Of a stretch of DNA of 64,000 bases, positions 1-64,000 are shown piece by piece. The stretch's first letter is position 1; each line of letters begins with the position of its first letter. The DNA comes from Gnetum montanum (Eukaryota > Plantae > Gnetophyta). The DNA lies in assembly GCA_015680685.1 (NCBI GenBank), contig MNCI01000909.1, positions 105,758-169,757 of the forward strand. Reading direction: 5' to 3'. The notes under the pieces are model-generated. The model was given only the letters and a program-made list of their open reading frames with translations. It made no database searches and had not been told where the DNA came from. Both the position numbers and the translations under genes were made by a program.

Positions 1-481
1 ACCCTTTGAGACCCTTTTGGAGTTAACTATGTTTCCATTTGAGGTGGTGTTCCATTTCTCTCTTCCATTTATAGAATTTTCTTGCATTTTTCTTATGTCT
101 TTTCACATTTTCATCATGCATCATCATGCTATACTACAGTTGGGTGATAGTTTCCACTAGTTGACACCCTTGTTTTGATTGAAACCCTTGGCTATGCTTG
201 CACCTGTTCCATATTTATGCTGTACACTTAGCACCATGAAACATCTCTTTGACATTTAGTACCATTTCATGTCACTTGCATTTGCATTTTGACTAACCAT
301 TCCACCCCCTGTTGCACCCATTTCCCTTGGTTGCAATCGGCAAAATCCCTATTCGATTGACAAGACTTTCTAGGGTACTCTACCTCTATTTTCCAACAAG
401 ACCCACAAGTGGAGGTGGGGTTAAGGTTGTGCATCTGTTGATCTCTTAGTATTCTAGCCAACAACATTTTTTATTGTAACA
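1..481 (+). repeat. 3' part of a Tat-family LTR (element X), probably a related element nested in the 5' UTR of element A
   Basis: Colinear but heavily diverged similarity to 17150-17590 (shared tccctattcgattgaca, ttctagcca, T-run, ends ...ACA). It is not followed by the family PBS seen at 19565-19580. Confidence 0.75.
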
Positions 482-779
482 ATAGCATAGTTAGCTCTTT
501 GTAATAAAGAGTGTAGTTAGCTCTTCATAGTGGAGAGCATAGTTAACATAGATAGTGTAGTTAGCTCTCCATAGTGGAGAAAGTAGTCAATGATATTAGC
601 TGAAATAGAGTGAGTTTCAACTTAGTCCACTATATTCTATAGCTAGCAACCTCTGTAGTTTCCCTTTAGAACTTGATCTACAACCATGAACCTGGATCAA
701 CCTTTGGCATTAGTTTCAAAAGCACTTGAGATCTTGCCTATCCAATTAGAGACCAGGATTAACAACCTTGAAAATTTCA

Positions 780-3700
780 TGATGGTTGGACCATGACAAT
801 CCCTTAGGCTAGTTGACCAAGACCCAAAGTATGCCATGCTTCGTAATGAGTAATACAACTTCATATGTGCAAAGATCCAAGTAGGGTTGCCTAATAGATT
901 ACCTTAACATGGAGGCAAAATGGGACTTTGAACTAATCCATAGGGATGAATAGGAGTATATCTCTTCCTCATTTAATATCATCCCACTCATAGAGTTCCA
1001 TCAACAGTTGTTGTTCTTGCTCATCTAAGTAGATGAGCATGCTGTAGGGATTGGCTACAAGGAAGCCTTACATTAGGAAGTGGACAAGTTCAAAGCTCAC
1101 TCTAAACATGAGCCCCCCTATCCCACCATCTTCCAACAAGAAATTCCTAAGTCTAGCCCCTCCTTAGGTTAGTTCACTTATCCACCTTGAGATGGTCATA
1201 ATACTAGGATCACCTTCCCATTCTATCATGCTTAGATCTATGCCTATTATGGAAACCCACTAGACGTAATACATGCATTACAATGCAATAACCCTTTTCC
1301 ACTTGCCCTTCATGGCATCATCTCTACCTACCTAACCATCCTTGTTAGTAATAATTATACTAGTTTAGCCATATGTTCATGTAAGACCCATCTCTAGGCC
1401 CCAAATGACTAAGGCAACCTATGTCCCACTTGCTTCATCAGTGCCCTTGGTGTTAGTCTAACCCATGTGTGCATGGCTTGCCCCAATTTCTATCCTTATA
1501 ACATAGCTGACACATCAAACACTTTGCATGTTTCTACAACTTGTGACTACGTCATGGACTACACAACTAGAATAATGAATAATACAACCATCATAACTAG
1601 TTGCAGCATCCCAAAATTTATACTAAGCATTCTAACTGATCCAAGCCTTGATAGAAGAGGTGAAGTGGCTTAAAGCCACCTCCTCCAAAATAGTTATGGT
1701 AGTGGACTTCTATTAGGAAAACCTTGTAAGTCTTGCCATCCTGTTGCTAACTCTACCAATTGAGATCCTACTACCCCAATTCACCAAGTACAATGGTAAA
1801 GAGAATCCCAATGCACATCTAGTGACATTCAAGTTTGAGTGCTTGCTGCTACAAGCCTAGCTTGACACTATTATGTGGTTGTTTTCCATGTCACTAACTA
1901 GCAAAGCCTTAGACTAGTACCATGTGCTACCCAGAGGCCCTATCTCCTCTCTAGAAGATATCTTGAGCTAGTTTGTGACATGCTTCAAGTATAACTAAAA
2001 GCCAGAGCAAACCTTGGACTAGCTAATGCAGGTCAAGTAAGATCCCCCTAGAGCCCATGCAAAAATTCATTCAACAATCTCGTTAAACAAAATATGAGAG
2101 CGCATAGTTGAGGCACAGCTCTTAGCTATCTTCAGGAGCATAGTTAATGATCTTATAAAATTGAAGCTTTACCATTTGGGCTTGTAGTCTCTAAGCTAAG
2201 CCTTTGCCCAGACCAAGAGCATACAAGATGTAGCTAAAGCTAGTAAGGACCTAGCCTACGTGGCCTATAAAAACTTGTATGCGAGGAAGGAAAAGGATAA
2301 AAAGAAGCAGAATGCAACTATGGAAATTGTGGTGAAAGAGGCTAAAGTAACCAACTTAAGGCCAATGACTAGGCTACCTAAGACTCCAGCCAACAACAAA
2401 GCTACTAGCCCTAGCATTGTAGTAACTAACTAGCCTATGTCAGTGGTGGCCATAGCGCAAGCTACTCCAAGACCTAACTTTGAGTAGAAGGATTGCTCCA
2501 AGTACATCCTATTGCCACTAAAGCTCTCAAAGTTACTAGAAAAATTGTTAAAGGCTAGGTGCATCCAATATAAAAAATATTTGAGGATGTTTGTAAAAGT
2601 TATGATAGATACTGCGAGTTGCTTAGAAACCCTACTTTGGCAACACCAAATGAGCCCCTAGTCCCAAAATATTTTAGGCTAAATTAGTTCTACCATTACC
2701 ACTAGTTGTTGGATCATAGCATAGATTTTTATCTAGCTTTGAAGGATGATATCCAAGACATGATTGACATAGCCAAGTTGTTCCTTGACTTTACAAACCT
2801 AGTCAGGCCTCAAAACCAATTTATGAGGATGTATAAGGACCCTTTGAATTCTGACAATGTAGGCTATGTCATAAATGTTATTAGCATTGATGACAACCTA
2901 GAACCAGTGCAATAGTCATTCATGATCAACGTGCCCTCTAGTAGTGCAAGGGCATCTGTGGCTCCTATGGGTTTAAGAACTTCTTTCATCATCAAAGTGC
3001 CACCTTAACCACCTACAACTTCCCTCATGATTAGGGTATCATAACATGTTGCAATAACAATGGTTCAACCATCCTTTGTTGTCAAGGGATCACAAAATAC
3101 TAACTCCTCACTTACCCATAGTCCAGTAGTGGGCAACACATTGTTTCCTTCCCATCCAAGAGATAATCCTATTGGCAACATTAATAGACCCTCTAAGTGG
3201 AAACCTAGGAGGACCAATGAGCATCTCATAGATAAAATGATTAGGCAACATCAAAAGCAAAGGTCACTAGGTGTTTCAAAGCTAGTTCCTATATCTATGA
3301 TCCTTATGGCCAAGAAAACTAAGGATGCCACCACTAGTAACTTGAAACCAAGCACTGAGGCCCTTGTGTAAGCCAAGGCAACAAAGCCCAAGTTGGCTCA
3401 CTGAAAAATTCATCTCTTAGGACATATGAAAGAAGTCAAAGAAAATTAAAATGTAATCAATGACAAAGACTTTTTGGATGCATTAGCTCAGTTTAAGAAA
3501 GCATTCAAATAGAAGAACATAATGTTGAGCTTCTATAACCTAATCATGGCCTCATATGTCTGCCATGAAGCACTAGTGCAGATGCTAACTTCCATTCTTG
3601 TCATAGAGGACATCTAGGCATATGAGAATTCCATTCATGTAGTGATGTTAGCTCATGAATTGTAGGAATCAAGATCCACATAACTTGCACTTCATGATGA

Positions 3701-4396
3701 GGTAATTAAGATCGACCCTAAGAAGGGTGAGGTCATTACAACCCCCATGTTTATCATCATACATGTCAAGAAATGCAAGATTCGAAGGGTTCATGTCAAC
3801 GATGGGGTAGCAAAAAATTTTATCCCATACATCAGCATCAATAACTTAGGCCTTATGGACTAAATCAAGCCAACAAAAATAACATGTCTAAGGTCCTTTA
3901 ATGGGTCATGCATCATTGTTAAGGGTACCATCACAATAGTATCTGTGGTAGGGGAGCAATTCCCCGCCACTACTAAATTCATTATCATAGAGAAAATGCC
4001 CAACTTTACCTTAATATTGGATAGGCTATGGTTGGCCCAATTATGGGTTGTCTCCTCTCTAATCCACCATGAAATCAACCTCCTATATGAAGGTGGCAAG
4101 GTTATTATCCATGGTGATAACATAGCCCCTCTAGCCATCAACAACATAGATATGGAGCAAGGGTCAAAGGTGGAATTTCTAGATGACATGTTCATAGCAA
4201 AGAATGAGAATGAAATGCATGAAGGAAACCTCACCTGAAAGGACAGAAGAAGTCAATGACTTACCAGAGGACAGCCTTTAGGTAGAATTTCCCTTCAACA
4301 TAGCAAGCGAGGGTCCAAGAGACTACTGAATAGTGCACTCTAGGCCCTATGCACCTCCTAACCGACACCAAATTAGGAAGCAACTACACAACTAAG
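780..4396 (+). pseudogene. gag: gag-protease remnant of element A
   Basis: FTKYNGKENPNAHL gag motif at ~1780. Protease region at ~3750-4130 (RVHVNDG.A.NFIPY ... LILDRLWLAQL ... SLIHHEI) is homologous to ORF 55529-55915 of C. Many stops and frameshifts. Confidence 0.8.
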
Positions 4397-4689
4397 GTAC
4401 CCCCTTAGCCTAAAATGTGTTAGGTGCCTACCTACCCTTTACTTACATGTGTCATGTATTTTTAACTTTTTCTTGCATTACATTTGTTTACATATTTACA
4501 TTTAGCTTGATTGCTAATATTATACATTGTTTTTCTTTGTTTACGCATTTATTTACTTTGATTATGCATTCATCTACTTAGTTTATGCACTTGCCCTATT
4601 AGTTCACACCTTCGCAATTATTAAAAAAACATCAAAATGCATAAAAACATAAAAGATAAAATTACAAAAAATACAGATAGCATTGTCCT

Positions 4690-5260
4690 AATATGGCCTT
4701 AAACTGGCAACATGTGGCCTACCAAGGGCTTAAATTGGCAACATGTGGCCTGCCATGGCCTTAAACTAGCAATGTTGTAGCTTACCATAGCCTTAAACTA
4801 GCAACGTTGTAGCTTATCATAGTCTTAAACTAGCAATGTTTCATCCTACCATGGCCTTAAAATGGCAACATTGTGGCCCTATATGGCCTTAAATTGGCAA
4901 CATGTGGCCTACAAAGGCCTTAAACTAGCAACACGTGGTCCACCATGGCCTTAAACTGGCAACGTTGTAGGCTACCATGGCCTTAAACTAGCAATATTAC
5001 AACTCGCCATGGCCTTAAATTGGTAATGTTGCAACTTGCTATGGCCATAAATTGGAAACATTGTAGCTTGAAATGGTCTTAAACTATTGCCCTTAAACTA
5101 GCAGTACACAGCCTGAAATGGCCTTAAACTAGCAATCACTGCAGCCCAAAATGGCCTTAAACTATCACCTTCAATCCCATCATAGTGGCCTAAGATGGCC
5201 TTAAACTAGCATTGACCCTCCCGCTATAGCCTTAAACTAGCATGGGTCTTACAATGGCCT
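4690..5260 (+). repeat. Tandem array, ~32 bp unit with core TGGCCTTAAACT(G/A)GCAAC, downstream of the protease
   Basis: About 17 consecutive degenerate copies of atggccttaaactagcaac are directly visible. Confidence 0.9.
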
Positions 5261-5479
5261 AGTCACACTATCATTGCATAATCCTAAGTTAGCACATTAA
5301 TTCATCACGTTATAAGCATAATAAGTGTGCATAGCAAAGGACCATATAAAAAGAGGGTTTACACATTACCCATAGGAAATAACAAATAATCATCCATCAA
5401 TATGCATAGCAGTATATGGCATAAATAGCATCAAAACCAAAAATGTAGCAAAAAATCATAGCAAGGGGGCAAGGGATAC

Positions 5480-8400
5480 ATCTAGGTGATGCTCAGCTAG
5501 TGGTAATAGTGGGGGTGGCGACTTTGCTTCCTCCATTGTGTCACTGGGGCCTATAGTATTTCTTGGTACCTACCATAACCATAGAAAATATGTATGATAA
5601 TTATGCAAATATGCACTACACAAGCTAACTCCAACCATAAACAAACATAAAAAAACTATCCTAAGAGGGTCCCACATTAGTGAGTTCTAGAGGTAACTTT
5701 CTAGGGCTAGCCTCTAAGTGTTAGAGAATCTCAACCTCAGAAAGTTATATCCAGTTCTCCTAGCCAAAGTCAATCTTCACAAGGGTCTTGCATTTTTCCA
5801 TGGTGGTCTATGCAAGTAGCTTCATTGAAAAGGTAGTAGAAGAGGCCTCTCCAGAAGGGGTGATGATTTGGCTCTCAGGAGAGTCACTCACCACCGTGTG
5901 TTGCATAAACAACTCATATGCCTGCCTTTCACTAATCACCTCAAGAAACGTCTTGAGGTAGCAGTGTTTAGTAGACTCCTCCTTGTACCATTACATGTAT
6001 GTTTCATGCTCTCGATTATATTGGTGCTTGTCGTTCTTTTGCATTTACCCTCACTAATAGACCTTTATGCTATAATTTTCTCAATCTTGGTTCTTTTGGG
6101 AAAGCAAGTCCATCTAGAGCCATTACTCTATCAGCTCTCCTGTAGCATCATTCTTATCTTTGAGACTGGTCCAATATCTCACATACTTGATCTTAGAGGT
6201 ACACCAGGTGCTATCTACTTGTGATCTAGCTACTAAGAAGCCATATCTAGGTTGGAGATCTTTGGTCTTCATATCTTGGCTGGTCACCCTCTCTTATAGT
6301 TCATGCATGCATTTCCCACAATGGCTTCACATAGGAAAGTGCACACTTGTTCAATGTCTCTTACATGTGGCAAGGCACCTGATCATCTTCAGGAGGGAGG
6401 TTAGGAAGGGCATCCACCTTGGCCACCTTACTTGGATTCCACCATAGCTTAGGACCTATAGGCATACAATAATCGATTAATCTTAGTTGAAAACCAAGCA
6501 TTCAAGTAGTAAAGTAACATAAAGCAAAATAACATTACATACATACTGAGCTTAGGATCAAGTTGTCACAAGTGGTCCACCATGCTTACAACAACGCCTT
6601 CCATGAAGGTGATTTTATCTAGCATGTCTACCCATGGCTCTATGTGGTAGGTAGATGTGGGACCACTAGTGGGAATACTTAAGGCTGTAACACAATGATG
6701 CAATTAGCACATAGCTAAATAGCAAAAGATACTGGAGCAAACAGGCAATGACAGATGGCAACATAAGTTAGTTACCTAATAAGCCCTTAGGCATGACTGC
6801 ATGGGGGATCACCTTGCTTTGCACCATCAAACAAGCTATCAAAATCATTCCCATTAGGGTGGACCAACCCATCTTCCTCTAACTCTTGAAGGGTATTTAC
6901 TTCCTCATGTAGCTCATCTCCATGAGCCTCCTCATTCCCAGCTTGAGGAGATGCTTCCTTTGCTACCACCTTGGCCGCTGCCCTTGTAGCCCTCTCTCGT
7001 TTCTCTATGATTAACACATATAGCACATTAGTACACATAGAACATCATTAGCTAATTAGCAATATGGCATAACAAAAAAAACATATAAAAATAAAAATGT
7101 ATACATAAATATAACTAATGCACCATACTAACCTACAAGATCTACACGTAAGCTTTGAAGCTTGATGTGGATCCTCTTGCTACTTGGCTTCTTGATCGTA
7201 AGGGTATCCTCCTCCTTAGGACATTACCTATTGATCTTGGCCTTAGATGGCTGCACCATCTCTACTATATAATGGTCTACCTTGCTTATGTCCTTGGTGC
7301 CAACTAAAGGACCCTTGCCTCCATTATCACATGAGTAATGTGACACCCTACAGAACCCTTGGTCATTACTAATAATTATTCATTGATCTCCTCTAGGGGA
7401 TCCTATAAACATATAGCTAAAAACATGTGCTTGATCCATGGCCTAGACAACTACTCATGATTTTCTACCACCCATCACCCATCATCTCGTATAACCAAGG
7501 GCTCTATGAACCTTCATAGTATCCTACGAAGAACTCAAAGTGGATGTGGGACCTTGCCTAGAGGTTGAACTATAGTCTAGAGATCTTTGCATCTAGGTTA
7601 GTGGCTATATATGTAGCCTAGTTGAACCTTGTACCCTCTAGCAGCACCTCCTTTATTACCTATGCCTGTTCCACCCCAAGGATCTTTTGTTAGAAGAGCA
7701 ACTTTGAAAAAGCATGATCATGGAATAGAGGGTAAAGCTCGTACACCTCAAGTACTACCACATCTTTAATTAGTATGCTTTTGTGAGATCAAGTGGCACC
7801 CAACTAGTCTTCAATCTTTCCTCTATGGTTCACCTCCATGCTGGCCTTATCAACAATCATCCAACCATTAGTAGGGATGCCAAAGAGGTTAGTGAAGAAG
7901 GCCTCACTGAGGTCTAGCGCTACCATCATGCCACGCATTTGGGTGATAAATTGCCTAATGTCGCTACTAAAGGAGTCAATGATGATGACCATTTCCACCA
8001 CTGGGATACTTGGGCTAAGGGCCAAAAATAGTTCCATTAAGATAGTGTGCATGAGCTAATCCATTAGTGCATTTCATGCTTTGTGGCACAGCTAGTGTTT
8101 TGCACCCTCCACATTGTCATACTTCATGATAAGGGTGGCCTATGTGCATCACTATCATCTTAGCTAAGGAAACTACCATTGCAATAAAGGAAAATCAATG
8201 TCAATGTTAGCATCATGCAAATGAGGTAAATTGAAAGGCATAAATGAATAACCACATGATCCAAAACATAGATATGTACATGGTTCAAATGGGATGTGAG
8301 GTGAGGGTGGTGCTCCAATAATCTCCTTAGTGTTAATCTCCTTGGTAACCCACTACTCATCCAACTAGCTGTGGATCCTAAATTGCTCATATTCCTTCAG

Positions 8401-10430
8401 GTATCAGGTAGGGTAGGCCTCTAGATCAGGCCCCACTTGCTCAATCATAGCTACCCAAACATTCATGCTAGATGAGAACGCCTCCAAGTCAATGCATGTC
8501 AAGGCTAGAGCATCCACCTCATCATGCAATCCCTCATCATCAACTCTAAACCTAGCATTAATAATGAGCCATTAGCAATTTAGCTTGAGCTAGTAGTGAA
8601 AAAAAAAACACTGTGAGAACCATGAAAGCACTTATCCTTCAATGCAGTAGAAAATTATAGGTGGGTTCTAGAATAGGATATGCACCCATAGCACAATAAA
8701 AAGGGTGTTACTCTTATTATAACAAGCAAACTCAATCATCCTAGATAGCTGCCAAGTGCTCCTAGGACCTCTGCTTGAATCACTTGCCCTATTAATGCTA
8801 GTTGTGGGCTCATCTGTTATAAATTTCAAGATGTCCTAGTTAGCCTTGGGCAACAACGTCTCAGTGATGACACTAGTAGCATTCACAATCAACTATGACC
8901 ACATGATCATACTAAAATGTTGTAGTAGGTATTCTAGGAACTCATGAGCCCTTATTGAAACCACACTACTTGATGGCCCACCTACATATCTGGTGCAAGC
9001 ATGTTAGGAATAGGTTTGCTTATGTAGCATAAGATGACCACAAGCTTAACTACAATTAGAATAGGCTTCAATAGCATCTTGAAACCTACCAATAATAAGC
9101 AAAACATTAGTATACATACATATAATAAGCAAAACATTAGTATACATACATAGATGCAAATTTTGACATTAAATTATTACGATAAGTTAGTAAAATTAGC
9201 ATAATGTAACATGAACTAACAAAGAAAAAAATCCTAATCTTGGCAATGCACTTTGGGGCCTCGTGGGTATAGGAGTTCAACCAACTCATGCACCATGCCT
9301 TGTACTCACTAGGGTACAACACAATTTCATAGGCTTAGCACTACATTTTATAATCTTAACATTAAGCATAGTTAACAAAACATTTCTGCAAAATCTCTCT
9401 AACTTTGAACTACCTCCATGGAGAGCTTAGTCCAAACTTTTTACAAAATTTTTCTAAGTCCAGACTACCTTCATGTAGAGTGTAGTCCAAAAAATTGCAA
9501 CATTTTTCTAACTCTAGACTACCTCCATGAAGAGCATGACCTAAAAAACTGCAAAATGTTTCTAACTCCTAGTTGCCTCCAAAAAAAAGGGACAAAATTT
9601 TTCTAACTCTAGGACCACCCTGAATACACACTAAAACATGGAGAGCATAGTCCACCCCCCACCCACCCAAAAAAAACATCAAAAAAATGTAGGACATATC
9701 CCTACCTCGTCCTTTGCCCCTATGATAGGCTATTCCCTGGTCACCGCTAAAACCCTGGTATCCCTTAAGGCCTCACTACAAAGTGTGACTCATGGGAGCC
9801 TAACCCATAGTGCCTATCCTTGCACCCCAAGCTCCTACCCACAAATCCTATGCATGCATGCCCTAAAACCTCCACAATGAAACTTGCATTGTCTTGACCC
9901 TATGGCCATGCCAAAGAAGAAGATAGAATGCAATGACATTTGTAGAGATGCAAGGCCTCCAAATCCTACAATCCCAAAATCCCATCCATAGCCCCTGTGG
10001 TTGCACTATGCCACACAGCAGTAGCCATTTTCTTCATGACCATGCCATGAAATGTAATGTACTATCCTCCCTAATTCCATGTGTAGCAAAAATAGACCAA
10101 ACCCTTCCCACCATCATGCCCTCCCTACAATCACACTACTCTGAAATGATGCATGATTAAGTGGCCACCACCATGGCAAGGCACCATGATAGGACACATA
10201 AGAGACTATGCTTCCAAACCCTCATCAAGGATAAAAATAAATAAAAAGTATGCAAATGAATAAAAAGAGAGGAGAGTGTAGTTGGTGTACCTAGTTCATG
10301 CCAATGACCTCCTCTTCTCCACATGATCCTATGATCAGTGGCCTAGTACTCTCTTACCCTTGATGATGTTTACTAGTCCTAGGTGCAGGCATCCACTCCG
10401 GTGTGTCATTCTACCTAACTATGCTCTTCA
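5480..10430 (-). pseudogene. Antisense multi-exon accessory gene of element A (FCP1/NIF-like domain, central transposon-accessory-like domain, acidic/coiled-coil tail)
   Basis: Exons ~9085-8636, 8551-8280, 8163-7133, 7004-6776, 6684-6547, 6455-~5660, 5569-~5480, plus a possible first exon ~10430-10291. Translations align by eye with 50770-54370 of C, e.g. PKLWWNPSKVAKVDALPNLP vs PNLGWDLNKLVKVDALPSLP. GT-AG-type introns fall at matching positions. Confidence 0.85.
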
Positions 10431-10877
10431 TTGGTAGCAGAAAAATAGTAATGACAAGGTTACACTATAGATTTCATGGTTAAAAGTAAGAAAATGACAA
10501 CTTGCCCATGTTGAAAACTCATCTATATACCCTCCCAAGGTCATTTAATGGTCCACCAACTTGAAACTACACTACACACTGAAGGCCAAGTGGAGAGTAT
10601 AGTTGGTTGAGAGCATAGTCAACTATACTTAGCCCAATATTGTAATTATTTTGACAACCCTGCACATGCTTGAGTTAACTTAGCATGGCTAGCCCTCCAT
10701 GGAATGGCATGTTTGACACATCCATGGTCCACTAAGACCTAAAACTAGCATGCATATGGTCTGCCAAGGCCTAAAACTACACAAACATGCTTGCCACTCA
10801 TAAAAAATTGCATATATACTTAGCCAAACCTCATTGCATTATTTTTTCCATTTGTGCACATTGACTTTGTGAAACAG

Positions 10878-13800
10878 GTACTGCTTGATGTTTTTCTAGC
10901 TGATTTTGCAAGAACATGACATGGCTATGCTCGAGCAGGTACTCTTACCTCTGGTCCTCATGGGGCCTCAAGGCAACATTAAGTGATGTATTGACCCTCA
11001 TTGTCTTGACCTTGAGCCTACAACCTATGCTAAATACATAGCCTTTGTAGAAGCACCACTAGATTGGCTTGATCATCTAGTTAAGGCTCTTGACCTAGAG
11101 GTAGGGGACGTCATATAGGATTTCCTTATTGAGATCCCTATGACAACACATAATGGTAAGGCAGGAACACTAAAGCTAAGTTCCTTGCTACAGCCCCAAA
11201 ATGCCTAGGAGATCGCTAGAGTGCTCAATGATAACATCAAAGCCTTTGCATGATCATACGAAGACATGTTAGGCCTAGATCCTCAACTAGTCCAACACAA
11301 TGTCATCCTTGACCCTTGCATTAAACCAATTAAGCAAAAAGCATTCAAGGTTAGGCTTGAGATGGCATTGGTAGTTTGTGATGAAATCACCATGCTTTAC
11401 AAAGAAGGGTTTTTTTGGGGTTATTGACTATGTAGACTAGGTCTCCAACATCATTGTTGTGCCTAAACAAGGAAACCATCAAATATGACTTCCCATTGCT
11501 TAGTATTAATTAGTTGATCAATACCATGGCTAGACGTGCCTTGTTGTCCTTCATGGATAGGTTCTCGAGCTACAACCAAATTAGGATCAACCTTGAGCAT
11601 CGACTTAGTACAACCTTCATGATCCCTTGGTGTATGGTTTACTATACCATGATGCCTTTTGGACTAAATAATGCAAGGGCAATGTATCAATGTGCAATGA
11701 GATATATTTTTAGTGATTTCATGCTAAGTTTGCTCAATGAATACATCAATGACATTGCAACTAAATCCAAAGTGGTCCATGATCATGCAAATGATCTAGA
11801 CTTAGTGCTTAAACATTACCTGAGACATGAGGTTAGGTTAAATCAAAAGAAGTATTTCTTTTGACATTATAATGGTTTAGATGCTTGGTTTTGTAGTATT
11901 CAAAATAGGTATACATGTAGACCTCGATAAGGTTAATGCCATAACCAATTTAGCACCAATGGAAAATCTTAAGGAGCTACGAGGGTTGCAAGGTAGACTA
12001 TAATTCATACACAATTTTATCACCCAGTTAATTGATAAGATACAACCAATGCAACATCTAGTCAAGAAAGGAGCTCACTTCAGGGGGATAGCTCAATGCC
12101 AACAAGCATTTGACAACCTTAAGAAAGAGCTAGCACAACTACCTATGATTCACCCTTCACAAGGAGATAAACCTTTTTACATTTACCTCACCACTTCTGA
12201 CATGTCATCACCTCTTTGCTTTATCAAAAGTGAGATGATGGTGCAAAGATCTCGATTTACTACCTAAGCCATGCATTAGTATCCCATGAGATGAAATACA
12301 ATGATGTGAAAAAGCACTACCTCACCATAGTCTTCTCAATTAAGAAGTGGAGGCATTAACTCTTCCATAGTCAAGTTAATATCATTTCCTAAAATAATGT
12401 ACTCTAAGTGATAACAAAAGGTCATAACAGTAGAGTTTGACCTACAGTACGTTGCTCAAGCCTCAACAAAAGGTCAAGCTATAGCCGCATAGCTTATGGT
12501 TTTTCCAGTTGATAATCAGGCCACTATAGACCCTAAATTCTTGGACAAGCATGTTAATAGTGTTAGGAAAGTGCCTAACAACTATGAGGCACTCTTACAT
12601 TTTGATAGAGCTTCAACCTTTCAAGTGGGTAGTGTCACAATCATCATCATGTTTCCCTATTTGGATATCTAACCCTTCACATATTGTTTTGCATTTCCTT
12701 GCACTAACAATGTGGCAAAGTACAAAGGTCTCCTCTAAGGTATCCTTGTAGCATGTGACCTAGGGATCCAACACATAGTGATTCAAGGTAACTCATAACT
12801 AGTGATCAACCAAGTGATAGTGGTTTATGCCAGTAAAGCATAACATCTACAACCTTGCTGTGACTTGGCAAAGTATCTACTTTAATACTTTGCAATTACT
12901 GATGTCCAACATATCCCCAGAAATGAAAATTCCATTGCCAATGCACTAGCAATGTTAGTCCTTGGCATTGCACCTAGCATATTCCACACATTGCATACCT
13001 TGATGGTAGATTGCACTATGACTATCATCCAAATCATTGACATTGCATCCATAGCCATAGTAAGCACAACCCATGTAGCAAAGTGGTATGATGAAATCAA
13101 GGCACACCTTCTACAAGGTAAGCCTCCACAACATTTGACTACTACCTAAAAAGATGTAGTACATAAATGTTTGTGGTAGTACATCATCATAGGTGATAAC
13201 ACATTATGTCATAGATCCTACAATAGCATACTACTAACTTGCATAAGCAATAGTGAAGCATAAAAGATTGTTGAGCAAGTCCATGAGGGACTATGTGGAG
13301 GTCACATAGCACCTAGGATAATGACAACAAAAATCAAATAGCTAGGGTATTATTGCCTTACATGGAGAGAAATTGTGTTTTGAAGGTCCAAACATGCAAC
13401 ATTTGTCAATGACATGGCAACTCAATGCTCATGCCACCAACTAAATTTCATACAACACAAATCATGTGGCTATTCCAACATTGGGGCTTGGACATCATTA
13501 GACCCATAATGCCTAAGTCCTCTATAGGGCATAACTTCATACTAACTACAACTAAGTATTTCACCAAATGGGTTGAGGCTATTTCCCTTAGGAAGACGAC
13601 ATCATAGCAGGTTTGCAAATTCGTCTTAAATAACATAGTGATCCATTTTAAGTTACCTATGGCCATAGTAATGGATAATGGGCTGTAGTTTAGTAGTGCT
13701 AAAACTAAAGCCTTTTGTGAGCACTTTGGCATCAAGCATTCCTTCCTATTGCCATACTATCCTTAGGAAAATGGTGAAGAAGAGGCCACTAATAAGATCA

Positions 13801-14323
13801 TTTTCAACCTTCTCAAGAAAATGCTAAGCAATAGCAAATGATAATGGCATGACAAACTAGTCTACACACTTTGGGCCTACTACACAACGCACCAAATAGC
13901 AATAGGTATGATGCCTTATAGTTTCATTTATGGGTTTGAAGCAATACTGCCACTTGACTTGCAGATTCCATCATTCTGGGTAATCCTCTTAAACTTCATC
14001 AATGAAGGTCAAAACAACAAGTTGAGAACCATAGACCTCAAGTCAATAGAGGAGGAGCACATGCGCATGCTTGATCACATTGAATGATACTAAGAAAAGA
14101 AATGGAAAAAGTACCATCACAACTAGCATTAGTTCTTGATCATGAAAGGGGACCTAGTCCTCAAGGTCATTTGCAAACCCACAACTAAATTCTCAGCTAA
14201 TTAGGAAAGGCCTTTCTTGGTCACTAGGGCCTATGACAATGAAGCATTCAACTGTGCTGATCAAGACAAAAATGAGTTTGCCAATCTAGTGAACCATTTG
14301 AACCTGAAGTTGTATTATATCTA
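10878..14323 (+). pseudogene. pol: pol remnant of element A: RT (~11230-11930), RNase H, archaeal-type RNase H (~12590-12960), integrase (~13180-14320)
   Basis: LLSFMDRFSSYNQI, MPFGLNNARAMYQ, EYINDI (YxDD), PFYIYL, FPCTNNVAKY, HEGLCGGH, WGLDII, YFTKWVEAI. Confidence 0.95.
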
Positions 14324-14374
14324 ACATGTAGCATCACACATCAATCAAGCAAGATAGGCATAGCACTCATTCTC

Positions 14375-14805
14375 AATGACACTAAATTGGCACATCATAG
14401 CTTGTCCACTATGACATTAAACTGGCATAGTATTTCCACTATGATGTTAAACTGGCACAACACTCATTTGCTACAACACTAAACTAGCACAACACTCATT
14501 TGCTACAACACTAAACTAGCACAACACTCATCCACTATGATGCTAAAATAGCATAACAACTCATCCACTATGATGCTAAATTGGCATAGCAACTTATCTA
14601 CTACAACACTAAACTATCATAGCATTCATCTACTACGATGCTAAACTAGCACAACATTCATACTTGGGTCACAATGTTAAAGTGAAACAATGCATCCACT
14701 AGGACTATAAACTAGCATAGCATGGTCTACTAAGACCTTAAACTAGGTTCACTGTCTATTAGGACCTTAAACTAGTAGGGCCATAGTCTAACAAGACCTT
14801 AAATT
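14375..14805 (+). repeat. Tandem array, ~32 bp unit with core TAAACT(G/A)GCA, in the 3' UTR of A
   Basis: Repeated cactatga(c/t)(a/g)ctaaactagcac units directly after the integrase end. Confidence 0.85.
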
Positions 14806-14936
14806 GGGTTTGTGATTAGCCATTAATACTTCCTTCCATCCTCTAGCAAGTGAGCGAGTGAGCATAAACCTTACCCCCCCCCCCCCCCCCCCCCCTTCTA
14901 CACTACATGGGTAGGCATGTTGCATCTTCAAAATGG

Positions 14937-15125
14937 AGCACTTTTCACTAGCGTAGCCTTTGGAGCACTCATAGCATCTTGGCACCTCACCATTTTACTG
15001 GCTTTTTGAGCACTTGTCACCGACATAGCCTTTGGAGCACTCGTAGGATCTTGGCCCCTTGCCATTTTACTAGCTTTTTGAGCACTTGTCACTAGTGTAG
15101 CCTTTGGAGCACTTGTAGCATCTTT
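14937..15125 (+). repeat. Three ~70 bp tandem units in the 3' UTR of A (third partial)
   Basis: gagcacttgtcac..gtagcctttggagcact..tagcatctt occurs three times. Confidence 0.8.
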
Positions 15126-16052
15126 TCTCTAAGCATTTTATTTGCATTTTATGTTGTGTGATTTTCATATATTTTTAGAGTTATGTTTGTAGGACAAAGC
15201 CCTGGATCATCATGCAAAGGTACATCTCATCACAACAACAAGTAGCCATAATGCTCAAATGTGCATGATTAGACTAGCGAAGCCTCTCAAGAGTAAACAC
15301 CCCCACTATCCCATTATAGCCTATCCAAATCCACTCCTATATTCCAATACCCTCTCATTCTTTGCATAGCCAAGATTGCAAACCCTCCTGGATGCTCACA
15401 TGTTGTGACCACATGGAATCCTCTTTGCATGTCTCATCAAACACCAAGCTTCCAAAGGTGGATGTAACATATGTCATTCTATTGAAATCCTCTGTCAGCT
15501 AGTCAAAGCCTAGGTAGATGTAACATAAGTTATCTTGAGAAGGAAACACTTATCGTATAGAAATCATGCCATTTCATCAATGGTGAAGTAAAGCCCATTT
15601 AGTGATATGCAATTCACTTGATGGGGAGCATCTCACTTTGTAGTAAGCATTCAAAGAAAATGAAAAAGGGATAGAGCACATCCCCAAGTAATCTAACTAG
15701 TCCAACCCTAAATCCATGCTAACTCTCTCATAAGCACTGTGATGAGAGGTCAACACTTCAAGGATAAATCACTCTAGTGCCATGGTCACCATCAACCATT
15801 AGGTCCCTTCATCACAATATCCCCACTTTCATCCTATCTTCCCCTTTTATCCCCAGCACATCACCTACACCTTCTCTGGCTTTTACCCTACCATCTAGCA
15901 TACCATTATCCATAACACTCTTTGAACATAGTGTAGCAACATCTAATCTTGCACTAAAGAGTGATGTTGGTGCCAAGCCTATTATAGTATTTTATTGTTC
16001 TTTGTCAATGTCTCTTAGGCCACTCCTCCAAGTGTCAACAAAGAGGGGCCAA

Positions 16053-17590
16053 TGAAACACCACCAAATTTGGACCATCGCATCTTGACAATAAATATGGC
16101 TAACTGTTGAGACCATGCTCGACCCCAGCTAAGAGTATAGTCAACCTCCAATAGAAAGCATAGTCAACACAAAGGCCAATTTTGCAATTTTTTCTAAGTG
16201 TCATCATGAAGCTAGAGGCTACAAATTTTTCTAAGTGCTGATACTATGCTCTCCATTGCCCCAAAGCATAGTTAGTATCTTATGGAGAGTTTTCTCAGCA
16301 TGAAGGCCTAGTTTTTGCATATTTCTCTAAGTGTTGAGACAACACTCAAGCCTAGTTGGGAGCATAGTCAGCCTGTAGTGGAGAGCATAGTTAGTAGATA
16401 GCCACTTTCTCTACAAAATTTTTCTAAGTGTGGGACTACCCTCTCCCCCAGTCTAGAGCGTAGTCAAGCATAGTCATCCAGAATGACCTCCAACAGCCTT
16501 CATAGCACCACACCATCACTCAACTAAACTTCAAATCATCTCCAACAAGTTTAGTTAGAAAAATGCATCTCTTTTGTATCTCTTTTTGTCCCTAAGATTA
16601 TAAATACACTCTATCCCATGCAAGATAGTGGAGAGCGTAGTCCCAGAGCATAGTCTCCAAAATTTCATTTTTCAAGTACCTTGTGGTCCTTTAGGCACAC
16701 ACACATGTAGTTGGTAGCATAGTCATAGTCTCACAATCTCATAGAGCCCTACAAAGCATGACAAGGCACAACACCACTAGCCTTAGTGGAAAGCATAGTT
16801 GGATGATGGCATAGTCCCAACCATCCCCTCTACCATGTGGTAGTCACCTCACATTTCATGCTAAACCTAATCCTATAAATAACCTTACCCTTAATTTTTT
16901 TAGGGTAGCATGTTTTTGGATGGGAAAAATCAAAGTTTTGGAAAATTTGGATTAGCAAAATCAAAGCATCAGCAAACCAAAGACATGCTAGCGAACCAGA
17001 GAGAGGCAAAGTTGCATACTACCATAGCCCATTGTACATTGTGGTAGCCAACCTGGTAGGCATAGACACCATGGAAAAACATCAATCTTCATGGCTAAAC
17101 ACCTCTGAGAATGTGACTACACTGTCCACTGCACCTGTTGTACACTGTGTACCTTCTAACCCCTCTTGGTATTAACTATGCTCAACCCCATTTTTGGGAG
17201 TGTTTTGCTTCTCTTTCTTATTTTTGCATTTTTAACATTTTATTTACATCTTTCATTATTTCATCGCATTGCCATCGCATGGCCACCTCTAAAACTATGC
17301 TCGGGTAGTGGTCCCCACATGTTGACACCTTTGTCTTTATCAATAAAACCTAACTACACTTAACACTGTTAACACCATTGACATTGCTCGAACTCTTAGC
17401 ACTATTTCACATTAGCATTGTAGTTAGCCATGCTACACCCTAGTTGCATTTCGTATGTCCCTATTCGATTGACAGGACCATTCAAGGCACATTGTCTTCA
17501 CCTCCAATAGGCCCTTACATGGACTTGGGATTAGGCTATGCACTTGTGAATCTCTCAATGTTCTAGCCATTGATGTTTTTTGTTGCCACA
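16053..17590 (+). repeat. 3' LTR of element A (~1.54 kb)
   Basis: Follows the PPT (16040-16052). Starts TGAAACACC..AAATTT, has TATA-like cctataaata at ~16872, and ends TGCCACA, abutting the interrupted gag of D. Confidence 0.85.
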
Positions 17591-18480
17591 AGTATCAATA
17601 TAGATTCTTTCCCTTAAGAGACATGGAAAAAATCCACAATATCATATGAGGCCAAACTTGCAGAAGAAGGCACTTAGATAGAAAGGTAATTAGATGTGTA
17701 TTAGGATCCCCTTCACCATTGTATTTGGTGAAGTTTAGTATAGAAAAACCTATGGGTAAGGTTATTTTAGGCATAGTAGGACTTATAGGATCATCTTGGT
17801 AAAAGCAAAGAATCTTGACCATATGAGTTATACTAGTTTTGAGCTTCTACAACTCTTTGGTAAGGTCTTGGATCATTTGGAAGGCTTAATCCAAGCCTTG
17901 GGGCATCCCTATGGGTTGTAGTATTTGTGTTGATGGTTGATGAGGAAGTTAAGAGGTTTGAGTTTGTACAATTGATGTTGGCATAAAGGGAAGAGGTTGT
18001 GTGATCAATGTCATAGGTAGGTTAAACAAGAAGAAGCAAGTTTGTGTTTGGTTATGTGGTATGAAGGGAGCAAAAAGAGTATGATAGGCCTATGTTGCTT
18101 GGGATGCTAGTGAGGATCCCACTTGTATGACAAAGGAAGGTGGTTATGTGGAAAAGAACATTGATGTGAATAGTGAGACAAATTATGGCACATGTTGTGC
18201 CTAGTGTATAAAAGTTTCTAAGGAGGATTTGGTTATAAGGAGATGGAATGTATTCTTTCTCATCATAGTGTATAATTTCAACTTGATGCTGAGCATCAAA
18301 TTCGTAGTATGGTACCAGGAGATTGTCTTCCATTTTGGCACATAGGGAGTTGTAGAACTCCTCATTAATCACTGTAATATCTAGGTTCTTACCCCTTTAT
18401 TGTAGTGATTATCTTCATTCTATGATCGTAGGGACTTTTGGATCATAGATGCAAACTACATCTTAGCTAGAGGCCATGTA
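17591..18480 (-). pseudogene. gag: 5' part of gag of Tat element D, interrupted by insertion of A
   Basis: ORF 17595-17822 ITLPIGFSILNFTKYNGEGDPNTHL matches the gag motif of A and is cut at A's LTR end. Confidence 0.85.
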
Positions 18481-19564
18481 TGCAAGGTGTCATGATAGAA
18501 TGGTTGATATGAAAAAGGACATTAATTAGTATCAACTAAACCAAGCTAGGATAGTAGAAACTAAGTTGGGCTTTATAAAATTAAGTTGGAATTTGAAAAG
18601 TTCATCAATTATTGCAAAAAGGTGAATATGAAAAACATGGTTATTTTTAACATGTTGGGTTTTGGAAAAATATGCTAGTACTTTTTCAAAAGTATGTTGC
18701 TAATAAAAATACTAAGTTTTTCATTTTCTTATTTAAAGGGTATTGGTGTACTTTTCCTTTATGGAAACTATGCTAGGATTTTTTGTGCAACCAAGAAAAT
18801 ATTTTATTTTTCAAAAGATACACTATGTATCTTAAAAAGCAATGCTCTAGTTTGTGTGATAATAAGAAAATGTAATTTGTGCATCACAACTATGTTGGGT
18901 AGCTTGGCAAAGGTGCAAGAGGTTATACCTAGAAAATTAGTTGAAACTACAACTACATCTATGACGTAGGCTATAGTGGAAATGGTGTGATAATATTTAA
19001 GGTAGGTAACACTAACTATGTTGGCTTTTCTAGTAGTGTCTATGATGGTGGGTATGCAAAAGACCACTATATTGCCTAGCCAACTACATTTGGGTAGGTG
19101 GTTGGAAATGATTTTTTTCACTTGGAAAAACCAATCTAGGTGTTTCTTTTAAAGTGGGTGCACTAGTTTTGGAAATTAGATGTATATTTTAATGTTCCCA
19201 ATGACTATGATGGAGTCTTGAAAATGACTACACAAACTTTCATAGTAGATGTACTTGGGTATTTGAGTGGGGCTATGTTAGTTTTTAGAATATCCTGAAT
19301 GTGAGTTTTGCAAGTTAAAGTATGATTACGTTGTCCTTAGAAAGTCTAGCAACTATTGTAATAATAATGTAGAAGTGCAAATTATCCACAACAACTACAT
19401 TGGGTATCAGTTGTATGAGGCTAGATACCAAATTTTATTTCGAAAGGTGGATGTTTGCAAGTTTTCAAATTTAAAATGTGAAAATGTTGGTTTTGAAAGC
19501 TAGTTAGAGAAGGTTTTAAAGATTGGTTGCAAGATCTTTTTTGATTAAGAATTTGGATGGAGGT

Positions 19565-19580
19565 CCTCCTTCTAGTGTTA
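19565..19580 (-). promoter_or_regulatory. Primer-binding site of element D
   Basis: The minus strand reads TAACACTAGAAGGAGG a few bases after the LTR end. This is the Tat-type PBS TGGCGCTAGAAGGAGG (recalled consensus) with G>A changes. Confidence 0.7.
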
Positions 19581-19585
19581 GAAAC

Positions 19586-20944
19586 TGTAACACTTGAAAA
19601 ATTTAGTTATTGGAAAATTGAAAATTTTAGCTAAAACAATTTAACTTCAAATCCCAAGCACCTTCAGAAATATGATTAAAGAACCTTGGATGATCTTGTT
19701 GATCACCTAGGGACTTAGAAATTATAAACATGCATGAATCAATTTTAAATATTTGTAGATCTGAAATAAGAGAAAATGCACAAAATGAACTTGTAATATT
19801 AAAATTATTACCATGCACAAATAAATAAACTATGTATTTTATTAAAACAATGGAATTTTTGATAAAATAGATTTCAAATGATATATGAGCATATGTGCTT
19901 GAAATGCACAAAAAGTTACACTGATGAAACTTGAAGTCTATTGAAGTTAGTAGATTGTGTTCTGTGATTAGCCTCATGATCCAAGTCCTTCCAAGCTCCA
20001 ACTTCTAAAATTCCTCTCTAGTTCTTTGGCTTAGATCTATTGGGTTAGTTGAAAAATGGTGGTTGCTACTTGGTAATGCGCTAAGAGTGTCCAAAGCTTA
20101 GCCAATTTCCAATTTGCCAAAAAAATCTTACAAATGCTAATGGTTACAAATTCTTAAAGTTGCAAAAGTTGTAAAACACCTAGAACCTATTCAATATGTT
20201 TAAAATATTTATTTATAGGCCATAGTGTTGCTCATTTTTTGGTTGCAAATTTCTGCCATGATTGCTGATAGATTGAAATCCTGCATAGGTGTATCAAATA
20301 TTTATTTCTATTGTAGTTTCCATTTATTTTATGTTTTTGATATACCCAAGGCATAAAAACCATGATGTTTAACATAAATAGTAATTATACTTTGTTAACT
20401 ATGTTGGCCCTAAATAGCTATGCTATCATTGTTAAGCTATGCTAGCAACTATTATGAAAATGAAAATCCAAACACCACCAATGAAGGCCTTGCAACATCC
20501 ATGTTGGGTATTGTGGTAAGTACATTGGGAATTGCTGGGAAAATGAAAACCAAACACCACCAATGCTAGACTTGCAACATTGACGTTGGGTTTTGTGGAA
20601 ATTACATTGGAAATTTATAGAAAATTGAAAACCCAACACCACCAAGTTGGGTGTAGATGATTCCAAACTAGTAGAGGCTATACCCAAAAAAAATCCATCA
20701 AAATGCCAAATTTAGTAGTTGAAAAGTTATTTTTAACCTTCCCAAGCTGAACAATGGTATGACTTTTCTCACTTCAGAAGGGAGGCTATGACAAGTTATA
20801 AGGCATTTGTTCAGCCCCAAAAGCTAAAGTATGTGAAATTGCATCTCATGGATTACAAACTTCACATTTTATAATAAAATTCTAGCCTCAGGTTTAAGGG
20901 TGAAAGGTACAAGTTACAACATAAAATTTCATAGTGCTATTTCA
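19586..20944 (-). repeat. Tat-family LTR of element D (~1.36 kb), with PPT upstream and PBS downstream
   Basis: Minus strand: aaagaggggccaa|TGAAATAG...GTGTTACA. Both ends are homologous to LTR 39311-41074. Internal ~90 bp duplication at 20455-20640. Confidence 0.8.
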
Positions 20945-21350
20945 TTGGCCCCTCTTTGTTGATTTTTTGGAGGATGGATGTGAGGGACATTGAAAAAGAA
21001 AAAGAAAACATCACTGCAAGTCCATCATTAATGTTTCCTATCTACGATTGACTATGTAGTGTTGAACCATGCAAAGAGTGCTTGTGATGATGAGATAAGG
21101 TTGCAATGAGGTGATATAGGTTGAAGGCTATATTTGGTCACAAGGAAATGGTCATAGGTTTAACAATGAGTTCCAAATATTAACATCATTGTCATGGTGA
21201 TGACACTGACATGTTCACTAATCGATGTGCTCTTCATGCTTCATGCTTCAAAGTGTTGGTTAATTGGTAATGTTCTTGAGAAGCCAACACTTCACTTCAA
21301 GGCTTCTTTGGCCATTATGTTCCTTCATTTACTTTTTTGAAGCCATTGAT
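20945..21350 (-). mobile_element. Truncated 3' UTR and PPT of a Tat-family element upstream of the D LTR
   Basis: Similar to 41075-41400 (3' UTR of C) and to the reverse complement of ~38950-39310 (3' UTR of B). Confidence 0.7.
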
Positions 21351-22132
21351 TTATCCTTTTTCGCTTCATTAGCCTTTTGGCTTCTTGGCAAAAATAATGA
21401 AAATAAAAAAAATCACTGTGTACTAGTCTATGATAAAATTTATAAAAAATTAACCATAGCTTAGAAATTAGTGTTTCAATTTTGGTTAAAGAATGAAAAT
21501 TCTTATCAAATTATTATAAAAAATTACAAACATTGATCATGTTTCTTGACATGAAAACAACAAAAACACATAATATAAAATTTAAAATTTTCCATAAGAA
21601 GACCCTAAGGCCAAAACAACACCATAAACACTTGGCCATAACCTAATCACAGCATCTAAATTGCTCAAAACCAAATGTTGTTTAATGAGTAAATCAAAAT
21701 ACTCTAAAATTCCTACTTTCTAGGCTAAAATTTAATAAAAAATGCTTGAGGAAAGATACTTGGTAGGCATGGTTGACAAACACTCACTAGGTATGCACCA
21801 AGGTAGTTTGGAGATACCCTTTCAAAAGTTGGATTTTTTCTAGTAGATGCTGTTCTCTTTTCCATCTTTTATAGGAAAATGTAAAAATATTTAAATTTTC
21901 TTCAACTTCTAATAACTATGCTGGTTTTGTGGTAGAAGATGATAAAAATATGCTAGGAGTTGATGAAATTGGAGTGAAAAGAAGTCAAAAAGCCTTAAGA
22001 CCAAATGATTCCTATGAGAACTAGGTTAGGAGAAATGATTTATGTAAAATTTGAATTGTGGAAATATTCCAATACTCATGCATTGATATAATAAGCCTCC
22101 CATGCCCATAACTCTTACATAACAACTAGTAG

Positions 22133-22617
22133 TGTAACATCTCATTCCTAGATGTCATAAAAATACGATCACTTAATTTACCACATTCATCATTTTCTTA
22201 GATAATATAATGGAAATATCATAAACACTTAATGAATGAATTAATTGGTAACTAAATAATTGGTACTTTGGAATAAAAAGATGAAAATGGAAAAATTTTA
22301 TTAATAGAAGAGAGTACTATAACATCCTTTGGATTATCTTCCTTTTCCACTTAAGCCTCATGGTTAGGCTTTCCTACCAAAGGGAGGATCAATCCCTTCT
22401 TTTCCCACTTCACCCAACTCATATCACTTGCCTATTCTAACTTTGCAACTCCATGCCAACATGACCTCTAAACCTAGCCTTAAATTGCATAGGTAAAATC
22501 CTTTCCCAAGGGATACATGAATAATCATAACTTCTCATAATGAGCTGCCCTTTCATTTGAAGGTTAATTACATTATTTACAATTGTTTCCACCCTTAACA
22601 AGGGATATGATGTTACA
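22133..22617 (-). repeat. 3' LTR of element E (485 bp)
   Basis: TGTAACA...TGTTACA termini; direct repeat of 31721-32227. Confidence 0.95.
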
Positions 22618-22839
22618 ATCTACCCCCCTTAGGCATCTAGCTCATCTTCAAGTGCTTCCTCTATATCCAGTTGCTCAGCTACTGCTTCATCATTATGCTC
22701 CTTAGTTTCAGTTCCTTTATTTCCCTCATTATCATCTATACAAATAGAAGATCAGAAATTATAAAACATAATTTATTACATCTATAATAAATACAATTTA
22801 TCATTCAATATGATGATGATCAAAAAGTTAAGGTAAGTA

Positions 22840-25800
22840 TTAAAAAGAAACTCTATATTTTTCCAAGTCTACTGATTACAATTTGACCATTGAGCAAGTA
22901 CTTCACTAATAGTTTTATTTCATAATTTCTTGGTCTATTTGTTCTTAATTGCAATGGGTCAAACTTCAAAGCTAGCATTGGATCACAATGACAAAGTATT
23001 TCAATCTAGCACATATGGTACATCATTTTCATGAAATTTCTTTAGCAAGGTTACATGGAAAACTGGATGAATTTTTAAGGTTTCTAGAAGATTGAACCGA
23101 TATGCTACTTTGGTAATTCTTTTAGATATTTCATAGGGTCCACAAAATCTGGATGAAAATTTAGTATATTTTCCAAGTTTAAGAGAAATTTTGATAGGTT
23201 TTAGTCTTAGTAGTACTTGATCTTTTACTTGGAATTATTTTTTCAGTCGATGTTGATCTACATATCATTTATATTTATCTTTGGTAGCTTGTAAATTTTT
23301 CTTAACTCTTGTAATAATGTTTTCCATTATTTTTATTTCTTCTTCCTTCCATTCCATTCTTAAGGTTGGATCTGCCTAGGTTAGTGGTGTATGAAAATTA
23401 CATCCATACACTACCTTGACTAGTGTTTGATGTATGCATCCTTGATAATTGCTATTATAAGAAAATTCTATCAAGTGCAAATAATTCTCCCACATTTTTG
23501 GTCTACTCCCAACATAGCTTCATAGAATACCTTCTAATATTCTATTCACACATTTGGTTTTCCCATCAGCATCAGGATGGTAGGTTGTGCTAAATTTCAA
23601 CTCAGTTCGAAGCTCTCTAAAGAAATTTTTCCAAAATTCAGATACGAACTTGGGATCTTTGTTTGAGATGATAGATTTTGAACAACCATGCAATCGAAAT
23701 ACTTCATGTATGAATTTTTGGGCTACTTCTTTTACTATGTTTGTAGATTTCAAAGCTATAAAATGTGTCATCTTTGATAGACTATCAACCACTACCAAAA
23801 TTGAGTCATTTTCCTTTTTGATTCTTGGGAATCCCACAATGAAATCTATGGTGACATCTTCCCATTTCCAAGTTGGGACTTCCATAGGTTATAATAACCC
23901 ACTAGGTTTTCTCTATTAAGCTTTTATTCTTTGGCATGTTGGACAATTGTTAACGTATGAGGATACATCATTCCTCATTCTAGGCCAAAAATAAGATTTA
24001 TGTATCATCATATAGGTGTTAATATAACTTTGATATCTTGCATATCGTACTTCATGTGCTTCACACAACAACCTTAGTCTCCAATTTCCTTTTGGTATGC
24101 ACACTCTTTGTCCTTTCATTAGTAAACTATTAGAGGTAAGTTGATATCAAGGCTCAGAGGAAATATCAGTTAAAATATTCTTATAATAAGGGTCTTCGTT
24201 TATTTGTTCTTTGATTTCTTCTTCCATAGGAATCATTACCACATCTATCATTAAGTTCCACATTTGACTAAGGGCATTAGCTACCACATTTTTCTTACCA
24301 ATAATATATTTGATTTTAAAATCATATTCAACCAATAATTATACCCATCACCTTTGAAAAGTATTCAAAATAGGCTATCTCTGCAAATATTCTAAACTTT
24401 TATGATCTATTTTTAGTACAAACCCTTTTCCATAAAGATAATGTCTCAAAACTTTTAAAGCATGAACAATTGTTAACAATTCTAAATCATTGGTTGAGTA
24501 ATTTTCCTCAACTCTTCATAATTTACAAGATTCATAACATACCATTTTATTTTCTTCTAAAATAAAAACACTAATTCCTATTCCACAGGCATCCATGAAT
24601 ACTTCAAATCGTAATTCTTCATCCAGAATTCTTAGAATAGGTGTTGTTGTAAGTAGCATATTTAATATGAGGAAAGCTTCCCTACATTTTTCATCAAAAT
24701 TAAACACACATTTCTTCTCCAAAAGGTTAGTCAATGGGGCTACCAAGGTAGAATAATCTTTAATGAAATGTCAATAAAAACTAGCTAAACCTAAGAAGCT
24801 ATGAACTGCTATAACATTTTTTAATTTAGGCTAGTCTTGGATCGCACTAATTTTTGTTGGATGTACTTACAATCCTTTCTTAGAAACTATATGACCCAAG
24901 TATGAAACTTCTTCCTTAAAGAGTTTACATTTAGTCAATTTAGCTTTTAACCGATGCTATTTAAGAATTTTCATTGTAATTTTCAAATGTCTAACATGTT
25001 CTTCTCTTGACTTAGAATAAACAAGTATATTATCCATAAATACTATAACAAATTGATCAATACATTCATGAAAAATATTATTCATTAATGCCATGAATGT
25101 TGTAGGTGCATTAGTTAATTCAAATAACACAACAAATTCGTATAATCCAAACCTTGTTCTAAAAGTGGTTTTGTCAATATCTTTCTCCTTGATCCTTATT
25201 TGGTGATAACCTAATTTTAAATTAATCTTTGAAAAATAACATGCACCCATAAGTTGATTAAAAAAATCATCAATCCTAGGCAAAGGATAATTATTTTTAA
25301 TTATCACTTTATTTAATGCTCTATAATCGATGCATAATCTTAACGTACATTCTTTCTTTTTAAGGAATGAGATTAGTGCACCTCAAGGTGATATGCTAGG
25401 TTAAGTTTTTCCTTCTTCCAATAATTGGTCTAATTTTAATTTTAATTCTCTTAATTTAAAAGTAAAAAAAACTATAAGGGGAATTTGAAACAAGTTTTGT
25501 ACTAGGAAAAATATCAATAGCATGCTCAATAGTGCTTTTTGAAGGTAGTTCTCTAGTTTTACCAAATACTGAATCTTATATTCATTAAGTTCTTTTGGAA
25601 TCTCAATACTTGAAGATCTCTGAGGTTGGGTTACTTTGACAACCAACACTGTAGCATCCTTTTTGACTAATTTTTTAGCTTGCTTAATGGTTGTCATATG
25701 AATTTTCCTTGTTGTTTCAACCCTCTTTGAACCCTAACTCCGTCAGTGGTTGGGACTTTTAAAATAGGAGTTCCAAGTGGGTAGTAATATCAATTTTTTG

Positions 25801-27330
25801 TAAGAAATGCATTCCTAAAATTGCATCAACATCACCTAGTTCAAATTCAAATAATTCATCAATGAAAGGCATGTTTTGCAAAGTAAAGTGAATTTCTTCA
25901 TACCTGTTATGCTTGCTCATAGTTGTTCCATTGGCCAGTTCTATCTTAATAATTTTCTTAGACGGTAAACTTAATTTTAATAAATTAGTTAACTTTGAAG
26001 AAATAAAGTTTTTACTAGCACCACTATTAAGTAAAAATTTAATTTTTTCCCCTTTAATTCAACCTTTAAAAATTAGTAAATAAAACTAAAATTTATGGAA
26101 ACCTGATTTAGTTGATGTAGATATCTTCTTCATAACTATGGTAGTGGTTGGAATTTTTCCTTTGTCCATGTTTGGGATGGATTTTTAATTCTTGTTTTGG
26201 TTTGGCATTTGTACTTTTTTTCATAATGTTGGACAGTCTCATTTGAAATTATCTTCATCATAAACAAAACATCTTGATATTGATTAAGCTCTTTTTCTTG
26301 GTGTTTCCTCTACCATTGCTTGTGGAAAGGTATTTGATCGAAGAGTTGCTTGTGAAAGGGTAGCTCGTATCTGATTCAATTCCTCATAATATATGCTTCA
26401 TCAATAGTTTACCAATGAATTATGACCTCATGTTTGGGGATGCAATTGAGCATTTAGTTTACCAATGAATTTTAAAGCTAATTCTCCCTCATCCCAGTGA
26501 CTTACATACTAAGAAAGATCACATAATTCCTTATAGTAATCCTTTATGGATTACCTTCCCAATCTTAAGGAATCAAATCCCATTTTGCACTCTTTGAGGA
26601 AAGAATCAAGTACAAATTTTTATTCAAAATCTCAACAAAAATTAAGTCAATTTGTAATCAAACCTTGAGATCTCAGTTCATTCCACCATGTTATCACAAG
26701 TCCTCTTAAATACAAGAAGATAACTTCTAAATGTTCCTAGATTGACAAATTTAACTTATTGAAGTAGTTTTTCATTGTATCAAGCTAATCCTTTATCTTG
26801 GTACTAGATCTAGGGGCTCTATCATAATGATCTAATTTTACTTTATTCACATGAACTTGTATCAATGATTCTTTAGGTTGATTAAGCTAGTTCCCATATC
26901 ACTTACCTTCAATTTCTACTCTATGGCCTAAAGGAGGAATTTCGGTATCCTATCCACTAGTAGGTGAGCATTGCTTTTGTTGTGGATCCCTAGGGAAAAG
27001 TTGATCTTGATCTTGATATTGATCCCTAGGTGAAATGTGGGTAGGATTTGAAGGTTGAATGAGATGGTCAATTAATTAGTTAATGGAGTCTACAAATGAA
27101 TCCATCTTTCCTTGCACACTGACCATTTATCCTTTGAACTCTAGGATAATTTCCTAATTTTCTTAGATGTATTTGGCATCTCTTTCCTAAACGCTTGATT
27201 TGACTAGTGAAGCTCTTCTTGAACACCCTTGATCTCATTAATCTGATCTTCAAGCACATTCATCTAATCATTAACTTAGGCCTCCATTTCTCTTCAATTT
27301 AATCTTTAGGTTTTGGACATTTGTAAGTTT
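22840..27330 (-). pseudogene. pol: gag-pol remnant of E: gag (~26200-27330), protease (~25800-26100), RT, RNase H, integrase, chromodomain (~22850-22950)
   Basis: FLLNSGASKNFI (DSG), [58 protein letters not shown], and C-terminal NKTISEVLAQW...TW chromodomain-like motif. Confidence 0.93.
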
Positions 27331-28039
27331 AAAAAATTAGGTATGTTGGTAATCCTTAGCTTTCATGGCCCTTTTCATGAATTTCAAAATAGTTAATTAG
27401 TTGCAAAAGTAGTTGAAACTATTATGGATTTCTTCTTAAGTACCAAATCCTAATTATTTTTGAAACCTTAACTAATGGATTAAAATTCTAATTTTCTATA
27501 ATATAAAACCTAAATTTGATAGTTCTATTGAGTTCAGAAGGTTTAAATCTATTGGAATCAATTTTTTCTCAATTGAAAATGGACTCCAAATTTAAAATTT
27601 ATAGCTGTTTTAAATTTACAAAAGTTGCACATTTTTCAAGACTTCTAGAGAGGTCACCCATCCCAGTTCTACTCTAGAATGAGTGCACTTAGTAGAGAAG
27701 ATTTTATCCCCATTGTTATGAAGGCAACAACTTTAAATTTTTAAAAATATTTATGTGTTCTTAATTTAAATTGATAATTAATGATGAAAATTTTTAAATT
27801 TTTCCATCAGCTGATGGAAATTTGAAATTCTCATCAATTGTTGAAAAATTTGAATTTCTTGTTTGCTAAGAAAAACTTTTTGCTGTGTAGATGAAAATCC
27901 ATTTCAAGGTCTATAGAGACCTCCTCTAGGCTATTGTGATCGATCTTGGGACCTATGTAGCTCATCTTAGGGCCTACATGGCCTCTTCATTGGGCTTGCA
28001 TGACTTCTATGGATGTTCACTAGAGGGATGGCTTCTGGT

Positions 28040-28520
28040 GGCATTCGAAGAGATGGTTTGTAGCAACATGGGAGGTTGTTTGAGGTAGCACAAGAGTAGG
28101 TTTATGGTAGTGTGGGAGGCAATTTATGATAGTGTGGAGGTGGTTTGTGGAATCATGGGAGGTGGTTTATGATGGCATAAGAGGTATTTTATGGTGGCAT
28201 GAGAGGTAGTTTATGTTGGCATGGGCGGTACTTTGTGGTGAAACAAGAGGGAATTAATGGTAACACATGAGGTGGTTTGTGGTGGTAGATGCAGGGCACT
28301 ATGTAGCAATGGGTAGTAGTGTAGTGGACACGTGTTGGTGAGCAGCAGGCATGTGACGATGGTAGTAGGCATGCAATAGTGGGTAGCGTGGGGATACGTG
28401 TAGGCACAATGTGGCAGCAAGTGTAGGCTTAGGAAAATGGTAGGGGTAAGCATGGTGCAGTGGTAGGCATAGGCTCAACATAGTGGTAGGGGTAGGAAAT
28501 GCATAGTGTAATGTTGTCCT
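28040..28520. repeat. Degenerate G/T-rich tandem repeat (~22 bp, ggaggtggtttatggtggcat) in the 5' leader of E
   Basis: Repeated units are visible; they account for the overlapping low-complexity ORFs at 28189-28541. Confidence 0.7.
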
Positions 28521-29199
28521 TGGAGCTAGCCTAAGGGCCAATCCCTTTGTAGCTGCGGCTAGCAGTAGGCTTGGCCATGGCTAGTAACTAGCTTGGCCAT
28601 AGTTGGCAACATGGTCAATTGCAACCTGTAGAAAGAGCAATCATGGTCCTTCCAAGGGTTCAAATTTTTTAATTTTAAATTATTTTAATAATAATAAATT
28701 TTGGGGCTTAGAATTGAACTCAAGACCTCTGGCCCCCCTTTTCTGGTTTTTTCTTAATTCAAAATTTTAAAATTAAAAAGTATATTTTTAAAAAATTTAT
28801 ATTTAAAATCTAAAATTTAAGATTTAAAAAATAATTTTTTTAAAAAAATAAATTTTTTTAAAATATATCTTTTTTAATTTTAAGCTACACATAACCTGGG
28901 AATTAATGTATCTTTCAAACTATAAGTCAACTTTTGATGAACTTGGTACCATTGGAATCATCTTGGAGAGCACTTTGTGTAAAGCTAGAGTTAAATTCTA
29001 TTTTAGTGAACCTAAAAATCATAAAATCAAAAAAATTAAACATTATATTTTTTAAAAAAAATTAAACATTAGCTTTTAATAAAATGTAAATGTTAGCTTT
29101 ATCAAATATTTGATTAACTTAAGTTAAAACTTCCTCTTTACTTTTACTAAGATTTTTACAGTTGCATTATAAATCTGAGAAGAAAAAAGGCTTTGCTTG

Positions 29200-31475
29200 T
29201 CACAACTCAATATTAGAAGGATTCTATTAGTAGAGAATTTTAAAAATTTTCTACCATCAAAGGATTCTAACCATCTTCATCATGGCCCCCAAGTGTCAAG
29301 CATCAACTCTACCTCAAAATTCTTGAGGTAGCACTTAATCGACCACTATTATTTTATATCAAAATAATGTACTCTCTACTTCTGATTGTGTTCGTACCTT
29401 ATTTGGAAATGAGGGGTTTCAGTACTTTACAACTTCTAGGTTATCTAGTTTACTTGTCTTCGCCATTTTAAGCTTTCCCATTGCAAAGCCATTCTCATGG
29501 AATGGTGTGAATAGTATAATAGTAAGAAAATTTGTAGTTATGAGTTAGCTTTTGGTGCAATAAAAATCCTTCCTTTTGATATTCATATAGCTTTGGATTT
29601 TTAGCAAGGAGAGGATTCTTTAATTCCATTATCTTTCTCCCCAAAATTTAAATCATTTTGTAGAAAGGAATTATCTAATTATGTTATTGATTTTGCTCTT
29701 GGCAAAAGCCAATTTGTTCATGGAGATTTTATCAATGAGGTTCACTTTGATTTATGTCTATTCATTTATAGCAAGGTTTTGTATTATAAACATTAATCCC
29801 ATGTTAATTCTTATTTTATTTACATACTTCATGATGCCATAATTGGTAGAATTTATGATTGGTCATTGCCTTGTTTCTCTACCTAGTATAATTTCATGAC
29901 TAGAATTATTACTATCTAGCAGAATCCTACCAAATCTTAAACCCTATGCTGTGTATCCTTGTTTATGTATTTGATCCTAAGCTATGATCATCCAAACAAA
30001 TGTTTTAGTCATTACAATCCCTAATTATGCCTTGAATTTCTTGAAGATGAGAGAGTTATAAGGAGTAAGATTGTGGGTGCCAAGAAAGGTTAGCTGACTT
30101 GACAGCATGCTTAGAATTAGAAGGAAATCAACAAGGTAATTTTATGTATTGATTATTTCCTTGTTTTTGATTATATCTTTATTTTATGTATTTGATAGTG
30201 CAATCTAGGCTATTGAATGAACCGATTTAGAGTGCCCAAGCTAAAGATGAATAGGCTAAAGAAGTTCAAGGTACTTCAACCTTTGGTATAGTTCAACCAC
30301 AAGAATAAATCATAATTTCTACTTCTAAGGTATATATATATATGTATACACACACACACACAATAACTTTGTTTAATGTATTATTTATTTTTCTAATAAA
30401 TTTCCTTTTGCAAAGGCAATGTACTAGGCAATGTTTTGGCAATCCAGTAGTTATAAGACAACAAGCCCAACAAAAGGCTCAACAACAACACCAGAAAACT
30501 TGACAAAGTACAAGACGAGATAAAAGAAAGAAACCAAAGATAAGTTTTAATTATTTAAATATTTGAATACTCTCCTCTTTCTTCTCTATGATGTTGATTT
30601 TTGTGTTGTAGATGTTTATGGAGCAATAATACTTTATCTAAGAGATGGGAAGATATGATGCAAGCACCACTTCCAAATAGACTTCTATTCCTTCATCTAG
30701 ATCACCAAGCATGCCTTTTTTCTCTACAATATCTATAAGAGGTTCCCTTTCATAAGTAGCACTGACACCACTTCCTAAGTTTGTTCAACTAGTTTCTTCT
30801 TTTTGTATATTGGGTTCTTCTTATTTGATGAAATATATAGTGATGGCTACTAAAGAAGAACTCATGCTTCTTTTATGTATTAGTTAGTGAATTTTTGATA
30901 ATAAATCCTATTATGTTTGTGATGTTGTATACCACTTACAAGAGTCTTAGTCATGCAACTTCAAGGTAGACTATGATTTAGTACAGGCTAGAGTTCCATC
31001 ATCTTTGCATCTAATTCTTGAGGATGCTCCAAATTCTATCAAAGATCTAGAGAAACTCTTAGGAGAATTGAAGAGTGCAATGTGCTTCACTCACCATCTA
31101 GAGACTCATGAATAGTTCCTTCAAACTCAAAATGATTAGTTTCAAGTAAATACTTATTTTTATATTCTTTACTCTTACCTTATTCTTGATTTGTTCATAA
31201 CTCATAATTTTAGTCTTGTTTATGCAAAGAAAAAAAAAGAATGGAAAAAGGACATAGATGATCAATTGATTCAGATATATATGCTAAAGACCCAACTTAA
31301 AAGAAAGGAGGAATTAGCAACTGTACTAAGACATGTGACTAAGTATATCAAATAATTGTATGACATATTGGGTAGATGTAAGATAGTGCTTACCAAGAAA
31401 GATGTCGCTGATGAAGAAAGGCAAGCACAATTGAAAATAGTCATAGATCTCCTTAACTTGTTTAGTTGCAATAAA
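29200..31475 (+). pseudogene. Probable antisense intron-containing accessory gene in the 5' leader of chromovirus E
   Basis: Purine-rich exon-like blocks alternate with T-rich intron-like blocks: 30136-30198 and 30330-30415 (GT..AG), 30540-30611 (ATAAGT..AG). Motif YILHDAIIGRIYDWS; coiled-coil-like DLEKLLGELKS. Confidence 0.55.
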
Positions 31476-31720
31476 TGATCATAGTTGTTTTACATCTTTT
31501 CCATTCTTGTGTTTTGCTTCTTTCCTCATTCCTCCCTTTTTGTATTCTACTTAGATGTACTTCATCTTATCCTATTATACACTAAAATAAAATAAAATAA
31601 TATTTTTCTTTCATTTTTCCATTTTTCTTAGATATACTTATGTTTTACAATAATAATAAAAATAAAACAATGTCTTTCTTCCACTTTGGCACTTGAATTA
31701 TGGTTTTCTCTAATACCAAA

Positions 31721-32227
31721 TGTGACATCCCATTCTTGGATGTTGTAAAAATATGATCACTTAATTTACCTCATTCACCATTTTCTTAGATAATATAATG
31801 GAAACATCATAAATACTTAATGAATGAATTAATTGGTAACTAAATAATTAGTAATTTAGAATAAAAGGAGGAAAACATAAAAAATTTATTAATAGAAGAG
31901 AGTACTATAATATCTTTTGGGTTATCTTCCTATGCCACTTAAGCCTTAGATCAATACAACACTACCACCATGGTTAGGCTATCCTACCAAAGGGGTGATC
32001 AGTCTCTTCCTTTCCTGCTTCACTCAACTCTCGTCACTTTCCTATTCTGGCTCCATAGCTTCATGCCAATGCAACCTCTAAACCTAGCCTTAAATGGGAT
32101 AGGTCAAACCCTTTTCCAAGGGATACATAAATAATCATAACTTCTCATAATTAGGTGCCCCTTCATTTGAAGGTTAATTACATTGTTTATAATTTCTTCC
32201 ACCCTTAATAAGGGATGAGACGTTACT
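31721..32227 (-). repeat. 5' LTR of element E (507 bp)
   Basis: Direct repeat of 22133-22617 with a ~22 bp indel; adjacent PBS. Confidence 0.95.
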
Positions 32228-32579
32228 AGTAGACTTCATGCTTGTATGAGGAAAGTAGAATTTATGTTATGTTAGTGGGAAAATTATTTTCTAATAAGAA
32301 TTTAAGCTTGGGTAGGTTCCACTAGATGCCTCCCAAGAAAACTAATAAAAATCCTTATATAATGGGGTTTACACATTTGACCAAAACTACATTGGGGTTA
32401 ATTTCTAAATGAGCCTTGGAATGATCTCTAAGAACCAACCCTACCCAAGACACATCTCCTAGCCATCCATCCATAATATGTTGAAGCCAATAAAGCCTCA
32501 TAAAAAAATTAAAAATCAAATGTTGATACTAGAAGGTCCCAAGCACTAAGGGAAGTTAAAACACATACAAAATAAAATA

Positions 32580-33930
32580 TTTTTATAAAACTACATTGGA
32601 TAATGGAAAAGCTATGTTGTCTAGCATAGTTTTGCAAAGGATGAAAATAATCAACACTAACTAGGCTTCTAATTGACTTTGAATTAATCACACAAAGTTC
32701 CAAACCTTAGTTGGAGCCTCTAGTAGCTCTAAAACCTCTTAGAACTTGTCAAAAGTTGCTAAAACCTATTATTCTCAACAAACTATGTTGTAGGGATCCA
32801 AACTACACTAGCCAACATAGTATTATGAAGTTTGACCATCAAGAGAATCAACAAAGCCTCTAACAACCATCGAGGTGATAAACCCTAGCCTTTAGACCTT
32901 CCTAGAGCCTTTGATAAACTTGGAATGAAAAATAACAATTTACAAACAAGTCAATACTCATGATAATCTTAAAACTATGTTGGAAGAGGTTAAAATTACA
33001 CTAGACAACATAGTTTTTATATGAAAATTTAAAAGAGGACTATTAACCAGTTAAATTGACCCCCAAATATATCAACCTAACCCTAGAACTTTGTCAGAGC
33101 ATCTACTCAAACCCTAAAAATTATGTCAAAATTGATCAAAATTAATCATTTTCTCCAAAAATATGATGGAACAACCTAGCATAGCTTTTAGGAAAGTTGT
33201 CAATATCAAGGCTCCAATGACCTTTGGAATCAACAATTTTGAGCATAAACCCTAGCCATGAATACTAGTGGCCCTAGGAACCTAAAACCATGTTTGATTG
33301 ACCATAAAAAATAACCAAAAGCCAAGATTTTAGCAAAGCTATAGTGAAGTAGACCAAAACTATGTTGGCTAGCATAGTTTTGATAACATCACAACACCAC
33401 GAATAGTTTGAAACTTGACTAGAGAATCTTAGAACCATTGAACTTAAAACCTACTACCATTTCACCTCATTTTGAGCATGAAAAGAACAAATTTAGTAAA
33501 ACTATGCTAGAACTAGAGAAAACTACTTCAGCTAGTAGAGTTTTGAGGTCTGAGGTTTTGAACTATACTTTCAATGACTCATCTTAGCTTCCAAATGATC
33601 ATTTGGAAACCCTGACATCCCTATGCTATTTGGAAGGTTGCTGGAGCACAAATTCTAATCTTAAGATACCATAAATAAAGTTTTTATATAATACTATGCT
33701 AGAGACAAGGAAATCTATGCTTGCTAGTGTAGTTTTCAGCTTTTGGTGATATTTGGAGTCTTCAAGGAATCAAATTGGTGCCAAATGTGATCAATCTCCA
33801 CTCCCAGCCTACTTTGTTATCAATTTAGACTATCAAAACCCCAAAACTTGTCCTAATGAGCCATGGAAATTATATTTTGATAAAAACTATAATAGGGTTT
33901 CTAAAACTACATTAGACAGTGTAGCTTTAG
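32580..33930. repeat. Periodic palindromic-module array in the spacer of B (~190 bp period)
   Basis: AACTA(C/T)(A/G)..AACTACACTAGCCAACATAGT-like modules near 32587, 32781, 32972, 33160, 33340, 33500, 33692 and 33885. Confidence 0.7.
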
Positions 33931-34808
33931 TGTGTGCCAGCATTGTTGTTAGAAAGAACCTCATTTCTTCCTCCAAATAGCCTCAAAATGACCTCTCTAA
34001 GTGCCAAAAATCCTTCATTGACTATATAGCCTTTCACCATGGCTTGATAAGGCCTAAAACTTGCAAAATTTGATCCTGATTCATCCATATTAACCATGTT
34101 TTATCATATGTTTCCCACCCTAACTAGTTTGGCCTTATTCCATTGTTTTTTGATTTGTTTTGATAATATTACACATTATTGAACTTTATTGTCATATCAT
34201 TTGGTATCATTTAGCTTCATTTTTATCACTTTCTTATCATTTGGACCTTTTCACCAAATGTTTCTATCATTTGACAGCATTTGAACCTTATTTTCCTTGG
34301 TTTAACATTAGAGGATATCATTTAATGTTAGCTTGGCCTTGTTTTACCTTACTAAACATCATTTTATTTGACCTAACCATAATTTCGGTTCTATTTGTCA
34401 TCATTTGGCTATCATTTGGCTTCATGGTACATTAGTTGGCCATTGATTCACCTCATTTACCTAACCCTCTCTCCTATGATCTTTGTTGACCATGCTTTGA
34501 CCTTTTCTGACATCATTTGATGGGGCTTGGTCATCGTTTCTCCTCATATGATCATCATTTGGCCTTCATTTTGTCTTATTGGACCATCATTTATCCTTTC
34601 TTTAGCCTTATTTTACACTATTTACCCTTTTTTTCCCCTTATTTTCTTTAGCCTACATCTTGTAACCTTGGTTGACCTTGTTTGGACCTTGTTTGATCAT
34701 TAAAGTAATTTCTTTTGGCTTATTCATGCATTATTACTAAAGTAATTTACATTGTTTTCTCACTTTATCACATAGGTGTCACTTATTTTGCTTATAGTTG
34801 ATATGCAG

Positions 34809-37800
34809 GATTAGAGTATGAACACATAGAATAAATTTAGTTTTCCTTTTAGCCTAAGCAGGCCTCATGGTGTTGTTGAATGGTTAAGTGACTTCAATTA
34901 CATAGATCTTGAGCTTGAGAGCCCAACTAACCACATAGCATTGATAGATAAACCTTTTAAATGGCCTAACCATATGCTCAGAACCCTTGACCTTGAGACT
35001 AGTAACATTACCAAAGACTCTCTATTTGATGTTTTCCTTATGAAACATAGTGGTGAGGAGAAAAAAATGAAACTAAGTTCTTCACTAGAAACTTAGCTTG
35101 ATCAAGACATTACCTAGGTCCTTCAAGATATCATTAAAGCCTTTTCTTGGTCATATGAAGATATGCCTAGCCTTGATCTATGACTAGTATAACATAACAT
35201 CATCCTCAACCCTAATATAAGGCTAGTTAAGTAAAAGGTTCACAAGATTAGACTAGGTTTAGCCCTTGCAATTCATGATGACATCATGAAATTGTATTAA
35301 GTTGGTTTTATTTGAGCTATCAACTACATTGATTTGGTGTCTAACATAGTGTTAGTACCTAAAAAAAATGGGAGTATATGCATGTATATTGATTTCTAAG
35401 ATGTCAATAAGGAAACTATTAATGATGATTTTCCTTTGTCTAGTATTGACCAACTTATCAATACTACAACTAGACATGCCTTGTTATCCTTCATGATTGG
35501 TTTTCAAGATATAACCAAGCTAGGATTAACCTAGGACATCAACTTTTTATGACCTTCATGATCCTTTGAAGAACCTTTTGTTACACTAGGATGCCTTTTG
35601 ATTTGAAGAATGTAGACAACCAATCAATGTGCAACAATGTATATATTTAGTGATTATATGATAGGATTACATAATGACTAGATAGATGTCAAACTAGCTA
35701 AATCTAAAATGGTCAATGGCCATGCACATGACCTTGACTTTGTGCTAAATGATGCCTTAAATATGAACTTAGGCTCAATCCTAAGACGTATGTATTTTAT
35801 GTAAAAATTGGTAAGATGTTTCACTTTATAGTGTCCAAAGGAGGGATATGTGTCAATTGTGATAAGGTTAGGATCATATCCAACTTGGCAGCACTAACTA
35901 ACCTTAAGGATTTTTGAGGACTACAAGGCAGATTACAAATAATATACAATCTATGTAATACTTACTTAAGAAAGGAGTCCACTATCAGTGGATGGCTCAA
36001 TTCCATAAAGCCTTTGAAAACCTTAAGTAAGAGTTGGCACAACTACCCATGGTATATCCTCCATAAAAGGATAAACCTTTTTACATCTACCTTGCTATCT
36101 CTAATGTTTCCATTACCTCTTTACTCTATCAAAAATAAGATTATGGAGAAGAGCTACTAGCATACTAGCTAAGCCATGCATTAATTGACTATGAGACTTG
36201 ATACACTGAAGTGGAGAAGTTTTATCTAGCCCTAGTCTTGTCATTGAAGAAGTGGAGACAATACCTCTTTAGGAGCCAAGTCAATGTCATACACTAGAAC
36301 AATGTTCTTAGAGACATAACCACCAATAATTATGAAAGTAGCTATATAGCCTATTGGAAATCCATAAAAACTTAGTTTTACCTCCATTACAGCTTCCAAG
36401 CTTCAACCAAGGGTCAAGCTATAGCTGTAGAACTCATAGATTCGCTACTGGAAGACCATGTAGCCATTGACCCTGAATTCCTTGCGAAGAATGGCATAAT
36501 TATTAGCAAAATATCCAAGGGCTATGAGGTTATCATGCACTTTGAAAAAGCTTCAACTATCAATGGGTCCAATGATGCTTTCATCATAAAATCACCTTCT
36601 ATTATAATCCAATCCTTTGCATATTGTTTTCAATTCCCATGTACCAATAATGTGGAAGAGTATGAAGGATTGATTAGGGAAATGATGGTATCTTGCAATC
36701 AAGGAATTAAATGCATGATGATAAAATCTAATTCATAACTTATGGTTAACCAAGTAACAAAGGTTTATACATGTAAAGCCAAACATTTGCAACCTTATTG
36801 TTACCTAGTAAAGAAACTAATATAACAAGTTACAAATGTTCGTATTCAACGTATACCCCAAACCAAGAATGCCTTAGTCAAGGCCATTGCAAAATTATCC
36901 CTAATTATGATTCTTGATGTGTTTAGCAAGTTACCCTCCTTAATCATGAACTATGCAATTCCCATTTCATAGAAAACTGAAGGTATCTCTAAAGCCTTTT
37001 TCAGTACTACCCCTCAAAAGAAATGGTATGATGATATCAAGTTTTACCTAATGCATGATGAATCTTCATAGGGACTAATAACTTCTCAAAAGGATATTGT
37101 ATGTGAAATACTGAAAGAGTATGTCATTATAGATAATAACACACTATGTTGAAGGTCCCATGATGATATATTATTATTATGCTTGCATAAAACCAAAGTC
37201 CACACTGTCCCTGAGAAAGTTCATAAAGGTGTATGTGGAGAATATAATTGGCCTAGAGCCATGGATGAAAAGATTGAAAACTAGGCTATTATTGGTCCTA
37301 TATTAAAAGTGAATGTCCTAAGAAGGTTAAAACTTTTCATACCCATCAATTGCATAGCAAAATTATACATGCATCGCCAACTAAGTTACATACTACTTAG
37401 TTAATTTGGCCATTTCAATGGTGTGGACTTGACATTATTGGATCTATAATGCCTAAGTCTTCTATAGGGCATAGCTTTATCATCATTGCAACTAAATATT
37501 TTACAATGTAGGTTGAAGTTATTTTCCTAAGGAAAACAACATTTCAACAAGTCTATAGATTCATACTTGATAACATAGTAGCCTATTTTGGCATAAATTT
37601 GACCATGGTAGCAAATATCAAACCACATTCCAGTAGCCAATAAGCACAAGTCTTTTGTTAAGAACTAGGCATTAAACATTCCTTCTCATCACCATATTGA
37701 CCTCAATCTAGTGGAAAAGCTAAAGCTACTAATAAGGCCATCATAAACATGATCAAGAAGATGCTAAACAATAGCAGATAGAAGTGGCATGAGTGGCTTG

Positions 37801-38265
37801 TCCATGGAATTTAGGTCTATCAAACTATCATTTGAACCATAACTGGTATCATATCATATAGCTTGGTTTATTGATCTAAAGTCATTTTGTGTGTTGAATT
37901 TCAAGTTCCATCACTAAGAGTGGCTCTATTTAACCTCATCTATGATGAGTAGAATAAGGAGTTGTGAATCATTAGCCTAGATTCTATGGAAGAGTAGTGA
38001 ATAAAAATGCTTTCTTACATCAAATGATATTAATCAAGATAGAAGAAACATCATTGGCATGACCTAATTAAGTGAAAGATCAATGAAGGAGATCTAGTCC
38101 TTAAGGCTATTTGCGAGCATGTGGATAGGTTTTTAGCCAACTAGAAGGGACATTTGCTAATCATCAAGGCCTATGGCAATAGAGTCTTTAGACTGGTGGA
38201 CATAGATGGAAATGAATTAGCCAACTTGGTAAACTATTTCTATCTCAAGCCTTATTACATCTATC
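34809..38265 (+). pseudogene. pol: pol remnant of element B (RT-RH-aRH-INT)
   Basis: FSWSYEDMPSLD, DDFPLSSID, PFYIYLA, FPCTNNVEEYEGL (aRH), WPFQWCGLDIIG; colinear with the pol of A. Confidence 0.93.
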
Positions 38266-39310
38266 ATGATAGTCTATATAGTGTAAATCAATTATTAACA
38301 TCAATGACCATTGCAACTTATAGCAAGTGAGCTTGCACGATCTTTCTCTCTCTTCCAATTTCTCTATTTGATAAAATAAAGGAACTACAAAACTTTATAA
38401 ATCTAATGCACATTGTGTAGATCTCTATATGTTACATTAATAGTGACCTATGATGGCCTAGTGTGTTGGTTTTTGCATGTGGTTCTACACTTTATGTTGT
38501 AACAACATGTTTTCTTTGTCTTGTTTTGTTGGTCTCTTCAAGATGTGCTTTTAGAATGAATCTTGAAGTTGTCATGAAGGTGTAACTCATTGCAATAGTA
38601 GGTTGTGAACTTGATGTGTGAGATTTGGTTAGCTTGTCCTACCATACCAAGAGTTCTTATCTCACATCACTTCCATTATCCCCATTAAGCCCAATCCCAT
38701 AGTCTAATTATAACCTTCCTTACCTTAAACAACAATGATGATCAATGTTTGAAATTCATGCATTATGGCTATGTGATATCTCTTTCATCATGCTCCACCA
38801 GTGAGTTCATTGAATGTAACACATCTAATTCAGTAAGAAAACCAAATCAAATTTGACCTTGAAAATGAAGGTTTCACCCTAAAAATGAAATAGTGGAAGA
38901 GAATTGCCAAGAAGTTGAAAGGTCAATGAAGCTCAAAATATAGATCAATGACTCCAAAAGAGCAAAGGAAGGAGCCTAATGGCCAAAGAAACCTTGGATT
39001 AAAGTGTTGATTCCTCAAGAACATTACTAAGTAATCAACATTTTGAAGCATGAAGTGTGAAAACTATATTGATCAACAAGCATGTCATTGCCATAACCAA
39101 GACCATGATGTCAATATGTGAAACTAATTGCTAACCCCCATGACCATTCCATTGTAATCAAATATTGCCTTTATCTCATATCATTGCATGATAACCTTAT
39201 ATCATCATTATAAGAACTCTTTGACATGGTTCAATAGCTACCAAATCAAGCACAAAGAGAAAAACATCAGTGATAGACTTGTGATGACATTTTACATTCT
39301 TTGTTGATGT

Positions 39311-41074
39311 TGTTGTAATCGAAAAAATTGATCATTGGAAAATCAAAAGATTTGCCATAGTAGCCTAAACCTTGAATCCCAAGGGCCTATGCAAAAATAA
39401 GATCCAAGGTTGTTTGGATGATATGGTTGATTACCTAGGGACTTATGGAATATCAAATAGGAATGGTTTTGGAACTGTGAACATTAGTGGAAACGTAGAT
39501 AGAAATGGCCTACAAAAAATGTAGACATAAATGGCCTACTGAAAACATAGACAAAAATGACCTACTAAAAATGGAAATAATAAACAAAATTATAGCTATA
39601 GAGATGAATGTAGAAATGAAAATGAAACCCAAAATTTTCACAACATGAACTATCAAATTTCTAAAAGAATATAAAAGAGATTGAGTTCACTATGTATACA
39701 TTTGTGCCAAGGCCATAGGAAGTTGCTCACCAATGCTTGAAACTTGTTGGAGAAGGCTCCCTCCATGATCTTGTTTCTTCCTAGTTTCAACCTACTACAA
39801 CTTCCTATTAGTTTCCACCAAATTTGTTGTGTGGGGATAGGATTGGGTCTACACATTTGGGGCAATGGAAACTACATGGGAGTCTTTGTTCCTATCCTAG
39901 TTCTAGTTTCTACCACCAAACAGCACTACCTATTCAAGATGTAATAGCTACAATGGGTTTTGATGATTCCTAATGGAGATGAAAATGGCATGGGGTTCGC
40001 ACTTTTAGATGAAATAAAAATTACATGGGGATGTCTATGTCTAGTGTAGTGCTAATTTCTACTAGTGAAAATGTAGTTGGATTACAAATGATTTTGAGGG
40101 ATAATGGAAATGGCTATGAAAATGGGAAATATTATAACTACAAAATAGTTTTGAAATGCCAAAGTATGTAGAATGCTAAAGAGTATTAGAATGCCAAGAG
40201 TTCCATCCTAGAACATGGTGTCAATGTTGGATTTTTATAGGTTTAGGATTACCATTTTTGGCTCTATTGTTGATTGTTGAAAGATTGACATTGATTGTGG
40301 GTTGCAACAGTTACTACTACCAACATAGTAAGTCAACTATTTCTAGCATAGTTGCCCATATATTATCAATGTAGTTTTCCATCTACTATTAGCATAGTCA
40401 TTCAACTACTACTAGCGTAGTTGGTCATCTATTGCTTGTGTAACTTGTATTTGTGGCAAGTCTAGTATGGACTACATCCACAAAAAAAATTTGTTTACTA
40501 TAAATAGTAAATAGGCTTTTGTGACTACATTGAAGGCTTGGGAAATGGAAAAAGTGATGGAAGATGGAAATATAGATGAAAACTACAAAAATGGTGGAAC
40601 TCGTTATGGAAAGTGCTATTTTCTCTAACTGTTCTTTCCTTGGGATGACTATGCTGGTTGTTGTTGAAGAAATGGCCATTCAACAATTCCAATGTTATAC
40701 TTCTGCTGGGTCTTGGTGGTGATTACAATAACTATTATAGCTACTATGACTATTGTGGCTACTAATCCTATTGAAGCTACTAGGCCTACTGAAAATGGCT
40801 CTAACATTATAGGGTCTATACGCATAAAAATCCATGGAAATGCCAATTTTAGCCCTTTCCAAGGCATTTTAAGCCTTTCCAAGCCTAGATATAGACATTA
40901 GGTACCTTTTTCCACTTGGGAAGTGAGGCAATAGTAACTTCTAGAGCATTTTTCAGCCCCAAGAAGTTGAAATAATCAAGATTGTAGCTTATATACTACA
41001 TATCTTACATTTACAATGAAACTTTACCTCAAGCTTAAAAGTGGATTCACAACATGAATTTTGATGGTATTTCA
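39311..41074 (-). repeat. 3' LTR of element C (~1.76 kb)
   Basis: Minus strand: aaatagaggctaa|TGAAATACC ... TTTTTTCGATTACAACA. Ends are homologous to the LTRs of D and A. The end position is 39311 or 39314. Confidence 0.8.
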
Positions 41075-42011
41075 TTAGCCTCTATTTGTTGATGTCTATA
41101 GGATTAATCCAAGAGACATTGACAAAGAATACAAAACACCACTATAGGTCCATCACCAATGTCTTTTCTTTGCACTTGATTTAGTATTATCAAACCATGC
41201 TTAGGAGTGCTCATGATGATGGAGTGAGGCTATGATGATGAAATGGTAATGAGGTCATGAAGAAATGGTTGAAATGGCTAATAAATATTTGGTCAAATGG
41301 CTCAAATTATGTACTTCATGTTTATATGTGTGGTTCACTTAGTGGATGTGCTTGAGGTCTGAACAATTCACTCTAAGGTTTCCTTGGCTATTAGCAAGGT
41401 CCTCTTCACCAAGGCTAATTTTGATGTGATTTTACCATTAATAATGTTAGATTCAATGGACTTGGGATTTTCCCATTCAATGAGGTGTGTTACACTTGAT
41501 GGACTTATAATTTTTCCACTAAACAAGATGTGTTACATTTAAGTGGACTTGGAGGTGGAGCATAATGAAAGGATTCCATATGGCCATGATGCATGAGTGT
41601 TAGCATAGGTCAACATTGTTGCTTAAGGTGCAAGAGGTTATATTTAGACTACAAGGTTGGGCTCAAAGGAAACAATGTGGAATAAGCACTTTTGATATGG
41701 TAGGTAAAATTCATTGAGCCTTGCACATCGAGGTTATATGGTAACTTGCTACCATGATGAGTTACATCCTTGTGATGGCTTTAGGCTTCATCCTGGAAAC
41801 ACAACTCAAATAGAACAACAAAACTAGAGAAATAAATGATGTTTTTACAATGGGATACATTAGGCCACTAAGGATGGTTTAGCAAATTTGGCTACCCAAG
41901 GTCACATGTTACTAGTTGAAGGTGTTGGCAAGTTGCATTACTCGTTTAAGACTTTGGCAAGCTATGGTATCAGTTTAGAGTCATAGCTAATCATAGAGAT
42001 TAGGCTACAAG

Positions 42012-45000
42012 CTACAATTAGTATTTTTTGAGATGGGAATGATTGACTAGATTGGCTAGCTCATTTTCATTCTTGTTTTCTATTCTAAATGCACTATTGC
42101 CATAGGCTTTAGTAACCAAGAAAGGCCCTTCCTAGTTGACTGAGAATTTATCCATGTGGTTGTAGATGACTTTGAGAACTAGGTCACCTTCCTTGATCTT
42201 ATGCATGGTTAAGGTATGGTGGTGTTGCCACTTTTGCATCTCTTAATAGTATTCAATCTAACTAAGTGCATGCATACATTGCTCCTCCATCGATTCCAGG
42301 GCCATTATCCACAACTCCTTCTGCTCATCATTGATGAAGTCAGTTAAGGTTACCTAAAGTAATGGTTCCTACAATTTAAGAGGTAAAATAGCTACAAAAC
42401 CATAAACAAGGCTATAAGGGGTCATGCTTGTTGTAGTACATTATGTTGTTCTATAAGCCCAAAGTGCATGGAGAAGTCATTCATGCCATTTATGCCTATT
42501 GATGTTGAGCATCTTCTTGAGCAAGTTGATGATGTCCTTATTACTTACCTCTAATTGTCCATTGACATGAGGGTAATAAGGCAATGAGAAAGAATGCTTA
42601 ATTCCTAGGTTGTGATAGAAATCCTTGGTTTCTTGGCTACTAAATTATGATCCATTTTTTGTAACTATGGTTATGGGTATGCCAAAACTAGCTACAATGA
42701 TATGCAGGATAAATTTACAAAATTTTTCAAACATTGTCTTTCTCAAGGGAATAGCTTCAATCTACTTAGTAAAGTATTTGGTTGCAGTGATGATGAAGCT
42801 ATGCCCAGCTAAAGACTTAGGTGTTATAGATCCAATGATATCCAACCCCCATCATTAAAACAGCCAAGTGATCTAAGTGGTATGTAGCTTAGTTGGTAGT
42901 ACGTGTATAAGATTACTATTCCATTGGCATGTATAACAATGCTTAAACTTCTACAACTAGTCATCTTCTATTTAGGGTTGGTGATAACCTAACCATCTAA
43001 TCATAGTAGCCATGGCTCTAGGTCCTATATGTTCCCCACAAAAACCTTCAAGAACCTCCTCTAGGACTATTTTGACTTTAGTTTTACCTAAGCATTTTAA
43101 CAATACATCATCATATGATCATCAAAATAATGTGCTATTACGTATAATAACATACTACTTTGATCATTTGTACATAGTGTCCTTTTGAGCAAAAATCATG
43201 CCTTGTGAAGACTCACCATGGATAAGGTAAAACTTCATATCATTGAACCACTCCTTCACAAGAGTGGTATGAACTATGACCACAAAGGTATCTATTGCAC
43301 TTTTCATGATGGTTGTAGCACAATCCATAGTCAATGTGGACAACTTACTAAACACATCTAGTGTAACATATAGGGCTAACATTGTAATGACATTGGCTAT
43401 GGTGTTCTTGTTTTATGGTATGTGTTGGATATTAGCATCTATAAATTTTTGTGACCGTTGCTTTCCCAAGTTATAGTAAGGTTTTAAGTGTTTGTCTTTA
43501 CATGCATAAACCTCAGTCACTTTGTTGATCACTAGTTAAGAATCATCCTTGACTATCAAACATTTAATTCCTAGGTCATCTACTACCATCATTCCCCTAA
43601 TCAAACTCTCATAATTCACTATGTTGTTAGTGCATGGAACCTTGAAATGATAGGTAAAGGGCTAGATTTCACTAGATGGAAACATCATGATGGTAGTGGC
43701 ACTAGTCCCATGCGTAGTTGAATCTTTCTCAAACTTCAAGACTACCTCATAATCCTTGTGCACTTGGCAAATGGTGTTGACATGTTCATTAGGAAACTCA
43801 TGGTCTATAGTTGCTTGGTCATCAATAGGTGAAATAGTAAGTTGTACTATACCTTGACCTTTTCATTGAGGATTGAGAGACATAATGAAGGTTAAAATCC
43901 ACTATTATGGCTTTTCATTAGGCCATAAAAATAGTGCTCCTAATGGCTCTAACTATGTTATCTTTGCAAATGATGTTGACCTAGCTCCTAAAGAGGTAGT
44001 GTCTTTACTTCTTCAATGAGAAGACTAGTGTTAGGCAATACTTCTCCACTTTAGAATATCTAGTCTTGTGATCAACTAATGCATGGCTAAGGTAATATAT
44101 TGGCATCTGTGCTCCATCATCATGTTTTTGATGAAGTAGAGAAGTAATAAATGTGCCAGAAATGACAAGGTAGATATAAAATGGCTTACCCTCTTGTAGA
44201 GGATAGACCATTAATAGTTATGCCAATTCTTGCTTAAGGTTTTCAAAGGCTTCATGGCATTGAATTGTCCACTCATAGTGAACTCCTTTCTTAAGCAAGT
44301 GTTGCATGGACTATAACTTATCTATAAGCCTAACAATAAACCTATGAATAAATTGTAATCTTCCTTGTAATCCCTAAAGCTCCTTAATTTTGGTAGGTGC
44401 TACTAATTTGGATATGGCCTTAACCTTATCAGGATTGACACAAGTCCTTGCTTCAGATACTACAAAGCTAAGCATCTTACTAATGTTGAAACCTAAAACA
44501 CATTTCTTGGGATTGAGCCTAATCTCATATTTGATGCATCACTTAACCATAAGGTCTAGGTCATTAGTGTGATGACTAGCCACTTTGAACTTAATGACTA
44601 TATCATCCATATAATCGTTGAGAAAACCTAGCTTGTAATCACTGAAGATATAGGTCATGGTTCATTGATAGGTTGCTCCTAGGTTCTTAAGGCCAAAGGG
44701 CATCATGATATAGTAAAGGGTAACTTAAGGGATCATGAAGGTCATTCTAAGTTGGTGCTCTAGGTTGATCCTAATTTGGTTGTACCCGGAGAATCCATCC
44801 ATAAAGGATATTAAGGCATGTCCAGCCATAGTATCAATGAGTTAATCAATACTAGGAAGAGGAAAGCCATCATTAATGGTTTTCTTATTTAGATATTGGA
44901 AATTAATGCAAATATGGATACATCCATTTTTCTTAGGGACTACCACAATGTTGGATACCTAGTCTACATAGTCAATAGTTCTAATAAAACTAGCTTGGTA

Positions 45001-45490
45001 TAGCTTTGTGATTTCATCATGAATTGGCAAAGCTAAATCTAGTCTAATCTTGCACACATTTTGCTTAATTGGTCTAATGCTAGGATCGTGTATGATGTTG
45101 TGCTAGACTAGCCATGGATCTACACTTGGCATATCTTCCTATGACTAGGAAAAGGCCTTAATGTTGTCCTATAGGACCTTGGTGATGTTTTGAGCCTATC
45201 ATGGTTCTAGTGAGGAACTTAGTTTAAGTGTTTTCTCATCACCACTATGTGTTGTGATAGGAAACTTATCCATATAGTCTTCAATTATGTCAAAAACCTC
45301 TAGATCAAAGGTTTTAACTAGGTTTTTAGGCCATTCTAGAGGTTCTTCAATTAAGGCTATATGATTGACAAGACTCTTAGGCTAAAGATCCAAGCAATCA
45401 TGATCGATAGGTCATTCAATAGTACTGTGAGGCCCCCTCATGCTCAAAGGTAAGAAAAGTTTCTTCCAAGTACCCATCATTTGATCTTTC
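42012..45490 (-). pseudogene. pol: pol remnant of element C (RT-RH-aRH-INT)
   Basis: ISFMDGFSGYNQI, MPFGLKNLGATYQ, DYMDDI, KPFYIYL, PCTNNIVNYE, YFTK*IEAI. Confidence 0.95.
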
Positions 45491-45615
45491 ATAGCAACCA
45501 TAAGCACATTAAGTAACACTTGGGTTGAAATAAGTAAACAATGGTAAAATGATTTAGTAAACATGCAAACATATGCTATTTCAATGACAAACAAAAACAA
45601 AAACAAGGTCAACTA

Positions 45616-45779
45616 AGATAATAACCAATGGGGTTAACAAAGGCCATATAAGTTGAATCAAGGACCATAAATTAACTAGCGTCAGCATCCGTTCCCACTT
45701 ACCGAACACACCNCTATAAGAGATAGATAATAACCAATGGGGTTAACAAAGGCCATATAAGTTGAATCAAGGACCATAA
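45616..45779. other. Probable assembly join artefact
   Basis: Perfect 55 bp duplication (45616-45670 and 45725-45779) flanking a CpG-containing insert that holds the only N (45713). Confidence 0.75.
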
Positions 45780-46069
45780 TAGAGAAAATAAGGTGAACAT
45801 GATAAAAAAAGAAGTTATATGGAGGATGTATAAAGTCAACTAATGAGAAAGAAGGTCAACAATGCAACACAATGCCAAAAAGAAGGTTAAATCTATGAAA
45901 ATGGAATACATATGGAAAAAATTGGCTAATGCTGGTGAAGCATGATTAGATTTTGCTAGTTTAAGACCTTATCAGGCCATGGTATATGGCTACAAGGTTG
46001 CCAGAAAAGTTTGGACATATGAGGAGGTCATTTTAAAGCTATTTTGAAGTAAGAAATGACACTTTTGTT

Positions 46070-48690
46070 TTGACTATGCTAGGCCCTACTAGGGAGTACA
46101 TTGGACCATTATAGTGCCTAGCTTCCTTAGCATAATTTGGATTAAAAAATGGAATTTGGTTAGTTTTGGGGGTCAATTGACCATCCTAATGGGCTTCTAG
46201 GATCACTAGTGTCAGTAGCTAGGGTTTTGATGCCAAAATTACTAGTTTTCATGCTTTTTAGGGCCTTTAATGGCTAGATACCATGGGACTACACTAGGCA
46301 TGTAGTTTCAAATATACTTAAGAATCCTATATGAGATGAATTTGAAAAAGAATGAGTTTTGACTTATTTTCCAAGGTTCCAAGGTTCAAGCATGTTCTAA
46401 CTAGATTTTGGATCTTTCTGGGAGTCAAATTGAGTAGTTCTAAAGCTTTTTTGGCTACTTCCAAGAGGACTACACTAGGCTTGGGTAGGGACTACACTAG
46501 CCTAACATAGTCCCAATCCTTCCTTTAGAGTAGTCACATTGGAAAGGTTGAACAACTGAGTTTCATTGTTGAGTTTCACTCCAGTGGATACCATGACTCC
46601 TAGAAGTGGATTTCAAGCAATTTTGTTAATTTTTAAGGAAGTTTATGTGGACTACACTGGGCCTAGAGAGGTACTACACTAGCCTAGAATAGTCCCAACT
46701 TCATTTAGTGTAATCTAAGCTTTGTACATTAAAAATTATGAAAATTGGGGTGTTCCATGGTTAGTCAAGCTCTAGAGAGACTTTTGGGTTCATGGGTAGG
46801 GGATTTGATGTCTTATTATACATCTTGAGTAGTTTAGTGGGAACTACATTGGGGATTGAAAGGGACTACACTAGCCTAGCATAGTCCCAATTCATCTTTA
46901 GCATAGTCAAGGATTGAGAACTTAAAAATGGTGAATTTTAGCTCAATTTTGAGGTGTGATGATTTTAATGTGTCTCAATAAGGTCCTACGGTCAATAGGG
47001 GTATATTCTAGATTATGTTTGGCCTACTTTGAAAGTTAAAATGTGGACTACATTGGCCTTGGACTAGGACTACACTAGCCTAGCATAGTTTCATCCCATG
47101 TCATCGTAGTCTAATATTAAGATAGTGGGTAAGAGTCTCAATCATTGACATAGGTTTCCAACAAGGTTCTAGGGTTAACTGGTAGCAAATTTAGGTTACT
47201 TTTGGTAATTTTTATTCTAATTTTGAGGGACTATGCTAGGATTGGAGAGGGACTATGCTGGCTTAGTGTAGTCCCCACACTACCTTAGCATAGTCAAGGT
47301 AAGAGTGCCAAAAAATGGTGAGAAATAGAATTTTTGTCATTGCATAGGCTTATATAGGCTCCCAAGGTTTGTTGACAATGGTCCTAAGTCACTTCAAACA
47401 ATTTTTTAGATAATTTTTAAGCACCTACACTAGGCTCTAAGAGGGACTACACTAGCCCAACGTATTCCTCTTCTCCTCTTAGTGTATTCTAAGTTGAAAA
47501 GGTTAAAAACTTTGAAAATTTGTATGTTTCATTGCTAGAAGGCTTCAAATTACATTTTAGGATTTTTAGATGCCAATTTTCATGGTTTTTGATATTTTTT
47601 TAATTTTTCAAGGTGATTATGCTAGGCCTAGACTAGGACTATGTTGGCCCAATGTATTCTTTAGCTCCCCCAATGTAGTCCAAGTTTATGATGATTAAAA
47701 TTGTGAAAAAATGTAGAATTTGTTGCCAAACAACTCTGAATGGAGTTCTAGGATTTTTTGGAGGTCCGTTTTTCATGGTTTCTTGGTGGATTTTCCCACT
47801 TGGGATGGACTACATTGGCCCTACATAGTCCTCCTCCTCCCATCACCATAATCCATGTGATGGATGTAGAACTATGAAGGAAGTGATAAGATTTGATCAA
47901 GGTCGGTGTCTTGGCCTTCGTAGAAGTGGAGTTGGAGTTCACACATGATGGTTTCTTAGGTTTTAAGTCAACTATGCTGGGTAGTCACTAGGACTACATT
48001 GGCCCATTGTAGTCCTCCTAGATAGTCCTATGTGGAAACTTAGTTTTGTTGATTTTCTTAAAATTTTTGATTGATGGACTATTACTTTGGGGTTCCTAAG
48101 GGTCCTATTAAGATGTGGAGGCTTCAAAAGGTAGTTTTGGAGGTTAGTAAGGGTCTATATGATGCCTACTAATCTTGGAAGTTTTGGACTTCTTTGGCCT
48201 AGCATATTTCCTAGGTTTCCCCTACGTAGTCAAGGGGAAAAAGGAAAAACTATCACCATTCACTACAATCGACCATGTCTCAGACATGCTAGAGGCTTAA
48301 ACTAGGGTTTGGGAAAGTGGTGTGTTAATTTAGGATTAATTGAGGATTGAATGAATTGGATGGGCCTCTTGGGGTTACAAGAATAAACGATTTGGTGTTT
48401 GTACTATGTTGGGTAGTAACTAGAACTACATTGGCCCAACATAGTCCATCACATCTCTCTACGTAGTTGATGAAGAGGTTTGATTTTTGTCAAAGTTGTA
48501 GTTCTTGTGACTAGGTTTTGGTGCTATTGTGGGCTTTGGAAAGGGTTTAGCAAGATTGGACAGTTAGTTTGAAGGCTTTTGGAGGTTGGATAGGCTTTTA
48601 TAAGTCCATCCCATTATGGACTACGCTAGCAATAGTTGGAACTACACTAGGCCAGCATAATCCTTATCTCCCCTTCAGCATAGTCTTATT
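46070..48690. repeat. Array of ~14 palindromic modules (GGACTACACTAGCCTAGCATAGTCC core with outer half-sites), ~195 bp period
   Basis: Module starts at about 46072, 46265, 46467, 46649, 46841, 47045, 47228, 47422, 47614, 47785, 47969, 48164, 48401 and 48618. Confidence 0.85.
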
Positions 48691-49259
48691 ATCTTACCCA
48701 TAGCTATCATACTTAGATATATTCTTGGGTTGTAAGTCATCCAATCCAAGGTTTCGAATAAATAGGATCAAAGTCGTAGTTGTCTATGACTTCTTGGAGT
48801 GTTAATCCTAGCATAGCTTAGCTAGGAAGTACTACTCCAAGTGTAGTCATGGCTAGGAGATTAACTACTCTTAGTGTAGTCATGGATTTTTCATTATCTT
48901 TAGAGCACTTAGTATGAGGCCTAGTTAAGATTAGAAAGTTTTTTTTAAAAAAAAACTTTGCATAACCCTATTGTAGTTCTAGTTTCCATTTTCCATCTTC
49001 TAGTGAAGTGGAAATGCAAAAGGAAACTAGGGTTTTGGAATGGGTGGCCAGGGTTTTATTCACTTTAATTGGGAAAATGTGAAATTTTTTTGGTTTTGGC
49101 CTTACATTCTTGCTACTGCACCTTTGTTGGAAGGCTATGTTGCTATTGCCTATTTTCCACTAACTATTACTACCATAGCAGCATTCACTAGTCGACTACT
49201 ATCAGCATAGTCCATCCATTGGTGCCTTGCTACAACATAGTCTTTCCATGAACAAGCAT

Positions 49260-52200
49260 TTTCTACATTTTCTACTCCTTATTTCATCATCATGATGAAG
49301 AAAATGATGCCTATGAGGAATCCTACATTGTAGGAGGTAAATGCCACTACTAAGACTCTAGCATGCCTACCCGATCTAAGGATTGCAAAGAGTTCCAAGT
49401 ACACCATTCTCATTAGTTTTCTATTCTATTTCATGCATTCTATTTTTAGTTTTGAATTTTTTTTAGATCTATGCTTGTGTACTTGTTATTTTTTATTTTT
49501 ACTTAAATCCTACCTCATACTTTTGCCATTTCTACATCTGTCCATGGTTATTTAGTTGTTTTCACTTTGGAAAATTTAGTTTGTAAAATAGGCTTGCTAT
49601 TTAAGTGGTTTTATATATTAAAAAAATTAGCATGGCGATCTAGCATGAAGGATCTAATAAAATTAAATTTTAATAAAATCCTACCCCCATTATTTTGATT
49701 TTTTTAAAATGATTATTAGTTGATTTGGTTGTATTTGCTATAATCAATGGCTAGATTAAGTTAGATTATAAACGTTTTGTGATTTTTAAAATATATTGTT
49801 ATTGGTTTATAGGATTATCTTTTATCTTTCCAATAGTTATGGTCCCATTCAACTTGGAGTTCTAGTGATGAAGTTATGGTCGTTTGAGTGGAGTTGTGTA
49901 ACTAGGGTTTCTATCATTTCTCAAATTTTGTGAAAGTTCACAAATTTTTTCTGAGAAAATGACAAGGACTTTGAATTTTCTATTGCATGGACATGTAGGA
50001 ATTTATTTAGCCTTTCAAAAAATGATACAATCACTTTGTTTTGATCTCAAATGAATTTTTGGCAAATTTTTTGCTAACCTTGCATGAAAGGGAGTTCATG
50101 TTCATGGCTATGGTGTAGTTAATTTGGTAATTTTTTTTGAAAACTAGCTTAAGATTTCTAATTTTCTTATATTATGGTGATGTATTTATCATTTTGTAAT
50201 TCCAATGGCTATGGAATCATTGAATTTATTTAAGTGATTAATTAGTTATGATTGTTTCTATTTAGTTACACAAGATTGTGGTTACAAGGCTATGATGCAT
50301 TTACCCCTCTGAAGATGGGAAATCTTGAGGTTATGAAAAAGTTTTTATATCAATGTCCATGATCTTGGAGTACTTTGGAATGGTAGGAAGGCACTAGAAG
50401 TTGTTTGATTCAAATTAAAAAAAATTTCATATTTTTTCTAAGTATTTTCCTATGGTCATTTTGGTGCTATGTGTGAAATTCGGTTGAATGCTATTGTATT
50501 CTTACATTGTGTATTGAAATATTTTCTAAGTGTAGAGTTATTCATGAAATCATAGAATTTAGTTCTATACAATCATTTTCAAACTTTTAGTCCTAAACTA
50601 TCAATTCCATTTTTTATTGCAATTTGTCATTGTTACAGTTTTAGTTGTAAATAGTCTTTTCGTATGAACTACTTTAAATCTTGTCTAAGTGTTTTTTTCT
50701 ATGTTTAATACTTATAGGTATTTGGTTTTAATTTTTCATGGTTATAATTATTGTGTTTGGATGTTACAGGACCTTCTTGAAACCCATCTTGATGGTGATA
50801 GAGATGATTGAGTTATTATGATGCATCAACATGCTAACACCTAAATAACCAAGCCTCAGACTTCCTATCCTACCTCCTTCATAACTATAGTGTGATAGTT
50901 TGGTCACACTTGAAGTTCAAGGTGGTGGAAATGATCATGAAGATCATCATGCCAAGATCCTCTAGTTTGATTATGAAATTCATCAGGGATAATCCTAGTC
51001 CATGCAAAAGGAAAGACACATGATGAAATGACTACTATGGGTCCTCATAAACTATCTCAAATTTGGGAGATGCCCAAATTTAGATAGTAGAACTTGGAAA
51101 ACACCTTGATTGTTGGCCATTGTGCCCACACATGGTTCCAAAACCCTTTTCGCATTGTCTATTGCATAGAGGGGTAAGTAGTATTATTATCTTGGGTTTA
51201 TGGTTATTTTATATCATTGTGTATTTACGCTATAACTATGTATGGTCTATCGTTTTACTTACCTATAGGTTTAGGATGGATGATCAAGGTTGAGAACCTT
51301 TTACTCCTAGCTCACATAGCTCTAGAGGTGTTCACTAAGAGTCCAAAAATGAGGTCTTTGGTGTTAGAGAAATTGCATGATGACCTTGAAAGTAGCATTG
51401 GACATCACCCTAAGGCCTACAAGAGATGCCTAGTAAGTGAGAGCATAGATAGTTGGTGGGCTAGCTCATCTATTAATGATTTTGACTTGGAACCACAACC
51501 CATAGCTCCTACGATTTTGAGTCATATAGGTGAAGTGTTATTAATTTTTTGATTTTATGCTAATAGTTTTCTACTTATATAGTTATTAAGATATTTTGAT
51601 CTCTGTTGTTTATGTGGTTATATTTTTTGTAACTTGTTGCACCTATGCAAAGGCTAACGAGCTACCTTTTTCTATGTTGCAGCTATCACTTCAAGATGTA
51701 TGGAGGAGACCTTGATCCTTAAGTTTAATGAGGTGGAATCCTCACAGGACTAGTTATGAGATCAGGCATCTAATGCTATGCATGTGAGGGTCATTCATGC
51801 AGGCATGTTTGACCTCTTCATGGCCCCAAGCTTGATTGTTCCTACCATAGAAATGTTAAACATTATAAACTCCTTTAACCAAGGAGATCAGAGAGTTTTC
51901 ACTTATGTTCATGGTGTGACTATTGTTTTGGACATCAATGGATCCACATTCAATGACCTCTTTGATGTCTTAAATGATGGCATGTTAGTTATTATCAAAG
52001 TGAGGGGAGAGGTGGATCACTAAGAAGAAGTGGAAAATTGGTTAGATACTCATCTTAATAGCAAGGAATAATCTCTAAGAGAGATCAAATCATCATTGAT
52101 TAGAAAGATATATCCCTTGTTTCGATCCTAGGTGTTTCCTATGTTGTTATCCCAAGGAAAGATCTTGGGTGTGGAACAAGCTAGGACACCTGATTCAATT

Positions 52201-54370
52201 GGACCATCCACTTGGTTTTTGGGTTTCAATTGGAGGTCCAAAAACATCATGAGAACCTCACTATAATGTGCCATGTGCATTTTACACACTTTGTAGCTTA
52301 ATTGCAAAGGTTTGTGGAATTTTTGATGATGAGAAAGGATGGAAAATGGGGTGCCCAAGATCTATCTCAATTTGATAGGCATTGGATGAATTTTCTTGCT
52401 CCAACCACCAAGGGTAAAGATCCATTGAAAGCTATAGATGAAACATTGTATGTCACCACCAAAGACCTTGATGGAAAACATTGTAGATATCTTAATAGCA
52501 CTTGGGTTAAGCCTATTACCATAGCAGCTAGCATCAAGAAGGCTTAGAGATTATCTGCAAAGGTTGAGGATACAACTATGGAGAAATTTAAGATGCCTTT
52601 AGTAGACTAGACAGTGCCACAAGTTGAGGAGCCTCTTATGAAAAATATGATCATAAGGCTAAGATGGATGTAGACTGACATCAAAGGTACATATCTTGTC
52701 AATTCATTACTTTATTGTTACTTTGCTCAAATGCTATTGTTGCCTTATGTCTTTTTATAATATACTAAGTTGCTCATGGTTGGTGCCTCTTACAAATAAG
52801 AACCAAGAGTGGGAGGTTATAGTAGTAGCAGCTACTATTGAAGAGGAGTGAAGGTGTCAAGAGGAGGAGGAGATGCAACATTGGGAGGAAGAGATATTGA
52901 AGCATTATGAGGATGATGTGTTGGAAGATCAAGACATGCCTACCTTTCTTTCTATGGATGCATTTGATGCCATGCTAGAAGTTTGAGAGTTGAATGAACT
53001 CCCATTTGTAATGCTCGATGAATTTTTAGGTACTTATAAGTTTTGGTTCTAAGTGGTATATATGTTATGTTTCATTGATTCCTGTTTAGTAATGGTCATT
53101 ATCATTGATTGTTTACTACATCTTGCTATAGCTCAAGAGCCTCTATATGTAACCATGGGTGAAAACCCTTGATAAATTGGAATTAATGTGGGGTGTAGCT
53201 AAATATATGGTTATCCAATTGCAAAAAATAGTTCTTGAGATTAGTAAAAATTTTAACTCATTTTGCCTTTAGTGCTTTTTAATATTTTTGATCTATTACT
53301 TGGTTTTTATGGTTATGTAATTTTTTCTGCTAATTGGTTTCATTTTGTTATATTTTGTTCCATGTTGGTTATAGTGCCTAACCTAGGATGGGATCTTAAC
53401 AAACTGGTTAAGGTTGATGCATTGCCTTCCTTACCTTTGAATATTTAGAATGTTCCATGTAAGTTGTATGAGGGTGCCACTATATGTGCACTCTCATGTG
53501 CTAAGTATTCGTGGGAATGTAGATATTCTAATGAGTTCCTATAAAAACAAGTCATAGCATTGAGGAATGAGAACAAAAAATTAAAAGAAAAGGTAACAGA
53601 CATCAAGGACTATAGAGACTTCATAGAGGCTTAGGTAATCAACAAAAAATCTTTACATACTAAGGAGATGCTCTATTCTTGCTACTAGAATGCACTTCAA
53701 AGCAAGATTCCCCTTACTAAAGAAATCATACAATAGAAGCTTTAGATTAATCTCATCAACTACAAGGTTGGTGAGTGAAAGGACTTCTATGCTTTGGTCC
53801 TTGAGTGGGGTCATAAACAAAAGGACCACAAGAGGATCTATAAGGCTAAGCGAGATGCTTACCTTAAGTGGCTACAAGAGGAGTCTATGGAGAGGTAGAA
53901 GCTAGAGTTTTTTATGATGGAAATTAATGTGTAGGATGTCTATAAGATATTCATGAATAATGTGGCTATAGCTACTTCTCCCACTTGTCAATTCAGCACT
54001 ACCTCAGGGGACTCAACCTCAGCCACATTTTTGCATGAGCATCCTACATGGACTAATGTTAATCAAACTAGTATCCTCATGGGTCTTGATCTTGGGGATG
54101 TTGACTTAGTAAGCATCTCTGAAGATGAACTCCTCCACTATCTAGAGGTTGGTCTTTAGACATTTCCCATAAAACATACAACTCTTGAACCATCTCCGAT
54201 TAGTTCATTTAATTTTAATTTCATTAATTTTAGTTTTGATGTTTATTGGTTGCTAATCAATTTTGGTGTTGTCATGTTATAGGCACTAGAAGACATCAAT
54301 GGCCCTAGTAGTAGAAAGAGAAATGATGATCCACCTCCTTTACTAGAGGTTTCATGGTTCCACGAGTTAC
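49260..54370 (+). pseudogene. Antisense multi-exon accessory gene of element C (homologue of 5480-10430)
   Basis: Acceptors at 50769, 51268, 51682, ~52800, ~53131, 53374 and 54282; donors at 49399, 51174, 52687 and 53030. ORF 51778-52023 aligns with ORF 7804-8052. ORFs at 52302, 53263 (3' end) and 53953 also have counterparts in A. Confidence 0.85.
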
Positions 54371-54729
54371 TTATTTCAGTTTTAGTTGATGTGATTTTTT
54401 ATGTTGATGATGTATTGTTGGTATTAGCCAAAATAGTTTAGTGCTCTACAATTTATTGTTTAGACATCTTTACCACATTATGTAGCCATGAGTATGTTGT
54501 TATGGACATTTTTATTTTTAATTTTTAAAATCTACATTTGAATGCTAGTTATAATGTTCTAGAGTTACCATTTTTTTGTGTTGCAATGCTACTTTATGAT
54601 CTATGTTCCAAGGCTACATAAGCTAAATCCAATAAATGGTCAAAATAGATAAGAAATAAAGTTGTAGGCATTAAAAAATGAGTTATAATAGTTGTTTTCT
54701 AATTTATAGCATGGCAAACCCTATGATGT

Positions 54730-54810
54730 TTGCTAGTTTAAGCCCTTGGTAGCCCATACCACTAATTTAAGGCTTTGGTAGGACATGATGGTAGTTTAAG
54801 GTCTTAGTGG
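54730..54810 (-). repeat. Short remnant of the TAAACT(G/A)GC array downstream of the protease of C
   Basis: Three units resembling gctagtttaagcccttgg, the reverse complement of the 4690-5260 unit. Confidence 0.6.
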
Positions 54811-55069
54811 ATCATAGAGAATGTAAAAGTAATAGTTTTTATGATGTTTGTTCATCAAGAAAAACTAAAAATTATTTAAAAGAAAATAGACATAAAATAA
54901 ATAAATTCTATGCCACTAGTAAATTTAAATTTAAACCCAATAGAAATGAAATGGTACCAATAAGTAAATTCTAATCTAGGCTATTAGGCTATGAATGTTA
55001 TAAAGTCACACGACTACAAATACATAGGGCATGAGAATGATTAGGAGCCTATATCACTTGTGCAAGTGT

Positions 55070-57240
55070 TTTCTAATCTTTGAGGGATTAGGGAAAGTGT
55101 ATGGTCTATTTTGCACAAGCTTATGCTCCATCATCCTTACTAATGATGTTGAGGTATAGTTGTCCCTATGGCACATTAATGGATTCAACATTGTTTGCTT
55201 CTCTTTCTTTTATCCTATCATTTTTCTTGATTTTGTGGCCAATGGTGGGAGTTTCTTCTTAAAACCCCACTTCAAATATTTGCACTACATCAACATTATT
55301 AATGGCTAAGGGGACTATTCTTTAACCATGGATAACAATTTTACCTCCCTCGTAAGGGAGGTGGATTTCTTGGTGAATAGGTGAAGACATAGCTTGTAAT
55401 TGGGCTAGCCAAGGTCTTCCTAGAATGAGGTTGAATCCTGATGCCTCTTCCACCACCAAGAAATCTACTATTATGGAGAATTGTTTCCCTAGCATAAAAT
55501 CTAAAGAAATGGAACCTTTGATAGCAACCTATGATTTGATAAAGGATTTAAGGGTTGTAGTCATGGTATGTTGCATTTGTTTAGTTAGGCCTAGTCCTTC
55601 AATGATGGTATAGGGTATGACATTAGTTTCCACCCTATCATCTACAAGTACCCTATGTACTTTATATTGGCCAATGTGTATTGCTATAAAAAGAGATGTA
55701 TTGGTTACTTTGTAATTTTTGGGATTTGTCTTGATTTCATTGACACAAAACACCAATGATGTTGACTTCAATTTCTTGGGTGAAGAGGGTACCATGACTA
55801 CATGAATGGACTCTAAATTAGTGGGAATTCCCTCATTGATAGGAATTGATATCAACATCTTAACTAATGCCATATAGTGGGTAGTAGAAGTCATGACCAA
55901 GTCATACAAGCTCAAAGTTATGTTCTTTTATTTGAGTAATTTTTTAACCTTTCCATTACATTAAGGATGTTTTTGTTATTGGTTGTTAATTTTTTATGTC
56001 TAACTTCCTCTATACATCCCAAAATGTGAACTTTATGTTTGGGTTGTTATTATGACCTAGCCTCTTGGTTCGTCTCTTCAAGTTTTGATTCTTTCCATGG
56101 TTTACTAGTTCAAGTAGCCTAGGTTGTGGAAGTCATGGGAATAGATGAAATGGGAGTTGGCTTCGATGGGCCCACTTCCTCTCCTTACTTGGTCTACTTA
56201 TTGGTCTTGTTCTTGGCTTTCTACATAGCCTTCTTCTATTGTTTGGTATGATATTTCTTGCTATCCCTAGTTGTTTGTAAGGAAGAATATGTTGCATGGG
56301 CCACCATGGGGGGTTGTTCCATTGTTGGGATAGGTTATGTTGTAGAGGGTTGAGGCACACTAATCATAAAGGGTTCTTTGGGGGATGCTAGTGATGGTAC
56401 CCTTATAACAAAGGGAGACTTTTGAGCAAAATGTAGAGGGCCCTTTTCATTGTGAGGAAGCACCCTGATCACAAACACTTCCCTGAAAGACCTTTGATTA
56501 TCATAGACATCAAACACCACTTTGGTATATTGGTTGTTGTTAGAATTTAGGGGGTCCTTGTATATGTGCATTAACTAATTTTGAGGCCTAATAGGATTGG
56601 ATGTGTCTAATACCAATTCATCCCTATCAATCATCCTTTGCAAGTCATCCTTAAGTGTGAGATAAAAATTAGTATTGTGACCTAGAAATTGATGTTAATC
56701 ATAAAATTTATTAATTTTAAAGTATTTTGGTAGTGGAGGATCATCTTTGGTTTCTTAAGTAGGGTCTTTTGCTATTTCACATAACCTATCATGCCTTTTA
56801 TGGACATTCTCAGTCATCTCTTTGTATTGGATCCTACCACTCTTCAATAGTTGGTCTAATAGTTTTGACGACTTGAAGAGTAATTTGGAATAGTTGGATT
56901 AGTCCTTTTGTGAAAATTTAGAGCTAGAGATAGTCAATGTAGTGGCCCTAGAAGTTGAGGGTTGATTATCATTATTGGTAGCAGGGGTCTTAAGTTGATT
57001 ATTCTTTGGCCCCTAGTTGGTTGGCTTAGTCAAATTGGTCAAAGTTGCTACAACCATATTATTTTTCCTACCCTTTTCCTTGTCCTTATGTAGATGTTAG
57101 TTTTTGTATGCCATGTAAGTAAGATCGTGGCTAACTTTGGTGGCATCCTCTATATTCTTAGTCAAGGAAAAGGCTTAACAAAGAGTCCATGGATTAAGAT
57201 AATATAATTTTTATTTCATAAAATCATTAACCATCCTTTT
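55070..57240 (-). pseudogene. gag: gag-protease remnant of element C
   Basis: ORF 55529-55915 HRVLVDDRVETNVIPY (protease), downstream LILGRPWLAQL, and ORF 56335-56571 IYKDPLNS matching A's MYKDPLNS. Confidence 0.85.
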
Positions 57241-57429
57241 AAAAATAGGTAAACAGTGAGTTTTAGATCTTGGTTTTGATACTTCACAAGGTAAGCAAGG
57301 GTAAGGATGTGCATACCATGAAAGTAGAGAAGACATCAAGTCAATCTCTTTAGAGAGGTAATTTTAATGCTTCAAAAAATGATAATGTTTTGGAATTAAA
57401 TTCATGTGCATTCATGGGTAATGTAAGTA

Positions 57430-57830
57430 GAGGAGATCATCCTACAAGAAAATTGTTATTTCAAACTAGTGCTAGATGTTTTCTTAATGAAGAATGGATT
57501 CATATTTTAATTGATGGGGGAGCCCAAGATAATGTTATTTCTTCTAGGATAGTTACTAGATGAGTTTTGGTAATAAATCATCATCCTAGATCCTACAAGA
57601 TGCATTGGTTACCTAAAGATCTCTCTCAAAAGAAAAGAGAACAATGTGTTTTAAAATTTTAAATTGGAAGTTATCATGATGTAAAATGTGATGTCCTACC
57701 AATTGATTATGTGGATGTTATTTCTTGAAGACCATGGAATTTTAATAATTATTCCTAATTTAATGGAGAAAGAAATATGTGTATTGTAGCTCAAATTGAT
57801 AGAATTCATAAGTTGATTTTTATGACAATT
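57430..57830 (+). pseudogene. Aspartic protease fragment of a CRM-like Ty3/gypsy element
   Basis: LFQT...ILIDGGAQDNVISS...HHPRSYKMHW...EQCVLKF*IGSYHD.KCDVLPIDYVDVI..RPW. Confidence 0.8.
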
Positions 57831-57869
57831 GAAAAAGTAAGGCAATAAAGCTCAATGCTTCCTTGATTT

Positions 57870-58960
57870 TGTAGATCGAGAACTTAGAAGGGGAGTTGAA
57901 TAAGTTTACAAATTGAAATTGCACCTATCACACACACACACACAAAAATTTACATAGTTCCCCAACTTGGGTATGTCCACATTCAAAGAGTAGACTCCAT
58001 GAACACCTTTGGACTTTGTTTTTCAAACAATGTGGTTTGAAAGGTATCATACCCTCTACAAGCTTTGAGCTCTACACTAGAGTGTTTTGTCACTATTAAG
58101 ACACTTAACCCTACAAGGTTTCAAAAAAATTCAAGGATCCCACAACCTTTACAAAATTAAACTTTTCTTCAAAGTGTTTTGGTGGTGCAAAACCATTCAA
58201 TCCTACAAGGTCCCAACAATCTCAATGTGGATGCCTTCTTTCAAGAAGCACATCAACCCCTATAGGCTACAAGAAAAAGAAAAAGACATAAGAAAATAAT
58301 GTAACTAAATTTACAAGTTCTTGTTGTTGAAGCTTAATAAAGCATATAATCAAGCAAATATTGTTACAATGGGAAACAAGAATACAATAGGATAGATAAG
58401 AAAATGATTGATCTGATGTGAATAGTACTTTCACAATTTCCAATATTTTGGTATCTTCTTATAGCCTCGGAGTTTTTGAAAGCTTCTCAAAATTCATGCA
58501 ATGGCTACCAAATAGCTAGTGTAGATGTCTTCTTAGAAGTTGGGATGTCTACTTGAAATGGGCCTAAATTTAGAAGAGATTTCTTACTAGAAAATGGGAC
58601 ATCTTTTGTGGGACATCTATGGAGAGATGTCTTCTCTAATATAAAGACATCTACTATTTCTAGGAGATGTCTCCTTAACTTTTGGGCTTTATCTTTGAAG
58701 GCTTTCTCCCATCAATTTGTCTTCTTCCTAGTGCTTGGAGCACCTTCATTTTGTTTATAGTGTTCTTTTTCATCCATGCTTTTTGATGCTCTCAACTTAT
58801 CCATGTGGTCTTCACTTTGTCATCTCATTGTAGATCTTATCTCCTTTAGTTCTTGTATCTCATTGTGGAGTTCTTGTTCATGTCCTACAAAAACATTATC
58901 CACAACAAACATTTTATGTTTTGCATTTTCATTATTTTTTTAACATATGAAAAGTTCAAA
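57870..58960 (-). repeat. 3' LTR of element F
   Basis: Adjacent to PPT ccaaaaagggggagatt; colinear with 63050-64000. Confidence 0.85.
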
Positions 58961-61949
58961 AATCTCCCCCTTTTTGGTGATGTTCAAAACTCAAGAAGAT
59001 GGGTTAGTAGATCTTGAAATCAATGGAGCTAACAGTGATGCATTCTTAATACAGTACACAACTCATTAGTCATTTAGACACTTGTAATTTTTGAATGAGG
59101 ACATTCTTGATCAAGAATATAGAAATAAGAGCATTAGTGCCATCATAATGTTAGAACTATAAATTTAGAAAGATGATCATTAATACCATCATAAGATCAG
59201 AGTTGTTCAAATATATCTATCAAGCATATCCATAAGGGAAATGTGTCCATCTAATGTGTTTATTCAGATATATATGTCATCAAATATGTCCATAAGGTCA
59301 TTATTGTTTAATAGAAATTTTTCTCATGATACGTGTTCAGATATATCCATAATATCATAATCATATTACAAGACACCACATTTATATCACAATCACATTT
59401 GATATCTAAGATAAGATCATGAAATTCTTCCCCTTTTTAGATAGAAACAAAAAGGGTTGGAAGAACTCCCCATAAATAAGTGCAAGAAAAAATAGAGACA
59501 TATATATAGCAAAATAAAATCTATCTTCATTAATGCACATGAACCTATCCCCAAAGATATATAATAAAAAGAAAAACATCATATAGTATGCATGACCAAT
59601 ATCACAAAAGCTCTCCCCCTTTTTGGAAAACACCCAAAAGGAGGGGATCATGAAAAGTACATATCCAAAGTTCCTCAAATAAATTCCATATAATAAACCT
59701 TCATAACATCATATGATACTCCCATAGAGATACAAACATTTAGCTAATGAAGAAAATTAGTTAAAAAGTACACATTTGTTCTCATTGATTTCATAGGGCT
59801 AATGATGATAAAATGATTTTTATTAAGAGCTATCCCTTATCTATTCACAAAGTTAAAATTAATGTGTCACAACTAACACCTAAGCCAAGCCTTTCAACTG
59901 ATGCCCAAGAGTATTTAAAATCAAAACCTAAAGTCCAAAGTTTGACCCTTAGAAATCAAGTAACCTGTCTCTAAAATAATAAGCCATTAGTTATATAAAC
60001 CAATAACCAATATCTCATATTTCTATAATCATCCAATATTCCCCCCATTGAAATATCAACAAAAAAGATAAGACATAGTAGTTCTATGACAAGGAAAGTA
60101 AATACATGTACATCCAACTTTTAAGACCTAGATCAAATATTCACAAGAAAGGTCAAAGAAACATAACTTATCATGTTAAATATCTCCAAATATCAAAAAC
60201 AACTAAACATATCCTTAATAAGATGTCCACAAAGAAATTTATATACTAGCATCAAGAAATACATCTCAAGATAAAAATATTCAAAAGATATCTTGACCAA
60301 AATTAACTCATACTTTTACCTTATATACTTTACCATATTCTAAAATGAATAGTTATCTTCTTGCTCCTTTTCAACTATAGATGCTACTGTGGAAAGTTTT
60401 GCTACTTGATTATCCTTTGGTAATAGTCTCAAAAGGCTCCCCCTACACTAATGGCCTATAAGATGATAAGTGTTAATGAGGTATAGGCTCCCCTTGCATA
60501 GATGCTTGTATTTCTTCCTAGTCTCTTTGGTCATAATGCATCTGTTGTAGAGAGACTGGTATTCTCTCCTTGAGTCTTTTATGATCTTCATGTTGCATAG
60601 ACATTTTAGGATCAAGTGTGAAGACTAAGGTCTCCCATTAGTGAATCCATCAACAATGAAGATGCAAATATTTTTAATGTTTATTACATGGAATGTCTTC
60701 CTACATAATTAACAAGAATTCCTTTTGAAAGGAAGGAATATGTGATTAGATATTGAGGATTTAAAAATCACAGTAGCAACTACAGTCTTCAATGTTTATA
60801 ATGCATCCATTGCTTGAACATACAGTCATGGGTTACTTTGCCTATCTACCTCTTAATATAGACATATGCTATAAAAATGAGATGCCTTAAATATAAATGA
60901 GGCATCTAACTATTAGATTAGATGCCTATCCTACCAGGGCCAAGAAAAGATGCTCATGTTGAGGTCTAGAACCTCCAAACAAGTCCCCATAGCCCCCAAA
61001 ACCTCCTAGACTTATCAAAATAAGTATAAAACAACCCCAAACATGGCTAAACATCTTGAAATTATAAAAAAAATTATCAACACAAGAAAACACACATAAA
61101 CATCACACATAAATTAAGAGTTACATAGGGCTAGGTGATGTCTACATAAATTTGGAGTTTCATCTCAAGATCAAGTTTGGAGACTTTTGAAAGAAATACC
61201 TTTCATTAGTACTAACTTATGATAAAGATAGCAAATGATCAAGAAATTCCTTTTGAAATGTTGCTTTTCTTAGAAGATACACGAATTACATTAAATGTGT
61301 TAATTCAAAAACTTCAATTACCATAAAAAAATTTTAAAAAACCATTACACTTTATGATTCCACAAGAAAGCAACAATGTCATATCATAACTTAATTAAGA
61401 GTATAGAACATATGACATATATGCTTAAACAACAATGAATGCTGAAAAAATTTTGGTTCATGAATTACAATCAAGTGCTTTAAACCACTTTAAACCAATA
61501 CATTATAGTTAAGAATCCAAAACATGATTTATCAATAAAAACTTTAAAAGTAGCATAATAGGTCATTATAACATATTATAGTTCAACAATCTATAAGATC
61601 AAGTGGAATTTTTTTGGATTTTCAAAAATTTCCAATAGCTTCCATTCAACCACAAAAATAAACTAACATAGTCTAATCTCATCAAGTCAAGAAATAATGA
61701 ATATAACTATAATTACCTTGCTTGCTAATGAAGATCAAGATGTCTAACAAGATTGGAATTGAGGCTCTTCTTTCGAAGTTTTTCATTTCATCCCAATTTC
61801 ATTTATTTCTAATGTCTTTCTCCCTTTCACAAAATTTTTGAGAGTTCTTTTACTTCCTTCTTTTTGATTAATTCTCCACACCTTTTTGTTCTTTTTGCTC
61901 TTTGATTTTTTATCCATTCCTTTTTTCCCTACAAGATTTCCTTTCTAGG

Positions 61950-63025
61950 TGCATTTGGATAAGACCAAGGAGTCTTATGACATGACCAAGTGTTCATGTG
62001 ATAATATTTTAAATTTCAATCCCATTACTTATTTCTATTACAATAATAACATATAACATTTCTATTGTGGTTAAAGTGATTAAAACTTGGAGTTGCTCTT
62101 GGTTGGAATGTAGTGCCTATTGACACTTCAATCTTTGGAGAAGCCTTTTATTGGGATGAAGTTTGTGTAGATGCTTCTACTTCTAAACAACATCCCAACC
62201 CACTTTTATTATATGAACTTCATCCTTTTCCTAGAACAATGTGGAGGGATTCTTTTCCTTTAACAAGTATTTCATTAACCAATTTGTTATCTACAAGTTT
62301 TGTTTCCATCTACTCACAAGACAAGGTTAGTTTTTGGTTCTTAGCCATTAGGTTTGAGTTTTCTTGTAAGAGGCATAAAAATTTTACATTAAGTAGAGAT
62401 AAATCTTGATATTTTTCTTTCATGGACTTTTTTAGCTTTATAAAAATATTTTGGAAGCATAATAGTACATTGCACGAAAGGTCATACCTTTCCTCACCTT
62501 TTCTCACTAGTTTCACTTACTTGGTCATCATCTTCGATGTGCAATTGGCATCATCCATGAGAGCCATGCAGATGAGATGTGAACCCTTTGTAGTGTTATC
62601 CACAAATTCCTCCCTTGTTCTCCATTTTCCCAACTAATGTAGATTTTTTTTACCTCCTTATCTTGTTGAGTTGCTTCCTCTTCGTCATCCCAACTTATAT
62701 AGATGTTACTTCTTGTTCTTTCTTCACTATACTCTTTCCCTTGTAACTTGTAAGCATTAGTGCACTTAGAGGTCATAGATCTCTTCTACCACATATATAG
62801 CATTCCATAGAAATGGTATCAGAATTTGAAAGTTTACATTGCTTACCTCTAATCTTACCTTTGCTACACAAAATGGTGCTAATAAGTTGAGTGCATTCAT
62901 CTAAGATGATTACCAAAACTATGAACCTCGCATACTTAAATAATTTTTGCATTCAAGTCTTCTATCATGTAAAGGTGAACTTATTGAGCATTGGTGACTT
63001 GATGTATTATCCTCCTTCCATCATT
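61950..63025 (-). pseudogene. gag: Internally deleted gag remnant of element F
   Basis: MEGG...PMLN...K..M N-terminus, zinc knuckle ECYICG...MTSKC, coiled region and KSGLG motif. Confidence 0.65.
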
Positions 63026-63049
63026 CACTTCTACATTTTTACACTCAAA

Positions 63050-64000
63050 TCTAGGAGTACCAAGCTTAGAAGGACGATTGAATAAGTTCACCAATTGAAA
63101 TTACACCTATCACACAAAACCCCAAATATTATGTGGTTTTACAACTTGGATACATTCATACATAGAGGATAGAATCCATGCATACCTCCAAACTTTGTTT
63201 CTCAAAAAATTTTGTTTGAAGGATACCACACCTTGTATAAGCTCTAAGCTTTGCATTGGAGTGTTTCATCACTATGAGCCACTCAACCACACAAGGTTCA
63301 ATCATTATGAAGCCACTCAACCCCACAAGGTCCCAACAAGGTCTAAATGTGATTTCATGGATCGCACAACCTTTACAAAAATTGAGCTTTGCTACATAGT
63401 GTTTTGATTCTGCAAAACCACTCAACTTCACAAGGTCCCAACAAGCTCTGAATGTGATTTCATGGATCACACAACCTTTACAAAAATTGAGCTCTACTAC
63501 ATAGTGTTTTGATGCTGCAAAACCACTCAACTTTGTAAGGTCCCAACAAGCTCAATGTGGATGCCTTCTTGTAGGAAGCACATCAACCCCACAAGGCTAC
63601 AAGAAAAAGAAAAAGACACAAGGAAAGAATGTAGCTAAATTTACAAGTCCTTGTCATTGAAGGTCAATACAATACATAACCAAAAAAATGATGTTACAAT
63701 GAGGAAAAAGAATATAATAGCATAGATAAGATAATAATTGATCTAATGTGAATAGTTCTTGCACAATTTCCAATATTTTGGTATCTTCTTATAGCCTCAG
63801 AGTTTCTGAAAACTCCTTGGAATTCATGCAATGATCATCAAACGACTATTATATGTCTTCTTTGAAGTTTGGATATCTACCTAAGATTGACCTCAATTCA
63901 AGAGAGACATCTCACTAGAAAATTGGACATCTTCTATGGAATGTCTCTGGGGTGGCATCTTCTCTAAGATAGAGGCATCTACTATTTCTAGGAGATGTCT
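63050..64000 (-). repeat. 5' LTR of element F (runs off the window), with internal ~115 bp tandem units at ~63200-63560
   Basis: Repeat of the 3' LTR; the ccactcaac..aaggtcccaacaag unit occurs three times. Confidence 0.85.

Follow-up and report, generated by a model that had tools for sequence, protein, structure and literature searches.

An antisense gene with predicted introns and a probable pseudo-phosphatase domain in a Tat-type retrotransposon family of Gnetum montanum

Two retroelements and the antisense gene that they share

The window (the whole 64-kb stretch of Gnetum montanum DNA analysed here) contains two long retroelements, A and C, and a portion of another, B, which is cut upstream of its gag-PR/RT spacer. 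The order and orientation of the parts are identical in A and C, and the DNA identity of all parts lies between 56 and 65%:

1750..4395, + strand: gag-protease region of element A, ending in a stop aligned with a stop of C
4686..5243, + strand: array of 32-bp tandem repeats, between gag-PR and the 3' end of the accessory gene
5650..6455, - strand: last exon of the accessory gene, copy A; conserved block, likely coiled coil, C-terminal domain
6547..6684, - strand: exon 5, copy A
6776..7004, - strand: exon 4, copy A; acidic linker
7133..8172, - strand: exon 3, copy A; about 345 codons, conserved, 33% identity to C over 162 ungapped codons
8280..8551, - strand: exon 2, copy A; end of the HAD domain and linker
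8552..8635, - strand: 84-nt intron inside the domain, copy A; donor reads AT, acceptor AG
8636..9085, - strand: pseudo-NIF exon, copy A; most of the domain, one frameshift near 8955, four in-frame stops
9387..9568, + strand: 54-bp tandem repeats upstream of the accessory gene
10875..14332, + strand: pol of element A; Pfam order RVT_1, RT_RNaseH, RVT_3, rve (RT, RNase H, aRH, integrase)
42004..45522, - strand: pol of element C (RT-RH-aRH-INT), 65% DNA identity to A
50770..51173, + strand: pseudo-NIF exon, copy C; two frameshifts
51174..51268, + strand: 95-nt intron, copy C; GT..AG, positioned as in A
51269..54200, + strand: exons 2-6, copy C; four more introns at positions matching A
55054..57252, - strand: gag-protease region of element C, 58% DNA identity to A

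Judging by the order of its Pfam domains, the carrier is a Tat-type Ty3/gypsy retrotransposon: RT-RH-INT with an additional aRH is the hallmark of Tat (OTA) elements, and RT, RH and aRH are also matched in pol of element C. The gag-protease region of element A has no Pfam match, and we take it to be gag and PR from its motifs and position. A search for LTRs found one 480-bp pair, 60% identical, flanking A, and none for C. The PR-RT spacer of these elements spans 6.5-9.5 kb; an aligned stop after PR and an acceptor-like AG ahead of pol are seen in A and B.

In both elements the spacer holds an accessory gene, antisense and lodged between gag-PR and RT-RH-aRH-INT. It consists of six exons, with a product of about 950-980 aa that starts with a pseudo-NIF domain. 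The five introns are T-rich, GC-poor gaps of 84-153 nt at matching positions in A and C, with AG acceptors at 5/5 in A and GT donors at 5/5 in C. The initial annotation had placed a frameshift at 'IEG|FR.DD', which instead crosses the first of these introns (8635-8552 in A, 51174-51268 in C). The pseudo-NIF exon of C is about 46 nt shorter than that of A, owing to a deletion after motif I. Both copies are much decayed, with 42 stops in 587 aligned codon pairs of A and C and a CpG observed/expected ratio of 0.11. RNA reads mapped to the gene numbered 2 and 12, all of them partial, and none of these contained a splice joint. There is no third copy of the gene within the window.

The last exon of A is 31% identical to C over 186 ungapped codons, and coiled-coil-type Pfam families match it weakly in C. 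Exon 3 yielded no match in Pfam scans; its best PDB match (E 0.036) is an unrelated dehydratase, and its ESM matches are unnamed or thioredoxin-like, with low feature counts. Its likeness to PMD is presumed from a motif. PMD, Transposase_28 and Athila ORF1 had no Pfam match at E up to 10 with filters on, in copies that are decayed, and no BRCT match was found on any scanned accessory exon, at a sensitivity lowered by the decay. The gene has no ubiquitin-like domain. Scans of viral contigs with exon 3 and with the integrase revealed no relative, and a DNA pattern of the element's exon-intron junction had 0 matches in metagenomes.

Identity of the N-terminal domain

The Pfam NIF family (PF03031) matches copy C with E=0.0013. 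The stop-free piece of C at 50850-51002 reaches E=0.00039, but at 20.6 bits it stays below the cut-off of 21.8, and copy A alone has no Pfam match. In the ESM Atlas, NIF accounts for 28/30 matches (top score 0.90). Further comparisons relied on a profile of host DLNG-type genes (10 such genes, metagenome-derived relatives). With the window cut into 858 six-frame chunks, this profile picked out C (E 7.5e-6) and A (E 1.2e-4) and nothing else, the next chunk having E 2.1; a profile of five plant genes gave weak signals on the same kind of chunks (E 0.04 for C, E 1.7 for A). X-read A and C scored 30.9 and 23.0 bits against the host profile, or 35.4 and 24.9 bits with the frame of one short C piece corrected, and the best of 1000 shuffles scored 5.2 bits. 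Alignment of the domain with the host genes by hhalign gave 97.6% (E 4e-12), against 0.1-0.8% for three controls.

Counted from the motif I nucleophile to the following Phe, A has 35.7 codons, compared with 35-36 for host DLNG genes and 26 for UBLCP1; by this spacing A carries the long insert that, after motif I and ahead of the RP..F motif, marks the DLNG-type subfamily. Among 177,635 PDB sequences, the sole match of the A+C profile is UBLCP1, colinear across 96 columns, at E=0.48 and 1.7, which is not significant alone. A PDB search with a single frame of C yielded matches at chance level. No alignment with SCP1 reached significance. A partial structure model (106 aa) from the element sequences only had a pLDDT of 42.5. 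The corresponding host-assisted model (pLDDT 61.7, likewise partial, 106 aa) produced a generic alpha/beta match (best Z 6.2), with some HAD hydrolases at Z 4.3-5.2 and FCP/SCP chains absent from the top 50 fold matches. Neither the protein homologue searches (4, 1245 and 415 candidates) nor a full HMMER search of 1.84 billion representatives found an intact relative.

The host-profile, hhalign and ESM matches bear out the earlier proposal that an FCP1/NIF-like HAD domain opens the accessory gene. At the level of profile comparison, it is confirmed that A and C encode what appears to be a captured, decayed NIF/FCP1-homology HAD domain, whose closest relatives seem to be the host DLNG-type subfamily and not FCP1/SCP. 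FCP1 or SCP as donor is rejected, since DLNG-type relatives are nearest and the nearest solved structure is UBLCP1. The peptides quoted initially are present in the sequence, except that 'YNKSNTLLLCY' of A mixes two frames; the in-frame reading is NTLFIVLWVHILF*NP, and it aligns with C and the host genes.

The catalytic columns, selection and copy number

In copy A two of the catalytic motifs read as follows:

9036..9047, - strand: motif I columns, K-L-V-V (host D-L-N-G)
8689..8694, - strand: motif IV columns, Val-Leu (host DD)

Copy C has E-M-I-E in motif I and G-H in motif IV. The register of motif IV is ungapped between NT and NP in both copies, and the hosts keep DD and the Lys in 10/10 aligned sequences. 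Motif II retains its Ser/Thr (WS in A and C). The motif III Lys is replaced by Arg in A and His in C in the UBLCP1 and host register, this being the least certain alignment column. In neither copy do the three Asp columns or the Lys column keep the host residue, as the initial annotation had proposed for the Asp residues. The DxDx that it ascribed to the donor family has to be corrected, as the donor has D-L-N-G, with one Asp in motif I.

The columns can also be followed in further copies, as had been proposed. Mapped contigs at least 80% alike comprised 35 in one run (X1) and 45 in another (X9), which bears another species label; the tally of base changes listed 40 of 272 difference rows. Among the differences listed, the nucleophile codon is Glu in 74% (X1) and 76% (X9) of the depth, and the fourth (Gly) column of motif I is Gly in 87% and 85%, respectively. 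At the nucleophile, Glu thus takes the place of Asp in C and across roughly three quarters of the A-like depth, and the Lys of A is a decay product of this Glu. In X1 no G>C place at 15% or more occurs among the differences listed, so the second DD column is not Asp in that run. A minority of copies may have GAT at the nucleophile, and the first DD column may be Asp. A second mapping had no difference of at least 42% over the DD columns, but it was clipped at its edges, where known differences were lost too, and it carries little weight.

The initial annotation had attributed part of the Asp loss to decay after insertion. C>T/G>A decay of an Asp codon yields only Asn, and 6/6 Asp-column codons require a transversion or a reverse transition. 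Since, in addition, other copies read Glu, the loss does not appear to be post-insertion decay; judged from the codons it is real in both copies. The pseudo-phosphatase reading put forward at the outset is in agreement with the replacement of the catalytic columns in both copies.

The blocks in which codon positions were compared were chosen by tblastx, which favours amino-acid similarity; within them, transversions between A and C over 118 domain codons are 0.19/0.17/0.47 by codon position (p 7e-7), compared with 0.26/0.17/0.33 in the other accessory exons and 0.12/0.09/0.25 in pol. Third positions have diverged far faster than first and second ones, which argues for selection on the fold after the loss of catalysis. 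The third-position values of the accessory gene exceed that of pol, and the module may therefore have a history of its own. Amino acid identity between A and C is 38% in the domain and 28-49% in the other accessory exons. Contigs matching 951 bases number 2759 and 2376 under two species labels, which marks the family as high-copy; the copies read at full length are two, A and C, both decayed.

Relation to known systems and possible role of the domain

Host DLNG-type FCP1-homology proteins (NIF, PF03031; here loci L080, L009, L060, L034 and L074, which match Pfam NIF with E 1e-13 to 1e-19) are found in plants, algae and other eukaryotes. The element domain is colinear with them over about 170 aa and shares their motif order and motif I-to-Phe spacing. 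It differs in that the nucleophile Asp, the Asn, the Lys and DD are replaced, in having 0/4 of the angiosperm intron positions, and in being fused to about 780 aa of unrelated sequence within a retroelement. UBLCP1 (PDB 3shq), the only PDB sequence matched by the element profile, is likewise the only one matched by host L080 (E 3e-4). UBLCP1, FCP1 and SCP1/CTDSP1 are described as active, with DxDxT/V (PMC7281111, PMC9608770). Unlike UBLCP1 and FCP1, the element gene lacks a ubiquitin-like or BRCT domain, and the UBLCP1 motif spacing is shorter.

The elements resemble Ogre and Retand in the RT-RH-aRH-INT order, and Tat/OTA elements in general (Ogre, Retand, TatIII/V) in having PR with gag and apart from pol, internal tandem repeats, and an extra antisense gene that probably encodes a coiled coil close to its end (PMC6317226, PMC4408406, PMC11963269). 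The extra ORFs described so far in Tat/OTA elements are found on the 5' side of gag or the 3' side of pol, and their products are PMD, Transposase_28 or Athila ORF1 (PMC6317226, PMC4408406, PMC11963269), whereas the gene described here sits in the interval from PR to RT, is split by five introns and opens with a pseudo-HAD domain. In Ogre the spacer between gag-PR and RT averages 274 bp, far below the length seen here. In orchids, a high-copy Tat-type family has likewise fixed the domain of a host enzyme, AlkB-like 2-ODD (PMC9289625), but there the domain is active, as a demethylase, and is encoded by a plain second ORF. The domains named in the sections consulted of that study's screen of 121 angiosperm genomes do not include NIF (PMC9289625), and no earlier description of a retrotransposon with a NIF pseudo-phosphatase gene was found in the literature searched.

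Inactive or element-linked phosphatase modules exist among host genes. Fungal Tim50 reportedly belongs to the same Pfam family, has an imperfect motif, is inactive and acts by binding (PMC8346121); MAIL3 joins a phosphatase domain to a TE-derived domain, and PMD-PP7/PP7L modules are reported to take part in TE control (PMC7156037). Unlike the gene in these elements, Tim50 and the PMD-PP7/PP7L modules (MAIN, MAIL1, MAIL3) are host genes, and the PP7 fold is a different phosphatase fold. PP7L is inactive.

We consider it rather probable that this Tat-type family carries a six-exon antisense gene in which a dead DLNG-type NIF domain serves as a non-catalytic docking or decoy module, aiding replication or escape from host control: a pseudo-phosphatase domain kept by selection without its catalytic residues is likely to be a binding module that helps the element to multiply. 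An ancestral element would have acquired the domain from the host, and since the host intron positions are absent, it probably did so by way of a spliced mRNA. The shared Glu suggests a single loss of catalysis that preceded the split of the A and C subfamilies, after which the columns would have drifted with the scaffold under selection. Transcription of the gene would start at an antisense promoter of its own; as the genomic RNA corresponds to the opposite strand, the introns would not be lost in retrotransposition. To reach pol, the element would splice out or skip the block of 6.5-9.5 kb, in the manner of Ogre, whose gag-PR/RT intron is much shorter. The product would likely bind a partner or substrate of a host phosphatase without turnover, and the gene may, as initially suggested, have an anti-silencing role. 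The fuller scenario, in which an undescribed Tat-type lineage uses its spliced antisense gene of about 950 aa and a retro-captured pseudo-phosphatase decoy to block or hijack a host phosphatase pathway and so to stay transcribed, is tentative and, as a whole, doubtful.

A different and, in our view, unlikely possibility is that a captured gene, of host origin or brought by an inserted DNA transposon, has the dead domain merely as its structural N-terminus, selected for folding, with the function residing downstream. The multi-intron structure and flanking tandem repeats would fit insertion at the DNA level. Third-position change is faster in the accessory exons (0.33-0.47) than in pol (0.25), in keeping with a possible separate history of the module, and PMDs of Tat elements are related to those of MULEs (PMC4408406). 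Against this, the domain is conserved like the other exons, though a separate N-terminal domain could be freely lost, and neither a transposase nor a terminal inverted repeat was seen in the spacer. It is quite improbable that the domain is a substrate trap for the phosphorylated CTD of RNA polymerase II, shielding or recruiting Pol II at the element. Such a trap would agree with the Pfam family shared with FCP1/SCP, with the Ser retained in motif II of A and C, and with the reported lack of any part for the catalytic Asp residues of SCP1 in substrate binding (PMC7281111). The binding of phospho-CTD suggested in the initial annotation is nevertheless unsupported, as the nearest relatives are DLNG-type and the nearest structure is that of UBLCP1, BRCT is missing, and the phosphate- and Mg-holding Lys and DD columns are replaced; no paper on the substrate of DLNG-type genes was found in the literature searched.

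The retention of Glu and Gly in motif I and Ser in motif II in most copies could instead indicate a pocket remodelled for another ligand or chemistry, such as Glu-based catalysis or the binding of a nucleotide or metabolite. This is very improbable, given that motif IV is Val-Leu in one subfamily and Gly-His in the other and that the second column of motif I is hydrophobic, as expected of unconstrained sites. Hardly credible, finally, is a domain active in the transposing element that lost its Asp residues afterwards: the heavy decay of both copies and the decayed Glu under the Lys of A would suit it, but it is largely refuted by the codon changes, which decay alone cannot reach, and by the Glu common to C and most A-like copies under two species labels.

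LTR retrotransposons rarely have fixed extra domains; those that exist indicate host controls which an element has to evade, and the biochemistry of most known ones (PMD, Transposase_28) is not known. In the present case the fold of the captured domain is known, a counterpart exists in the host, and the domain has been kept after the loss of catalysis, which makes its partner directly testable. If the decoy reading is true, the gene would represent a retrotransposon-encoded counter-defence and provide a handle on the substrate of the host DLNG-type phosphatase. Surveys based on ORFs would overlook intron-bearing antisense genes between PR and RT, and genes of this kind may accordingly be common across plant genomes that are large and old.

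Nested elements and an antisense accessory gene

The DNA of the window is plant-like and shows strong depletion of CpG (observed/expected 0.11) and CNG (0.22); it is made up of old Ty3/gypsy elements nested within one another. Two of these, A and C, share an accessory gene and are mirror images, with C on the minus strand. Their gag and PR labels are putative, from motifs and position; Pfam found no match in the gag-PR regions.

Features of the window
about 1750-4395, plus: element A gag-PR
10875-14332, plus: element A RT-RH-aRH-INT (Pfam RVT_1, RT_RNaseH, RVT_3, rve)
57252-55054, minus: element C gag-PR
45522-42004, minus: element C pol
9085-8636, minus, and 50770-51173, plus: first accessory-gene domain of A and C
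9092-9152: a 30-bp unit perfectly duplicated in tandem, within intron-like sequence immediately upstream of the A domain
32600-39310: element B, a third pol of the family (63-66% to A and C); part of its spacer matches C, and the accessory gene is absent from B within the window
22133-32226, minus: separate Ty3/gypsy element, presumably chromovirus-like (RT motifs), inserted upstream of the B spacer, with a ~490-bp LTR pair 82-89% identical
28763-29132: ~370-bp AT-rich imperfect palindrome within that insertion
4686-5243, 14396-14661, 54680-54806, 46000-48450: element-specific tandem arrays; a ~32-bp unit is shared by the arrays that follow gag-PR and integrase in A and the array that follows gag-PR in C
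57883-58672 and 63065-64000: direct repeat of ~650-900 bp (78%), its copies separated by 5.3 kb, together with a tandem array of 105 bp; the copies may be LTRs of a further element

In element A, a 32-bp tandem array and a 6.5-kb spacer lie between gag-PR and pol. The identity of A to C is 58% in gag-PR and 65% in pol, and in the two spacer blocks that could be aligned it is 56-57%; no LTR pair of either was resolved within the window. The elements share with Ogre and Retand an aRH that follows RH and precedes INT (PMC6317226).

The spacers of A and C contain colinear coding blocks antisense to gag-pol, of which two, 162 and 186 codons long, align without gaps. The five gaps between blocks (84-153 nt, T-rich and GC-poor) occupy matching positions in both copies; allowing one base either side of the assumed boundary, 5/5 end in AG and 4/5 start with GT in A, and 5/5 start with GT and 4/5 end in AG in C. 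The gene thus outlined comprises ~950-980 codons in six located exons, the NIF-like domain being the first of them; no start codon or exon ahead of these was located, and Pfam, PDB and ESM searches gave no identity for exons 3-6. The stretch 8250-9200 is high-copy, with 2759 contigs in sequencing run X1 and 2376 in run X9, of another species label, at 80% likeness or more, and some of its words occur under five species labels.

A NIF domain without its catalytic residues

The initial annotation placed an FCP1/NIF-like HAD domain at the head of this gene, and profile comparisons bear this out. Pfam itself does so in part: C matches NIF (PF03031; E 0.0013 and 0.00039; 20.6 bits against a cut-off of 21.8), and A has no domain match. 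An ESM feature search returned NIF in 28/30 matches, and an A+C profile had a single match among 177,635 PDB sequences, UBLCP1 (E 0.48), which acts on the proteasome. Donor-family sequences came from a metagenome scan with the motif quoted in the initial annotation (102 loci); ten full domains were used, and Pfam recognized NIF in all four scanned. The ten-host profile, run against 858 six-frame chunks of the window, matched C (E 7.5e-6) and A (E 1.2e-4) only, the next chunk having E 2.1. Read through stops and frameshifts, A and C score 35.4 and 24.9 bits, far above 1000 shuffles, and hhalign of the A+C and host profiles gave 97.6%, the controls (the alignment reversed, and two further exons) staying below 1%. 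Predicted structures added no support: pLDDT was 42.5 when host rows were left out and 61.7 when they were included, fold matches were generic alpha/beta, and no FCP/SCP chain was among the top 50. On these sequence comparisons we consider the NIF domain real in both copies. The distance from nucleophile to conserved Phe (35.7 codons in A, 35-36 in plant hosts, 26 in UBLCP1) points to the host subfamily with motif I D-L-N-G (DLNG-type).

Residues at the catalytic columns, in the order A / C / host
Nucleophile: K / E / D
Motif I, second position: V / I / N
Gly of motif I: V / E / G
Motif II: S / S / S
Motif III (least certain): R / H / K
Motif IV: V-L / G-H / D-D

The catalytic Asp columns are thus replaced in both copies, as first noted. 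The stated loss of DxDx holds for the nucleophile; the second Asp is already Asn in the donor family. The roles of both FCP1/SCP Asp residues are described in the accessible part of PMC7281111. DD and Lys are kept in 10/10 host domains, a set picked by motif I and so informative only for these residues.

It had been suggested that part of the Asp loss could be post-insertion decay. Methylation decay turns an Asp codon into Asn alone, and all six observed codons require a transversion or a reverse transition, which places them beyond its reach. Among the other genomic copies, Glu accounts for 74% (X1) and 76% (X9) of depth at the nucleophile codon, and Gly for 87% and 85% at the Gly column; these majorities make E-L-x-G the most likely motif I of the family that transposed, common to both subfamilies, which are 38% identical in the domain. 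In X1 no G>C difference reaches 15%, which at this threshold excludes Asp from the second DD column; the difference rows listed (40 of 272) cover the other columns in part.

Host DLNG-type genes (L080, L009, L060, L003, L026, L034, L073, L074) have Asn for the general-acid Asp and keep nucleophile, Lys and DD; L074 is short, AT-rich and intronless. Literature searches yielded no activity or substrate for this family; HAD Ser/Thr phosphatases are listed in the accessible part of PMC9608770.

Selection, origin and role

Transversions at the three codon positions are 0.19, 0.17 and 0.47 (p 7e-7) in 118 aligned domain codons, 0.26, 0.17 and 0.33 in the other accessory exons (469 codons) and 0.12, 0.09 and 0.25 in pol/PR (896 codons), in blocks picked by tblastx, which favours a low-first/second, high-third pattern. 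The frame of the domain was fixed independently, by the host match, and its third-position excess therefore argues that the fold was retained after catalytic loss. We accordingly read the domain, from codon patterns and alignments, as a selected, catalytically dead NIF/HAD domain, encoded by an antisense gene nested in a Tat-type retrotransposon.

In angiosperm host genes, introns sit at four places: ahead of the RP motif, behind WSS, behind NP and ahead of GGDL. The element exon is uninterrupted at the first three sites and has its own intron ten codons past NP, which fits capture of the host domain from mRNA with later intron gain. These introns would persist through RNA-based replication because the gene is antisense to the replicating RNA.

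The gag-PR stop is aligned in A (4393-4395) and C (55056-55054); pol opens immediately after an acceptor-like AG in A (10890-10915) and B (34790-34810), with an in-frame ATG in B (34790-34810) and C (45520-45500). Pol may be expressed via a spliced or separate transcript. From two RNA runs, 2 and 12 partial reads matched the stretch 8250-9200, with no splice joint seen. Ogre splices out a short intron at this position (PMC6317226, accessible text).

By analogy, the role of the dead domain is most likely binding, and it would act without catalysis; phospho-CTD is a possible but unlikely partner. PP7L is inactive. Precedents are fungal Tim50, for binding (PMC8346121), and, for the control of TEs, the PMD-PP7 modules (PMC7156037).

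Extra ORFs of Tat elements, as far as the accessible text of PMC4408406, PMC6317226 and PMC11963269 goes, are placed on the 5' side of gag or the 3' side of pol, and their products are PMD, Transposase_28 or Athila ORF1; the accessory gene of A and C lies between gag-PR and pol. The word 'phosphatase' does not occur in the accessible text of PMC11963269, NIF is not among the domains named in that of a screen of 121 angiosperm genomes (PMC9289625), and the supplements of PMC6317226, which perhaps do not include the full domain table, have no NIF/FCP1/HAD entry. Searches of open full texts turned up no paper describing a NIF domain carried by a retroelement, or a nested antisense gene between gag-PR and RT. 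Extra ORFs of Tat elements are already known; a nested antisense gene with a dead NIF/HAD domain is an unusual layout for a Tat-type retrotransposon.
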